From an uncultured Actinomycetota bacterium (GTDB lineage Bacteria; Actinomycetota; Actinomycetes; Propionibacteriales; Nocardioidaceae), in contig CAWFVO010000001.1 in assembly GCA_963819295.1 (NCBI GenBank), positions 29,080 to 93,079 of the forward strand: 64,000 nt of DNA, written 5' to 3'. Within the stretch, counting starts at the first letter, position 1; every line of letters begins with the position of its first letter. Under the pieces are notes generated by a model. It saw only the letters and a program-made list of their open reading frames with translations, searched no databases and had not been told where the DNA came from. Below are positions 1 to 64,000 of this stretch, piece by piece. A program made the position numbers and the translations under genes.

Positions 1-1
1 G

Positions 2-610
2 ATCTTCGTCGCGAAGCGGCCGCAGCTGAGCGCCCCGCGAACCCGCTACGTGTACTTCCCGAACCACGCCGAGGTCCCCGAGGCCCAAGCGGTGGTCATC
101 CGAGGTCGTTCGTTCGTGATCGGTGCCCAGGTCGATCTCCCCGAGCCCGGAGCCCAGGGTGTGCTGTTCGCGCAAGGCTCGCGATTCGGTGGACACAGCC
201 TCTACGTCAAGGACAACCGGCTCCACTACGTCAACAGCTTCGTGGGCATGTTCGAGCAGATGGTGGTCGCCACCGAGGATCTGCCGACCGGAGAGAACCT
301 GATCCTCTCCGCCTCCTTCGTCAAGGACGGCGAGGATCCGCCCCCGGTGGCCACCGGCATCCTGTCGCTGTACCACGGCGACACGAAGGTCGCCGAAGGA
401 CGCATCAAGACCCAGCCGGGGGGCTACATGATTGCCGGTGAGGGACTGGCCGTCGGTCGCGATGTCGGCGATCCCGTGACCCTGGACTATCCGGGCGAGC
501 GCCCCTACCGCTTCACCGGCGGCACCATCAAACGCGTGGCCATCGACGTCAGCGGCGAGCCCTACATCGACCTCGAGCGAGAAGCCCAAGCCATGCTCAT
601 GCGCGAGTAG
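2..610 (+). CDS. Arylsulfatase (AtsD/AtsB-like), C-terminal part; 5' end outside window
   Basis: Frame open from the window edge. 'GVLFAQGSRFGGHSLYVKDNRLHYVNSFVG' and 'YRFTGGTIKRVAIDVSGEPYIDLEREAQAMLMRE' match the C-terminus of actinobacterial arylsulfatases. Confidence 0.8.
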   Translation: MFVAKRPQLSAPRTRYVYFPNHAEVPEAQAVVIRGRSFVIGAQVDLPEPGAQGVLFAQGSRFGGHSLYVKDNRLHYVNSFVGMFEQMVVATEDLPTGENLILSASFVKDGEDPPPVATGILSLYHGDTKVAEGRIKTQPGGYMIAGEGLAVGRDVGDPVTLDYPGERPYRFTGGTIKRVAIDVSGEPYIDLEREAQAMLMRE

Positions 611-752
611 AGTCCCCGACCTCCAGATGGCTTGCGGTGTGGCCGCCTCGCGGCCCCATGGGGCACCTCGACCAGCGTGGGGTTCGCAGCAACGCGCGCA
701 GTCCCAGCCACCACCCGCTGGCTTGAAGTCGCCTGCCTGACAGGCTGGACCG

Positions 753-1790
753 GTGCGCGCCGTTGTCCTGGATGCCGTTCGAGCCGAACCGGAGGTTCGG
801 GAGGTTGCCGAGCCCACGGCCCCGGTCGGCGGGGTGGTGGTCCGGGTGATGGCGACGGGAGTGTGCCGCAGCGACTGGCACGCGTGGGCGGGCCATGAGG
901 AGATCGTCTTCCCGCACGTGCCGGGTCATGAACTTGCCGGGGTGGTGGCCGAGGTCGGTGAGCAGGTCAGCCGATGGCGGGTCGGCGACCGGGTGACGGT
1001 CCCGTTCGTCTGCGGCTGCGGTCGGTGCGAGTGGTGTCGGGCCGGGAACGCCCAGGTCTGTCCGGCCCAACAGCAGCCAGGCTTCACCCACTGGGGATCG
1101 TTCGCCGAGTACGTCGCGCTGCACGCTGCAGATGTGAATCTGGTGGGTCTGTCGGAGAGGATCGACTTCGCCACCGCGGCGAGTCTCGGATGCCGGTTCG
1201 CCACGGCGTACCGCGCCCTGGTCGGCCGTGCACGGGTCATCGAGGGAGAGTGGGTGACCGTGGTCGGTGCCGGCGGCGTGGGACTGAGCGTGGTCATGAT
1301 CGCCCGCGCGCTCGGTGCCCGGGTGGTTGCGGTGGACCGGAATCCCGAGGCGCTCGCCGTCGCCTCCGAGGTCGGCGCAGAGCACACGGTGGCCGCCGAC
1401 GGCCGCGACATCCCCGGTGCTGTCGCCGACATCACGCACGGCGGCAGCCACGTCACCGTCGACGCGGTAGGCGGCGAGCAAGCCTGCGTCGACGCGATCC
1501 TCAGCCTTCGCCGTCGGGGTCGCCATGTTCAGGTCGGGCTGCTGCCGCCGGTCGGCGGTCACCCCCGGCTACCCATGGCTCGGGTGATCGGCTGGGAGCT
1601 CGACCTGCTGGGAAGCCACGGGATGGCCGCGGCCGACTACCCGGCCCTGCTCACGCTGATCGAGCAAGGAGTCCTTGAGCCGCAACGGTTGATCGAACGC
1701 ACCATCGGCCTCGACGATGCGGCCGCGCTGCTGCCCCACTTCGATCGGGCGACGGTCGCAGGCATGACCATGGTCGACCCCGCGCGCTGA
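753..1790 (+). CDS. Zinc-dependent alcohol dehydrogenase (MDR family)
   Basis: GVCRSDWH, GHE, structural Zn motif CGCGRCEWC..C, Rossmann GAGGVG. Confidence 0.95.
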   Translation: MRAVVLDAVRAEPEVREVAEPTAPVGGVVVRVMATGVCRSDWHAWAGHEEIVFPHVPGHELAGVVAEVGEQVSRWRVGDRVTVPFVCGCGRCEWCRAGNAQVCPAQQQPGFTHWGSFAEYVALHAADVNLVGLSERIDFATAASLGCRFATAYRALVGRARVIEGEWVTVVGAGGVGLSVVMIARALGARVVAVDRNPEALAVASEVGAEHTVAADGRDIPGAVADITHGGSHVTVDAVGGEQACVDAILSLRRRGRHVQVGLLPPVGGHPRLPMARVIGWELDLLGSHGMAAADYPALLTLIEQGVLEPQRLIERTIGLDDAAALLPHFDRATVAGMTMVDPAR

Positions 1791-1916
1791 CCTGGGTGAC
1801 GGGCGGCCTTGTCCGCTGCGAGTGCGAAGGCGTCCGACTGACGCGAGCCGAACCGCGGAAGAGGCGACACGATCGAGGGGTCGCACCAAACCGCCGCTCG
1901 ACTTCAGGAGAATCCG

Positions 1917-2216
1917 ATGCTGATCGCCGTACTCGACCTGCACACCTCTGCCTCTGACCGGGCTGTGGCTCTGGCCCAGCTCGATGCCGAGCGTGAGGAG
2001 ATTCGCGCCATGCCCGGCAATCTCGAGTTCCGGGTGTACGCCGCACGAGACAACGAGGAGGGCGTCGCGGTGATCCACGAATGGGTTGACGAACCGTCGT
2101 TCGCTGCCTATCTCGCCTCTGACTCGTTCGCGCGCTCCGGGGAGGTGCTCCGCCCCTTGATGTCTGCGCCCCCGGTCAGCCGTCGGTTCCGTGCCTGTCT
2201 TCTGGAGACGGTCTGA
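1917..2216 (+). CDS. Antibiotic biosynthesis monooxygenase (ABM) / putative quinol monooxygenase
   Basis: 99 aa, 'MPGNLEFRVY...HEWVDEPSFAAYLAS' ABM pattern; AGGAG RBS. Confidence 0.85.
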   Translation: MLIAVLDLHTSASDRAVALAQLDAEREEIRAMPGNLEFRVYAARDNEEGVAVIHEWVDEPSFAAYLASDSFARSGEVLRPLMSAPPVSRRFRACLLETV

Positions 2217-2242
2217 CCCGCGGTCGCCTCTAGGGTGAGCTG

Positions 2243-3010
2243 ATGCCCATCGGATCGGTGCGACGCGAGGCGTTCGCGTTCGCGCGGGAGTTCGCCGCGG
2301 CCCCACCCTCGGAGCTGAGGGTCGACCGGCACTACCTTCTGTGCGCGTCCCGGGGCGCGCTCCGTCTGGAGGCACACGGCAAGGTCTGGGTCCTGCCCCC
2401 GGCACGGGCCGCGTTGATCGCCGCCGGCGAGCCGATCCAGGTGGCCATCCCGCAGCCGGTGACAACGTCGTCGGTGCTGTTCGACCCGGGCTTCGCCACG
2501 CCGCCGCCCGCACCGTTGACCGTTTTCGACCTCAGCCCGCTTGCCCGGGCCCTGGTGACTGAGTGCGTGCAGTGGCCGGACGCCGAGGGCCCGCTCCCGT
2601 CGTACGCGCGCAGCGTGTTCGGCGCGCTCGCGGCGGTGGCGTGGCGGCTGGCGGAGCACCCGAGCCCGGTCACCGTCCCAGCCGGTCGGTCGCCAGAGCT
2701 CCGGCGGGCTCTGGCCGTGACCGAGCAGGGGCTGACCGAAGACCTCACGTTCGAAGACGTCGCCCGCGATGTCGGGCTGGCGCCCCGGTCGCTCGCCCGG
2801 CGGTTCGAGGACGAGTGCGGGTTGACCTGGAGCGCCGTGCTGCGTCGGATGCGGGTGCTCCGCGCGATCGAGCAGCTCGCCACGAACCAGGGCGCGATCA
2901 CCACGATCGCCCACGCGGTCGGGTACACCTCCCTGTCAGCATTCAACGTCGCCTTCCGCGACCTCACCGGGCGAACCCCGACCCAGTACCGCCGGACGTT
3001 CAATCCCTGA
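2243..3010 (+). CDS. AraC-family transcriptional regulator
   Basis: Cupin-like N-terminus; C-terminal 'IAHAVGYTSLSAFNVAFRDLTGRTPTQYR' signature. Confidence 0.95.
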   Translation: MPIGSVRREAFAFAREFAAAPPSELRVDRHYLLCASRGALRLEAHGKVWVLPPARAALIAAGEPIQVAIPQPVTTSSVLFDPGFATPPPAPLTVFDLSPLARALVTECVQWPDAEGPLPSYARSVFGALAAVAWRLAEHPSPVTVPAGRSPELRRALAVTEQGLTEDLTFEDVARDVGLAPRSLARRFEDECGLTWSAVLRRMRVLRAIEQLATNQGAITTIAHAVGYTSLSAFNVAFRDLTGRTPTQYRRTFNP

Positions 3011-3507
3011 CGCAGCGGGCGACGGGGGAGCACCGGGCGCCCGCCCGCGGTCCAACCCCCGACAGGTTCAGCCGTGCCACTGGCCATCGGATCGCGGGAA
3101 CGGAGCATGACCACGCCCGCCGGAGTCTGGGGTTCCGACGGGCGTTGGCGAGTCAAGAGTCGTGAGGTCAACTCAGGGCGTCCCGGGCGGCGGTAGACCA
3201 GGAAGCCGGAGTGGCCGTTGGAGGAATCGCCGGGCTGGAAGCCGGACGCCTTGGCGTCCTGCGGGGTGCCGAAGGCGGCCTTGCTGTGGCCCCAGTTCTG
3301 AGGCGGAGCGCCACCGTCTGTGGCGGGGCAGTGCTGCGTCTGTCCCGGGTTCGCGGGATGGACTGCTTCCAGATCGGCTCGCAGTCGCGGTATGCGCCGG
3401 TGTTGATCGCCGGACGGTCGAGCGGCCTCATCGTTCTTTCGTCTCGACGTGCCCGGGGTCCAGGCGTGTCTCACACTGTTCTGGAGACAAGGACGGAGAG
3501 GTCCGCC

Positions 3508-4071
3508 ATGAGCGACGACGCCAAGGCCCCGATCGAGTTCGTGCGGCCGCGCACCTCGCACAACGCCACCATTCACCTTGCCGAACCCAATCCGGACTGG
3601 GCGCACGTCTACCAGGAACAGGCCGCGCGGGTTCGCGCGGCTCTTCCTCACGGCGTCGTGGCCCTCGAGCACGTCGGTTCGACTTCCGTGCCTGGTCTGG
3701 CGGCGAAGCCGATCATCGACATCCTCCTGCTGGTCTCGGACCCCACGGAGGAGGCGTCGTTCGTGCCCGCGCTGGAGGCGGCTGGTTTCCTCCTCTACCT
3801 GCGTGAACCGGGCTGGCATCAACACCGACTGCTCCGCCGGGTCGATCCGGCGGTGAACCTGCACGTCTTCGCCGCCGGCTCACCGGAGGCGGAACGGATG
3901 TTGCTCTTCCGTGACACGCTCCGCTCCAACCCGGACGAGCGCGAGCTGTATCTGGGGACCAAGCGTGAGCTCGCCGGTCGGACCTGGACGAGAATCCAGG
4001 ACTACGCCGACGCGAAGTCGGACGTGGTGGAACAGATCCTCGCCCGCGCTAGGGAAGAGGATGTGAAATGA
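3508..4071 (+). CDS. GrpB/UPF0157 family nucleotidyltransferase-fold protein
   Basis: 'EHVGSTSVPGLAAKPIIDI', 'NLHVF', 'LFRDTLR', 'YADAKS'; ATG at 3508 after GGAGAGG. Confidence 0.92.
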   Translation: MSDDAKAPIEFVRPRTSHNATIHLAEPNPDWAHVYQEQAARVRAALPHGVVALEHVGSTSVPGLAAKPIIDILLLVSDPTEEASFVPALEAAGFLLYLREPGWHQHRLLRRVDPAVNLHVFAAGSPEAERMLLFRDTLRSNPDERELYLGTKRELAGRTWTRIQDYADAKSDVVEQILARAREEDVK

Positions 4072-4246
4072 AGCCCTTCGATTCGTCATGCGACGAGGCT
4101 TCGACCGCGGGCGACGAAGATCGTGAAGGTTCTGTTTCCCGGTGAGACAGCGGGCGGTGTCGCGTGATCAGGACAGCAGAGGGAGCTTTGTCGGCAGCCG
4201 GTTCCGCCACCCCACCTGAGTTCACCGGGACACCGATCTGAGCGGG

Positions 4247-4609
4247 TCAGCCGGCGGCGATCAGGCCTGCCACGACGGTCACGAACGCGACTGCCAGTCC
4301 GAGCGTGCCGAGGACCACGGCAGCGCCCCCGAGGTTGCGGGCCGCGACGGCGGAGGAGGCGAGGCCGTGTCTGGCGAGGACGAGGGCCGCGATCGCCATC
4401 AGGCCCTGGGCGACGCCCGTAGCAATGACGACGTCCTCGAAGGCAGCCGACCCGTTCCGAGTGATGTACGTCTGCAGGGGCACCACCCAGGCCCCGATGG
4501 TGAGCAGGCTCAGCACGGCCATGGTGAAGCCAGCGATCGCGGCTGCCGTCGGTGTGAGCCAGCCGTCGGCGAATCCGCCGGGCTCCGATGTTTCGTGCAG
4601 TTCAGACAT
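4247..4609 (-). CDS. Hypothetical membrane protein (about 3 TM helices)
   Basis: 120 aa with three hydrophobic segments; GGGAG RBS before ATG. Confidence 0.7.
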   Translation of the reverse strand: MSELHETSEPGGFADGWLTPTAAAIAGFTMAVLSLLTIGAWVVPLQTYITRNGSAAFEDVVIATGVAQGLMAIAALVLARHGLASSAVAARNLGGAAVVLGTLGLAVAFVTVVAGLIAAG

Positions 4610-5124
4610 GCGTGCTCCCGGGGTCGATGACTACGGGCCCGAAGGCTATCCCCGTCACGTGCTCCGGTCGTGGATATCTCCCATCGAACCTGAACAGTCT
4701 TGTGGCGAGAGGCCCCGCCGGAACCGACCGCTCATCTGCGGAGAGTGAGCCGGACAGCGGCATGGCTGTGGTCGTGCGTGCCGCAGGTGTGCCGTGGGCG
4801 ACGTACCGCAGCGTCCGAGGATGCGGAGGATGCCTGATGTGGTGAGCGTGTCTTAGTACGAATGTGGTGGTCCACGAGGCCGGAGGCGCCGGCCGACTCG
4901 AAGGGATCGCCTCCATGACCACCAGCGTCATTCCGCGCGGCCAGCCCAGCAGCGGAACTGCCGGCCTCGCCTCCGTCGTTCCCGTCCACACCGACCAATG
5001 CATCGCGAACACTCGCCGGTACGGGTCGTGCCAACACACGGGGAATGGCGCGTCAGTGCCCCGCCCGCAGCGAGCGATGTTCGCTGCATATGGGGACCTG
5101 CCCGACGCGCAAGAGAGACAGCGC

Positions 5125-5415
5125 ATGCGACGGCGCCACCCGGTCCTGCTCGAGGTCGTGACCAGTGCCGGGTTCCTCGGCATCGTCGCGGTGCAGGGCT
5201 ACCTGGTCACGCACCTGGGCTGGGTCGGCTTCCTCGTCGGTCTCGTCTCCGGCTCCGGGTGGGGTCTGATGTTCACCTTCGGCGTTCCGAGCTGGCTCCA
5301 GACCGACTTGCAGGTGCTGCGCGGCCACAGCCGCGACGAGCTGTTCCCGTCCTACGACTGTGGCCGTGCTCGCCAGCAGTCGCTCCCGGGTGCCACGCGA
5401 CCACAGCTCTCCTGA
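5125..5415 (+). CDS. Possible small membrane protein or gene remnant
   Basis: Two hydrophobic stretches with coding-like codons, then an unrelated-looking tail. Confidence 0.3.
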   Translation: MRRRHPVLLEVVTSAGFLGIVAVQGYLVTHLGWVGFLVGLVSGSGWGLMFTFGVPSWLQTDLQVLRGHSRDELFPSYDCGRARQQSLPGATRPQLS

Positions 5416-5419
5416 GGGA

Positions 5420-5535
5420 CTCAGTCAGCGAGTGGACGGACTCACGGATCTCGAATCCGGCCGCCTCGATCATGGGTTCCAAGAGCCACGAGTACGTCGA
5501 GTGCTCGTCACGCACGTGATCCTCGAGGTACGTCG
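5420..5535 (-). pseudogene. C-terminal remnant of a class I SAM-dependent methyltransferase
   Basis: 'LEDHVRDEHSTYSWLLEPMIEAAGFEI' resembles the end of an actinobacterial methyltransferase family; no N-terminal part upstream. Confidence 0.4.
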
Positions 5536-5536
5536 T

Positions 5537-5863
5537 TCAGGACGACTTCGTGACGTTGGGCGCGCACTGACTCTGACGGATCCGCTCTTCGGCAGCCTTG
5601 ATGGCCTCGAGCGTGGCGCAGCATGCGGAGAAGACGGAGCACGTGACGCCCACCGCGAGAGCGACCGCGGAAGGCGAGTCCCACACGCCTCCTTCGTCAC
5701 CAAGGTGTAGCGCGAGGAACAGCCAACCGCCGAGGCTGGCGGCACCGAGCGCCCAGGCGCCTGTTCGAAGCTGCTGACTCGTGGGTCCGGTCTCGCTCAC
5801 GGGCGCACGGTACTGGGTCGGATCGTCCAGCGCACGAACATCGGTGTGAGTGCGCGTCGGCAT
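5537..5863 (-). CDS. Hypothetical membrane protein (2 TM)
   Basis: Two hydrophobic helices followed by a short coiled tail 'LEAIKAAEERIR'. Confidence 0.5.
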   Translation of the reverse strand: MPTRTHTDVRALDDPTQYRAPVSETGPTSQQLRTGAWALGAASLGGWLFLALHLGDEGGVWDSPSAVALAVGVTCSVFSACCATLEAIKAAEERIRQSQCAPNVTKSS

Positions 5864-5929
5864 GCGCCGCAATGACGCGGGGCAAACGCACGGCTGCCGA
5901 CCGTGCCGTGATCGCCTCACGTCGCGGTA

Positions 5930-6565
5930 TCAGCGGCGGTCGAGATGTCGCCATGCGTAGAGATCGCGCAGAGCGCAGACTTGAGCGCCGTGATGACTTA
6001 CCTCGGTGAGCGCGCCGGCGATGAAGTGCGTCGCCGGGTGCGCGGGACCTGGCGGACCCGCAACACAGACGCCGCCTCTCGGCGGCTCCGGGGCATACGT
6101 GTACCCAGCGGTCGTCGCTTCGAGCTGGTCGTCGCCAGCCCGCTCGAGCGCCTCGCGGAGCTTCTGCCAGCCGTCACGCAGCGCGGTGACGGACTCGGCT
6201 GCGCTGGTGAAGATCGGGTGATGGGACAGGTAGGGGGACGTCCAACCGCTGGCCATCGTGCGTGTCCCGCCCAAGAAGTCGACGCCGCACAGCCGCCCTG
6301 GCACGGATCCTATGTGCCAGTACAGCCAGGCGATGGTGGTCAGCGGGACCGGGGTTGGCTCGGGGATCTCGAAGTCGGCCACCCATTCCCCGACCCCGAA
6401 CGGGTTCGGTGTCGAGCACTGGTCTTGCCGGCGAACGCTCCAGACCATCGTGAATGGTTCCCAGAAGAACTCATCATCGGTGAGATCATCCCAGGCGCGG
6501 GCAAGGGTGAAGTCCTCGATCGGATGCATGAGCTCTAGCAGGGTTTCGGCTCGTTTCCCGGCCAT
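5930..6565 (-). CDS. DinB family protein (DinB_2)
   Basis: 'LTDDEFFWEP', 'TTIAWLYWHI', 'EVSHHGAQVCALRDLY' metal-binding His pattern. Confidence 0.9.
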   Translation of the reverse strand: MAGKRAETLLELMHPIEDFTLARAWDDLTDDEFFWEPFTMVWSVRRQDQCSTPNPFGVGEWVADFEIPEPTPVPLTTIAWLYWHIGSVPGRLCGVDFLGGTRTMASGWTSPYLSHHPIFTSAAESVTALRDGWQKLREALERAGDDQLEATTAGYTYAPEPPRGGVCVAGPPGPAHPATHFIAGALTEVSHHGAQVCALRDLYAWRHLDRR

Positions 6566-7052
6566 GGGCCGCATCCTATTCAAGCCTCTGCCCACTCGTG
6601 AGGTCGCGCCCCGACCGCTCAGCGGCCATGAGCGCCCGCACGGACAGCGGCACGTGAGCGCGTTTCGCGGACCCACACGGCGGTGGCGGACCGGCCAGCC
6701 AGAGCAGTGCGCGAGAGAGGGTCCGGGCAAACCGCCTCGAGACGCTGGGGTTCGTTCCATGATCGCCGCACGGGTGTGCGGGACCTGACGATCCGGGCGA
6801 CAGGTGGCTACGCGATTGTCGGCGCCGTCGTGCTGGGAGCGAGCCTGGGACTGCCCTGCTCGACCAGGCCGCGATTGCGCTGGTCCCCTGTGGCTTTGTG
6901 ATCGCGATGCTGGAGATCGCCTATGCGCGATTGCGTGCGCGCTGTTCTCTGCGAACGCGGCCCTCCGCGGTGCCCAGAGTCCGTGAGCCGCCCGAGCACG
7001 CTCATCGCCATGTGCGCCCGCCCGCTCAGCGCCAGGAGAGTGGTTCCCCTGG

Positions 7053-7544
7053 CTAGGCGCGGCTGGGGTCGAGCAGTGACCTGAGGATGTGTTCCATCTC
7101 GTCGAGGCTGGCTTGCCGGCCGTCGAAACTGGTCATGTGGTCGCGTCCGGCCTGGTCGCGGAACGCCAGTCTCCACGTGAACGTCGTGACGGCATCACGT
7201 TCCTGCAGTTCCATCGTTTCGACCGCCTCAACCTCCGGCCAACAGTTGAAGTGCCACGTCTCCACGGTTCGGACCGGCGGCTCGACCTCCAGGTATGTCC
7301 CGCTGAACGAGAACACGGTTCCGTCTCCGGTGACGAAGGAGGAGGCGTAGCTGCCTCCGACCCGCAAGTCGATCGAGCACTCCGTCATCCGGTCCGGGGG
7401 TGTCGCACCCCATTTGCTCACGTGCTCGGGCGTCGTCAACACGTCGAAGACGAGACCGATCGGAGCGTCGAACTGTCGGGTGATGACAACTTCGAGCTCG
7501 TTCGGGTACGTGATGACTGCAGAGCCATGCCGATCAGGTGCCAC
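7053..7544 (-). CDS. SRPBCC/AHSA1-like ligand-binding protein
   Basis: 'ITRQFDAPIGLVFDVLTTPEHVSKW', 'DLRVGG', 'GTYLEVEPP'; overlaps the ArsR stop. Confidence 0.9.
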   Translation of the reverse strand: MAPDRHGSAVITYPNELEVVITRQFDAPIGLVFDVLTTPEHVSKWGATPPDRMTECSIDLRVGGSYASSFVTGDGTVFSFSGTYLEVEPPVRTVETWHFNCWPEVEAVETMELQERDAVTTFTWRLAFRDQAGRDHMTSFDGRQASLDEMEHILRSLLDPSRA

Positions 7545-7881
7545 TGTCCTCTCCTTGTCGTTGCAACTCTTCGAGGTAGTCCTCGATCCGATCCAGTCGG
7601 TCGTTGATCACCCGCTCGTACCTGGCCACCCAGTCGTGCAGGGGTTGAAGATGCTCTGGAGCCAGACGGTAGAGCCGGCGGCGGCCATCGGCCCGGCACC
7701 TCACGAGTCCCACCTCACCGAGCACACGTAGGTGCCTCGAGACCTGGGGCTGAGACATCGAGACGTCGCGGACAATCGCCCCGACAGCCTTCTCGCCCGT
7801 GAGCAGCACATCGAGGATCGCGCGGCGGTGGACGTCACCGACTGCGTTGAAGACATCGGAAGTCGTGGAGGCTCGGGCCAC
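7534..7881 (-). CDS. ArsR/SmtB-family transcriptional regulator
   Basis: 'DVFNAVGDVHRRAILDVL', 'SQPQVSRHLRVL..VGLV', 'GRRRLYRL'. Confidence 0.93.
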   Translation of the reverse strand: MARASTTSDVFNAVGDVHRRAILDVLLTGEKAVGAIVRDVSMSQPQVSRHLRVLGEVGLVRCRADGRRRLYRLAPEHLQPLHDWVARYERVINDRLDRIEDYLEELQRQGEDSGT

Positions 7882-7887
7882 TGGTCG

Positions 7888-7915
7888 AACATATCTCCAT
7901 ATTGATATATGTCAA
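7888..7915 (-). promoter_or_regulatory. Sigma-A-type promoter (probably leaderless) overlapped by an AT-rich palindrome, putative ArsR operator
   Basis: Minus strand TTGACA-N16-TATGTT-N6-GTG start; ACATAT...ATATGT inverted repeat at 7889-7912. Confidence 0.7.
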
Positions 7916-7984
7916 GAGCGCGGACGCCGAAACGCTCGGCGTTCGAACCGCTCCACGGCTGAGAGGGCGTTGGCTGCTTGTGCT

Positions 7985-8908
7985 CTAGGAAGTCGCGTCA
8001 CGGATGATCTCGTCCAGCACGTGCTTGGCGTGGACGAACTCCCCTGAGTGGTCGGGGTCCTTGGAGGTGGACGAGCAGGTGGCAATGGTCTTCCAGAGCG
8101 CCCAGCCGCGCCCGCGCCTCCACGACGCGTCATCTACCGCCAGCTCGTCCCGAAACGCCTGTCGGGCTTGGTCGGTGAGCAGGGTCCACGCCACCGCCAG
8201 GTCGCAGGCCGGGTCACCGACGCCGCATGTTCCGAAGTCGATGACGGCTGAGAGTTGGCCGTCATCGTCGAGCAGCAGGTTGCCTTCCGCCACATCGCCG
8301 TGGAACCAGCGGTGGGTTCCGTCCCAAGGGGCTTCGAGAGCGTCGACCCAGATCGCTCGGGCTTGCTGGCTGTCGACGCTTCCCTCCAGCACCGTCAGTG
8401 CGCGTTCGGTGTTGCCGGCGAAGGTGCGCAGGGTTCCGCCCCTGAACCAGTTGTGGATCCCAGGCTCAGGCCCGCTGTCGACGTTCACACGTTGGAGGGC
8501 CGACAGGAACTGGGCCAGCTCAGTGGCGAACCTGATGGGCGTGGCGATGCGACCGGCTGTCGCCGGGTCACCCTCGAGCCACTGGTAGACCGACCACGGA
8601 AATGGGTAGTCCGCCGTCTGCCTGCCTTGCGCCAGAGGGACTGGAATCGGAAGCGGGAGACTGGTGGCGAGAGTCGGTAGCCACTGCTGCTCCTTCGGCA
8701 CTGCCAGGGCGTACTCGGCGGCGCTCGGCAGACGCACGACCATGTCCGAGCCGAGGCGAAAGGTCCAGTTGTCCCAGCCGCCGTGAGCAACGGGCGTGAC
8801 TGGCAAGTGGGCCCATTGCGGGAACTGAGCCTCGATCAACCGCGAGACGTGATCTGCGTCGATGCTCATGCGCCGGGGCACCGGTCCGAGGTCAGGCGTG
8901 TCGTCCAA
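7985..8908 (-). CDS. Aminoglycoside phosphotransferase (APH/choline kinase-like) family protein
   Basis: 'GWDNWTFRLG', Brenner motif 'WFHGDVAEGNLL', 'VIDFG', 'GDPACDL'. Confidence 0.92.
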   Translation of the reverse strand: MDDTPDLGPVPRRMSIDADHVSRLIEAQFPQWAHLPVTPVAHGGWDNWTFRLGSDMVVRLPSAAEYALAVPKEQQWLPTLATSLPLPIPVPLAQGRQTADYPFPWSVYQWLEGDPATAGRIATPIRFATELAQFLSALQRVNVDSGPEPGIHNWFRGGTLRTFAGNTERALTVLEGSVDSQQARAIWVDALEAPWDGTHRWFHGDVAEGNLLLDDDGQLSAVIDFGTCGVGDPACDLAVAWTLLTDQARQAFRDELAVDDASWRRGRGWALWKTIATCSSTSKDPDHSGEFVHAKHVLDEIIRDATS

Positions 8909-9069
8909 GGAGAACCTCCACGTCTGTCGCGCGGCACCGGGGGCCGAGGCTAGGGCACCTCAGCTCCGCTTCGCAGGCGAGTTTCCCTGGGACTTGTTCG
9001 AGTTGACCGCTCATCGGCAGGTGACGGACCCGGACAGCGGCTGGTGAGTGCGTTGGCCGATGGCGTCGT

Positions 9070-9738
9070 TCAGCCGAAGGCCCACGCGACCATCAGCGGG
9101 AACTCCCGCCGCCAGAAGGCGCCCCCGTGCGACCCAGCACGCTCCTCCATCACAACGTCCACGCCTTGGTTCGCCAGAGCCGATGCCCACCGGGTCGCGT
9201 TCTCCAGGAAGAAAGGCTCCTGCGTGCCTGCGACGATGTACGCACGTGGTAGCTGCACTGGCATCTCCAGAGGCGGCTGAAAGCCCGCCCCCGGCGAGGC
9301 ACAGAACACGACACCAAAGACCTGCGGATGACGCAGGCCCATCGCCAAAGCCAGCTCTGCGCTCGCCGAGACACCGAGCACGGCTGTGCGCTCGGCGGGA
9401 AGAGCCGCCCCAAACCGTGTCTCCACCCAACGCCGAACGTCCCGGACAAGGAACGTCTCGTGCGCCGCGAACCGTGCCGGATCGAATCCGGGGGAGTACT
9501 CGTGAAGTCGGAGCGTCTCGTCAGCCAGCCGGTGGACGCCAACAACCATCGTGGCCGGGACGTCGGTCCCCTCGAGGTCAGCCGCCCACGACGTGAGCAC
9601 TTGACCGTCACCGGCGAACACCATCGCCTCGGGTGGGCCTGACGGAACGTACGCCGTCACCCGTCGCCCGCCGTCGTAGTCGAAGGTCTCGGTGACGAAC
9701 TCGCCCGATACCCCGGCGACGGAGGGCCTGTCGCTCAC
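9070..9738 (-). CDS. Alpha/beta hydrolase, Fes-like esterase
   Basis: 'VTAYVP', 'FAGDGQ', nucleophile elbow 'GVSASA', 'GSHGGAFWRREF'. Confidence 0.85.
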   Translation of the reverse strand: MSDRPSVAGVSGEFVTETFDYDGGRRVTAYVPSGPPEAMVFAGDGQVLTSWAADLEGTDVPATMVVGVHRLADETLRLHEYSPGFDPARFAAHETFLVRDVRRWVETRFGAALPAERTAVLGVSASAELALAMGLRHPQVFGVVFCASPGAGFQPPLEMPVQLPRAYIVAGTQEPFFLENATRWASALANQGVDVVMEERAGSHGGAFWRREFPLMVAWAFG

Positions 9739-10187
9739 CCCAAGATCTTCCCACGCTGGCGGCGGCCATGGTGATGGGTGAGGAGGCGGCAGGGACAAGA
9801 CCCGCGATCAGCAGTGCCAGGGGGCGGCCCGGCTACGGGGGCTGCGTAGGGCGTCGCAAGCTCTCAGTGCCGATGACGTCCACCACGCCAGGTGCGTAAG
9901 CGGAGCGGCCCGGGCATGAGAACGCCCCGCGAGGCCACGGGGGGAGCCTGGCGGAGCGCCCTGAGCCGCTTGGGGGGTGCGGCATCGACGCACGCTAAAC
10001 CGCGACCACTCCGGTTCGTCATCACCTGAAGGGGTGAACGCGCACAGTAGTTGCTCCGGGGTGCGAAGAAATGCAACGCCCGCTCGGTCGGGGTCTCGGA
10101 TCTCTGTGGAGGTCCCGGCTGCGACGCGCGGTAGCCCGACGTCGAGGTAGGTCCCCGGCTGGCTCGATCCAGTCCCGCGCATTGCGG

Positions 10188-10583
10188 TTACCGTCGCCGC
10201 AGGTCGTTCTGACTGGCGAAGATCGCCTCGAGAGCGGTCGGCAGGCCCGATGCTGCCCCCGGCTCGGGCTCTACGGCTTCGACTGCCGGCTTCGGTACAG
10301 GCTGGGGCGTTGCGCCTGTCTCCGGGGGGTGTGCCAGCTCGATCAGCGGCGGAGCCTTGGTCGCCAGCGCCGGATCGGTGGATACCTCGAGAGTCACCCG
10401 CGGCCATCGGCGACCGTGATCGCGACGTGCCAGGACCGTGGCATCGTCGAAGCGCTCCTGGACGTAGCTGAGCGCGGACTCGAACGAGCTCGCCGTCACG
10501 TGCCACGTGTCGTGGTGCAACGAGACCTCTACGCGGTCGTGAAGGTCGGCCACCGTCTCTGCAATGGCCCGCCCGAGTGGCAT
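10188..10583 (-). CDS. Hypothetical protein
   Basis: 131-aa ORF with coding-like codons and a GGCAGGGGG RBS-like stretch before ATG. Confidence 0.6.
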   Translation of the reverse strand: MPLGRAIAETVADLHDRVEVSLHHDTWHVTASSFESALSYVQERFDDATVLARRDHGRRWPRVTLEVSTDPALATKAPPLIELAHPPETGATPQPVPKPAVEAVEPEPGAASGLPTALEAIFASQNDLRRR

Positions 10584-11284
10584 TGGTGGACCCCCTGCCT
10601 TCGTGTCACCTCGAGGCTAACTGGTCACGGCGGGGCGCGCTGGGCGACGACGCAGGCCTGGCCACGTCAGCCCCGGATCAACACAACACTCAAGCGGATC
10701 AGTTCACCGACCAGACGCCGTCGCTGCTGATGACCGTGTGCCGTGAGCGGACCCGCCCCGGAGGGAAGCGGGCTCGCCTCGTGGGTTTGTCGGTCACCGA
10801 CCGGCGAGTGCGTGCACGCGCGCCGGTGCGTTGGCCGGGGTGCCGAGACCTGTGACAGCGTCCCATCCGGTGCCGGCGGTGAAGCCGTCGCTGGTCGGCG
10901 TTCGTTCTCGATCACGTGCAGGCCAATACAGGCGACGTACAGGAGAAGGGTGCCCGCCGGAGACATCGGAGGAGAGCTGGTGCCGGGCGGCGTCCGTCGG
11001 TCAGGCGAATGTCAGAACACGGGCGCCACACTCGACGGCACCGAGGACGGCGGGCGAGCCCAAGATCGTGCGTCGTCCTCGGCCCACGAGTGGACCGCCC
11101 AGCCGGGGGCAGGTCGCGCGAACCTCGGGCTAGTCGTCTGAGGACATCCGCGACGAGTTCCCCAACTCGCGGGACAGGCCACCCCGTCCGGGGTGACAGT
11201 GGGGGCTCCTCGTGTCGCCCCCGAGGGGAGCGACCGGTAGGGCCCGGATCGCGGTGGCCGATCGCGAAGGGCTCAGCCGTCGGC

Positions 11285-11881
11285 TCAGCGAACCTGCACC
11301 AGGCTGACCAGCATGTCCGAGGCGGTCTGCAGGTCTTGCCAGGCGCGATCCGCGCCATGGTCGCTGAGGTAGTGCAGGACCATCCCGATCACGGTGCCGA
11401 CCAGCACCCGGCCGAGCGTGTCGAACGGCACGGCGCAGGTCTCGCCGGCGTTGCCGGCAGCCTCTTGGCACCATTCGGCGACGATCCGGGCATAGCCGTC
11501 GATCTGCCACCGTGCCAGCTGATCGAGACCGGGTGTGCGCAGGGCGTAGACGAACACCTCGTGCCGCATCAGCGCGAGCTCGGGCTGGTTGACGACGAGC
11601 AGTTGCCAGTAGTTCTGCACCCCGTGGCGGATGGCGTGCTCGAGGCCGGCGTCGATCTCCGCCGACCGGAAGACCGCGGACACCTCGTCCCGGATGTCCT
11701 CGACGACCGCGGTGATCAGCTGCTCCTTACTGGGGAAGACGTAGTGCAGGGTCCCCAACGGGACACCGGCCTCGGCAGCCACCGCCCGCAGGGTCGTCCC
11801 AGTGACGCCGTCACGACAGAGGACGGCGCGGGCGGCCTCCACGAGCTGCGCGCGCCGCTCATCGGCCTTCACGTAGGCCAC
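11285..11881 (-). CDS. TetR/AcrR-family transcriptional regulator
   Basis: 'TTLRAVAAEAGVPLGTLHYVFPSKEQL' HTH; GAGGTGAGG RBS. Confidence 0.95.
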   Translation of the reverse strand: MAYVKADERRAQLVEAARAVLCRDGVTGTTLRAVAAEAGVPLGTLHYVFPSKEQLITAVVEDIRDEVSAVFRSAEIDAGLEHAIRHGVQNYWQLLVVNQPELALMRHEVFVYALRTPGLDQLARWQIDGYARIVAEWCQEAAGNAGETCAVPFDTLGRVLVGTVIGMVLHYLSDHGADRAWQDLQTASDMLVSLVQVR

Positions 11882-11976
11882 TGAACCTCACCTCGTTCTC
11901 ACTCGGTGGACCGACTGACCCGCATGCATATCACACCGATTTTGCGGCCAGGCCTGGAGACCCTAACCTTTGTATC

Positions 11977-11998
11977 AAGTCGGACAACCGACTGACTT
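11977..11998. promoter_or_regulatory. Imperfect palindrome between tetR and pilA, putative TetR operator
   Basis: AAGTCGGACAACCGACTGACTT with core AGTCGG-acaa-CCGACT; ACCGACTGAC recurs at 11910-11919. Confidence 0.45.
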
Positions 11999-12025
11999 CA
12001 TCATCCTTCCACAAAGGGAAACTTC

Positions 12026-12386
12026 ATGCTGCAGAACGTGCTCACCAGGGCTCGCAAGAACGAGGGTGGCTTCACCCTGATCGAGCTCCTCATCGTCATC
12101 GTCATCCTCGGCGTCCTCGCCGGGATCGTCGTCTTCTCGGTCGCGGCGATCACCGACCGCGGCGAGGCCTCGGCCTGCAAGACGCGAGGTCGCCACCGTC
12201 GACACCGCGGTCGAGGCCTACTACGCCGAGAACGGGCTAAGTACCCGTCGGCCATCACCGACCTGACGACCGGCACCGGCAAGTTCCTCCACTCCACGCC
12301 GAAGTACGTCGCCTTGGGCACCCGAGCAATGGAACGCTCAGCTCGCCTCCGCGGTGGCGACGCCGACCGGCTGCACCGTCTCCTGA
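12026..12386 (+). CDS. pilA: Type IV major pilin (frameshifted in this sequence)
   Basis: Class III signal 'NEGG|FTLIELLIVIVILGVLAGIVVF'; after an indel near 12185 the frame reads VATVDTAVEAYYA, and ends ...GCTVS-stop at 12386. Confidence 0.88.
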
Positions 12387-12393
12387 TCCGCAT

Positions 12394-12427
12394 AAGGAGG
12401 GCCGCGCCGACGGGCGCGGCCCTCCTT
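12394..12427 (+). terminator. Stem-loop after pilA
   Basis: Perfect 15-bp stem AAGGAGGGCCGCGCC-gacg-GGCGCGGCCCTCCTT. Confidence 0.8.
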
Positions 12428-12472
12428 CCGGTTTCAATTCCACCGACGCCATCGACCCGAGGGGCACGGAGC

Positions 12473-13588
12473 ATGCACACCAACCTGTCCACCGCATCGG
12501 CAGCCGGATCGACGGGCTGCTCGCCCTCCTGTGGGAGGTCGGCGGCACCGACCTGCTGCTCACCGTCGGACTGCCGCCGATGCTCCGGGTCGACGGCACC
12601 CTGAGCCCGGCGCCCGGGAACTTCGCGCTCACCGCGGCGGACACCGACGCTCTCCTCGCCGAGCTGCTCACCCCGGACCAGGCACGGGCCTGGGGCGAGA
12701 GCCACGAGTACGACTTCTCGTTCACCTGGCGCGACGACGCCCGGATCCGCGGCAACGCGTTCACCCAGCGGGGGCTGACGGCCATGGCGCTGCGGATGAT
12801 CCCGCGCGCGATCCCCTCGGCCGAGCCGCTCGGGCTGCCGCCGGTGCTCGCGCGACTTCGCGCCCGGCACCAGGGACTGATCCTGATGACCGGCCCGACC
12901 GGTTCCGGCAAGTCGACGACGCTGGCTCGCGTGATCGACCAGATCAACCAGACGCGCGGCCTGCCACATCATCACCATCGAGGACCCGATCGAGTACGTG
13001 CACGACCACAAGCGTCGCGCTCGTCAACCAGCGCGAGGTCGGCACCGACACCGCCACCTTTCCCGACGCCCTGCGCAGCGTGCTGCGCGAGGACCCCGAC
13101 GTGCTGCTGGTCGGTGAGATGCGCGACCTGGAGTCGATCCGCTTCGCGCTGACCATCGCCGAGACCGGCCACCTGGTCTTCGCGACGCTGCACACCAACG
13201 ACACCGCCCAGACGATCGCCCGCATCATCGACGTCTTCCCGGCCGACCAGCAGGCGCAGATCCGCGTGCAGCTCGCCGCGGCGCTGAGCTGCGTCGTCTA
13301 CCAGCGGCTGATGCCCCGGATCGGCGGCGGCATGATCGCCGCGTACGAGGTGCTCGTCGCCAACGCCGGCGGTGCGCAACCTCATCAAAGAGGGCAAGAC
13401 GCACCAGCTGCGCAACTCCCTGGTGACCGGTCGCGCAGGACGGCATGGTCACGCTCGAGCAGTCGCTCTCGACGCTGATCCAGGCCGGCATCGTCAGCTA
13501 CGAGGACGCCGTCGTCCGCAGCCTGTACCCGAAGGACATCGACGACCTCGCCGGCGGCTCGCGGACGCCGCGCGGGCAGTCGCGATGA
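12473..13588 (+). CDS. pilT: Type IV pilus retraction ATPase (several frameshifts; end approximate)
   Basis: Walker [11 protein letters not shown], 'ITIEDPIE', 'LREDPDVLLVGEMRD', 'AETGHLVFATLHT', AIRNLIRE-like 'VRNLIKEGKTHQL'. Confidence 0.9.
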
Positions 13589-15413
13589 GGATGCGCGCTG
13601 CGCCGACGCGGACGAGGAGCGAGCTCCGCGCGAGTCGAGCGTCCTCGTCCAGTACGCCCACCGACCTGGCGTCAACCGGACGAGCCGCGCTCGGCGAGCT
13701 GCACTCGTCGACGCTGACGCCGCGTCGAGCCCGACCGAGCTCGACGCCGCGCTGCAGACGCGCGGCGCCGACGGCCGGCAAGCTGGCTCGGGCAGCTGAT
13801 CTGGTCGACGCGGCCGTCAGTCGACGAGCGAGCCTGGCCCGCGTCCCTGGCGCAGCACTACGCGTCGACGTGGTCGACTTCCGGGCACACCGACCCCGAG
13901 GCAGACGCGGTCGCACTGCTGCCGAAGGAGCATCGCCACGCCGCTGCGTCGCGGTGCCGCTCGCCTCGGCGGCGACGCAGGTCGTCGTGGCCGTCGTCGA
14001 CCCGACTCGCCGCGAGCACGTCGCAGAGGCTGCGCCGCCGCCATCGGCCGAGCCGATCGATGCCGAAGGTCGCCACGCACCGTGACGATGGTAGCGCGCG
14101 ATCGGCAGCGAGCTACCGGGCGCTACGCGGGACGTCGGCAACCAGATCCAGGCGTTCGAGGCCCGAGACAGTCGCTGCGCCGCGAGGCCGAGCCGGCTCG
14201 AGAGCGTCCAGGTCAACGACGACGCACCGGTCGTCCAGGTCGTTCAGCTGATCATCACCAAGGCCTGCGCGACCGCGCCTCCGACATCCACATCGAGCCG
14301 CGCGAGGACCGGGTCCGGGTGCGCTACCGCATCGACGGCGCGCTGCACGACGTGCTCGACCTGCCGGGGTCGATCGGCCCGGCCGTGGTGAGCCGGGTCA
14401 AGATCCTCGGCGGCATGAACATCGTCGAGCGCCGCCGCCCGCAGGACGGGCAGATCAGCATGGAGGTCGAGGGCCGCGAGGTGGACATCCGCGTCTCCAC
14501 CACCGCCGTCGTCGGCGGCGAGAAGGTGGTGATGCGGCTGCTGGACAAGAGCCGATCGCTGTACGGCCTCGAGCCAGCTCGGCATGCCGGCCGACACGGT
14601 CGCGACCGCTACAGCCGGCTGCATCCAGGCGCCGTACGGCATGGTGATCTGCGCCGGCCCGACCGGCAGCGGCAAGACCACCACGCTGTACGCGTCGCTC
14701 GGCGAGCTGAACAGCCCCGAGCGCAACATGATGACCATCGAGGACCCGGTGGAGTACACGTTCCCGACTCGATCAACCAGATCCAGATCAACGAGCAGGC
14801 CGGCATCACCTTCGCCGGCGGGCTCAAGTCGATCCTGCGCCAGGACCCCGACGTGATCCTGGTCGGCGAGATCCGTGACGTCGAGACCGCGCGGATCGCC
14901 GTGCAGTCCGCGCTGACCGGGCACTTCGTGCTGTCCTCGCTGCACGCCACCGACGCGATCTCGGCCGCTCTGCACCGGCTGCTGGACATGGGCATCGAGG
15001 CCTTCCTGGTCGCGTCCTCGGTGACCGCGCGTGCGTCGCCCAGCGACTGGTCCGCCGCAGTCTGCAACCACTGCCTGCGAGGCCGTACCAGCCGTCGCCC
15101 GAGGAGCTGGCGTTCCTGCACGCGACTTCGGCGGCCGAGGCAGCCCGACCGGCGGCTTCCTGCACGGCGCCGGCTGCAACTTCTGCGCGCAGACCGGCTA
15201 CCTGGAGCGGATCGGCGTCTACGAGCTGATGGCCGTCACCGACGGGATCCGCGAGCTGATCCTCGACCGCGCGCCGCACGACGAGCATGCGCAAGCGTCG
15301 CCCGAGCCGAGGGCATGCGCACCCTGCAGGAAGCAGGCCGTGCGCCTGGTGCGCGACCGGCGTGACCACCCCGGCCGAAGTGATGCGCTCGATCTACGTC
15401 GGCAGGAGTCTGA
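13585..15413 (+). CDS. pilB: Type IV pilus assembly ATPase, PilB/GspE (many frameshifts; start approximate)
   Basis: 'RASDIHIEP', 'ERRRPQDG', [10 protein letters not shown], '[15 protein letters not shown]', '[10 protein letters not shown]', Zn motif CNHC...CNFC. Confidence 0.9.
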
Positions 15414-15415
15414 CG

Positions 15416-16642
15416 ATGCCCAAGTTCGCCTATACCGGCGTCGACCCTGGACGGTCACGCCATCAAGGGGACCCGCAAGGCCGACAGCCGGGACGACGGC
15501 CGAGATCGCGCTCTACGAGCGCGAGCTCCGCGACATCCAGGTGACCGAGAAGAAGAGCTTCCTGCAGCTCGAGATCACCGGCCCGCGCATCAAGCGCGAG
15601 GAGGTCATGCACCTGTCGCGCCAGCTCGCGCGTTCCTCCGGGCCGGCCTGCCGATCATCGACGCGGTGCACAGCCATCGGCGAGCGAGTCGCGAGAACTC
15701 GTCGGTCCGCCGGATGATCACCGAGATCGAGGACGGCCTGCGCGCGGCGAGCGGTTCTCCGACTGCCTGGACGCGGCACCCCAAGGTCTTCCCCGAGTTC
15801 TACCGGGGCATCGTGCGCTCGGCGGAGCTCACCGGCGAGCTCGACACGGTGCTCGACCGGCTCGCCACGCTACCTCGAACGCGACCTGGAGGCGCGCCGA
15901 AAGATCAAGTCGGCGACCGATCTACCCGCTGATCGTCGCGTCATGTCGCTGGTCACCGTCGTCGTGCTCGCCACCTTCGTGCTGCCGCAGGTTCAAGGTC
16001 TTCTTCGACGAGCCTGGACGCCAAGCTGCCGCTGCCGACCCGGATGCTGCTGGCGATCACCGACTTCTTCACCAACTGGTGGTGGGCGCTGCTCGTCGGT
16101 CGTCGTCGTCGCGCTGGCGGTCCTCTACTTGCGCATGCACACCGCACGCGGCGGCCGGTACGCGCGCGACCGGATGCCTGCTCCTGGCGGTGCCGGTGGT
16201 CGGCGACGACGATCCAGTACGCGCTGGTCGAACGCTTCTGCCGGGTGCTCGCCTCGATGGTCGAGCGCCGGCGTGCAAGCTGCCCGAGGCGCTGCGCGGT
16301 GGCCACCGGATTCGCTGCACAACCGGGTCTACATCCGAGCGGCTCGCCGGGGTGAACGAGGCGATGCTGGAGGGCAGGGCATCGCCGGACCGCTCGCCAG
16401 CACCGAGCTGTTCCCGGCCACCGCGGCCCAGATGCTCCGCGTCGGCGAGGAGACCGGAACGCTCGACATCCAACTCGACGGTCACGGCCGCAGTACTACG
16501 AGACCGAACTGGACTACAAGATCAAGAAGCTGACCTCGCTTTCGAGCCGCTCGTCATCATCGTCATGGGCCTGGTCGTCGGCTTCGTCGCCGTCGCCCTG
16601 GTCTCGGCGATGTACGGCATCTTCAACCAGGTCAAGGTCTGA
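15416..16642 (+). CDS. pilC: Type IV pilus platform protein, PilC/GspF (many frameshifts)
   Basis: 'MPKFAYTG', 'HPKVFPEFYRGIVRSAELTGELD', 'QMLRVGEETGTLD', 'FEPLVIIVMGLVVGFVAVALVSAMY'. Confidence 0.88.
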
Positions 16643-16662
16643 GATGCGGCGCCCGCGGACAC

Positions 16663-17121
16663 ATGGGGGAAACGATGCGAGGCGAGACGCTCGTCGAGGT
16701 CCTCGTCGCGGTCGTGATCCTCGGCATCGCCGGGGTCGCGATCATGTCGGGGCTGATGCTGTCGGTCAAGGCCTCCGACATGCATCGCAAGGAGACGACC
16801 GGCGGCGCCTACGTGCGCAGCTACGCCGAGGCGATCCAGCGGTACGTCGCATCGGGTCACTACACCAGCTGCGCGGCCGCCAACGACTACAACGTCGCCG
16901 CGGTCACCAACCAGATCAGCGATCTGCCGAGCAGCTTCACCCCGAACCAGGCGGCGGCGAGGAGCGTTGGACCCAATGGTGTCGCCGCGTCCTTGCCCTG
17001 CTCGTCCGACTCCGGCCTCCAGCAGGTCACGCTGAGCGTGAAGAGCAACGACGGCCGCGCGGACGAGACGTTGACCGTCGTGCTGCGCAAGCCGTGCGCA
17101 CCGAACCAGGCGGCCTGCTGA
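16663..17121 (+). CDS. Minor pilin (PilV/GspI-like)
   Basis: 'RG|ETLVEVLVAVVILGIAGVAI' prepilin motif with Glu5; intact ORF. Confidence 0.88.
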   Translation: MGETMRGETLVEVLVAVVILGIAGVAIMSGLMLSVKASDMHRKETTGGAYVRSYAEAIQRYVASGHYTSCAAANDYNVAAVTNQISDLPSSFTPNQAAARSVGPNGVAASLPCSSDSGLQQVTLSVKSNDGRADETLTVVLRKPCAPNQAAC

Positions 17122-17777
17122 TGAGTGTCGTGCAGCGCATCCGTCATCGACTCACGGCGGAGGACGGGTTCACCCTCATCGAGCTGGTGATCACGGTCGC
17201 GATCGTCGGCATCGTCGTCGTGGCGCTGACCGGCGTGGTGATCAGCTATCTCACGACGACCGTGTCCACCGAGAAGCGACTGACCGAGTCGCACGACGTG
17301 CAGTTCGCGTCGGCGTACTGGCAGCGGGACGTCGCGAGCATCGGGGTCCGCTCCACGACGTACGACTCCAGCGACGCCGTGCACTCGTTCCCGCTCCTGA
17401 AGTCGGTGACCAAGGACGGCAGCCTCGCTTCCTGCGCGCTGCCGTCGGGCACGGCCGTGGTCACCCTGGCCTGGAGCCAGTACGACGTCATCCACCCGGA
17501 CAACCCGACGACCGTCACGGTGTCCTATGTCGCGTCGCCGTCGGGCTCGCGCTACGAGCTGACCCGGCGGCGGTGCACAGGGTCAACGATCGACTCGACG
17601 GTCACGGTCGCCGACAACCTGACCGCGGTCCCGACCGTCTCCTGCGACGTCGCCTGCACGGGCGCCGGCTCTGCCGTGCCGGGCTTCATCACCATGGCGC
17701 TCTCCGTCAACGACCCCGACGGCCACGACGTGACCAGCTACACCACCACCCTGACTGGCGAACGGAGGCAGACATGA
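17121..17777 (+). CDS. Minor pilin (PilW/GspJ-like)
   Basis: 'EDG|FTLIELVITVAIVGIVVVAL'; start overlaps the previous stop (TGATG). Confidence 0.9.
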   Translation: MSVVQRIRHRLTAEDGFTLIELVITVAIVGIVVVALTGVVISYLTTTVSTEKRLTESHDVQFASAYWQRDVASIGVRSTTYDSSDAVHSFPLLKSVTKDGSLASCALPSGTAVVTLAWSQYDVIHPDNPTTVTVSYVASPSGSRYELTRRRCTGSTIDSTVTVADNLTAVPTVSCDVACTGAGSAVPGFITMALSVNDPDGHDVTSYTTTLTGERRQT

Positions 17778-19690
17778 TCCGCCGACTGCGACTGCACGCG
17801 GTTCGCCGCGACGAGGGCGCCATCCTGCTGTTCGCGCTCATCATCATCACGACGATCGCCCTCGTGGTCGGCACGCTGCTGACCCGCGGCGACGGGTCAC
17901 TGCGTGCCACCGTCGCCCTGCGTTCGGTCGCCGGCTCGTCGTATGCCGCCGACGCGGCCGCAAACGTTGCCATCAACAACCTCCGCACGGGCGCCGGCTT
18001 CACCGCGCCTGCCAAGTTCGACAACGCCGATCCCGACTCGGGAGGGAAGGGCTGCTTCGGCAACACCATCACCTCCGGCGACCGGACCGATGAGTTGTCA
18101 CTGGACGCCTTCTATCCTGCGACGGGCGGCGTGGGAAGGTCCTCGGCGTATGTCGAGTGCACGGGCGAGGACGGCACCGGGGCTCAGGGATCACCAGTGG
18201 CAATCACTGACAACAACAAGCCGGGACAGGCGATCCTCACGCTTGGGACCAACTCAACGAAGGGCTTGAGCTTCGGGCAGTCGGCGTCTGAGACGGACCT
18301 CATCCACGGCAAGGTCACGTCCAACTTGGCCCTCAGCTCGAAGGGCACGCTGAACGTGACTGGAAGCGGAGTGACCGTCAATGCGCGCACAGGATGCTCG
18401 GGCACCGTGCAGATCAACGGTTCTGTAGCCACGTGCGGAACCAAGACCATCCCGGATCCCGGCTATGCGCCCCCGAGCACATCACCGGTTCTCGCCCAGG
18501 CTCCGAAGTGCCCGACGTCGAACAACGGGCCGGAGATCTTCTCCCCGGGTCTCTACACGATGACGCCCGACAAGGCAGGGGTGACGCCTGAAACTCAGAA
18601 GATCACTCTCGACAACGGGACCTCGAGCGGAACCTTCACCCCCGCCCTCACTGGCTACGGTGCGGTCGGCCCCCAGCAGTACGACGTGGCGCCGGCAGAT
18701 CTGCAGGTCGCCCTGCGGACGGCATGGGGAATCGACGTCACTGTGAATGGAACTGCGCGCTCCGACTATTCGATCACGTTCCCGACGATCCTCGGGGACG
18801 TCACCCAGATGACTGCGCCTTCCCAGCTCGGACCTGGCAACAACAAGTCGGCCTTGGTGTCCACCACCACGGCCGGCTCGTCCACGTGCTCCAAGACGGT
18901 CGGCTGGATGTACTTCGCACCGAGCTCGGCTTCGAGCACCGGCATCTACTACTTCAACTGGGCAGGGACCTGGTCGCTCTCAGGGACTGCCATCGGCGGC
19001 ACGTTGTCGACGGCAAAGGACGGGACTGTCTCCGCTGGTACGACGATCTCGCCCGGTGGAGGAGCCTCGGCGCCCACGGATCCCGGCGCATGCGTCAACC
19101 CGATTCTGGACCCGGGTGCAGTCGGCATCGAGATGGCGTTCGGAGGAACGAGCCAGGTCGACATGTCGAACACCTCGTTGAAGGAGTTCTGTGCGACCTA
19201 CAGCAAGACTTCGATCCCGACGGTGGTGTACGGACTCAAGACGGCAGTCGGGTCGGTGCCGGCGCAAAGCGGCTGCATCGTTTCGTCGAGTCCCTGCGCG
19301 ATGATCAACGCGTCGAACGGAAAGCAGGCTGTGTTCTACTTCGAGGGATTCGTCTACGCACCGTCGGCATTCATCTCGCTCAACGCCAACAACGTGAGCC
19401 AGCCGTTCTTCAACTTCGGGCTGATCACCGACAGTCTCTTCGTCGGCGCGAATCCCAGCAACAAGTGCGACGGATGCGCCTTCATCAACCTGCCGGACAA
19501 CTCACTTGGCTACGGCATCACCAATACGACAGTGGACGTCAAGGTGCATGTGTGCCTCGACACCCCTACCGTCACGCAAGCCTGCAAGACCAACTCTCCG
19601 TCGCTCACTGCCCGTGTCCAGCTGTGGGATCCCGATGGCGATCCGGCTCGACGGCAGATCACCGTCCTCAGCTGGAGCCATAGCCAGTGA
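17774..19690 (+). CDS. Large PilX/GspK-like minor pilin, probable tip adhesin
   Basis: 'RRDEG|[18 protein letters not shown]' pilin helix lacking Glu5, '[15 protein letters not shown]'; Ser/Thr/Gly/Cys-rich beta body; ATGA coupling. Confidence 0.82.
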
Positions 19691-20473
19691 ACGAGCTGCT
19701 CACTCCGTACATCGCAGTGTTCGCTGGCGTGTTGGGCCTGCTGATCGGGTCCTTCGTGAACGTCGTTGCCCACCGGGTGCCACGGGGGGAGTCGGTGGTG
19801 AGTCCGCCGTCCGCGTGTCCCGGCTGCCGTACGCCGATCCGCAAGCGACACAACGTCCCGGTGGTGGGCTGGCTCATGCTTCGCGGCCGTTGCTACGACT
19901 GCACGCTTCCGATCAGCCCGCGCTATCCGCTCGTCGAGGCGGGCACGGGCCCTGCTCTTCGCTCTGGTCGGCTGGCGCTTCGCGGGCGAGCCGATGCTGC
20001 TGTCGGCGTACCTGGCGTTCGCGGCGATCGCCGTGGCGCTGGCGCTGATCGACCTGGACGTGCACCGGCTGCCCAACGTGGTGGTGCTGCCGTCGTACCC
20101 GGTGCTCGGCGTGCTCCTCGCGGTCGGCGTGGGTGGGCACGGACTGCTGCGCGCGGCAGCCGGGGCGTTCCTGCTGTTCGGCCTCTTCCTGGTGGTGGCG
20201 GTCGCGGCGCCCGGCGGAATCGGTTTCGGCGACGTGAAGCTCGCCGGAGTGGTCGGCGGGATGACCGCCGCCGTCTCATGGGGTGCGTTCCTCACCAGCG
20301 CCTTCGGCGGCTTCCTTCTCGGGGCGCTGGCCGGGGTGCTGCTGATCCTCGGCCGCCGGGCACACCGCAAGACCGCGGTGCCCTTCGGTCCGTTCATGCT
20401 GCTCGCCGCCTGGGCGTCCATCCTCGGCGCGGGTGGGCTTGGTCAGCTCTACCTCGAGCGAATCGGCGCGTGA
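19687..20473 (+). CDS. pilD: Prepilin peptidase/N-methyltransferase (frameshift near 19960)
   Basis: '[13 protein letters not shown]', CPGC and CYDC, 'ISPRYPLVE', '[10 protein letters not shown]', 'GFGDVKL', 'VPFGPFM'. Confidence 0.92.
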
Positions 20474-20603
20474 ACAGTCGCTGACCCGACCAGCTGAGCG
20501 CTCCCTCGTCGACGGCCCCATCCTTACGGCCGGAGCCAATTTCGTCCTGGGCCGTCTTCCGATCCGGGGCCGGAATCCCTTGTGCCGATCGGGTGATGGA
20601 CCG

Positions 20604-21053
20604 CTACCGGGAGCGGAGGCTCCACGCCAAGGTGGGGATCATCACCGTCGCAGCGACCAGGTGTAGCCCCACGAGCGCGGTGGTGGTGGCGGGGTCTGCT
20701 CCCGAGAGGAGGGGCGGCACCAGCGAGATCGCGGTCAGCGTCACTGCCGTCTGCACGAATCGCTCGGCGGGGCGAGCGCTCCAACGACGGAAGGCGGCGG
20801 CCATGATGACGCCCGCGACCGAGAAGAAGCCGGTCACGACGGCGAACCCCGGCAACGGGATCGTCTCGCCACCTTCGGGAACCTCGAAGTCGGCGCCGAC
20901 GGCCTGGGCGAGCGCAGCGGCGAGGACCGTGGCCACCATCGCTGCGACCGTGGCGACAAGGCCGGTGCCGGCGAGCCCGCGGAGTCGGTGGGTATGTCGG
21001 GTCCGGCCCGGCGCCGGCCCCGCTACGACGCCGGCCTCATCCATGCTGTCCAT
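20604..21053 (-). CDS. Membrane protein, DUF6069-like
   Basis: Four hydrophobic segments; 'RPAERFVQTAVTLTAISLVPP', 'LVGLHLVAATVMIP'. Confidence 0.7.
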   Translation of the reverse strand: MDSMDEAGVVAGPAPGRTRHTHRLRGLAGTGLVATVAAMVATVLAAALAQAVGADFEVPEGGETIPLPGFAVVTGFFSVAGVIMAAAFRRWSARPAERFVQTAVTLTAISLVPPLLSGADPATTTALVGLHLVAATVMIPTLAWSLRSR

Positions 21054-21065
21054 GTCGCTCGGACC

Positions 21066-21857
21066 TCAGGCCGGGACGAAGAGCCCTTGCAGCCAGGCCT
21101 GCCAGGCCGGCTCCTCGCGCCGCACGTAGTCCGCCGCGTCGGCGGAGAACAGATACGCCCGCACGCCCGCCGTCGCCCTGCCGCCGCCCTCGTCGTACGC
21201 GAAGACGCTGAGCATCCCGGGCACCGGTGTGGTGAGTCGGACCAGCGTCTGCCGTTCGCCGACGCGTTCAACGATGCCGGTGACGCCGCGCACCTCGACC
21301 ATCGCGCCCTCGTCGCCGAGTCCGAGCGCCTCGTGCAGGGTCAACCGGACCGCCTCGGCTTCGCCGGGGTGGGAGGTGGTGACCTCCAGTCGCGTGGCCT
21401 CCTGCCCGGGGAAGTGCGCCAGGTAGACGCGCAGGTTGTCGAAGGACGGCATCCAGTTGGCGCCCATGTCGTCCCAGAACTCGGACTCCCACGCGGCTCC
21501 GGTCCCGAAACCACTGGTGGTGACGCGTACGACGCAGGTGCCGCCCGACTGCGCCTCGACGAGGAACTCCGACGTCAGCGGGCTGAGCGCGTCCGGGTCC
21601 TGACCCATGAGGGCCGCCCAGTCCTCCTCGTAGACGATGCGGCGGGGCGGGTCCCAGCCGGTGACGTGGCCGTCCGAGCCCATCTCGGGGCCCATGCTGA
21701 AGTGCAGCGAGCCGCCCTCGCGCTCCTCCATCTCGGTGGGCAGGAACCAGGCGCTCATGCCCTGGGCGGTGGCGATGGCGTGCCAGACCTGCTCCGGGGT
21801 GCCCGGAACCTCCACGCTGAACTCCAGGCGGTACGGGACGTTCGGGGTCGTACTCAT
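21066..21857 (-). CDS. SRPBCC-domain protein
   Basis: 'VEVPGTPEQVWHAIATAQGMSAWF', 'VTGWDPPRRIVY'; coupled to the upstream HTH gene. Confidence 0.88.
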   Translation of the reverse strand: MSTTPNVPYRLEFSVEVPGTPEQVWHAIATAQGMSAWFLPTEMEEREGGSLHFSMGPEMGSDGHVTGWDPPRRIVYEEDWAALMGQDPDALSPLTSEFLVEAQSGGTCVVRVTTSGFGTGAAWESEFWDDMGANWMPSFDNLRVYLAHFPGQEATRLEVTTSHPGEAEAVRLTLHEALGLGDEGAMVEVRGVTGIVERVGERQTLVRLTTPVPGMLSVFAYDEGGGRATAGVRAYLFSADAADYVRREEPAWQAWLQGLFVPA

Positions 21858-22435
21858 GCGCTCTCCTCGGGAAGGGGGTGGGCCGCGACGACGAGCCGGT
21901 GCGGGCGTCCGTCGTCGTGGTGGTAGCGAGCGGCCAGGTCGAGCACCGCGGCGGTCAGGTCGTCGGCGAAGGCAGCCCGGTCGGCTGCCGACCGGAAGCC
22001 GATCTGCGTGTCGATCGTCAGGGTCGGGAGGCGCTTGCCGGACGCACCGGCCCGGCGTGCCAGGTCTCCGACCTCGCGCACCAGCCGGCCGGCCAGCGCG
22101 ACGAGGTAGCCCGCCGACAGGTGGTCGGAGTTGGCGTCCGGGTCGGCGGCGGACGCGCTGACGGCCGCCGGGGACACGACGTACGACGCCGCCGACGCCT
22201 GCAGCACCCGCTCGGTGATGCCCCCGTGTCGCCGCTCCTCGGACAGCTCCACCAGGCCGTGCGCCTCGAGCGCCTTGAGGTGGTAGTTGACCTTCTGGCG
22301 CGCGACGCCGACCCGGGCGGCGAGCCCGGCCGCGGAGGCCGGGACCGCCAGCTCGCTGAGCAGCCGGGCGCGGATCGGATCCAGCGCGGCGGCGGCTGCA
22401 GTCGCGCTCTCGATGACCTCGACGTCGTGCACCAC
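21854..22435 (-). CDS. ArsR-like winged-helix transcriptional regulator
   Basis: 'LDPIRARLLSELAVPASAAGLAARVGVARQKVNYHLKALEAHGLV'. Confidence 0.9.
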   Translation of the reverse strand: MVHDVEVIESATAAAAALDPIRARLLSELAVPASAAGLAARVGVARQKVNYHLKALEAHGLVELSEERRHGGITERVLQASAASYVVSPAAVSASAADPDANSDHLSAGYLVALAGRLVREVGDLARRAGASGKRLPTLTIDTQIGFRSAADRAAFADDLTAAVLDLAARYHHDDGRPHRLVVAAHPLPEESA

Positions 22436-22447
22436 GCCACCGTGCCA

Positions 22448-22467
22448 TTGACAACAATTCTTGTCAA
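22448..22467. promoter_or_regulatory. Palindromic operator upstream of the HTH gene
   Basis: TTGACAA-caattc-TTGTCAA perfect 7-bp inverted repeat 12 nt before the GTG start. Confidence 0.75.
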
Positions 22468-22563
22468 GGGGCTCTGTCGTCTGCCCACGGCGAGGACGTA
22501 CGACGTGCTGCAGGGGTGACTTACCGGACGCCGAACGTCCGCAACCCGGGGTACGTTGCCGGC

Positions 22564-23151
22564 ATGTCCGACCTCACGATCAAGTCGCTCACGCCGGAGA
22601 CGTTCGACGACTTCGCCGCTCTCGTCGAGCGGAACAAGGGCATGTTCGCCAGCTGCTGGTGCACGCATTTCCATCCCGACTGCGCGGAGAAGGGCCAGAG
22701 CGCGGAGGGGAACCGGGCGCTCAAGCAACGTCTCGTGGCCGACGGGATAGCGCACGCGGCGCTGGTCTACGACGGCGACCGGGCCGTCGCCTGGGCGGAG
22801 TACGGGACACCCGAGGAGCTCCCCGGCATCCATCACCGCAAGGAGTACGTCGCCACGGCCGAGCGACTGCCCGACTACCGGGTCACGTGCATCCTGGTCG
22901 AGCGCGGCCTGCGCGGTCAGGGCCTGGCGGCGATCGCCCTGCGCGGAGCCGTCGAGCTGATCGCTCAGGCCGGCGGCGGCCTGGTCGAGGGCTACCCGCA
23001 CGACACCGGCGGGGTCCGGAAGAAGAACTCGTCGTTCCTCTACAACGGCACCCGCACGATGTACGAGCGCGAGGGCTTCACCTACGACCGACCCAAGGGC
23101 CAGGGCAACTGCGTGATGGTGCGCGAGGTGGGCCCGAGCACGCGGGACTGA
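22564..23151 (+). CDS. GNAT-family N-acetyltransferase
   Basis: 'CWC' N-terminal motif, 'LRGQGLA' CoA-binding motif, 'VEGYP', 'MYEREGF'. Confidence 0.9.
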   Translation: MSDLTIKSLTPETFDDFAALVERNKGMFASCWCTHFHPDCAEKGQSAEGNRALKQRLVADGIAHAALVYDGDRAVAWAEYGTPEELPGIHHRKEYVATAERLPDYRVTCILVERGLRGQGLAAIALRGAVELIAQAGGGLVEGYPHDTGGVRKKNSSFLYNGTRTMYEREGFTYDRPKGQGNCVMVREVGPSTRD

Positions 23152-23214
23152 ACAGGTCCAGCGCGCCACGGGCAAGCTCGGCCGCAGCCGCCAGCTCCTC
23201 GAGCCGGTCAGAAG

Positions 23215-24048
23215 CTACCGGTTCGACCCGCCATCGTCCTCGACCGCGGCGGCGATCGGCTCGAGTCCCGCGATCAGCTCGTCGAGCTCGTCAGCGCTGA
23301 GCACGTCGTACGCCGGGGCCGCAAGCTCGTCGGTGAGGGCCTCGATCCGCTCCCGGAGCTCCCGGCCGGCGTCGGTGAACCCGCCCGCGGTGTCCACGAG
23401 GCCGCGGCCGCGCAGCCCGTCGACGACGGCGGTCAGCTGTGCCTGGGGCAGGTGGTGGATCCGGCCGAACTCCTCCGCCCTCATCCCCAAGGAGAGAGCC
23501 ATGAGGACGTGGGCCTCGCTGCCACCGATGCCGTGGGCGACGAGGACGGCGTTGTGGCCGTCCCCGCGGTGCTCACGCAGCAGCGTCGCCGCGTGCCAGA
23601 GCCTGGCCACCGGTTCCTGGGGCACGTCGAGCGCCCGGAGTCCGGCGTACAGCACCCGGCCCTCGGTCGGTGCGCTGACCGCTGCTCGGGTGGCGAGGTC
23701 GGCAACCCGCACCAGACCGGGGGAGTCGGCGAGCTCCCCGATCTCCTGCCGCAGCGCGGCGGCGCTGCCCCGCTCGCGCACGGCGATCGCCTCCTCCGGG
23801 GTGGTCTTCCCCCAGACCCACGGAATATGGCGCGCCACCTCGCCGTCGGCGAAGTTGTAGAAGACCGCGTGCACGACCTCAGCCGGTGCGAGTCCGAGCG
23901 GCGCGGCTCGGCCCGCGAAGTAGCCGTCCCAGTAGGTGCGCATGCCGAGGGCCAGGAACGCCTCGTTCGGCACCTCGGAGAAGGTGACGGTGGCGATCGG
24001 CTCGACGAGCTCGAACACGCGGCGGACCTGGGGCTGGCGGTGCGGCAT
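23215..24048 (-). CDS. SCO6745/SalK-like protein with C-terminal MarR-like winged helix
   Basis: 'GYFAGRAAPLG', 'LWHAATLLREHRGDGH', 'ERIEALTDELA'. Confidence 0.85.
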   Translation of the reverse strand: MPHRQPQVRRVFELVEPIATVTFSEVPNEAFLALGMRTYWDGYFAGRAAPLGLAPAEVVHAVFYNFADGEVARHIPWVWGKTTPEEAIAVRERGSAAALRQEIGELADSPGLVRVADLATRAAVSAPTEGRVLYAGLRALDVPQEPVARLWHAATLLREHRGDGHNAVLVAHGIGGSEAHVLMALSLGMRAEEFGRIHHLPQAQLTAVVDGLRGRGLVDTAGGFTDAGRELRERIEALTDELAAPAYDVLSADELDELIAGLEPIAAAVEDDGGSNR

Positions 24049-24178
24049 CGGTCGGCATCTCCTGTTGGTCGTGACGGCCCCCTCGTCGGAGGCCTCTCAC
24101 GCTACCTACGAACCACGTGGCCCGAGTTCGACAGCTTGGCGCACCGTGTTCATCGGGGCGGGTTCGCGAACCCGGGGC

Positions 24179-25144
24179 TCAGGTGGCGGCCGGAGACACC
24201 TGGTGCAACCAGTTGATGAGGATCTCGTTCACGGGCGCCGGGCGTTCTTCCTGCACCCAGTGTCCGCAGCCGGCCAGAATGTGGCTGCTGACCAGTCCGG
24301 GCATGGTCGACGAGAATCCATCGATCACGTTCTGGATCCACCCGGCAGACGCATCGAGGGCGCCGCCGACAAAGAGGGATGGCTGCGTGATGGCCGCACC
24401 GTCGTATGCGGCAAGGTCCTCCCAATCCCGGTCGACGTTGCGATACCGGTTCAGCGCTCCGACGAAACCGGTCCGTTCGAACTCCTCGACGTACACGTCC
24501 AAGTCGCTCTCGCTGAGCCACGCCGGCAGCTCGCCGGAGACGAACCGGTCCCGCATCCGGGCTCCCGGTGGAATGTAGAAGACGTGGCTGGCACCTTCGG
24601 ATGGCCTGGTGTCTCCCGACAGGCTCGCGTAACAGCCCCGCAGCCACCCCCGGACATCGGGCTCGATCTCTGCTTCGGCGCGGCCGGGCTGCTGGAAGTA
24701 GCTGATGTAGAACTCGGCGTCTCCGCCCGCGTGCGCGAAGACCTCGCTCGGGCGGGGTCCGCTGCGAGGTGTGTAGGGAGCGCTCAGCGTGGCCACCGCG
24801 ATGAACGTGTCTGGTCGAAGAAGCGCTGCGTTGGCCGCGATCAGTGACCCCCAATCATGTCCGACGACCGCGGCGGTCGTGGCACCCAGCGCATGGACCA
24901 GGCCGACGGCGTCAGCGACCAGCTCCACCATCCGGTACGCCTCGACGTTCGCGGGCTTCGACGACCGGCCGTATCCACGTACGTCGAAGGCGACCGCGCG
25001 GTACCCCGCGCTTGCCAGCGCAGGCAGCTGATGACGCCATGCGTACGACGTCTCCGGGAACCCGTGGATCAGCAGCACCAAGGGGCCGTCGCCCTGTTCC
25101 ACCACGTGCAGTCGGACATCCCCGAGTACCACGCCGTGTCTCAT
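24179..25144 (-). CDS. Epoxide hydrolase (alpha/beta fold, EphA/EphB-like)
   Basis: HGFPE, 'RGYGRS', nucleophile GHDWG, Tyr residues in 'FYISYFQ' and 'LNRYRN', 'CGHWVQEERP'. Confidence 0.9.
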   Translation of the reverse strand: MRHGVVLGDVRLHVVEQGDGPLVLLIHGFPETSYAWRHQLPALASAGYRAVAFDVRGYGRSSKPANVEAYRMVELVADAVGLVHALGATTAAVVGHDWGSLIAANAALLRPDTFIAVATLSAPYTPRSGPRPSEVFAHAGGDAEFYISYFQQPGRAEAEIEPDVRGWLRGCYASLSGDTRPSEGASHVFYIPPGARMRDRFVSGELPAWLSESDLDVYVEEFERTGFVGALNRYRNVDRDWEDLAAYDGAAITQPSLFVGGALDASAGWIQNVIDGFSSTMPGLVSSHILAGCGHWVQEERPAPVNEILINWLHQVSPAAT

Positions 25145-25393
25145 GACGACTTCTCCCTGCTGGTTCGACACCTGTCCGTGTAGATGGTCCCGGTTGACCT
25201 GATCGGCGCGCCAGCCAGCGGCGCGGTCAGCCCGCGGAAGGTCACCAGCCCACCGGGCAGGCTGAGCCGACGTCCTTCCGGCGACGACCGGTCGCGCAGC
25301 GAGAAGGAGGGCGCGGCCGCTCGCCGAGGGCCATGGCATGGCGTTCTTCGAGGCAGGAGACCGCTGGGCGGTCGACATGCTAAGCAGGTGGCC

Positions 25394-26302
25394 GTGTTCC
25401 AGTCGTTCACCCAGCGTGACATCGATGTCGACGGCGTGCGGATCCATGCCAGGGTCGGCGGTGCAGGTCCTCCGGTCCTGCTCCTGCACGGCTATCCGCA
25501 GACTCACGTGATGTGGCACCGAGTCGCACCCGGGCTGGCCGATCGGCACACCGTCGTACTGGCTGATCTGCGCGGGTATGGCGACTCTGCCCGGCCCGCG
25601 TCGAACACCGAACACGCCGCGTACTCCAAACGCGCCATGGGAGACGACCAGCTCGGCCTCATGCGAGGGCTCGGCTTCGACCGCTTCGCGGTCGTCGGCC
25701 ATGACCGCGGTGCCCGGGTCGCCCACCGTATGTGCCTGGATCACCCGGAGGCGGTCTCCCGGGTCGCCTTCCTCGACATCGTGCCCACCAGGCACGTGTT
25801 CACGCATGTCGACCGCGAGCTTGCGCAGGCCTACTACCACTGGTTCTTCCTCTCCCAGGAGGCCGACCTGCCCGAGCGCCTGATCGGGAGCGATCCCGCC
25901 TACTTCCTCCTCCGGAAGCTGGCCCAGTGGTCGGGTGAGGGAGGGCTCGAGGCCTTCGCGCCCGAGGCGCTCGCGGAGTATGTCCGCTGCTTCAGCGACC
26001 CCGAGGTCATACGCGCCAGCTGCGAGGACTACCGCGCGGCCGCCTCGATCGACCTCGAGCACGACGAGGTGGACTCCAGGCTCGACCGGCGCGTGGAGTG
26101 CCCCGTCCTGGTGCTGTGGGGAGCAGAGGGCTTCGTCGGCCTGCACTACGACGTCGTGGGCGTGTGGCAGGGGTATGCCGCCGATGTGAGCGGCCAGCGG
26201 GTCGGCGGCGGCCACTTCCCCGCCGAGGAGGACCCCGGCGCCACTCTCTCCGCACTCCGGGACTTCCTGAGCGACCTCGATCTGGCCGATCTTCGGAAGT
26301 GA
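25394..26302 (+). CDS. Haloacetate (fluoroacetate) dehalogenase-like alpha/beta hydrolase
   Basis: HGYPQ, GHDRGARVAHR, 'YYHWFF', 'CEDYRAAA', 'GHFPAEE'. Confidence 0.88.
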   Translation: MFQSFTQRDIDVDGVRIHARVGGAGPPVLLLHGYPQTHVMWHRVAPGLADRHTVVLADLRGYGDSARPASNTEHAAYSKRAMGDDQLGLMRGLGFDRFAVVGHDRGARVAHRMCLDHPEAVSRVAFLDIVPTRHVFTHVDRELAQAYYHWFFLSQEADLPERLIGSDPAYFLLRKLAQWSGEGGLEAFAPEALAEYVRCFSDPEVIRASCEDYRAAASIDLEHDEVDSRLDRRVECPVLVLWGAEGFVGLHYDVVGVWQGYAADVSGQRVGGGHFPAEEDPGATLSALRDFLSDLDLADLRK

Positions 26303-26426
26303 CCCTTCGCCACAGGGGCTCCACGGCTGATGACGGGGTCTTCATCCGGCCTCTGAACCAGTCGCGGCGCCGCGCCGTGTCACGTATGGGCCCAATTTCG
26401 GGTCACATCACTCGACGGGAGTAGTC

Positions 26427-27638
26427 ATGTACCTTTCCCGCACTACCCGGCGAGGCGTCTTGCGCCTCGCGACTCTCGCCTCCGCCAGCGCCGTCGTGGT
26501 CGCCACGGCAGGCACCGGCCTGGCCAACGGGGGCGAAGCCCACGGCCACGCCGATCATCTGCGGGGCGACGATCTCGCCGTCAGCCAGGTCAATCTCATC
26601 TCCGACCTGTCCACAGTCGGAGCGTCCCTGGTCGATCCTGACCTGGTCAACCCGTGGGGGCTCGCGCTCGGTCCCACCACGCCGCTGTGGTCGGCGAACA
26701 ACGGCACCGACACCGCGACCCTGTACACATCGGCGGCCGGGAGCACCACGGCGACCAAGGTGCCGACCGTCCGGGTGACCCTGCCGGGAGGACCGTCGCT
26801 GCCCACGGGGCAGGTCTTCAACCCGACCCCGGGCTTCGTGCTGAGCAACGGTACGACGAGTGCGCCCGCGGCCTTCATCTTCTCCTCCATCACCGGCCAG
26901 ATCCTCGCGTGGAGCCCACGGGTCGACCCGCTCATGGGCGACGCCGAGGTCAAGGTGCCGGCGACCCCGGGGAACGTGTACACCGGGCTGGCACTGGCGA
27001 CTGCCACCGCCGGTCCGCAACTCTACGCAGCGAACTTCGCCCAGGGCCGCATCGACGTCTTCGACTCGACCTTTGCGCCGGTGCCGCTGCAGTCGTGGCA
27101 GTTCACCGACAAGCGGCTGCCGAAGGGCTACGCGCCGTTCGGCGTCCACACCCTGGAAGGCAACGTGTACGTCGCCTACGCCAAGGTGGATCCGGCGACG
27201 GGCCGGAACCTGCCCGGCAAGGGACTCGGCTTCGTCGACGAGTACTCCCCGGACGGAGCGCTCCTGAGCCGGGTCGTCGGACGGCACACCCTGAACTCGC
27301 CGTGGGGACTGGCGTTCGCGCCGGCCAGCTGGGGCACCCTCGCCGGCGAGCTGCTGGTCGGCAACTTCGGTGACGGCCGGGTCAGCGTGGTGGACCCGAC
27401 GCGCCACGAGCGTCACGACGACCTGAACCAGGGCCGGGCCGATGGCCACCATGGCCGCTTCGACGGCAAGGTCGTCGGCCTGCTCCGCAACGCCGACACC
27501 GGCGAGAAGCTGGACATCCCCGGCCTCTGGGCGCTCCTCCCCGGCACGGCAACCACGGGCGGAACCGACTCCATCTGGTTCAGCGCCGGCATCGACAACG
27601 AGACGCACGGTCTGATCGGCGTTCTCCGCAAGCCCTAG
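26427..27638 (+). CDS. TIGR03118-family secreted protein with Tat signal
   Basis: 'DPDLVNPWGL', 'PTGQVFN', 'YTGLA', 'LNSPWGL', 'LLVGNFGDG', 'FSAGIDNETHGLIG'; N-terminal TRRGVL. Confidence 0.9.
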   Translation: MYLSRTTRRGVLRLATLASASAVVVATAGTGLANGGEAHGHADHLRGDDLAVSQVNLISDLSTVGASLVDPDLVNPWGLALGPTTPLWSANNGTDTATLYTSAAGSTTATKVPTVRVTLPGGPSLPTGQVFNPTPGFVLSNGTTSAPAAFIFSSITGQILAWSPRVDPLMGDAEVKVPATPGNVYTGLALATATAGPQLYAANFAQGRIDVFDSTFAPVPLQSWQFTDKRLPKGYAPFGVHTLEGNVYVAYAKVDPATGRNLPGKGLGFVDEYSPDGALLSRVVGRHTLNSPWGLAFAPASWGTLAGELLVGNFGDGRVSVVDPTRHERHDDLNQGRADGHHGRFDGKVVGLLRNADTGEKLDIPGLWALLPGTATTGGTDSIWFSAGIDNETHGLIGVLRKP

Positions 27639-27660
27639 TCCGCCGGTTCGCTCTGGTCAC

Positions 27661-27700
27661 CCCCGCGTCGACCCGCACTGCGTGCCGGGTCGACGCGGGG
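27661..27700 (+). terminator. GC-rich hairpin after the TIGR03118 gene
   Basis: CCCCGCGTCGACCCG...CGGGTCGACGCGGGG inverted repeat. Confidence 0.8.
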
Positions 27701-27906
27701 TCTGTCGTCGTGACCCGCCCGACGCATCACTCTCCGTCGCCGTGAAGGTGGCCTCGCCCGGCTGAATGGGTGAGCCTTCCACTTGCTGTCCGGGGGGCTG
27801 ATGGACCCGATTGTCTCCTCGTAGTTGGCGCGGAGGCGGTTCGGCTGGGTCTGCACGCGAGCGCGGCGGGGCTTGAGCCTGACCGCTGGGAAGGCACAGT
27901 GGGGCT

Positions 27907-28959
27907 GTGCGCGTCGATCGAGGAGCCAGGCTTCGGTTCCGGTGGCGTGCCTCCTGGCCCCCGGCTGCCGCGGTGGTGGCGGTGGTGGGCGGGCTCGGAC
28001 TCATGTCCTGGCTGGTCGTGGCGTCGCATGACTCGTCCTCGGCCACACCCGTCTCGGTGATCACCGCATCGACGTCGACGGCAGCCACGCCGTCGGTCGC
28101 GGCCGGGGCCTCCGGCCTCCTCGGACCCGTGCTCCGGGCGAAGTCGGCCAACGGACGCGCCGGGTGCCAGCACCGACCGGCGCCGGTCCTTCGGATCCTC
28201 CAGTTCAACATCCGGGCCGCGAGGAGCGTCGGCGGTTACGTCGACCTCGCCCAGATCGCGGCCGAGATCGAGGCGGTCCGGCCCGACCTGGTCAGCCTCA
28301 ACGAGGTCGACAGCGACACCTCGCGCACCCGCGTCGACGAGCCGGCCTACCTCGCCGCAGCCACCGGGCTGCATGTGGTGTACGGGCCCAACTTGATCTA
28401 CGACGGCGGTCCCTTCGGGAACGCCATCCTGACCCGTTACCCGGTGGTCGACAGCGACAACCTTCGACTGCCCGGAACGCCCGGTCTGGAGCCGCGGGGA
28501 CTGCTGAGGGTGGTCGTGAGCGTCGGCGCACGGAGAGTCGCCTTCACCTCCACGCACCTCAGTGATGGAGAGGACGGCCGCCAGAGCCGGCTCCTGCAGG
28601 CGCTGGCGGTGGCCCGCGCACTGCGCTCGATGACCGGACCGACGGTCTTGGCCGGAGACCTGAACTCGGTTCCCGCCGATGTTCCCGCACGGATCCTTCG
28701 ACGCGACCTCCTCGACGCCCAAGCCGAAGGGGGCACCGGGTCGGGCGACACCTATCCCCAGACGAACCCCAGCAGCCGGTTCGACTACATCCTCTACGAC
28801 CGACGGCTCGCTGTGGTGCCCGACAGCACCCAGGTCCGGGCCTCGCGCTCCAGCGACCATCGCTCGGTGTTCACCGAGCTGACACTGCTCACCCGCCACG
28901 GGTGCCGATCAACCGCCCGGGCCGATCCCCGCAGCTTTGCGGGCACGCGCCCTCACTGA
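27907..28959 (+). CDS. Membrane-anchored endonuclease/exonuclease/phosphatase (EEP) family protein
   Basis: 'QFNI', 'LNEVD', 'GNAILTRYP', 'STHL', 'GDLN', 'FDYI', 'SDHR'; N-terminal TM. Confidence 0.9.
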   Translation: MRVDRGARLRFRWRASWPPAAAVVAVVGGLGLMSWLVVASHDSSSATPVSVITASTSTAATPSVAAGASGLLGPVLRAKSANGRAGCQHRPAPVLRILQFNIRAARSVGGYVDLAQIAAEIEAVRPDLVSLNEVDSDTSRTRVDEPAYLAAATGLHVVYGPNLIYDGGPFGNAILTRYPVVDSDNLRLPGTPGLEPRGLLRVVVSVGARRVAFTSTHLSDGEDGRQSRLLQALAVARALRSMTGPTVLAGDLNSVPADVPARILRRDLLDAQAEGGTGSGDTYPQTNPSSRFDYILYDRRLAVVPDSTQVRASRSSDHRSVFTELTLLTRHGCRSTARADPRSFAGTRPH

Positions 28960-29162
28960 TATCCGGACCAGCGTCCGAACAGTCGGATCGCTATCACGTT
29001 GTCGTATGGCAGTGGGTTGGTTCGTCGTACTGGTGAGAGCCCCGCCCACCAGGGCGCCGCATGACCTCGAGGAGATGACACGGGACGCAGCATCCAGTGC
29101 CTGTGGACGCTGCTAGCGCGGCTGATCATCGGTGCGCACTACCGATTCGCATGTGATGTGGG

Positions 29163-29191
29163 TAGACGCAGAGAGGAAAGTTCGGTATGTT
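29163..29191 (+). promoter_or_regulatory. Sigma-A-type promoter
   Basis: TAGACG-N17-TATGTT followed by an AT-rich leader. Confidence 0.55.
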
Positions 29192-29397
29192 CTTGCGTTT
29201 GTCCGCAACAATTGAATTACCGAAAAGAAAGGTCCAATAGACACGATATCACGACACCAGTCCGATCGCAATTCACCCACATTTCCGCGGCTATCCGGAG
29301 AGCCTTTCGAGCTGTCCCCGACCGCACCCGCCGACAAGCTCCGACGTCGCCGGCACCACCACTCGCACCATCAAGAGAACCCACCTCAGGAGCGCCC

Positions 29398-29529
29398 TTG
29401 ACGCAGATGCCCCACCGCGTTGCCCGTGAACTGATCGCCAGCCGAGTCGCCGACGCCGAGCAGCGGCGCCTCGGAAGAAATGCGGCCCGCACACGCCGGC
29501 GCCGCATCGCCAACCCCCGCACCGACTAG
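29398..29529 (+). CDS. Small basic helical protein, 43 aa
   Basis: AGGAG RBS then TTG (alternative ATG at 29407); MTQMPHRVARELIASRVADAEQRRLGRNAARTRRRRIANPRTD; hairpin directly after. Confidence 0.6.
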   Translation: MTQMPHRVARELIASRVADAEQRRLGRNAARTRRRRIANPRTD

Positions 29530-29536
29530 ACAACAC

Positions 29537-29574
29537 AACGGCGCAGCCCTCATCGCGGTGAGGGCTGCGCCGTT
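29537..29574 (+). terminator. Hairpin after the small ORF
   Basis: AACGGCGCAGCCCTCA-tcgcgg-TGAGGGCTGCGCCGTT, 16-bp stem. Confidence 0.8.
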
Positions 29575-29604
29575 CCGCGTCGCACAAGCAGGCCCCTCAC
29601 CCGG

Positions 29605-30090
29605 GTGTCTGGGTTCCAGCCGCAGCGGATGCTGGCGATGGCCCACGTCGCCGGCGCGGACGCGGTCATCGCCTGCTTCGACGCCAAGTACCACTACTGG
29701 TCCTGGCGGCCCTTCCAGGCGATCCCGGCCGCGGACACCGACGGCAACCCCGCCACCGTGGCCGACCCGACCTGGAAGCCCCTCGGGACCACACCGAACC
29801 ACCCCGAGTACCCCTCCGGACACGCCTGCCACAGCACCGCAGTGGTCACCGCCCTGGACGCCTTCTTCGGCACCGACAAGGTCACCCTCCACCTCGACAG
29901 CCGGGCCGCCGGCCTCCCCCCAGCCGCACGCACCCGCACCTACGACCGCCTCCACGACGCGGTCAAGGACGTCGACACCGCACGCGTCCTCGTCGGCTAC
30001 CACTTCCGCAACTCCGACCAGCAAGGCACCACCCTCGGCCGCAAGGTCGGCAACTACATCACCGACCACTACTTCCAACCACTCAGCTAA
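29605..30090 (+). pseudogene. 5'-truncated vanadium-dependent haloperoxidase / PAP2-family gene
   Basis: 'DAKYHYWSWRP', 'HPEYPSGHA', 'ARVLVGYHFR' present, but only the C-terminal ~160 aa and no RBS or N-terminal half. Confidence 0.75.
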
Positions 30091-30320
30091 CGGAACGACA
30101 CGGCGCATACGGGAGACGGCCCCTCAACGGCCGCCTCCCGTCACGTCTTGGGCTCGGTCGTGAGCCCGCCGCACGACCCTGCCGGTCGAGCGGCTGGGAG
30201 CCGGCCGGACGATGTCGCGACAACGATCTCGACCACCGCGCGTCCGGGAGGCCGACGGATCCACACCTCCGTGCCCAGCGGGGTGATCCGCGGCCCTCAG
30301 AGCGGGTGTAGACACGAGCG

Positions 30321-31904
30321 GTGCTGAAGTTCTTCATCATCGGGATCCTGCTGGCCCTGGGTGGCCTGACGACGCTGGCGGCCGCCATCGGTGGCGCGGG
30401 GTGGTGGGTGCTGCTCGTCGTCATCGTTCTGGTGCTGCTGCTCGGGATCCATGACGTCGTACAGCGGCGGCACTCGATCCTGCGCAACTATCCGGTGCTG
30501 GGCCATCTGCGCTTCCTGATGGAGGACGTGCGCCCGGAGTTGCAGCAGTACTTCATCGAGCGGAACTGGGACGGTCGGCCCTTTGATCGCGACACCCGTT
30601 CGTCGATCTACCAACGAGCCAAGAACATCAAGGAGGAGCAGCCCTTCGGCACCGAGCGAAACGTCGACCAACCAGGATATGAGTACCTGGTCCACTCAAC
30701 CCGGCCGGTGGATCCTGCTCCCGAGCCGCCGCGGGTCCTGATCGGTGGACCGGACTGCAAGCAGCCGTACGCGATGGCCCTCATGAACGTCTCGGCGATG
30801 AGCTTCGGCGCGATCAGCGCGAACGCCGTACGGGCCCTCAACCAGGGTGCTGCCAAGGGTGGTTTCGCGCACGACACCGGCGAGGGTGGGCTGAGCAAGT
30901 ACCACCGCAGCGGCGGTGACCTGGTCTGGGAGCTTGGGTCGGGCTACTTCGGCGCGCGCACGAAGGACGGCGACTTCGACCAGGAAAAGTTTCGCGACAC
31001 CGCCGCCGATCCGCAGGTCAAGATGACGTCGCTCAAGCTCAGCCAAGGCGCCAAGCCGGGCATCGGTGGGGTGCTCCCCGGCGCGAAGGTGACCCAGGAG
31101 ATCGCGGACGCGCGCGGGGTCCCGAAGGGCGAGAAGTGTGTCTCGCCCAGTGCCCACAAGGTGTTCTCCACCCCACGTGAGCTCGTCTTGTTCATGGCTC
31201 GGATGCGTGAGCTCAACGGCGGAAAGCCGGCCGGCTTCAAGCTCTGCCTGGGCTCCCGTGCCGACTTCCTGGGCATCTGCAAGGCGATGGTCGCCGAAGC
31301 AGTGACTCCGGACTTCGTCATCGTCGACGGCGGTGAGGGCGGCACCGGTGCAGCCCCGCTGGAGTACGAGGACCATATCGGCACACCGCTCACCGAGGGG
31401 CTGCTCAACGTCCACAACTGCCTGGTCGGCGTCGGCCTGCGCGACCAGGTCAAGGTCGGGGCCAGCGGCAAGGTCGCCAGCGGGATCGACATCGTCAAGC
31501 GGATCATCCAGGGCGCCGACTACACCAACTCCGCGCGGTCGATGATGATGGCCGTCGGCTGCATCCAGGCCCAGACCTGTCACACCAACACCTGCCCGGT
31601 CGGTGTCGCCACCCAGGACCCCCGCCGCCAGCGCGCCCTCGACGTCGCCGACAAGACGGAGCGCGTCTACCACTACCAACAGCAGTGCCTCCAACAGGCG
31701 CTTCAGGTCATGGCCTCCTTGGGTGTGCACGGTCCCGAAGGTCTCCGGCCACACATGCTTCGGCGCCGCGTCGACCACGACGACGTCCGTTCGTACGCCG
31801 AGATGTTCCATCACCTCGAGCCCGGCCAGCTGTTGGCCGACCCACCCCCGGGCCGCTGGGCCCGTGACTGGGCACTCGCGGACCCCGACCGCTTCACCGT
31901 CTGA
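30321..31904 (+). CDS. FMN-binding glutamate synthase family protein (stand-alone, membrane-anchored)
   Basis: 'SAMSFGAIS', 'DTGEGG', 'KLSQGAKPGIGG', 'DGGEGGTGAAP', 'CIQAQTCHTNTCPVGVATQ'. Confidence 0.95.
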   Translation: MLKFFIIGILLALGGLTTLAAAIGGAGWWVLLVVIVLVLLLGIHDVVQRRHSILRNYPVLGHLRFLMEDVRPELQQYFIERNWDGRPFDRDTRSSIYQRAKNIKEEQPFGTERNVDQPGYEYLVHSTRPVDPAPEPPRVLIGGPDCKQPYAMALMNVSAMSFGAISANAVRALNQGAAKGGFAHDTGEGGLSKYHRSGGDLVWELGSGYFGARTKDGDFDQEKFRDTAADPQVKMTSLKLSQGAKPGIGGVLPGAKVTQEIADARGVPKGEKCVSPSAHKVFSTPRELVLFMARMRELNGGKPAGFKLCLGSRADFLGICKAMVAEAVTPDFVIVDGGEGGTGAAPLEYEDHIGTPLTEGLLNVHNCLVGVGLRDQVKVGASGKVASGIDIVKRIIQGADYTNSARSMMMAVGCIQAQTCHTNTCPVGVATQDPRRQRALDVADKTERVYHYQQQCLQQALQVMASLGVHGPEGLRPHMLRRRVDHDDVRSYAEMFHHLEPGQLLADPPPGRWARDWALADPDRFTV

Positions 31905-31914
31905 GAGGACGAGC

Positions 31915-33640
31915 ATGACCACTGTTGCCGAGCTGCTCATCCAGTCGTTGGCCGACTACGGCGTGACCCAGGTCTGGGGAGTCGTGGGCGACGCCCTCAA
32001 CCCGGTCACCGACGCCATCCGGCAAGAGGAGCGCATCGAGTGGATCGGCGTACGCCATGAGGAGGCCGGAGCCTTCGCGGCCAGCGCCCAGTCCCAGCTG
32101 ACCGGACGGCTCGCCGTCTGCATGGGCACCGTCGGACCGGGGGCCATTCACCTGCTCAACGGGCTGTACGACGCCAAGAAGAGCCACACGCCGGTGCTCG
32201 CCGTGCTCGGCCAGGTGCCGCGCGAGGAGCTGGGGAGCGACTTCTTCCAAGAGGTCGACAACGACGCGCTGTTCTCCGACGTCGCGGTGTTCTGCCAGAC
32301 CCTGACCAGCGTGGACCAGCTCCCGCTGATCCTCGAGCAAGCGGGTAACGCCGCGCTCCAGGAGAGAGGCGTCGCGGTCCTGACCCTGCCCGGCGACGTC
32401 GGCGGCCTGGACCTCCCCAAGCACACCGGCGTACCCCGCTTCGTCGAGGCGCGGCCTCAGGCCGTGCCGCCCGACGATGCGCTCCGCGCGGCTGCCAAGG
32501 CGATCAATGGCTCAGGTCCGGTCACCCTGCTCGTCGGTCAGGGCGCCCGTGAGGCCCGCGACGAGGTGATGACCCTCGCGGAACGGCTGAACGCCCCGAT
32601 GGTGCTGACCCTCAAGGCCAAGGAGGGCTTCGACGACGACAATCCCTACGAGGTCGGGCAGTCCGGCCTGATCGGCAACCACGCAACGACGATCGCCTTC
32701 GACGGGTGCGACACGCTCGTGCTGATCGGCACCGACTTCCCCTACCGGAACTTTCTGCCGAAGGGGAAGACGGTCGTCCAACTCGACATCCGAGGCACCC
32801 ACATCGGGCGGCGTACGCCGGTGGACCACGCGCTCGTCGGCGACGCCCGTCTGGGACTGCTGGCGCTTCTCCCGATGATCGACCCGCAAACGGACACCGC
32901 GCTCCTGGAGAAGGCGCGATCCTCCTACCGCCATTGGCAGGCGCGGCAGCGGAAGCTCGCCGACCCCGCGTACGAGGCCAAGCCCACGGGACTCCTGCGA
33001 CGGAAGATCGACAACCCCGAGTCACGGATCCGGCCAGAACTGGTCGCGGCGACCGTCGACCGGCTGGCGTCGTCCGACGCGATCTTCACCACGGACACCG
33101 GCATGTCCACTGTCTGGTTGTCGCGGTTCGTCCGGATCACCGCCGCCCGGCGGCTGATCGGCTCCTACAACCTCGGCTCCATGGCGAACGCCATGCCCCA
33201 GGCCCTCGGTGCCCAGGGCCTCGACCGCACCCGCCAGGTGGTCGCCTTCTGCGGCGACGGCGGTCTGTCGATGTTGATGGGCGACCTGATCACCGCGGTC
33301 AGCCACGACCTGCCGGTCAAGCTCGTGGTCTTCGACAACGGCCGTCTCGGCATGGTGAAGCTCGAGATGGAACAGGTCGGGCTACCCGAGTTCGGGACAG
33401 TTCTCCACAACCCTGACTTCGCCCGCGTCGCCGACGCCATCGGTATGAAGGGGATCCGGGTGGAACGGCCGGACGGCGTCGAGGCCGCCATCAGCGGCCG
33501 CATTCGCTCACGACGGGCCCGCTCTCGTGGACTGCATCACGAACGCCGACGAGATCGCCATCCCCCCGAAGCCGACACTCGAGCAAGGCTGGGGCTTCGC
33601 GATCGCCAAGACTCGCGAGTTCATCGACAGCGCTGAGTGA
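31915..33640 (+). CDS. poxB: ThDP-dependent pyruvate dehydrogenase (quinone)/pyruvate oxidase; frameshift near 33500
   Basis: 'GVVGDALN', 'RHEEAGAFAA', 'GPGAIHLLNGLYDA', 'GSMANAMPQA', 'GDGG...DNGRLG'; last ~45 codons in a shifted frame ending at 33640. Confidence 0.88.
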
Positions 33641-33929
33641 CGGCCTCCCGCCTGACGCGGTGCGATTCGCGAGTGTCGGGTACGGCGGGGTGCGCCCGGC
33701 CGCTGGGTGGTTGAGGCCCTCTGCCACGGGGGGATTGGCAGTAGCGGCCGGGCGCATCAGCTGCCGAGCCAGCCGTAGTAGGGGCTTCCCGCCGGGCCCA
33801 AATCAGCGGGACCCTCCAACTCGACCTGAACGATTCCCCGACCCAGGAGCTCTCAAACACGGGTGCGCTCCGCGGCACAGCGTGAGCCGTAGCGACGGGG
33901 TGCAAGCCTGGCCTGTCCTACGGGTGCCT

Positions 33930-34120
33930 GAGAGGTGGTGCTTGAAGGTGATGTGGGTGGCCTTGCCGCTCGGGGTGGTGTAACCGTGCCGTGGATGCCT
34001 GGGTATCTGCCTGTGCCCCCGGTGATGAGCACGCCTTGAGGGCTACTGCGACCTCGATCTTCAGCATCCCGGTCGTGAGGTTGACGTGACCGGTGTTGGA
34101 GTCATACCCGAGGACCTGGT
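33930..34120 (-). pseudogene. Degraded remnant of a dirigent/allene-oxide-cyclase-like beta-barrel protein gene
   Basis: Fragments in different frames: 'QVLGYDSNTGHVNLTTGMLKIEVAVALK', 'LITGGTGRYPGIHGTVT', 'SGKATHITFKHHL'. Confidence 0.4.
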
Positions 34121-34211
34121 GAGTCGTGGGGCTGCGGTCGGTGTGGGAGCCGACGAAAAGAGAGTGGAACTGGCGCTGGGCGGGTCGAGTTACACATGTC
34201 TCCAGGTGGGC

Positions 34212-35255
34212 CTACGCGTCGCGGCGTCGGAGGAGTAGGAGGGTGGTGGCGATGAGAAGGACGGCGACGACGGTGAGCCAGCCGAACTCGATCCATTGAA
34301 AGGTCCAGTAGCGGCTCGCGGGCTGGAAGCTGGTCCATTGGGTATAGCCGTGGTGGAGCAGGTAGGTGAAGGGGTCGGCGCCTTGCCCGGGTCCGGCTGT
34401 GGCGGTGATCTTGCCTCCGCCGTTGGACTGGATCTGTGGCACGTGACCCGCTCGTAGGACCGCATTGAGCTGCGCCGTGCCCACGCGGGCCCCAGCCTTC
34501 TCCCACCATTGGGAAATCGTCTGCGACCCCGGGACGTAGGCGAGGCTGCTCGTCTTGAGGGGAGGCAGATAGTGGAGCCGCAGCTTGGAGGCGGCGAAGG
34601 CAAGTCCGAAGGTGACCAGGACGGCGGTCGCGAGCGCGGGCAGAACGCGGCGCCAGAGGAGCCCCGCCAGGATGGCGACGGCGTACGTTGCAAGGCCCCA
34701 GCCGATGATCGCGATCCCCGTGGTGGGGAACTCGCTGGCCTCGAGCCGTGGTGTGATCTGGGCTTGCCAGAGTGGTTGGTCGTGCCAGGCCACGAGGGCA
34801 CCGAAAGCGCCGGCGACGATCGTGACGACGGCGACTCCGGTGAAGACCATGGCGATCGCCCATCGGCTTCGTCCGGCGCCTTGGGTCCAGGCGTACCTGA
34901 AGGTGCCGGTCTCGAGCTCGCGACCGATGAGTGGTGCACCGACGAAGGCGCCGAACAACAGCGGGGCGAAGAGGAACAGTGCACTGAGGATGCCGGGGTT
35001 GGAGTGGGTGTCGTCGAAGTTCGCCAACGCGAAGCTGCAGACGCGGGAGCGGTGCGGGTCGCAGCCTTGGACGGCATGCCATGCCGACCTCATCTGGAGA
35101 CCCGTGATGAGCAGGTAGATCGCAGTGAGGCCGAGCACAGCGAGGATGGCCCAGATGGTGCTGCGGTGGCGCCGCCAGGTGACCCAGGCCAGGCTGCGCC
35201 ATGGAACGGGTCCCGCCGTGGCGGGGGGGACAGCAGCGAGGTCGGTCGTACTCAT
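34212..35255 (-). CDS. ABC-2 type transporter permease
   Basis: 'LAWVTWRRHR', 'GAPLIGRELETGTFRYAWTQG', 'QPASRYWTFQWIE'. Confidence 0.9.
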   Translation of the reverse strand: MSTTDLAAVPPATAGPVPWRSLAWVTWRRHRSTIWAILAVLGLTAIYLLITGLQMRSAWHAVQGCDPHRSRVCSFALANFDDTHSNPGILSALFLFAPLLFGAFVGAPLIGRELETGTFRYAWTQGAGRSRWAIAMVFTGVAVVTIVAGAFGALVAWHDQPLWQAQITPRLEASEFPTTGIAIIGWGLATYAVAILAGLLWRRVLPALATAVLVTFGLAFAASKLRLHYLPPLKTSSLAYVPGSQTISQWWEKAGARVGTAQLNAVLRAGHVPQIQSNGGGKITATAGPGQGADPFTYLLHHGYTQWTSFQPASRYWTFQWIEFGWLTVVAVLLIATTLLLLRRRDA

Positions 35256-36136
35256 CGGACGATCTCCAAGGCGGCGGGTCGCGAAGCCTGGGCGTCTTCG
35301 CGGAGGTAGGCCATGGTCAGCTCCTCGAGACTGATCGAGCGAGCCTCCCAGCCCCGGGGGGCCGGGACTCCGGCCGGTGTCTCGACCAGCAGGTGCTGGT
35401 GGGCTCCGGCGCTGATGTTCTGGACGGTCCGCCATTGTGGATCAGGGGGTTGGCCAGGAGGTCCGGTGAGGAGGCGATGCTCACTCAGCAACTCCTCGAC
35501 CGCCCCGGCGATCCGTACTCGACCGCGGGAGATCAGCACGAGGTAGTCCGCGACCCTCTCGAGCTCTGCGAGCACATGGGAGGACAGCAGGACCGAGACC
35601 CCGTCCTCGGCCATCGCCGTCATCACGACCGCCATGAAGTCGTGTCGGGCAAGAGGGTCGAGCGACGCGGTGGGCTCATCAAGGACCAGGAGTCGTGGGC
35701 GTCTGGCCAGCGCGAGGGTCAGCGCCAGCTGCGCCCGCTGACCTCCCGAGAGCGAACCGGCCTTGCGGCGGGGCGCGATGTCGAGGTCCTTGATCCGAGC
35801 TCGGGCGTAGGCGTCGTCGAAGCGCCGGTTGAGGTTGCGGGTCAGGTGGATCATGTCGGCGGCTGACAGAGAGCGGTACAGCGGTGTGTCCTGGGCGACG
35901 AACGCGACCCCGTCCAGAGCATCCCGAGAGCCCGCCGGCACGCCACCGAGGACGTTCACATCACCGGAGGAGGGCCTGGCCAGACCGACCACGAGGTTCA
36001 GCAACGTGCTCTTGCCGGCACCGTTCGGGCCGACCAGCGCGACGAGCTGACCCTCTCCGAGAGCGAGCGTGCAGCTGGTCAAGGCGGTGACCCGGCCATA
36101 GCGCTTACCGAGCTCGCGGGTCTCGATGACGTTCAT
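35252..36136 (-). CDS. ABC transporter ATP-binding protein
   Basis: GPNGAGKST, LSGGQ, 'LVLDEPT', H-loop 'SSH'. Confidence 0.96.
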   Translation of the reverse strand: MNVIETRELGKRYGRVTALTSCTLALGEGQLVALVGPNGAGKSTLLNLVVGLARPSSGDVNVLGGVPAGSRDALDGVAFVAQDTPLYRSLSAADMIHLTRNLNRRFDDAYARARIKDLDIAPRRKAGSLSGGQRAQLALTLALARRPRLLVLDEPTASLDPLARHDFMAVVMTAMAEDGVSVLLSSHVLAELERVADYLVLISRGRVRIAGAVEELLSEHRLLTGPPGQPPDPQWRTVQNISAGAHQHLLVETPAGVPAPRGWEARSISLEELTMAYLREDAQASRPAALEIVR

Positions 36137-36594
36137 GCGACGCCCCCTCCCGAGCGACGGCCCGCACTCCTCGCGCCGCGGGCGCCGTCTTGCCCGCGAC
36201 GTTCAGCGAAATCCCGCAGCGTGCTGGAGAACAAGGCAACGATGCCGTCCTGTCCCAACCCGGAGGCATCGGCATCGGTCAGCCACGCCAGCAACGACTT
36301 CCTCAGCCCCGTGAGCCCCACGAGGTCGATCTGGTCCAACGTGCCCTCGATGAACGTCCCCTGGCCGGGCCGTCCCGCACTCAACCCCTTGCCCTCGAGA
36401 TCGCGGTACGCCTTCATCACCGTGTTCGGGTTGATCGCGAGGTCCGCCACGACCTCGCGCACCTTCGGCAGCTGGTCACCCGGCTTCAGATAGCCAAGAC
36501 GCAGCGCTTGCTCGACCTGATGAACCAGCTGCAGATAGGTCGGGACGCCCGATCCGGGATCGAGGGTGAACACGATCGGTGACGACCGATCCAC
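36133..36594 (-). CDS. GntR-family regulator (YtrA subfamily)
   Basis: 'PTYLQLVHQV', 'GDQLPKVREVVADLAINPNTVMKAYRDLE', 'GQGTFI'; GGAG RBS before GTG at 36594. Confidence 0.92.
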   Translation of the reverse strand: MDRSSPIVFTLDPGSGVPTYLQLVHQVEQALRLGYLKPGDQLPKVREVVADLAINPNTVMKAYRDLEGKGLSAGRPGQGTFIEGTLDQIDLVGLTGLRKSLLAWLTDADASGLGQDGIVALFSSTLRDFAERRGQDGARGARSAGRRSGGGVA

Positions 36595-36610
36595 CGCGGC
36601 TCCGTTTCTC

Positions 36611-36636
36611 TGTTTATCTATCGCCATAGTTAAACA
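36611..36636. promoter_or_regulatory. YtrA-type operator palindrome
   Basis: TGTTTATCTAT-cgcc-ATAGTTAAACA, 11-bp arms with one mismatch, just upstream of gntR. Confidence 0.75.
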
Positions 36637-36801
36637 ATACATCGTCGTCGCCGGGCACGCAACCAGGCCTGCCGTGACGAGGTGCGGGGTGCCGGCTCGC
36701 TGTGTCGAGCAGCTCGCACGGTGCTTCCGGGCCTCGGTCTCGGATCCGACGACGAGGTCACGCCCCGCTAGACTCTCGCCGAGCACGGGGGACGGGGGAC
36801 C

Positions 36802-39800
36802 ATGGCCGCGGCCGAGGTGACAAGCGACGTCAGACGATTCCTTCTGCCCTACGTCCCGGGGCTGCTGCTGAGCTGGGCGCCCACGGGCCAGGACGCCCGG
36901 CACCTGCGAGTGACGGGCACCCTCGCGTTCGTCGACATCTCCGGCTTCACCCGCCTGACCGAGCGCTTGGCCCGCAAGGGCAAGGTCGGTGCCGAGGAGA
37001 TGAGCGACATCCTCAGCGCGACGTTCGCCGGCCTGCTCACCGAGGCCCGAGATGACGGCGCAGATCTTGTCAAGTGGGGCGGCGACGCGATCCTGCTGCT
37101 CTTCGAGGGGCCAGACCATGCCCTGCGGGCGGCACGTGCGGCGCACCGGATGCGCGCGGCCCTGCGCGTCATCGGGCGGGTGCCGACCACGTCGGGCAAC
37201 GTCACGTTGCGGATGTCGGTAGGGGTCCACAGTGGTGACTTCGACTTCTTCCTCGTGGGTGACCCCGACATCCACCGGGAACTGCTGATCAGCGGCCCGG
37301 CGGCCAGCGTCACAGCCGACACCGAGGCGGCGGCAGCGGCCGATCAGATCGGGCTCAGCCGGGCGACCGCCGCGCTGCTCGAACCCCAGCTGCTCGGGTC
37401 GCCGCTCCTCGACGGTCGTCTGTTGCGTACGGCGCCGGTGCTCGCCGACGTCCCGGCCGTCACCGATCACACGTACGCGACTGATCCCCTGCACGTGCTG
37501 CCCCCGCCGATCCGAAAGCATCTTCTCGACGGCACGGTGGCCCCGGAGCACCGGCTGATCACGGTGGCGTTCGTCCAGTTCTCCGGCACCGACGAACTGC
37601 TCCTGTCCGCCGGCCCGACGGTCCTCGCCGACGCGCTCGACGAGGTCGTGCGCAACGTGCAACGGGCCTGCGCCGACCACGACGTCACCTTCTTCGAGAC
37701 CGACATCAACCGCGACGGCGGCAAGATCATGCTGACCGCTGGGGCTCCGCGCAGCGCCGACCACGACGAGGAGCGGATGCTACGAGTCGCGCGCGTCGTC
37801 CTCGACCGCGCCGGGCGGCTCCCTTTGCGGATCGGGATCAACCGTGGCCACGTCTTCTCGGGCGACTTCGGGCCCTCGTTCCGGCGTACCTACTCCGTCA
37901 AGGGTGACGCCATCAATCTCGCGGCGCGGGTGATGGGGAAGGCAGCTCCCGGGCAGGCACTCGCGACGCTGGAGGTCGTGGCACGGTCGCAGACCGAGTT
38001 TCGCACCACGGAGCTACCGCCCTTCGTCGTCAAGGGCAAGACCGAGCCGGTGCATGCAGCCGCGATCGGGGCCCTGGTCGGCCAACGCTACGACGACCTG
38101 CACGCGTCGCCGCTGGTCGGGCGAGCGGAGGAGATGGCGTTCCTGGGCGATGCTCTCGACCAGGCGCGAGCCGGCCACGGAGGGTTGGTCGAGATCGTCG
38201 GAGACGCGGGCATCGGCAAGTCCCGCCTCGTCTCCGAGCTGCTGACCGGCCTGGACGACGTCCGGGTCGTCTCGGCGCCCTGCGAGCAGTACGAGTCGTC
38301 CACGGCGTACTTCCCCTTCCGGCGCCTGCTCCGGGGCGTGCTCGACGTACCGGCCAACGCCGACGCGCAGGACGTGGCGGCTCGGCTCGTCGACCAGGTC
38401 TCGCGTTGATGCTCCGCACCTCCTGCCGTGGGTGCCCCTGCTGGGCATTCCGCTCGACATCGCTCTTCCTCCGACGCCCGAGTCCGACGAGCTCGGCGAA
38501 GCCTTCCGCAAGGGCCGCTTGGAGGAGGTGCTGATCGAGCTCCTCGGCTACCTGACCCCAGGCCCCACCGTGCTCGTCATCGAGGACGCGGAGGTGATGG
38601 ACGACGCCTCGGCAGCGCTGCTGCAGCAGCTCGTCGACCGGATCGGCGACCGGCCGATGCTGGTGGTGGTCACCCGACGTGACCAGCCGACCGGCTTCGT
38701 GCCCGAACCCGACGGCACCTTCTTGTCGCTGCGGCCGGCACCACTCGACGCGGCCACAGCCGTCGCCCTGGTCCAGGTGGCCCTCCACGACCATCCCATG
38801 ACGCCCCAGGCGCTGTCCGCGCTGGCCCAACGCGGCGGTGGCAACCCGATGTTTCTCGAGGCCCTGGTGACCGAGGCTGCCCGGTCTGCACCTTTGGAGC
38901 AGCTGCCGGCGTCGGTCGAGGGTCTGGTCACCAGCCAGATCGACCGGCTGGACCCGGCAGACCGGACGGTGCTCCGATACGCCGCGATCCTGGGGATCGT
39001 GGTCGACGAGCGTGCCCTCGACACGCTGCTGGATGAGCATGACGCGCGGGTCCCGAGTGGTGCGATGGACCGGCTCGGCGCCTTCCTGATGCGGGACGGA
39101 CCTGGCCGGATCCGGTTCCGCAACGTGCTGATGCGCGACGTCGCCTACGAGGGTCTGCCCTACCGGCATCGGAAGATGCTGCACGACAGGGTCGGGCTGA
39201 CCATCGAGCGAGCGACCGAGAATCCGGAGACGCAGTGCGAGCTGCTCTCCCTGCACTTCTTCCACGCCGGGCGGCACGAGCGGGCCTGGCGCTACTCCGT
39301 CCTCTCCGGCGAACGCGCGCTCGCGAAGTTCGCCCACGGCGAGGCCATCGAGTTCCTGGCCCGGGCCACCCAGTCGACCCAGCATCACGGCGAGGTGCCG
39401 CCGGCGGAGCTGGGCCGCGTCTACGAGCTGCTGGCCGACTCCCGCTGGCTGGTGGGTCTGCCGAAGGGCGCCGCCGAGGCGTACGCGCAGGCGCGCAGGT
39501 ACCTGCGAGGAGACCCGGTGCGGCTGGCCGGCATCATCGAGAAGGAGGCACGGATCGACCAGCGCCATCGCAAGCACAGCCTGGCGATGCGTCGCATCTC
39601 GCGCGGTCTCGGTGACCTGGAAGGGGTCCCCGGACGCGAGGCCGCCATCGCCCGGTCACTCCTTTCCCGGCGGTATGCCCACAGCCGCTTCAGCCAGGGC
39701 CGCACCGACGAGGCGCTGCACTGGGCGGACCGGGCCGCGGACGAGGCGGAGGAGGCCCTCGACAAGGACGCCCTGGCGCAGGCGTACGAGATGCTGAACG

Positions 39801-40597
39801 CGATCTACGCCGGATCAGGTCGCGACGAGCCGCTGCCCTACGGCCGACTTGCCCTGCAGGCCTACACCGAGCTGCGCAACCTGCCGCGCCAGGGCCACTG
39901 CCTCAACAACCTCGCGACGCAGGACTACCAGGCCGGACGCTGGAACGAGTCGCTCGACAACCTGCGGCAGGCCACCGACATCTTCCGCCGCATCGGCGAC
40001 ACCGCATCGGAGGGCAACGCCAGCTACAACCAGGCCGAACTCCTGATACGCCAGCGTCGGTACGACGAAGCAGGTGCCCTGCTCCCCGAGGTCCTGCGGA
40101 TCGCCCGAGCGGTCGAGGACGAGGAGCTCGCCGCCCTGGCGCACCGCGAGCTCGCACGTGCCCTGGCGGGGTCCGGAGACCTCGACGCAGGGGTGGCGAT
40201 GCTGGCGGAGGCGCGGAGCCTCTTCGAGTCCCTCGGGGAGGACGGTGAGGTGCTGGCCACCGATCTGACGAGGGTCGAGGTCCTGCAGGACGCCGGACAC
40301 GCGGACGAGTCGACCGAGATCCTCGAGCGGCTGACGACCGGGGACGACGGCACCGTCGACGCCGCACTGCACCGCCTGATCGCGCGCCAGCACCTCGTCG
40401 AGGGACGGCTCGACGAGGCCCGGTTGATGCTCCACGCCGGGCTCGACGCGGCCGAGCGGGAGTCCAACCGTTACGAGCAGGGGATGCTGCTGGCCGAGTC
40501 CGCAGCCCTGGCCCGGCGCGAGGGCTCACCCGACGAGACAGCGCAACGCCGTGCCGACGAGATCTTCGACTCGTTGGGAGTGGTGGAGCGATCCTGA
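36802..40597 (+). CDS. Tandem class III nucleotidyl cyclase - STAND AAA ATPase - TPR protein (frameshift near 38405)
   Basis: C1 'FVDISGFT...KWGGDA'; C2 'GDAINLAARVM'; Walker A GDAGIGKS; Walker B 'VLVIEDAEVMD'; STAND GxP 'GGNPMF'; 'FRNVLMRDVAY'; C-terminal TPR-like repeats. Confidence 0.92.
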
Positions 40598-40612
40598 GGT
40601 CGCCGACGTGCG

Positions 40613-41629
40613 TCAGCCGACGCTGGTCCTCATGTCCTGGTCGAAGAGCAGGTACAGGATCGTGTCACCGGAGTTGTCCCGCTTGCTCTGCACGTAGTCC
40701 ACACACGCGTCCTGGCCGGCACCGATGGTGTTCTTGGCCGGGCACGCGTCGGCAAGGCCCAGCGCGGTGTTGCCGCCGAGGGAGAACGACAAGTGAACGT
40801 TCGAGATCGCGCCGCCGCCACACAGGGACTTGTCGCACTTGACGACGAGAGTGGCAGGCGCCGTCTTGGTGTAGCCCAGCCCGGAGAGGTCCGCCAGTGC
40901 CTGCACGACCGCGCCCTTGTTGCTGCCGCAGGCGGCGTACGTCGGGTCGCAGGCGCCGAGGGCCAGGAGCACCTGGGAGCTCGCACCGAAGGGCAACGAG
41001 AGGACTCCGCACACGGGTCGGGCCGCGGTCGCGTTGCTGCACGTGTCGTCGTCGCCGCCGATCCCGGACGAGCCACCGGCGGCCACCGTCGTCGGTGTGT
41101 GCAGCTCGGAGAGCACGTCGAACCGCTGGTCGGGGATCTGGCTGCCGTCGATGAACGTGAAACCCGAGGTGCCGTCGCTCGACGTGGCGCTCAGCCCCTT
41201 GGACTGACCGCTGGCGACCTTCACCGTGACCTGGACCTGGTTGGCGGCCGTGCCGAGGCTGGTGGTGATGTCCGCGGAGGTCGCGCCCTTCAGCGCCGTG
41301 CCGGTGGCGGGAGAGAGTGCGCCCCGGTTGCTCGAGATCGACAGCGTCGTGTTGGTGTTGAACGACGCCGGCGCCCCGGTGGCGTCGTAGAAGCTGACGT
41401 GGACCGTGAAGGATCCGCCGGCCTGGACCAGCACATACGGCACCGCTCCACCCGGAGTGCCGACCGGAGCCGTGGTGCCGGACTCGATACCGGTCAGCAC
41501 CATCTTCACCGGGGTAGTCGGGCTCGCCGCAGTCGCGGTGGTCGTGACGATGCCTGCCAGAGCGGCAGCCAGGCAGCCGACGAGAACCAGCAAGAAGAGG
41601 CGCCAACGGGACGTGGACTTGTGGGTCAT
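40613..41629 (-). CDS. Secreted Cys-rich hypothetical protein
   Basis: Signal peptide 'MTHKSTSRWRLFLLVLVGCLAAALAGIVTTTATA'; Ig-like Thr/Ser/Gly-rich N-half; 8 Cys in the C-half. Confidence 0.8.
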   Translation of the reverse strand: MTHKSTSRWRLFLLVLVGCLAAALAGIVTTTATAASPTTPVKMVLTGIESGTTAPVGTPGGAVPYVLVQAGGSFTVHVSFYDATGAPASFNTNTTLSISSNRGALSPATGTALKGATSADITTSLGTAANQVQVTVKVASGQSKGLSATSSDGTSGFTFIDGSQIPDQRFDVLSELHTPTTVAAGGSSGIGGDDDTCSNATAARPVCGVLSLPFGASSQVLLALGACDPTYAACGSNKGAVVQALADLSGLGYTKTAPATLVVKCDKSLCGGGAISNVHLSFSLGGNTALGLADACPAKNTIGAGQDACVDYVQSKRDNSGDTILYLLFDQDMRTSVG

Positions 41630-41830
41630 CAGCCATCGTTTCTCTAGGTGGCCGAGAGCCTGCACCAGCCTGGGGTGATGACGGCGAAGGGTCAATGAGC
41701 CGTCTCGGCCAGGGGCACGGGCGTTCGGCACGCCGTCGGGTCCCTCGGAATGCGGCGCCTCAACATCCACAACGGTGGCGGGGCGTGGCTCACTACGTGA
41801 GCCACCCGTCGTGTCAGTAGGCTCCGGGTC

Positions 41831-44800
41831 GTGTGGGGGAACCGGGCGGCGCGCGTGCCCGCGTCTCGGGTCCTGCTCGTCGCCTCGTTCGGCGCCTTCC
41901 TGGCCTTCCTCGACGCCACGATCGTCAACGTCGCCTTCCCGTCGATCCGGGCATCGTTCCCCGGCACGACGATCAGCAACCTGTCGTGGGTGCTCAACGC
42001 CTACAACATCGTCTTCGCGGCGTTCCTCATCGTGTGCGGGCGGCTCACCGACCTGCTCGGACGGCGTCGCGCCTTCGTGGCCGGTGTGGTGGTGTTCACG
42101 GTCGCCTCGGCTCTGTGTGGTCTTGCGCCCTCGGTCGCCCTGCTGGTGGCGGCACGGGTGTTGCAGGCCCTGGGTGCCGCGCTTCTGGTCCCGGCGTCGC
42201 TCGCCCTCGTCGTGGAGGCGTTCCCCGAGGAGCGCCGGGCACACGCCATCGGCCTGTGGGGCGCCACCGCGGCCCTCGCGGCCGGCCTGGGTCCGCCGCT
42301 GGGCGGCGCCCTCGTCGAGCTCGGTGGATGGCGATGGGCCTTCCTGGTCAACATTCCCTTCGGCGTGGTCGCCATCTGGTTCGCACGTCGTCAGCTCGTC
42401 GAGAGCCGCGCCCCCGGTCGTCGTACCGTGCCCGACCTGCGCGGCGCGGCCCTGCTGGCCGCGGCCCTGGCCGCCCTCAACCTCGGCATCATCAAGGGCA
42501 GCGACTGGGGTTGGAGCAGCGCGGTCGTCATCGGATCGTTCGCGGCCGGTGCAACGCTGACGGCGCTGTTCGTCCTGAGCTCGCGAAGGCACCGCTCGCC
42601 TCTCCTGGATCCCGCGCTGCTGCGGATCCCGTCGTTCAGCATCGCGTCGTTGGCCACTCTGCTGGCGGGGATCGGCTTCTACTCCTACCTGCTCACCAAC
42701 ATCCTCTGGCTGCGATACGTCTGGCACTACAGCGTTCTCAGTGCCGGCCTGGCACTGGTGCCCGGCGCGCTGGTCGCCGCGGTCGTCGCGGCCCGGCTCG
42801 GACCTCTGGCCGATCGACACGGTTACCGGCCCTTCGTCGTCCCCGGTGCACTGGTCTGGGCGGGGGCCTACCTGTGGTACCACCAGCAGGTGGGCCTCGT
42901 GCCCGCGTTCTGGACCGAGTGGTTCCCCGGGCAGGTGCTCAGCGGCATCGGTGTCGGCGCGACCCTCCCGCTGCTGGGCAGCGCCGCACTCGCCGCCGTC
43001 CCGGGCGGTCGCTATGCCACTGCCTCCGCGGTGGTGTCCAGCGTCCGCCAGCTCGGCGGCGTCCTGGGCATCGCGATCCTGGTCGTCATCCTCGGCGACC
43101 CGACCCCGCTCACTGCGGTCGCCGCGTTCCACCACGGATGGGTGCTGGCCATCTGCTCCTTCCTGGGCGTGGCGGTGGTGTCGCTGCCACTGGGACGCCT
43201 GAGCGGCGCGGTCCACGTGGACAGCGGCGAGGACGAGCGGCCACCGACGGTCCATCCGCCCCTGCGCGACGATGCCCGTCCGGCCGGTGCGACGGTGGCG
43301 ACGCCTGACAGCACCGATCTGACCGACCTGCCGCTGCTGGCTGCGCTGCCGGTCGAGGCGCGCGCTCGGCTGGCGGCCGCCGCTCGGCTGGTGACGGTGC
43401 CGGCCGGGAGCGAGCTGATCCGCGCCGGCGATCCGGCCGGTTCGGCGTACGTCGTACGCCGGGGGCGGCTCGAGGTCGAGGTCGACGGCCATCTGGTGCG
43501 TGAGCTCGGCCCGGGAGCGATCCTCGGTGAGCTGGCCCTCCTGACCGGAGAACGCCGCTCGGCCACCGTGCGGGCGCGCCGCGACTCGACCGTGCTGGAG
43601 CTGCCGCGCGGCGCCTTCGAGGACCTCCTCGCGACCGACCCCACGGCCTCCCGGCTGGTGCTGACCCAGGTCGCGGAGCAGCTCCGCACCGCCGGTGGTC
43701 CGGCGAAGAAGATCCAGCCGGCCCAGCCGACGGTGATCGCGGTGGTCGGCCTCCACCCGGGGGCGCAGGCGGCCGAGGTGGCGGACGTGCTCGGGCGGCG
43801 CCTGTCGACGCACCTGCGCGTCGCGATGCCCGGAGTCGTGAGCCCGGACGGTCTCGCCCGGGCCGAGCAGGACCACGACCGGGTACTCCTGGTCGCGGGA
43901 AGCACGCACGACCCGGCCCACCCGGGCTGGCGCGACTTCTGCCTCCGTCAGGCGGACGCCGTCGTCCTGGTCTCGCACAGCGACGTCGCTGTCCCAGAGG
44001 AGCCCGTGACACCGGCTCCTCTGCGCCAGCCCGACCTCATACTTCTCGGGCGCGGCGCCCGCCGACCTCGCGTCGTGGGCGGCGGTGACCGACGCGTGGC
44101 AGGTGACGGTGGTGGAGGGGGACTACGCCCTCGGCGTACGCGCGACTGCGGACCGACTGGCCGGCCGCTCACTCGGGCTGGTGCTGGCGGGTGGCGGCGC
44201 ACGTGCCTTCGCCCACGTCGGAGTCCTGCGTGAGCTGGAGGACCGCGGCCTGCACGTCGACCGGGTCGCCGGCAGCAGCGTCGGCGCGATCATCGCAGCC
44301 ATGCATGCCCTCGGTCACGATGGTGAGTGGCTCGAGGAGGTCCTGTACGCCGAGTTCGTACGCCGCACACCGTTCTCCGACTGGGGCCTTCCTACCGCGT
44401 CCCTGGCCAGGGGCCGACGCATGCAGGAGGCGGCGACGCGCACCTACGGCGACACTGTGTTCGAGGGTCTGCCTCGCCAGCTCCACATCGCCACTACCGA
44501 CCTGGTCAGCCGCACGAGGCAGGTTCATCGGCGCGGAGCGGTGAGTCGGGCGGTGGTTGCCTCGGCGCGGCTACCGATCCTGTTCGCGCCGATGCCCGAC
44601 GACTCCGGACGGCTGCTCATCGACGGGGGTGTGCTCGACAACCTGCCGGTCGACCTGTTGACCGAGCGCGATGAGGGACCCGTCGTGGCCGTCAACATCG
44701 CGATGGGTGGCGGTGGCGGCGGCGGGCGGGTCCCGCGGATCGGACGCCCCCGAGTACCTGCCCTGGGTGAGACCCTGCTGCGCACGATGATGATCGGCAG

Positions 44801-45077
44801 CGGCGGCGCCGTCGCGTCGGCTCGAACCGAGGGCGCATGGGTCGTCACGCCGCCGACCCTGGGGGTCGGACTCCTGGAGTTCCACCAGCTCGACCGGATG
44901 ATCGCGGCCGGCCGGTTGGCGGCACGCGCCCTGCTCGAGCAGGCAGGGAACGACCTCGGGGCCTTACCGGTCGCGCCCGCAGGGAACGACCTCGGGGCCT
45001 TGCCGGTCGGGCAGTCCGGGCACGATCCGGAGCCCGAGCTTCCGCCGCCCCGACCGACGGCGCTGGACCAGGTCTGA
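41831..45077 (+). CDS. DHA2 MFS transporter - cNMP-binding domain - patatin phospholipase fusion (Rv3239c/Rv3728-like; frameshift near 44060)
   Basis: MFS motifs 'LDATIVNVAFP', 'GRLTDLLGRR', 'WRWAFLVNIP'; cassette 'GELALLTGERRSATV'; NTE-like 'WRDFCLRQAD'; patatin GGGARA, GSSVG, DGG. Confidence 0.92.
44943..45009 (+). repeat. Tandem duplication with a 36-bp period near the 3' end of the patatin fusion
   Basis: GCAGGGAACGACCTCGGGGCCTTRCCGGTCG at 44943 and 44979, encoding AGNDLGALPV twice. Confidence 0.9.
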
Positions 45078-45078
45078 G

Positions 45079-45909
45079 CTAGGAGGGTCGGGCGACGTCG
45101 ATGGTCATCCCCTCGCGGGCGACCACGACAGGGGGGCCCGCGTCGAGGGTCCGCGCCCAGGCCGCGATCTCGTCGAGCGCCTCGTCGGTGCGCGCCGGCG
45201 AGTGGTGGAAGAGGAACACCGAACCGGCGTCGCACTCGCGACCGAGCTTGATCGAGTCCTCGACGGTGGCGTGGCCGTACTCGACCGCGACCCGTCGCTC
45301 ACCCTCGAGGAACTGCGCGTCGTGCACGAGGACGTCGACACCGGACAACGCCGACTTCAGCTCGTCGGACACGCCGGCTGCTGGCGCGTGGTCGGGCAGA
45401 TAGGCCAGCGAGCCGCGCTCGTCCTCGATCCGCAGGCAGAACGTGCGCCCTCCCTTGTGCTCGATGTCGACCGTGGTCACCGCGAAGCCTTCGATCCGGT
45501 GCGACCCCTCCTCCAGTGCATGGAACGTCCAGGCGCCGTGGAGGCCCTCGGGCGTGATCGGGAACGAGGGCGGGGAGAACGAGCGCGCCAGCAGGTCGCG
45601 ACCGGACTGATGGTCCTGGGCGGGCAGGTAGACGTCGACCCTGGCGTCGTCCCTGTCCCCGGCGGCGAAGAAGGGGAGCCCCTGCACATGGTCCCAGTGG
45701 AGATGGCTGAGGACGATGGAGCCGTTGAACGAGGTTCCGCCCAGCATCGACGTGAGCGAGCGGAGGCCGGTTCCGGCGTCGAGGACCAACGTCGGCACAC
45801 CACCGCCGTCGGGCGTGATGGCGAGGCAGGACGTGTGCCCGCCGTAGCGAACGAAGTCGGCCCCCGGCGCGGGTGTGGACCCACGAACACCGAGCAGCTG
45901 CACCCTCAC
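45079..45909 (-). CDS. MBL-fold metallohydrolase, RNase Z / cyclic-nucleotide phosphodiesterase-like
   Basis: 'GVRGSTP', 'GGHTSC', 'LDAGTG', 'SHLHWDH', 'DAQF', 'GHAT', 'FHHSP'. Confidence 0.9.
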   Translation of the reverse strand: MRVQLLGVRGSTPAPGADFVRYGGHTSCLAITPDGGGVPTLVLDAGTGLRSLTSMLGGTSFNGSIVLSHLHWDHVQGLPFFAAGDRDDARVDVYLPAQDHQSGRDLLARSFSPPSFPITPEGLHGAWTFHALEEGSHRIEGFAVTTVDIEHKGGRTFCLRIEDERGSLAYLPDHAPAAGVSDELKSALSGVDVLVHDAQFLEGERRVAVEYGHATVEDSIKLGRECDAGSVFLFHHSPARTDEALDEIAAWARTLDAGPPVVVAREGMTIDVARPS

Positions 45910-46093
45910 CGGACGTCCACGCGCCGGACTCTAGCAGCGGCCGCGCGCGCCGTTCGTCGATCTGGAAGGACCCGTCGGCGCGGGCCTGAACCAGTCCGTC
46001 CGCGTTCGTTTCCAGAGGGTCACCGCCGATCCCGACACCTCCGTGACGACCAGCCGCACGAAAGTGCCGCGGGCATCGACCGGTGGTGAGAGG

Positions 46094-46348
46094 ATGCGCG
46101 CCATGCTGATGATGTCCGACGCGGTTTACGGCCGCGAGCTCGAGTCCTACGACCTTCCCCGCGGCACCTGCCCCCGCTGCGGCAGTGCCGACGTCCGACA
46201 CCTCATGATCGGCGACCCCGCACACCCAGGCTCGATGGACGCGACGCCCGAGTGGGTCGAGTGGGTGGGGTGCATGCATCCGGGGCACGACCGCGAGTGT
46301 GACCACTGTGGTCTGGACTGGACCGACGAGGACGACGCCTCGCTCTGA
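46094..46348 (+). CDS. Small zinc-ribbon-like protein
   Basis: CPRCGS...GC...CDHC in about 84 aa; coding-like codons. Confidence 0.65.
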   Translation: MRAMLMMSDAVYGRELESYDLPRGTCPRCGSADVRHLMIGDPAHPGSMDATPEWVEWVGCMHPGHDRECDHCGLDWTDEDDASL

Positions 46349-46388
46349 CGGCGAGGGGATTGCCGGCGGCCGATCCAGAGCGCCCGCC

Positions 46389-46991
46389 CTAGCGCAGGAC
46401 GATGCAGTCCGCGGACGAGACCCACTCGTGCGCGAGGACTCCGAAGACCTCCGAGTCGCGCCATCCGTCACGAAGCCGGACGTTCTCCCGCAACCGACCC
46501 TCGTGCCGCATGCCGACCTTGCTCAACACGGCAATGGACGCGACGTTGCGCGCGTCGCAGGTGGCCTCGACCCGGTGCAGGCGCAGGGCATCGAACGCGT
46601 AGCTCACCGCCGCGACAGCCATCCGGGTCGCCAGCCCGCGCCCCCAAGCATCCGGGTGAAGGCCGTACCCGATCTCGGCGCAGCGAGACTCGGCGTCGAA
46701 GATGTGCAGCTCGATGTAGCCGACTGCCTGGCCGGCACCGAACTCCGTCTTGGTGACGTCGCCCCCGGGGTCGAGGCCGTCGGGAACGATCGCGATCCAT
46801 GTGTGACGTGTCTCGTCGGAAATGATCGCGGTCACCACCGCCTCGGTTTCGGAGCGGGTGTACGGCCCCCAGCGTTGATAGCGGCACACCGCGTCCAGCT
46901 GCGTCCACGCGTACATGGTCGGGCCGTCAGCGTTCCCGAGACGGCGCATCTCCAGGATCGGCTCCCCACGATCGCAGTCGGGCACCCGCAT
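46389..46991 (-). CDS. GNAT acetyltransferase, RimJ/RimL-like (start uncertain)
   Basis: 'AEIGYGLHPDAWGRGLAT', 'LHRVEATCDARNVASIAVLSKVGMRHEGRLRE'. Confidence 0.88.
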   Translation of the reverse strand: MRVPDCDRGEPILEMRRLGNADGPTMYAWTQLDAVCRYQRWGPYTRSETEAVVTAIISDETRHTWIAIVPDGLDPGGDVTKTEFGAGQAVGYIELHIFDAESRCAEIGYGLHPDAWGRGLATRMAVAAVSYAFDALRLHRVEATCDARNVASIAVLSKVGMRHEGRLRENVRLRDGWRDSEVFGVLAHEWVSSADCIVLR

Positions 46992-47098
46992 CAGGCTAGG
47001 CCAGGCACCACGCGACGTCGAGCGAGGCTGCGCACCCGGTGCCACCCCCGCCTCGGGCCACTCCTCCTCGTCCAGCCATCGGCAGGAGTCGCCGCGGG

Positions 47099-47656
47099 TC
47101 ACGGCTGCCACTGCCGCCTGAGCAGCCCGTACACCCACGAGTCCGAGACCTCGCCGTTCACGACGCAGTCCTCCCGCAGCGTTCCTTCACGCACGAATCC
47201 GAGCTTCTCCAGCACGCGTGCAGATGCCGCGTTGCGCGTATCGGCTTCGGCCTGCACCCGATTCAGGTCGAGGGTGTCGAATGCCCACTGCAGCAGGCAA
47301 CGCGCGGCCTCCGTCGCGTAGCCGTGACCCCAGGCCGCATCGTCGAGGCAGTAGCCCAACGACGCGCTGCGATAGTCCGGGTTCCATCGGGTGAGGCTGC
47401 ACCAGCCGAGGAACGACGTGTCCGAGACCAGGTCGATCGCCAGCCGGGCACCGCTTCCGTCCTCCGCCAGCTGCCGGCTGGCCGCCAGGAATCGCTCGGC
47501 GCGCGCCGGGTCGGTCCAGGGCGGCGCGTCCCAGTAGCGCAGGACGTAGGCGTTGCTGTGCAGCGCGAAGAGGGCGTCCGCATCCGTGCTGGTGAAGGGC
47601 CGCAACCGCAGGCGAGCGGTGTGCAGCGTGGGGGTGGGCAGGGACATGCGCGCCAT
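47099..47656 (-). CDS. GNAT acetyltransferase, RimJ/RimL-like
   Basis: 'LHTARLRLRP', 'LGYCLDDAAWGHGYATEA', 'NAASARVLEKLGFVREG'. Confidence 0.93.
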   Translation of the reverse strand: MARMSLPTPTLHTARLRLRPFTSTDADALFALHSNAYVLRYWDAPPWTDPARAERFLAASRQLAEDGSGARLAIDLVSDTSFLGWCSLTRWNPDYRSASLGYCLDDAAWGHGYATEAARCLLQWAFDTLDLNRVQAEADTRNAASARVLEKLGFVREGTLREDCVVNGEVSDSWVYGLLRRQWQP

Positions 47657-47732
47657 GGTGCCGTGTCACGGGTGGCCCGGGTCAACCGAATACGCGTGGG
47701 CGGTGGGATCCCACCTCCGGTGGCGGGATGGC

Positions 47733-47768
47733 CAGTGGGCCGGGGCGGTGTTCCGCCCCGGCCCACTG
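47733..47768 (-). terminator. Hairpin downstream of the phosphoesterase gene
   Basis: CAGTGGGCCGGGGCGG-tgtt-CCGCCCCGGCCCACTG, perfect 16-bp stem. Confidence 0.8.
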
Positions 47769-47785
47769 CTGCCTTCTGAGGGTGC

Positions 47786-49642
47786 TCAGCCTCCCAGCGG
47801 CTGTCCGGTGCTGGGGTCGACCAGGAAGGTTCCCTTGTTGGGGGCGTGGCCGTACGGGTCGTTGCCGTTCTTCTTGGTGCCGGAGAAGTCGAACAGCCCG
47901 TCCAGGCTTCCGGCCAGGCTGTCCGTGCTACCGGCGATCTGCGCCAGTCCCCAGTTGTCCTCGACGAACCGGATGATCGACGACTGGTCGGTGAGGGTGT
48001 GGTCGACAGTGTTGGCGCGAGCCCAGGGCGAGATCACCAGGAAGGGAAGTCGCGGGCCGTATCCGCAGCGACCCTGCTCTCCGGCCAGCGGCGATCCACT
48101 GCCACACATGCCTGCGCCCGTGAGGGCGTCCGCGACGGAGGTCGAGGGGTTGGTGACGCCGCTGTAGGCGTGGTCGTACCAGCCGTCGGAGTCGTCGTAG
48201 GAGATGATCACGGCCGTGCTCTTCCAGTCGGGTGTCCGTTGGAGGGCGTTGATCTCGTCGACCACGAACCGCTGCTCGTCGATCGGGTCGGAGTAGGCCG
48301 CGTGGCCGTCCTGGTACCCGGGAGCCTTGAGGAAGCTCACCGCCGGAAGAGCGGTGGGCGGAAGGTCTCCGGCGTGGATCGCGGAGACCAGCTGGTCGAA
48401 GTCGCTGGTGTCGTACTGGTGGTTCGGGGTGTCGAACTGGGGCTGACCGTCGACGTAGTGCTGGGTGTCGCGGCCGATGGTTCGCAGTGCCCCGATCGTG
48501 TCCTGGCCCTGCGAGCCAGTGGCCAGCGTGAGGTGGTGCGGGTTCGCGGTGGTGGCGTAGTACTGGAACGGCTCGTGGTGGGGGATGTAGTCGTCCTTGT
48601 AGCCGTACTGTCCGGTTCCGGTCGGGAGTGGGCTCTGGAGGCCGGCCCCGACCGGGTGTACGGCGTTGCAGATGCCCTGGTTGGACGAGTGCGGCACCGA
48701 CGTGTTGAAACCGCCGTTCTTGAACTCGTCGGCGATGAACGTCGACGTCGGCTGGCCGGTGTGACCCGTCGCCGCTGCCGCAGCGCTGAACGAGGTCGTG
48801 GGCCGGAAGCCGCCCTCGAACCAGCCCCACGACAGGCCCGCGCCGTTGAGCTCGTCACCGATGTTGGCCCCGCTCATGGCGACCGCGTCGCGGGTCGAGC
48901 AGTCGTCCCAGTAGGGCTGCGCGTCGCTGGTGAGTGAGAAGCCACCCTGGCCGTCCGCGGTCAGATCGGCGTTGGGGGAGGCCGGGCTCGCGATGCTGGG
49001 GTTGTTGGCGGTGTGGGTCATGTCCACGGCACCGGTGTTGCCGGACACGAGGTTGATCGCCCCCGGTGAGGACGGCCCGAAGGTGGTGCCGAAGGAGTTG
49101 TCGCTCATCGCATACCGCTGGGCGTAGTTCCACAGTCCGGTCGTGGCGTTGCCGTCGTAGTAGTTCATGACGTCGCCCGCGACGCAGGGGCTTCCGGTCG
49201 GGCTGGACCCGGCTCCGGTGCCGACGGTCTGCGGGAACCTGTCCATCTTCCCGTTGTCGAAGGCCCGCTGTTCGTCGCTGTAGTTGTGGTCCTGGTCGCA
49301 GGTGAGCAGGTCCGAGATCTGGGTGGGGTCGTACCGGCGTGGGTTCACGCCGTTCGGGTTGGCAGTGAGCAGACTCCGGGTCAGGCCGTCGACCGAGGGG
49401 GTTCCGGCCTTGGCCGTGAACCTCTGCCCGCCGGTGTTGGCGGCGTGCGGGTACGTCCCGAAGTAGTGGTCGAAGGAGACGTTCTCCTGGAAGATCACGA
49501 CCAGGTGCTTGATCGGCGTGGACGTGTCGTCAGCGGCGCCGTGTGCCGAGGCCGACGTAGCGGCAAGGGTTGCCAGGGCGGCTGTCCCGGCGCTGACGGC
49601 GGCCGCCGCCGCGATCATCCGGCGAGTGGGTGAGCGATGCAT
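47786..49642 (-). CDS. Secreted phospholipase C / acid phosphatase (AcpA-type phosphoesterase)
   Basis: 'PIKHLVVIFQENVSFDHYFGTYP', 'FGPSSPG', 'YDDSDGWYDH', 'GYGPRLP'; twin-arginine-like leader 'TRRMI'. Confidence 0.92.
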   Translation of the reverse strand: MHRSPTRRMIAAAAAVSAGTAALATLAATSASAHGAADDTSTPIKHLVVIFQENVSFDHYFGTYPHAANTGGQRFTAKAGTPSVDGLTRSLLTANPNGVNPRRYDPTQISDLLTCDQDHNYSDEQRAFDNGKMDRFPQTVGTGAGSSPTGSPCVAGDVMNYYDGNATTGLWNYAQRYAMSDNSFGTTFGPSSPGAINLVSGNTGAVDMTHTANNPSIASPASPNADLTADGQGGFSLTSDAQPYWDDCSTRDAVAMSGANIGDELNGAGLSWGWFEGGFRPTTSFSAAAAATGHTGQPTSTFIADEFKNGGFNTSVPHSSNQGICNAVHPVGAGLQSPLPTGTGQYGYKDDYIPHHEPFQYYATTANPHHLTLATGSQGQDTIGALRTIGRDTQHYVDGQPQFDTPNHQYDTSDFDQLVSAIHAGDLPPTALPAVSFLKAPGYQDGHAAYSDPIDEQRFVVDEINALQRTPDWKSTAVIISYDDSDGWYDHAYSGVTNPSTSVADALTGAGMCGSGSPLAGEQGRCGYGPRLPFLVISPWARANTVDHTLTDQSSIIRFVEDNWGLAQIAGSTDSLAGSLDGLFDFSGTKKNGNDPYGHAPNKGTFLVDPSTGQPLGG

Positions 49643-49912
49643 CGATGAGCCTTTCTCGAAGCGGTACAGGCTTCGAACCCACCAGTTGACCACGACAACA
49701 AGTCGCACGATGCGAGTCATGCGGATGTCTGATCGGTGAACAGGAGGGGCGGCGTCGTCGTCGGTCCCGAGCCCCGAACGTCCCCGCCGGCACGTGGGTG
49801 CGCTCGCCGACGACTGGTCAATTCGACGTAGTGCCGCTCACCCTTCTGGACGACGACCAGGGCCCGGGCCGTTCCTAGGTTGAAACGACACCGCGCTATC
49901 CGGGGGGCATCC

Positions 49913-51824
49913 ATGTGCGCGTCTGATCGCACTGTCCACGTCGACCCGTCCCAGGCGGTCCCCGGAGGGGATCGCTTCAGGGTCCCGAGCTTCGCCGTGC
50001 TGGTGACGTCGAGCCTGGTGGCCGCCGTGGCCACCGTCGTGCCGGCCGCCCCGGCACTCGCGAGCACGACGTACCTGGTCCGCCAGCACGACCCGCACTG
50101 CTCGAACACCGGGCCGGGCAACACCACCAGGCCGTTCTGCACGATCTCCGCGGCGGCTGGCGTGGCTGTTGCGGGCGACACCGTCCGCGTCGGCGCGGGG
50201 ATCTACCGCGAACAGGTGACCGCGCCCAGCGGGGTGAGGTTCGTGGCCCCGAACAGGTCAGCCCAGGTCGTGGGCTCCGACAGCCTCGCGTCCGCATCCT
50301 GGTCTGCCGCCGGAGGCCACGCGTGGTCCACGGTGCTCGGTGCCACCACCGGGGTGTCCCGGGTGCTCAGTGGTAGCACCCGGCTGACCCGGACCACGGG
50401 GGTCAATCGGACCGGGACCGGCAGCTGGTTCCTCGACGCGACGTCCCACAGGCTGTACGTCGACCTGGGCGGACCGGCACCCAGGGCCGGCGATGCGCTC
50501 AAGGCGGTCGTGCGGCAGTACGGGTTCCTGGTCCGCGACGACCACGACGTCACCGTGGAGGGTTTCACGATGCGCGGCCAGGGGGGAGCGGGCATCCTGC
50601 TGGACTCCTCCACGCACTCCGTGGTCCGTGACGTGTCGGTGACCGGGTCGGCGTCGTACGGCATCAACGACCAGAGCGGCACCAGGGACAGGATCATCGG
50701 AGCGCACGTCAGCCACAGCGCCTCGATCGGCATCCGGCTGATCGATACCGCCTCGAGCTCGGTGACCTCGTCGATCTCGAGGTGGAACGGGTTCCATGGC
50801 ATCAGCGTGCAGGGGGGATCCAGGGCCCATGTCGGCCGAAACGTCACCACCGGGAACATCACCCCCGGGGTCCGGCGGGCCGCGGGGATCGACATCAGCT
50901 CGGCCTCGCTCGACGCCCTCGTCGAGCGCAACGTCAGCCACGACAACGACGACTCCGGCCTCGAGATCTACACAGGCTCCGTCGGTGCCCTGGTGCGCCG
51001 CAACGTCACCTACGACAACGGAGACCACGGCATCGACATCTCCGCGTCGGGCCATGCGACCGTGGTCTCCAACACCTCGGTCAGCAACTCTGCCGCGGGC
51101 GTCAACGTCGAGGGAGGGTCAACGGGGACGACGCTGCGCGACAACATCTCGGTCAACGACGCGGTGGGCAGCCCCCGCAGCAAGGGCGGTATCAGGGTGG
51201 ACGCGGCATCCGTGTCGCACACCTCGATCGACCACGATCTGGTCTTCCAGTCCCACCGGGGCACGCCGCGGTTCGAATGGCACGGTGTCGGGTACCGGCG
51301 CCTCGCGGGCCTCCGTAGAGCAACGAACCAAGAGAAGCACGGGCGCGCAGCCAACCCGCGGTTCGTTGCTCTCCGGGCCCGGAACCTGGAGCTCGGACCG
51401 TGCCTCCCCGGCCCTCGACGCTGCCGACTCCAGGGCTCCGGGATGGGGCGCCCGCGACCAGACCGGTGCCCGTCCCGTCGACGCTCCCACGGTCGCCGAC
51501 ACGGGTGTTGGACCGGTCAGGTACGCCGACCTGGGCGCGCTGGAGCGGACTCCTCCCAGGGCCAGGCTCCACGTGGCCCACCGCGTGGTCCTCGTCGGTC
51601 GGCCCGATCGCGCAAATGCCTCGGCCTCGACCGGTACCGCGCACTCGCACATCGTGCGGTACCGGTTCAAGTGCGGGGCGCAGCACGCCACCCGCTGGCA
51701 GAGGACACGCACGAAGATGTGCGTCTTCCACCGGCCGGGCCGGATCCGAGTCTCGGTGTGGGTACGCAGCAACCTCGGACTGGTGGACGGCGCCTTCCGC
51801 CGGGTGACAGTGCGCCGCAGGTGA
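49913..51824 (+). CDS. Secreted right-handed beta-helix protein with C-terminal PKD-like domain (frameshift near 51400)
   Basis: 'PFCTISAAA', 'GDTVRVGAGIYRE', PbH1-like repeats 'NVSHDNDDSG', 'NVTYDNGDHG'; shifted frame continues 'SPALDAA...DLGALE' to the stop at 51824. Confidence 0.8.
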
Positions 51825-52011
51825 CTGACGTGATCAGCTCACCCCGCCTTCTGCCCGGCTGCGAGCCGGCGCCGGGTGCTCCCGGCCGGGTCCCGCGACC
51901 GCTCACCAGGCCGGCCCACAAGACCTTGGGTCCTTCGAGGGATGGTTCCCTCGCGCGGCACGAGGGCGCATGGTTGGGACGGGCCCTGTGACAGTTCCGG
52001 GGGGTGAACGC

Positions 52012-52596
52012 ATGGACGACCCCAATGTGTCGCCCTGGGTAGGCGTGATGGCGCTCGGGGTGCTCCTCGCCGCCCTGGCGGCCGTGGCATGGCTGATCGT
52101 TCCTGTGAGCCACGGTCCGAGCGGCGGCCATGATCAGAGCCGTGTGAGCGATCGGCCCCTCTTCCGCACCCTTCCCGCGCCTCATCGACAGCTGGACCGG
52201 ATGCAGCGCTGCGGCGACGTGGCCACGACCCACGGCGTGCCTGGGTGCGTGGCGGCGTCCTTCCCGCCGTCGGCGCCCCCGACGCTGTCCGGTCGCCGAC
52301 ATCAGCGGTCGACCCGGCCGGGTGCGCCGGCAGTCGCGCGTCCCCACACCGAGGTCCGCGCGCCCTCGGCACCGGCGAGTCTGCCGTCGACCCAGCCATC
52401 CACTCCGCCATCGACTCCGCCATCCACTCCGCCATCCACTCCGCCATCCACTCCGCCATCAACCCCGCCTCCAACCCCGCCATCAACACCGCCATCAACA
52501 CCGCCGCCCCCCGCCCCGACCAAGCAGCCCTTGCCGCAGAACGGGCCTGTGCCCGGAGGGAACACCAGCCCGCCGCACACCGGTCCCCGCCCCTAG
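52012..52596 (+). CDS. Membrane-anchored Pro/Ser/Thr-rich protein
   Basis: N-terminal TM 'WVGVMALGVLLAALAAVAWLIV', then a PSTP repeat tract. Confidence 0.6.
   Translation: MDDPNVSPWVGVMALGVLLAALAAVAWLIVPVSHGPSGGHDQSRVSDRPLFRTLPAPHRQLDRMQRCGDVATTHGVPGCVAASFPPSAPPTLSGRRHQRSTRPGAPAVARPHTEVRAPSAPASLPSTQPSTPPSTPPSTPPSTPPSTPPSTPPPTPPSTPPSTPPPPAPTKQPLPQNGPVPGGNTSPPHTGPRP
52384..52512 (+). repeat. 12-bp coding tandem repeat (PSTP), about ten copies
   Basis: CCATCCACTCCG-like units with third-position variation. Confidence 0.9.
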
Positions 52597-52673
52597 CTCC
52601 TCACCGCGTGCACCACCTGGCGCCACCCAGCGCCAAGGGCTCGTGGAGCAGCCGGATCACGAAAGGAAGGTCG

Positions 52674-54205
52674 ATGACCCGCAGCAACACACGACCCCGC
52701 CACCTCATCGCCTTGGCCGCCGTGCTCCTCGCCGGCGTCGGCCTCAGCGCCATCCCCGCACCCACGCAGGCCGCGGGCACGGAATCGCGGCCGGCGCTGG
52801 GCTTCCGGATCGGCCGAACCTCGCACGCCGACGGGAGCTGGGTGGGGCGGTACCGGGTCGGCGGCCAGTTTGCCTACCGCACCCAGCCCCGCAAGACCAA
52901 TGTCGAGTCCTCCTACCACCCCGCGCACCGGGTCAGCCAGGTGCCGCGCGCCAGCCTGGCGGCAACGGAGCGGTCCGCGTGGGTCCTCTCGACGTACGGC
53001 GGCACCCCTGACCGCCCCACGGCCGCGGCCGTCGACGTCGCCGTGAGCGCGCTTCTCAACCGCGGCAAGTGGCGGGTCGGCACGGCCTACACGGCCCGCC
53101 GGACCAACGCCACCGGCGAGGGACCCCTCCTACGCGCCTACGCGAGGATCATGATGCGGCAGTCGAAGCACCGCCACGGCCCGTACCAGGCGACACTCAC
53201 GGCGCTCCGGGTACCGGCCGGAAACCAGACCACCGTCACCGTCAGGGTGCAGAACAAGCAGGGCCTCGGGCCAGTCATCACCGACCAGCAGCGGGGTCTT
53301 GCCGTCGACGTCACGTACCCGGGCGCCGGGACCAGGACCGTATATCTGAACGACCACGGGGTCGGGCGGGTGTACTTCCGTGCCATTGCCGGGAGAACCC
53401 CGATCACTGCGTCCGTACGCACCGTGCCCGACGTCGCTCTGCTCGTTCGCCGCCCGAACAACAAGGCGGCCTCCCAGGTCGCCGTCGCCGGTCATCGAGC
53501 GGACTCTGAGGCTGCGGGTCTACGGTCTTCGGGGTCGGCACCCAAACCCTCACGATCACCAACAGCCCCGCCTCCGTCCTCGTCGGCCAGCCGCTACAGG
53601 GCACGTACAGCCTGACCGGACTGACCGGACACGAGACCGTGGACTACGCGGTGTACGGCCCGTCCACTGCTGGCGCACCCGCCTGCACCGGAACCGCGCT
53701 GACCACCGCGCAAGCAACCATCGGCAGCAACACCACCCACTCCCTGCCGCAATGGAACCTCGCGAGGACGGGCTACTACGCCTGGCAGGTAGCCGCGCGA
53801 GGGAACTCCACCACCCGGCCGGCGAGCACGTGCGGCACCGCATTCCTCGCTCAGAAGAACACCGTCACCAAACAGTCCCGGGTCGGTGTGGCCTACACGG
53901 TCAAGGTCGGCCACGAGTTCGGCTTGGACGTCATCGTGTCCGGGTTCGACCGGCCCGAGGCGCACATCGTGCGCACCCGGGTCTACGGGCCCTTCCTGCA
54001 CAAGGACAAGGCGCGGTGCACCGGCACCCGCCTCTTCCGTACCCTGCTCACCTCCATCGCCGACAACAAACGGTGGAAGCAGACCACGGTCGTCGACAGT
54101 GGCGGCGACACCGGCTTCTACGTCTTCCAGACGACGCTCGACGCCGGCACCTTCATGCGCAGCTCACATTCCCGCTGCGGCATCGCCATCCACGTGACCA
54201 GGTAG
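52674..54205 (+). CDS. Secreted surface protein: thioester-domain-like N-terminus plus repeated Ig-like domains (frameshift near 53500-53530)
   Basis: GAAAGGAAGG RBS; signal peptide ending 'PTQA'; two 'YGP..C..G(Y/F)Y.(W/F)..CG' repeats in the C-half. Confidence 0.7.
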
Positions 54206-54345
54206 CTCTCGGTCGAGGAGGAAGAACATCACGACAGAGACGTCAGGGTTCGGGGCCCCGACGCTGGCGGGGTCAGGAGAACCTCAGGAAGTCCCTGGAC
54301 ACTGGTCTCTGACCTGCCACCCTCCGCTGACTGACCTGGACTCTG

Positions 54346-54819
54346 ATGCCGCACGCCACCGCACCTGCCGCCACCGCTGATCCCGGGGGTAGCCACCCGG
54401 CTTTCGCCGGCACCGCTCGGACGACGCAGGCCTTGGTCCTCCGTGCCCACAGCCTGATCGACACGCTGGAGGCGTGGGCTCACGGCAGCCGGATCCGGTC
54501 GCTGAGCTGCCGAGTCTTCGTCACCCTGGTCGGGCCGCTGGTCGTCCTGACCGGCGTCGCTATGACAGTGCTCCCCGGCCCTGGCCTCGTGGTCGTCGCA
54601 CTCGGCCTGGCACTTCTGGCGCTGGAGTACGAATGGGCACGGGCGGCGCTGCGGTTGATGGGACGGCTGCTGACCCAGGCCCGCGACACCGCCCTCCCGA
54701 AGAACGGCTCAGGCGTCAGGCGGGCGCTCGGGGCGGTTGGCATCGGCGCGTTCTTCATCCTCACGTTCGCACTCACGACCGCGATCACGACGTACCTCGG
54801 CACGCGAGCGATCCTGTAG
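54346..54819 (+). CDS. PGPGW-domain membrane protein (TIGR02611-like)
   Basis: 'VLPGPGLVVVALGLALLALEYEWA'. Confidence 0.85.
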   Translation: MPHATAPAATADPGGSHPAFAGTARTTQALVLRAHSLIDTLEAWAHGSRIRSLSCRVFVTLVGPLVVLTGVAMTVLPGPGLVVVALGLALLALEYEWARAALRLMGRLLTQARDTALPKNGSGVRRALGAVGIGAFFILTFALTTAITTYLGTRAIL

Positions 54820-54910
54820 CAGCCAGACTGAGACGCGCTGAGTGCCCGGGATCTGGGAGCAACCGCGCCCGCACGCACAGCTTGCCCGGTACCTTCCCAG
54901 CGTCGCTCGG

Positions 54911-55327
54911 CTATACCCGAGGCCCGACGGGCGACCCAGAGGTGGAGGCCAGAGCCCTCGTCGAGACGATGTCCTTGCCCATCGGGAACAGAGAGATCGG
55001 GATCATCTTGAAGTTCGCCACACCGAGAGGGATCCCGATGATGGTGATGCACAGAAGAGCGCCGGTGATGGCATGAGCGATGGCCAACCAGATTCCTGCC
55101 AGCAGGAACCAGAGGACATTGCCGATGCCTGACCCCGCCCCGGCCCCCGGCTTGGTGACGACGGTTCGCCCGAACGGCCAGAGCGCGAACAGCCCGATCC
55201 GGAACGAAGCGATGCCGAACGGGATCCCGATGATGGTGATGCACCACAGCAGCCCCACGCCCAGGTAGGCGAGGAACATCCAGAATCCCGCCAGCACCAG
55301 CCACAGCACGTTGAGCACCAGTCGCAT
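54911..55327 (-). CDS. YccF-domain membrane protein
   Basis: Two internal repeats 'NVLW...G.W...ITIIGIP.G.A.F...P.G'. Confidence 0.93.
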   Translation of the reverse strand: MRLVLNVLWLVLAGFWMFLAYLGVGLLWCITIIGIPFGIASFRIGLFALWPFGRTVVTKPGAGAGSGIGNVLWFLLAGIWLAIAHAITGALLCITIIGIPLGVANFKMIPISLFPMGKDIVSTRALASTSGSPVGPRV

Positions 55328-55522
55328 GTCCGTCCCATTCCGTCGTCCAGTCTTGGCTCCACCCTCGCACCTGCGACGCCGGTCAACCTGTCGGCACCTG
55401 CAACGCCACCGTCGCCTTCGCCAACGCGTGCAGACCCACGGGTGCAGAGACAAGCCCCGCCTCGATCCAGGAGCGCACCTCGCGCTGAGGCTCTCAGTCC
55501 CGAGGGACGTCGTTCTCGCCAG

Positions 55523-55741
55523 TCAGCTGAGGATGAGGACCAGGCCTGTGGCCGTCATCGCCAGCGCGGCGGCGCTCAGCCAGGGACGCATCCTGTTGCA
55601 CAGGGTGATTCGCTCCCGGAGTACCAGGGGAACGGTCTCTTCGGGCAGACGACGTACGGCGACCGCGTTGCCTATCAGGACGACGCCCATCAGGATCCCG
55701 AGCTGGAGTAGTGCCGCTGCCACGGGTGGTGCAGTTTCCAT
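55523..55741 (-). CDS. Small 2-TM hypothetical protein (72 aa)
   Basis: AAGGAGAG RBS before ATG; two hydrophobic helices. Confidence 0.7.
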   Translation of the reverse strand: METAPPVAAALLQLGILMGVVLIGNAVAVRRLPEETVPLVLRERITLCNRMRPWLSAAALAMTATGLVLILS

Positions 55742-55821
55742 CCCGCTCTCCTTTGCTCGCGTCTCGAGGGGTCGCGGGTCTACCTAGATCGAGACGCTAC
55801 GCAGCATTGACGGCTTGTCGG

Positions 55822-55836
55822 GTCTCAATGTGAGAC
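55822..55836. promoter_or_regulatory. GTCTCA-N3-TGAGAC palindrome, copy 1 (overlaps the regulator stop codon)
   Basis: GTCTCAATGTGAGAC, identical to the copy at 58150-58164. Confidence 0.7.
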
Positions 55837-57648
55837 GTCCGAAGCTGCAGCGGGCGGCACGATCCCGTAGTCGTGGATCTTGCGGTAGATGGTTGCCCGG
55901 GACATCCCGAGTGAGCGGGCGGCGTCGGTCTTGCTGCCGTTGGCCTCGCCGAGGCACTTGACGATGGCGTCGCGCTCCATCGCTTCGAGGGGGCTCAGCA
56001 GCCGTCGGCTCACAGCATGCACCTCGGGGGGAAGATCCTCCGGCTTGATGCACCCGCTGCGACGGTGCTTGACCACTTCGAGCAGCAGGTCGTGAAGCTG
56101 CTGGGCGTTGCCCGGCCAGGACATGCGCATCAGGAGTCGCATTGCCTCGGGGGAGCAGGTGAGGTGGCGCCCCTGGCCCAGCCGCGACAGGAAGACCGGG
56201 ACGAGCAGCGGGAAGTCCTCCAGGTGCAGCCGCAGCGGCGGTAGCTGGACCGTGCTGGGGAACAGTCGCAGCAGTGGTTGCAGTGAGGCGTTGGCTGCTT
56301 CGCTGGCGAGAGTCACTGCCACCCACGGAGGTGTTGCACGGCTGGCCCGCGCTTCCTCCAGGGCGGCCGCGAGGCTGCGCAACGCGGGAGCGCTGAGCTC
56401 GTCCACGTGCCGTATCACGACTGTCTCTGCCTCACCGAGCAGCGTGTCGCGTGCTGCTGGCAACCAGGCGGAGTCGGTGGCCGCATCTCGCGCCTCGAGG
56501 AGCTCGAACCGCCCGATGGGCTGGCGGCGCAGCTGCACGGCCCGCAGGACCGCAAGCTTGCCGACGCCGGGCTCGCCCTCCACGACCAGCCACTCACGCG
56601 ACCGGAAGATCCGCTCCACCTCCTGGCAGGCATGCAGCCACGGCGGACCCGTGCCCACGAGGCTCGGGAGCGGCATCTGGTTCGTGGCCGTCGCTCGGGG
56701 GCCATGGCTGGTTCTCTCCTCCATGACGACATGCGCGACGATGCCTGAGCTCGGCTCGGCGCTGCCGACGCGTCGGCAGTACATCCGAGCGGTCAGACCA
56801 GAGGACAGCTCGATCAGACGCGTGCCGCGACGTCCTGCCGACATCGCGTCGGCCGCCTGCGCCAGAAGCGTCGACTGGTCGGCCGGCGTGAGCGAGGCTC
56901 GGGCATGGTCGTTCAACATGACCACATCGCGGTCGAGCGCGAGAACGATCCCGGTCGTGCGACTGCAGGTCCGGATGTACTCCTGGAAGAGCTCGAGCTG
57001 GGACGCGCTCGCATCGGCGAGCAGCGCCTGACGGATCTGCTCGGCGGTTGTCTTCGCCAGGGTCAGCAGCAACGACCCCGCGTCCTTGCGCCAGCAGGTG
57101 AGGTCCACGGCGCCTACCAGCCGCCCGGTGACCGGATGGTGAATCGGCACTCCGGCGCAGGCGAGATCTTCGAGGTTCTCGGCGTAGTGCTCATGTCCGA
57201 ACACATGGGTCGGGCCGCCGACCTCCAGAGCGGTGCCGATACCGTTGGTGCCCACCGACTTCTCGGCGTAGCTGAATCCGGGCGCCAGCAGGACTCGGTC
57301 GAGATGACGCTCGAGATCACCGTCCCCGGTCAGCCGACTGAGCACCACCCCGGCATGGTCGGTGAGGATGACACTGACCGACTGGCCTTGGAGCTGCTCG
57401 CTCAAGCTTCGCAGAACGGGTAGCGCGCTCCTGGTGAGTCGCGTGTCGAGGTGGATGTCGGGCTCGAAGATCATCTCGATCTTGTCCGCCGCGACGCTCA
57501 GGTCCGCCGACCGCCGCCAGGACGCGAGAATGGTGTCTCGAACGGTCCGCGGCTCAGGCGTCTCCTCGGTCAGGAACCGGATCCGGCTCTCAGCCACTAC
57601 TTTCTGGGCAGGTATCACCGCCCTGCTCGAGTTCGGAGTGGGCGTCAA
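55825..57648 (-). CDS. GAF - AAA+ - Fis-HTH transcriptional activator (MimR/AcoR-like)
   Basis: 'ILASWRRS', 'VGTNGIGTAL', Walker A GEPGVGK, 'WPGNAQQL', 'AARSLGMSRATIYRKI'; no GAFTGA; GGAGG RBS before TTG; divergent from prm. Confidence 0.92.
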   Translation of the reverse strand: MTPTPNSSRAVIPAQKVVAESRIRFLTEETPEPRTVRDTILASWRRSADLSVAADKIEMIFEPDIHLDTRLTRSALPVLRSLSEQLQGQSVSVILTDHAGVVLSRLTGDGDLERHLDRVLLAPGFSYAEKSVGTNGIGTALEVGGPTHVFGHEHYAENLEDLACAGVPIHHPVTGRLVGAVDLTCWRKDAGSLLLTLAKTTAEQIRQALLADASASQLELFQEYIRTCSRTTGIVLALDRDVVMLNDHARASLTPADQSTLLAQAADAMSAGRRGTRLIELSSGLTARMYCRRVGSAEPSSGIVAHVVMEERTSHGPRATATNQMPLPSLVGTGPPWLHACQEVERIFRSREWLVVEGEPGVGKLAVLRAVQLRRQPIGRFELLEARDAATDSAWLPAARDTLLGEAETVVIRHVDELSAPALRSLAAALEEARASRATPPWVAVTLASEAANASLQPLLRLFPSTVQLPPLRLHLEDFPLLVPVFLSRLGQGRHLTCSPEAMRLLMRMSWPGNAQQLHDLLLEVVKHRRSGCIKPEDLPPEVHAVSRRLLSPLEAMERDAIVKCLGEANGSKTDAARSLGMSRATIYRKIHDYGIVPPAAASDVSH

Positions 57649-57787
57649 TCCAATCCTCCAACATCTTCTCCGGGCTTCTCACCGTTGCGGGCCGGGACTG
57701 GACGCGGCAGCCGAGGTCCGAGGCTGTGCTCTCACGATAGGTGCTGCTCAGTACTGGGTCGAGTGTCGCTCGGACGACGCCGACGGG

Positions 57788-57815
57788 CTGTCTCAGAATG
57801 AGACAGCGATGTCTC
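57788..57815. promoter_or_regulatory. GTCTCA-N3-TGAGAC palindrome, copy 2, with an extra half-site
   Basis: CTGTCTCA-gaa-TGAGACAG followed by cgaTGTCTC. Confidence 0.8.
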
Positions 57816-57885
57816 GAGGCGGGCGTAGCGTCCAACGTATCCCGACCGACGAACCGTAGCCGGCCCACATCTGCGGAGGTTCGAC

Positions 57886-58134
57886 ATGAGTTCAGCGCAT
57901 GACGCGGACGTCGAGAGCTACAACCCCTGGAGTGTCGTGAACCTGGTCTTCACCCATCTCTCGGACCAGGGACTGCATCCGATCCTCGGCGAGAGCGGTG
58001 ACCCCGGTGCGCCGGCAGCGGCCCTTCTCGTGGCGCTCGGGATCGAGCCAGCGCCCGAGGGCAATCGCGAGGTCATGAGAGATGTCCGGGCACACCTCGC
58101 CGAGATTCGCGAGGCGATGTTCGAGAGCGAGTGA
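57886..58134 (+). CDS. Small acidic hypothetical protein (82 aa) upstream of prmA
   Basis: GGAGG RBS, ATG, coding-like codon usage. Confidence 0.75.
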
Positions 58135-58149
58135 GCGGTGCCTCGCACC

Positions 58150-58164
58150 GTCTCAATGTGAGAC
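58150..58164. promoter_or_regulatory. GTCTCA-N3-TGAGAC palindrome, copy 3, upstream of prmA
   Basis: GTCTCAATGTGAGAC about 65 nt before the prmA start. Confidence 0.8.
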
Positions 58165-58229
58165 CCGTCACCGCTCCTCGAAGGGCTTTGATACAGACGG
58201 AACTACTCGACGGACAGGAAGGAGTGGTG

Positions 58230-59882
58230 ATGACTCGCCAAAGCGTGGCCAAGGCTCATGAGAAGATCCAAGAGCTGGCCTGGGAGCCTCTTTACCACGA
58301 ACCGGTCTCCCAGTACGGGACCGACTACACGTTCCAGAAGGCCAAGAAGAAGGACCCCCTCAAGCAGGTACTCCGGTCGTACTTCCCCATGCAGGAGGAG
58401 AAGGACCACCGCGTGTACGGCGCAGCCGACGGCGCGATCCGCGGCAACATGTTCCGCCAGGTGCAGGAGCGCTGGCTGGAATGGCAGAAGCTCTTCCTCA
58501 GCATCATCCCGCTGCCGGAGATCTCCGCGGCGCGCGCAATGCCCCTCCTCTTCCGGACGGTGCCCAACCCCGAGCTGCACAACGGGCAGGCCATCCAGAT
58601 GATCGACGAGGTCAGGCACTCGACGATCCAGCAGAACCTCAAGCGCCTGTACATGAACAACTACATCGACCCCGCCGGCTTCAACAGCAGCCTGCGGAAC
58701 TTCCAGAACGACTACTGCGGCACCATCGGCCGTCAGTTCGCAGAAGGCTTCATCACCGGTGACGCCATCACGGCGGCGAGCATCTACCTGACGATCGTGG
58801 CCGAGACCGCGTTCACCAACACCCTCTTCGTCGCGATGCCGGCGGAGGCCGCCGCCAACGGCGACTACCTGTTGCCCACGGTGTTCCACTCGGTGCAGTC
58901 CGACGAGTCACGTCACATCAGCAACGGGTACGCGACCTTGCTGATGGCGCTGGCCGACGAGGGCAACCACCAGCTCCTGGAGCGCGACCTGCGCTACGCG
59001 TGGTGGAACAACCACCGGGTCGTGGACGCGGCCATCGGCACCTTCATCGAGTACGGCACGAAGGACCGCCGCAAGGACCGGGAGAGCTACGCGGAGATGT
59101 GGCGTCGGTGGATCTACGACGACTACTACCGCAGCTACCTCGTGCCCCTCGAGAAGTACGGCCTCGTGATCCCGCACGACCTGATCGAGGAGTCCTGGAA
59201 CCAGATCTGGAACAAGGGCTACGTGCACGAGGTCGCACAGTTCTTCTGCACCGGGTGGCTCGCCAACTACTGGCGGATGGACCCGATGACCGACAAGGAC
59301 TTCGAGTGGTTCGAGTACAAGTACCCGGGCTGGTACGACAAGTACGGCGCATGGTGGGAGAACTACGCGCGCCTCTCGACGCCGAACGGGCACCACCCGA
59401 TCGTGGCCGAGGACGTCAACTACCAGTACCCGCACCGCTGCTGGACCTGCATGGTGCCGTGCCTGGTCCGCGAGGACATGGTGATGGCCGAGGTCGACGG
59501 ACAGATGCGGACCTACTGTCACGAAGCCTGCCGCTGGACCGACGTCGAGGCCTTCCGTCCGACGTACCAGGGTCGCGAGACCCCGAACATGGGTCAGCTC
59601 ATCGGCAAGCGCGAGTGGGAGACGCTGTACCACGGCTGGAACTGGGCCGACGTGGTCTCCGACATGGGGTACGTGCGTGACGACGGCAAGACCCTGGTGG
59701 CGCAGCCGCACCTGGACCTGGACCCCAAGAAGATGTGGACGCTGGACCACCTGCGGCGGATGGGTCCGTTGCAGAGCCCCAACGTGCTGCTCAACGAGAT
59801 GACTCCCGACGAGCAGAAGGCGTTCCACGCCAACTACATCAAGGGTGGCCCCGCCGGTCGCCCGGCCCCGGCGGACGCCTGA
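58230..59882 (+). CDS. prmA: Propane/acetone monooxygenase hydroxylase large subunit (group 5 SDIMO)
   Basis: Di-iron ligands 'PEISA', 'DEVRH', 'AET', 'DESRH'; PrmA/MimA blocks '[24 protein letters not shown]', '[11 protein letters not shown]'. Confidence 0.96.
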
Positions 59883-59901
59883 CCGCGCACACGAGCTAGG
59901 A

Positions 59902-59941
59902 CGGCGAGGAGCGTCGGCAGAAGTGCCGGCACTCCTCGCCG
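59902..59941 (+). other. Intercistronic stem-loop between prmA and prmB
   Basis: CGGCGAGGAGCGTCGGCA-gaag-TGCCGGCACTCCTCGCCG. Confidence 0.65.
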
Positions 59942-59969
59942 GTCTCAGGGGTCGAACTGGAAGGGAGCC

Positions 59970-61013
59970 ATGGGCGAGAAGCATGTCGTGCGATTCGAGC
60001 CGGTTGGCGTCGAGATCGAGGTCGACGAGGACCAGACGGTGCTGCGGGCCGCCGCCGAGCAGGGCATCACGCTCATGCACGGCTGCAAGGAAGGCCAGTG
60101 CGCCGCCTGCAAGTCGTTCGTGCTCGACGGAGAGGACATCGAGCTGGACAAGTACTCGACGTTCGCGCTGCCCGACTTCGAGCTGGAGGAGGGGTTCACC
60201 CTGCTCTGCCGTGCGCATGTCTACGAGGACGTCACCATCGAGCTCCTCAACTACGACGAGGAGATGCTCCGCTCCGGACACCCGATCCAGGAGGCGCGGG
60301 CCGAGGTCGTCTCCAAGGAGCTCGTGACCCAAGACATGCGCCACCTCGTGCTCAAGCTGGTCGAACCGACCGACATCGCATTCTGGCCCGGCCAGTACGT
60401 CGACATCGCGATCCCAGGGACGGACGCCACCAGGTCCTTCTCGATGGCGAACACCTCCAGCAAGGAGAGTGGGCAGCTCGAGTTCGTCATCCGGTGCTAT
60501 CCGGACGGCAAGTTCTCGCACTTCCTGGACCAGCAGCTCCAGGTGGGCGACCGGCTCGACCTGGTCGGACCGTTCGGAGTGTTCACGCTGCGCGATGGTC
60601 GGGACTCCGACATCGTCTTCGTGGGGGGTGGCGCTGGAATGGCGCCCATCCTGGCGGTCCTGCGGTCGCTGGCCGAGAAGGGGAGCGACCGGAAGGCGAC
60701 GTTCTACTACGGCGCCAGGACCCAGAAGGACCTCTGCTTCGAGAAGGAGCTGAACGCTCTGACCGAGCAGCTCCCCAACTTCCGCTACGTCCCGGCGTTG
60801 TCGGAAGCCGACGAGGAAGAACCCTGGGAGGGCGAGGTCGGGCTGATCACCGACATCGTCAAGAAGTACGAGACGGACCTCACGGATGCCGACTCGTACG
60901 TCTGCGGCCCTCCGCCCATGGTCGAGGCGGCCATGGACGTGCTCGGCGGCCTGGGTGCTCCCGAGAAGAACATCTACTACGACAAGTTCACCACCACCGG
61001 CTCATCTGACTAA
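59970..61013 (+). CDS. prmB: Monooxygenase reductase (2Fe-2S, FAD, NADH)
   Basis: 'GCKEGQCAACK...LLC', 'RSFSMAN', 'GGGAGMAP', 'YVCGPPPM'. Confidence 0.96.
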   Translation: MGEKHVVRFEPVGVEIEVDEDQTVLRAAAEQGITLMHGCKEGQCAACKSFVLDGEDIELDKYSTFALPDFELEEGFTLLCRAHVYEDVTIELLNYDEEMLRSGHPIQEARAEVVSKELVTQDMRHLVLKLVEPTDIAFWPGQYVDIAIPGTDATRSFSMANTSSKESGQLEFVIRCYPDGKFSHFLDQQLQVGDRLDLVGPFGVFTLRDGRDSDIVFVGGGAGMAPILAVLRSLAEKGSDRKATFYYGARTQKDLCFEKELNALTEQLPNFRYVPALSEADEEEPWEGEVGLITDIVKKYETDLTDADSYVCGPPPMVEAAMDVLGGLGAPEKNIYYDKFTTTGSSD

Positions 61014-61040
61014 CCACAAGGAAAGCGAGGCCGATCGATC

Positions 61041-62209
61041 ATGACCACCGAGGAACGCAGCTCACCGAAGCCGGAGTTCACCGACGCCGAAGCCGGGGCC
61101 AAGGTGTTCCCCGACTCGACGCTTCGCCACTACAACTACTACACGCCGCAGAAGCGCAAGCAGTCCCACTACGAGGACGTCACGGTCGAGGTGCAGCCCG
61201 ACCCGCGGCACTACCTCGCCCAGGGCTGGCTCTACGGCTTCTCCGATGGTCAAGGTGGGTACCCGCTCGACTGGACGGCCCTCAAGGCCTGGGGTGTCGA
61301 TCGCCCCGAGCCGGAGCGCTTCCCCGGCTCGGGCGGCAAAGGGCTACGAATGGCCGGCGCACGGCTGGCACGAGTTCCGCGACCCCAACGAGGAGTGGGA
61401 GCTCACGTTCTACCGCAACAACTCCAACGTGGTGCGGCAGATCAACCAGAACGTCGACACCGCTCGGGAGACCAAGGCGTTCGACCAGTGGAACCCCAAC
61501 TGGGTGACCTTCGTGGAGCGCAACGTCGGCGCCTGGATGCACGTCGAGCACGGACTCGGCCTCTACCTCTTCGCGAACGCCCAGCGTCGTGCACCCACCA
61601 ACATGCACAACAACGCGATCTCCGTGAACAGCATGCACCGGATCCGGTTCGCCCAGGACCTGGCGCTGTACAACCTCACACTCAGCGAGGAGATCGAGGC
61701 GTTCGACGGTGCCGCCCACGTGGACACGTGGAACAACGACCCCGCCTGGCAGGGCGTACGTCGCGTGTCCGAGCAGCTCACCGGGATCGACGACTGGGCC
61801 GAGGCGATCTTCGCCGCGAACGTGGTCTTCGAGCCTCTGATCGGTGAGCTGTTCCGCAGCCAGCTGGTGCAGCAGGCGTCGCCGGGCAACGGTGACTTCG
61901 TGACGCCGACGGTCGTCGGTGCGGGTGAGTGGGACTACGCCTCACGCGACCTGCGCTACACGAAGGCGATGTTCGAGCTTCTCACCAACGACAAGGAGTT
62001 CGCCGACTACAACAAGGACCTGATGTCCGCAGTGGCTCTCGAACTGGGTGCCGAAGTGCCTGGTCGCAGCCCGCGAGCTGCAACCGCTCTGGTCGCAGCC
62101 CGACGCCAAGCCGCCTCGCTTCGAGGACGGTCTCGACCGGGCCAAGAGGCGGTTCAGCGGGATCTTGTCCGACCTGAGCCTCAACGACCCGAAGGAGCTG
62201 ACCCAGTGA
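61041..62209 (+). CDS. prmC: Monooxygenase hydroxylase small subunit (frameshifts near 61340 and 62030)
   Basis: '[16 protein letters not shown]', '[12 protein letters not shown]', '[12 protein letters not shown]', '[12 protein letters not shown]', 'NGDFVTPT'. Confidence 0.93.
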
Positions 62210-62604
62210 GCGGCTACCAGTCGACCAAGACGGCCTACGCGACGACCGAGAGCGCGTTCAAGGCCGACAACACGGCCTCGAACAAGTGCGGCGTCACCTT
62301 GATGAACAACCAGGTCGGGGCAGTCGTCGCGGAGGTCATGAGCCACAAGGAGGGAGTCACCATCACGAGGCTGCCCTCCATGATCCGGGTCGACGGGATC
62401 AACCGGATGGACTTCGACTACGACGAGATCTCCGAGGCGCTCGGTGAGGAGGAAGGCTTCTACGACGCGGCCCAGTTCGAGGAGAACATGTCGACGCACT
62501 ACGGCCGGATGATCCACGAGGACGACCGGACGATCATGTTCGCCAACCCCGAGGACGCCGCGGAGTACATCGGTTTCGACCTGCCGACCTTCGAGAAGAA
62601 GTGA
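62206..62604 (+). CDS. prmD: Monooxygenase coupling/effector protein (MmoB/DmpM family)
   Basis: '[14 protein letters not shown]', 'PSMIRVDG', '[12 protein letters not shown]', '[10 protein letters not shown]'; AAGGAG RBS, GTGA overlap. Confidence 0.93.
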
Positions 62605-62646
62605 CCCTGCACCGCATACCCACGCCGACTCGCTGAAGGAGGACAC

Positions 62647-63702
62647 ATGTACGCAAAGGACGGAGAGAAGTACTTCGTCGTCGACAGTCACATGCACTAC
62701 TGGGACGCCAGCCCGGCGAACTGGGTCAAGGGCCACGAGAACTACGCCAAGGGCTGGATCGAGTGCTTCCACGCCTACCAGGGCCTCGGGCCACCGGAGA
62801 CGCACTGGACGATCGAGAAGTTCCAGAAGTACTCCGAGGACGACCTGATGAAGGACGTCTTCGACGAGGGGTACGTCGACGTGGCGGTGTTCCAGCCGAC
62901 GTACCTCAAGGAGTGGTACACCGAGGGCTTCAACACCACCGAACGCAACGGTGCGCTGTCGGAGAAGCATCCTGGCAAGTTCATCGTCAACACCCGGTTC
63001 GACCCACGCGAGGGGCAGGCCGGCCTGGATGAGCTCGAGAAGAACGTGGAACGTTGGGGTTCGACCGGGGTGAAGCTGTACACGGCCGAGTGGCAGGGGG
63101 ACTCGCGTGGCTACAAGCTGAGCGATCCCGAGGCGTACACGTTCCTGGCCAGGGCGCAGGAGCTCGGGATCAAGAACATCCATGTCCACAAGGGGCCGAC
63201 CATCTGGCCCCTGGACAAGGACGCCTTCGACGTCGCCGACGTCGACCACGCCGCGACGGACTTCCCGGAGCTGAACTTCATCGTCGAGCATGTGGGCCTG
63301 CCCCGCATCGAGGACTTCTGCTTCATGGCGACGCAGGAGCCCAACGTGTACGCGGGACTCTCAGTGGTGATCGGCGGCCTGATGTTCGCTCGGCCGAAGT
63401 TCTTCGCCAAGGTGATGGGTGAGCTGCTCTTCTGGGTCGGCGAGGACAAGATGACCTTCGGCAGCGACTACGGCATCTGGGAGCCGAAGTGGCAGATCGA
63501 GGGCTTCGTCGACTGGGACTACCCCAATGACGAGTTCTCGGACTACCCGAGGGTGAACACCGACACCAAGAAGAAGATCCTCGGTCTGAACGCAGCCAAG
63601 CTGTACGGCATCGAGGTGCCGCCGGAGTTCCAGCTCGCGGGTGACGGGGCGCCCGCCGCCCAGGACGACGCAGCACTGGTGGAACACGGAGCCAACGTGT
63701 GA
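62647..63702 (+). CDS. Amidohydrolase-family protein typical of prm/mim clusters
   Basis: 'VDSHMH', 'GVKLY', 'HVHKGP', 'IVEHVG', 'FGSDY', 'KILGLNAAKLY'. Confidence 0.92.
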   Translation: MYAKDGEKYFVVDSHMHYWDASPANWVKGHENYAKGWIECFHAYQGLGPPETHWTIEKFQKYSEDDLMKDVFDEGYVDVAVFQPTYLKEWYTEGFNTTERNGALSEKHPGKFIVNTRFDPREGQAGLDELEKNVERWGSTGVKLYTAEWQGDSRGYKLSDPEAYTFLARAQELGIKNIHVHKGPTIWPLDKDAFDVADVDHAATDFPELNFIVEHVGLPRIEDFCFMATQEPNVYAGLSVVIGGLMFARPKFFAKVMGELLFWVGEDKMTFGSDYGIWEPKWQIEGFVDWDYPNDEFSDYPRVNTDTKKKILGLNAAKLYGIEVPPEFQLAGDGAPAAQDDAALVEHGANV

Positions 63703-64000
63703 CAGACCAGGTACACGTGCTCGCCGCGTTGGACGCGGTGCGCGACCCGGAGCTGGACGAGCCGGTCACCGACCTCGGCTTCGTCTCGTCGTGCACCGTG
63801 TCCACCGACGGCGACGTGCAGGTGCGGCTGCGCCTGCCGACGTTCTTCTGCGCGCCCAACTTCGCCTTCCTGATGGTGGCGGACGCCTACGACGCGGTGA
63901 GCGGTCTCGAGGGTGTACGACGGACCGAGGTACTCCTCGATGACCACTTCGCCTCGGACACCATCAATCGGGGGATCGCCGCCCGATCCGGCTTCGCCGA
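63699..64000 (+). CDS. DUF59 / metal-sulfur cluster assembly protein; runs off the window
   Basis: GTG at 63699; 'ALDAVRDPELDEPVTDLGFV', 'LRLPTFFCAPNF', 'LDDHFAS'. Confidence 0.88.
   Translation, partial: MTDQVHVLAALDAVRDPELDEPVTDLGFVSSCTVSTDGDVQVRLRLPTFFCAPNFAFLMVADAYDAVSGLEGVRRTEVLLDDHFASDTINRGIAARSGFA

Follow-up and report, generated by a model that had tools for sequence, protein, structure and literature searches.

Full-length ADCY10, the soluble adenylyl cyclase (sAC), carries a STAND NTPase and helical repeats after its C1 and C2 domains, and the bacterial sAC-like STAND cyclases are termed SWACOS. Rv3239c and Rv3728 of M. tuberculosis join a DHA2-type MFS transporter to a cNMP-binding domain and a patatin, proteins of the NTE/PNPLA6 type are cNMP-patatins, and patatins are CBASS effectors. 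The RRNPP family of peptide-sensing TPR regulators includes Rap-Phr, PlcR-PapR and NprR-NprX. The part of the literature covered here deals with Rv3239c and Rv3728 mainly as efflux pumps and, as far as surveyed, describes dedicated bacterial cUMP/cCMP signalling in no setting other than phage defence by Pycsar (PMC11224242, PMC10118264). Asp94 and Arg97 of the Pycsar clade B cyclase BcPycC are described as UTP-recognition residues (PMC11224242), and this Asp/Arg pair excludes guanine in a model (bioRxiv 10.64898/2026.08.12.744502). The autoproteolytic C-terminal motif of ZU5 domains is CxH or HFS (PMC3482391).

The window analysed here, which is the whole stretch of 64,000 nucleotides, encodes an ADCY10-like tandem cyclase whose predicted base pocket is new in that it lacks the adenine-selecting Lys and has a BcPycC-like Asp/Lys pair. 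The coordinates and strands (Table 1) confirm the two convergent pairs of adjacent genes reported in the earlier note, with stop-to-stop gaps of 15 nt (40598-40612) and 1 nt (45078), and the motifs named there, FVD, GD, N..R, Walker A and B, GSSVG, DGG and HxHxDH, are all found. That the cyclase is an ADCY10-type tandem, that its base pocket is altered and that the TPR region is linked to the secreted protein had not been noticed. Literature searches found no paper describing the four-gene module; Table S1 of the Pucsar preprint may list the cyclase family.

Table 1. Features of the cyclase locus, in positions of the window
Feature	Position	Strand	Pfam families, residues or elements
Cyclase-STAND-TPR gene	36802-40597	+	Guanylate_cyc x2, AAA_16, TPR_12
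C1 domain	36913..37400	+	Asp45, Asp95, Lys91
C2 domain	37543..38046	+	Asn372, Arg376, Phe257, Asp301, Lys308
TPR sensor region	39215..40597	+	Conserved Asn ladder, Lys/Arg residues
Secreted-protein gene	41629-40613	-	No Pfam family; 338 aa
Divergent intergenic region, secreted gene / MFS-cNMP-patatin gene	41630..41830	.	TTGAC-type -35-like element
MFS-cNMP-patatin gene	41831-45077	+	MFS_1, cNMP_binding, Patatin
Metallo-hydrolase gene	45909-45079	-	Lactamase_B_2

In the assembly, one extra base at 38405/38406 splits the cyclase gene by a frameshift, and another near 44048 splits the MFS-cNMP-patatin gene; isolate homologues of both are single open reading frames. At the first break, contigs from three independent DNA runs have one base fewer, and two of these contigs show only 1-2 letters of difference over 234-262 bases. 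The second break is backed by less evidence, one base fewer in one contig of one run. Of 69 conserved genes in the assembly, 11 are affected by a total of 13 frameshifts, or 0.16 per kb, so that about 1.1 would be expected in these 7 kb, where 2 are seen. The extra bases are most likely assembly errors. From the DNA runs together with the assembly frameshift rate, a true pseudogene is rejected at the first break and probably rejected at the second.

The cyclase gene product, about 1,260 aa long in intact relatives, consists of a C1 and C2 tandem class III cyclase, a STAND ATPase and TPRs. The metal aspartates are in C1 and the N..R is in C2, as in the ADCY10 pseudo-heterodimer with its one complete site (PDB codes: 4CLF, 4CLW), in which a STAND NTPase and helical repeats also lie downstream. 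The model of the cyclase has a pLDDT of 92.7, and its best Foldseek match is human sAC (E 8.5e-29), with a TM of 0.80 versus 0.59 for PaPycC (PDB code: 6YII). A profile alignment of 150 cyclases shows that Asp45, Asp95, Arg376, Phe257 and Asp301 (codon 37702) are each kept in 150/150, Asn372 in 147 and Lys308 (codon 37723) in 143, with Arg in 4 others. Position 299, where the canonical base-selecting Lys or Glu is located, is Gly in 51, Glu in 46, Ala in 35 and Ser in 10 of the 150; Gly, Glu, Ala, Ser, Asp and Tyr account for 148, and Lys is not among the residues listed. The cyclase of this locus has Glu299, which goes with Lys367 in 38 of the 46. Thus, unlike ADCY10, this cyclase lacks the adenine-selecting Lys334 among the residues listed, and has an invariant Asp in place of Phe336 and Lys/Arg in place of Ser343, whereas Thr405 is matched by Ser/Thr at position 365 in 145/150. 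A further difference from ADCY10 is its pairing with a secreted protein and with readers encoded nearby. Lys91, at the position of sAC Lys95, is kept in 146/150, and position 172, corresponding to Arg176, is Val in 90 and Ala in 46. Lys95 and Arg176 form the bicarbonate site of sAC; bicarbonate activation was rejected since the Arg176 position is not kept, even though the Lys is.

Phe257, Asp301 and Lys308 fall at the positions of Tyr50, Asp94 and Arg97 of BcPycC, forming the same aromatic/Asp/basic triad, and the canonical Lys position often carries a small residue, as does BcPycC with Ala. This is a sequence register only, with strand limits taken from the cyclase model and the sAC segment and with 7R65 numbering taken via an actinobacterial PycC homologue. 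The segment of BcPycC (PDB code: 7R65) reads Tyr93-Asp94-Gly95-Asp96-Arg97-Val98-Met99, and Asp301 and Lys308 occupy the -2/+1 positions, one on each side of a hairpin insertion of 4 residues. BcPycC is a 229-aa homodimer, unlike the tandem, STAND-TPR-fused protein. A profile search with C2 does not have 7R65 among the best 60 of 69 matches, and the PycC profile PDLC02367 has no match in the genome (G000) at 1e-25. The Asp/Lys match thus concerns two residues across an insertion, on a scaffold that is not a close relative of PycC, and the pair could also read guanine. Because C1 would supply the metal aspartates and C2 the Asn/Arg and the BcPycC-like Asp/Lys pocket, we lean towards cUMP or another cyclic pyrimidine as the predicted product, rather than cAMP or cGMP.

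The secreted partner has a signal-peptide-like N-terminus, an invasin-type Ig domain (aa ~41-175) and a Cys-rich C-terminal domain (aa ~178-338) with 8 Cys and weak ZU5 likeness. For this last domain Foldseek alone gave no clear fold; ankyrin ZU5 (PDB code: 3UD2) matched with a Z of 7.6 (below 8) and an rmsd of 3.6 over 119 aligned residues at 146-306, the domain being compared within the whole model, and the nearest named Atlas cluster for a homologue (P0024) is ZU5 at 0.87. The weakly ZU5-like fold resembles the ZU5/GAIN autoproteolytic domains (PMC3482391). Unlike these, the partner family has neither the CxH nor the HFS cleavage motif at its C-terminus; instead, an invariant Asp332 lies seven residues from the end, before the last strand. 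Of the close partners, 35/36 carry the terminal Asp motif, as do 14/19 of the convergent genes at distant loci, against a background of 129/865. Compared as profiles, the close and distant partner domains match only weakly (hhalign P 12%, E 0.0025).

Across 37 loci, distances of the partner C-terminal domain correlate with those of the TPR region (rho 0.80), compared with 0.39 for the cyclase and 0.37 for STAND. The partial correlation is 0.76 for TPR versus -0.03 for the cyclase (0/1000 permutations), kin among the loci not being independent; the TPR region and the partner gene lie next to each other with their 3' ends, and recombination blocks that span both can suffice to produce such a correlation. 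A complex prediction for the TPR region and the partner C-terminal domain scored 0.00 and speaks neither way. These patterns suggest that the cyclase-STAND-TPR protein is likely to detect its secreted partner, and there is about an even chance that the TPRs read its C-terminal domain. A TPR with an Asn ladder beside a secreted gene whose conserved C-terminus co-diverges is also reminiscent of the RRNPP regulators, but here a folded Ig protein of 338 aa takes the place of a short pro-peptide, and the output is a nucleotide cyclase. The sensor is predicted to be cytoplasmic and the partner to be exported. Our preferred route, put forward tentatively, is that a clip near the terminal Asp would free a tail of 6-8 residues, which would re-enter the cell, bind the TPR groove and release the STAND switch.

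The putative reader, about 1,050-1,100 aa in intact relatives, is a DHA2-type MFS followed by a cNMP-binding domain and a patatin with intact GGGxR, GSSVG and DGG motifs, and a homologue (L008) passes the TIGR00711 cut-off. The proposed likeness to Rv3239c and Rv3728 therefore holds for the three-domain architecture with intact patatin motifs, the mycobacterial proteins having been compared by architecture alone; while they are discussed mainly as efflux pumps, the gene here has a candidate writer and a candidate eraser as neighbours. The best solved matches of the reader cNMP-binding domains are PKG and PKA domains; among the sequences listed, neither a cUMP signature nor the uracil-reading Asn143 of PycTIR was found in them. 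The hydrolase has a metallo-beta-lactamase fold of the RNase Z-like group, with HxHxDH and later His/Asp ligands. The earlier comparison with Apyc1 stands for fold and motif; phmmer against the PDB at E<=0.01 returned three RNase Z chains only; the cyclic nucleotide-degrading phosphodiesterase family NF041851 matches weakly, at 39 bits with a cut-off of 400. Among off-module hydrolase homologues, 9/10 adjoin a class III cyclase (6) and/or a cNMP-binding protein (5). The hydrolase is thus predicted to be a cNMP phosphodiesterase, and is a host gene tied to cyclases, not a phage counter-defence gene like Apyc1.

Among 79 related cyclase loci, the secreted partner is present at 54, the MFS-patatin at 24, the hydrolase at 27, some cNMP-binding domain at 44 and all four genes at 15; the partner is present at 24/24 patatin loci. 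In an unbiased draw of 200 genomes of the host's family, the cyclase occurs in 14 and the partner in 9, all within the 14 and adjacent in 8. Of the loci from the phylum's other classes, only 3/20 have a reader within the stretch fetched. On the cyclase tree, the patatin reader must have been gained or lost at least 7 times, and cNMP-domain-patatin genes adjoin the cyclase without MFS too (L143, L144). The stable core is the cyclase-STAND-TPR gene with its convergent secreted protein, whereas readers and hydrolase come and go. The self-contained four-gene unit of the earlier note accordingly survives as a recurrent combination and gives way to a modular arrangement, while its writer-reader-eraser logic agrees with the neighbourhoods from both sides, at the 15 loci and around the off-module hydrolases.

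The four parts very probably form a writer-reader-eraser set. Starting from gene order, domains, intact catalytic motifs and repeated co-occurrence, we propose, at roughly even odds, a modular circuit in which the ADCY10-like cyclase senses its own partner and makes cUMP, a messenger that would switch the MFS-patatin protein in the membrane and that the adjacent hydrolase would break down. Four other cyclases of the genome keep the canonical Lys, and a private nucleotide would insulate the channel from them. Rather than killing the cell, the output would probably remodel its surface or lipids and control transport, depending on kin or on the state of the surface.

The same circuit could run on a purine, either cGMP or cAMP recognised through a non-canonical pocket, with Asp/Lys reading guanine or being structural only. 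The sAC scaffold, Glu299 at the guanylyl-cyclase Glu position here and in 46/150, the conserved Ser/Thr365 and PKG/PKA-like readers without Asn143 agree with this, as does the finding that related readers and erasers also adjoin single-domain cyclases with the canonical Lys, so that the hydrolase and MFS-cNMP families point to no single nucleotide. However, Glu299 is variable whereas Asp301 and Lys/Arg308 are conserved, Lys is missing from the residues listed at 299, and the BcPycC pair is modelled as excluding guanine, which together make a purine rather unlikely. It is highly improbable that true pairing is limited to the cyclase and the secreted gene, with the MFS-patatin and hydrolase being general cAMP-network genes found near any cyclase. 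Repeated gain and loss of readers and eraser would fit such a loose cluster, as would four further MFS-cNMP genes away from the locus in G000 and the family draw, in which 2/4 MFS-patatin genes and 2/17 hydrolases lie beside this cyclase and the other 2 and 15 elsewhere. Against it, the hydrolases nearest to that of this locus (62-76% identity) are those beside this cyclase type, and three reader architectures, MFS-cNMP-patatin, MFS-cNMP and cNMP-cNMP-patatin, recur beside it. In addition, the MFS-cNMP C-helices by canonical-Lys cyclases (3/3 of one type) are unlike most of those by Asp/Lys ones, in small numbers.

The defence role suggested in the earlier note is not borne out. No defence island and no defence system were found among 50 flanking ORFs, recurrent neighbours are metabolic genes, and nadE adjoins the cyclase in 8 loci of one family at a fixed nadE/glnA site; together with the dedicated predicted eraser, this context argues against defence. 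PADLOC gave only weak partial matches, at 34 and 23 bits for PycC profiles and to the cNMP domain alone for PycTIR, and an intact homologue (L007) matched no Avs family at E<=0.001. A cNMP-binding effector with a membrane domain nearby resembles Pycsar, but PycTIR and PycTM are absent, the effector being MFS-cNMP-patatin. Judged from sequence, the module is neither Pycsar nor Avs, and its hydrolase is probably not Apyc1. An anti-phage NLR/Avs-like system, in which the TPRs detect a phage product or guard the secreted protein and a cNMP activates the patatin to kill the cell, would be consistent with the STAND-TPR architecture, the Pycsar-type pocket, the partial PADLOC matches, the CBASS patatins, the patchy distribution (14/200) and the inclusion of some STAND-fused cyclases in the predicted immune clade of the Pucsar preprint. 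In contrast, three families have the cyclase in 11/17, 9/15 and 6/9 genomes, and a toxic effector is absent nearby at many loci; taken with the context above, this makes an anti-phage function quite improbable.

The cyclase family, which occurs in soil actinobacteria and in 34/300 genomes drawn across the phylum, is a concrete candidate for the use of cUMP as a regulated, erasable messenger. If so, the MFS-cNMP(-patatin) proteins would gain both a writer and a class of ligand, and the switching of the STAND-TPR half of ADCY10-type cyclases by a ligand would have a bacterial model. A wider reading, which is unlikely to hold in its entirety, is that widespread actinobacterial ADCY10-like STAND receptors independently gained the Pycsar uracil pocket and made cUMP an everyday non-defence signal. 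Their TPRs would be matched to a self-processing partner whose released tail is a kin-specific ligand, their outputs would be swappable cNMP-gated transporters and phospholipases, and a dedicated phosphodiesterase would reset the system.

Two RNA runs, which are one data set filed twice, contain contigs of relatives only, mostly 90-95% alike. A 9-bp inverted repeat at 41785-41805 was rejected as an element, not being conserved in 13 homologous regions. The -35-like element of the intergenic region faces the secreted gene; judged by eye, it is shared by most of the 14 loci that were aligned.

Four adjacent genes in two convergent pairs had been described in the earlier note, and this arrangement is borne out, with stop-to-stop gaps of 15 nt and 1 nt; every motif quoted there is found in the window proteins. 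The genome holding the window, G000, consists of 26 contigs and is 84% complete, and the named loci nearest to the window belong to Nocardioides and Marmoricola. The cyclase and MFS genes each occupy two reading frames in the window assembly. At the cyclase break, contigs of three independent DNA sequencing runs (X1, X2 and X3) have one base fewer, the X2 and X3 pieces being otherwise just 1–2 letters off in 234–262 bases, and at the MFS break one X1 contig has one base fewer. The cyclase is a single ORF of 1,239–1,266 aa in isolate loci L007, L012, L013, L034 and L054, of which L007, L013 and L054 are from Nocardioides. When 223 intact ORFs of three relatives were used as probes, 11 of 69 well-covered G000 genes were broken, with 13 breaks in 82 kb; this rate predicts ~1.1 breaks for the two long genes, against 2 observed. 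Both frame breaks are treated as assembly errors, the second on thinner support than the first.

Coordinates of the module genes and of further features in the window and in other genomes and loci
Feature	Location	Strand	Observation
Cyclase-STAND-TPR	window 36802-40597	+	break at 38405/38406
Secreted partner	window 41629-40613	-	
MFS-cNMP-patatin	window 41831-45077	+	break at 44048
Metallo-hydrolase	window 45909-45079	-	
Inverted repeat	window 41785-41805		perfect, 9 bp, 3-nt spacer, 5' of MFS gene; unconserved in homologues
TPP enzyme; beta-helix	window 31603-33636; 49880-51991		ORF tails look out-of-frame, consistent with more assembly indels
T2SSF-domain gene	window ~15000-20500		in fragments, with prepilin peptidase A24; hints at a Tad/Flp pilus locus
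Soluble di-iron monooxygenase cluster	window 55828-64000		hydroxylase subunits, reductase, MmoB/DmpM, amidohydrolase; divergent GAF-AAA-Fis activator
Merged hydroxylase and coupling protein	window 61246-62601		one ORF, perhaps a frameshift
Further MFS-cNMP genes	G000: C1 ~117800-119400; C11 ~407100-408700, ~733800-735400; C12 ~23050-24640		none adjoins a cyclase match
Doubled partner	L021:13755-15902; G076:C6:80757-82898		in tandem after single cyclase
All four genes (L116)	G127:C1 ~4159440		one-contig genome; apparent frame break within cyclase C2 domain
Close BcPycC relative	L124:1495-2190		E 2e-64 to 7R65; actinobacterial genome

Sequence comparisons lead to the verdict that the module is a real, conserved and modular cNMP circuit with a predicted function. 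Among 79 cyclase-centred loci, taken from the best 80 of 160 matches and reaching at least 9.2 kb downstream in 67, the C-terminal domain of the secreted partner is present in 54, the MFS-cNMP-patatin gene in 24, the metallo-hydrolase in 27, a separate MFS-cNMP gene in 20 and some cNMP-binding domain in 44. All four genes occur together in 15 of the 79, so the proposed four-gene unit does recur, but not as a fixed one: when the patatin label is mapped onto a quick tree of 61 cyclases, 12 changes are needed, at least 7 of them forced by strong branches, and within the stretches fetched for 20 loci across the phylum, readers (cNMP-binding effectors) are found in just 3 and the hydrolase in 1.

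A single set of 200 genomes drawn from the window's family, with the unpublished G084 and G169 among them, was searched four times. The cyclase is present in 14 and the partner in 9, all cyclase-bearing (next to the cyclase in 8, with the two genes on different short contigs in G084), the MFS-patatin gene in 4, of which 2 adjoin the cyclase, and the hydrolase in 17, of which the two closest adjoin it. A profile of C2, the second of the tandem class III cyclase domains, matches 34 of 300 genomes drawn across the phylum (the unpublished G322 and G386 included), among them 11/17, 9/15 and 6/9 genomes of three families that belong to other classes than the window's. A convergent gene lies no more than 400 bases away in 19 of the 20 phylum loci, those annotated being mainly Ig-domain proteins (Big_1, DUF11, fn3, SdrD), and a terminal Asp-(x)-Pro/Arg/Lys motif is found in 14 of the 19, one probably by chance, compared with 129 of 865 background ORFs. 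nadE adjoins 8 loci of one family and glnA is also near 6 (neighbours scanned for 12 of the 20). All these samples share some genomes, and relatives within them are non-independent. We read the cyclase and the secreted protein as the core, and the readers and eraser as exchangeable accessories, of which the window holds the full set.

The window reader combines a DHA2 MFS, a homologue of which passes TIGR00711, with a cNMP domain and intact patatin motifs. An equivalent of Asn143 of the Pycsar effector PycTIR is absent from the reader cNMP domains listed, and related readers and erasers also accompany cyclases with the canonical Lys. The metallo-hydrolase is RNase Z-like, and its eraser role is predicted from gene neighbourhood, not from a family cut-off: of 10 off-module hydrolases fetched out of 15, 6 have a class III cyclase as neighbour and 5 a cNMP-binding protein, which together account for 9, and the tenth adjoins a GGDEF gene. 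The same family is seen beside zinc-ribbon cyclase-STAND, receiver-cyclase and MFS-cNMP genes at L104, L105 and L107–L113, and beside a GAF-PAS-GGDEF gene at L106.

Points in favour of a defence role are the patchy distribution in the window's family and the predicted immune clade of STAND-fused cyclases in the Pucsar preprint, to which this family may belong. However, a PADLOC scan gave just partial domain matches for the module and, in 50 flanking ORFs, generic HTH, ABC and AAA matches alone. GC is level across the module. Since prevalence is high and the site fixed in some families, and since an eraser is predicted, ordinary signalling is favoured, and a defence system is improbable.

The partner, 338 aa long, has no family match in Pfam, NCBIfam or PADLOC, and its homologues (170 among 7,993 scored candidates) are unnamed or hypothetical throughout the 120 matches listed. 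Its model (pLDDT 93.6) contains an invasin-type Ig domain (Z 8.7), and an invariant Asp (Asp332) lies just ahead of the last strand. Peptide-binding TPRs keep Asn and Lys/Arg columns, and several such columns are conserved in the cyclase TPR region. In 37 intact loci, partner distances correlate with those of TPR, cyclase and STAND with rho of 0.80, 0.39 and 0.37 (partial correlations 0.76 with TPR and -0.03 with cyclase), and nearest neighbours agree in 18, 14 and 18 of 37, respectively. This co-divergence with the TPRs would fit receptor–ligand matching and, equally well, co-transfer of the two gene ends, which adjoin in the DNA. In some loci, such as L012, the partner is located upstream instead. 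The match of the Cys-rich domain to ankyrin ZU5 is weak (Z 7.6, rmsd 3.6, 119 residues; Atlas lead 0.87). According to PMC3482391, ZU5 domains of bacterial surface proteins are autoproteolytic and carry a CxH motif; the partner lacks this motif.

The best solved relative of the cyclase, by sequence and by fold (model pLDDT 92.7), is human soluble adenylyl cyclase (sAC, ADCY10). In the established class III mechanism, C1 and C2 (here about residues 1–430) divide the labour at the catalytic site. Over the 150 best 50%-identity representatives, no variation is seen at Asp45, Asp95 or Arg376, and 147 keep Asn372, so one site looks complete, with metals bound via C1 and the base pocket and transition-state residues supplied by C2. 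The base pocket differs from that of sAC: at position 299, Gly, Glu, Ala or Ser stands in place of sAC Lys334, the Glu being accompanied by Lys367; Asp301 replaces Phe336 in 150/150; and Lys308 replaces Ser343 in 143, with Arg in 4 more. In PMC11224242, UTP recognition by BcPycC, the Pycsar uridylate cyclase (PDB 7R65), is assigned to Tyr50, Asp94 and Arg97, and a preprint (10.64898/2026.08.12.744502) models this triad as excluding guanine. In the 7R65 sequence, Asp94 and Arg97 lie at -2 and +1 relative to metal Asp96, followed by Val-Met; window C2 has Thr-Asp301, a four-residue insertion and Gly-Gly-Lys308-Ile-Met, a register also obtained from comparison with the window's own C1 and from the model strand limits. 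Since Asp301 and Lys308 sit at the register of Asp94 and Arg97, cUMP is the predicted product, and the chances that an ADCY10-type receptor outside Pycsar makes it, the strongest new claim here, are about even. The prediction comes from a register match at two residues and is tempered by the missing Asn143 equivalent in the readers and by the related readers and erasers beside canonical-Lys cyclases. The canonical Lys motif is found in 4 of 7 other G000 cyclase matches, beside which a separate, private messenger would be useful.

Every module part has a known relative. Neither the module nor a UTP-type pocket in an sAC-like STAND cyclase was found described in the open-access literature, a coverage outside which most subscription journals lie. 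A branch with Ala for Asn372 (L043, L056, L065, L074, L076, L078 and L079; position 308 is Lys in L043 and Arg in the other six) is possibly a weakened or altered cyclase, and several of its loci neighbour giant secreted proteins, two of which carry a C-terminal PxKF domain. Distant tandem cyclases at L121 and L122 (G202 and G099) have hairpin Phe-Arg instead of Gly-Lys and are neighboured by cNMP-binding genes and by proteins of 2,470–2,490 aa with PD40, PKD and weak Peptidase_C25 matches.
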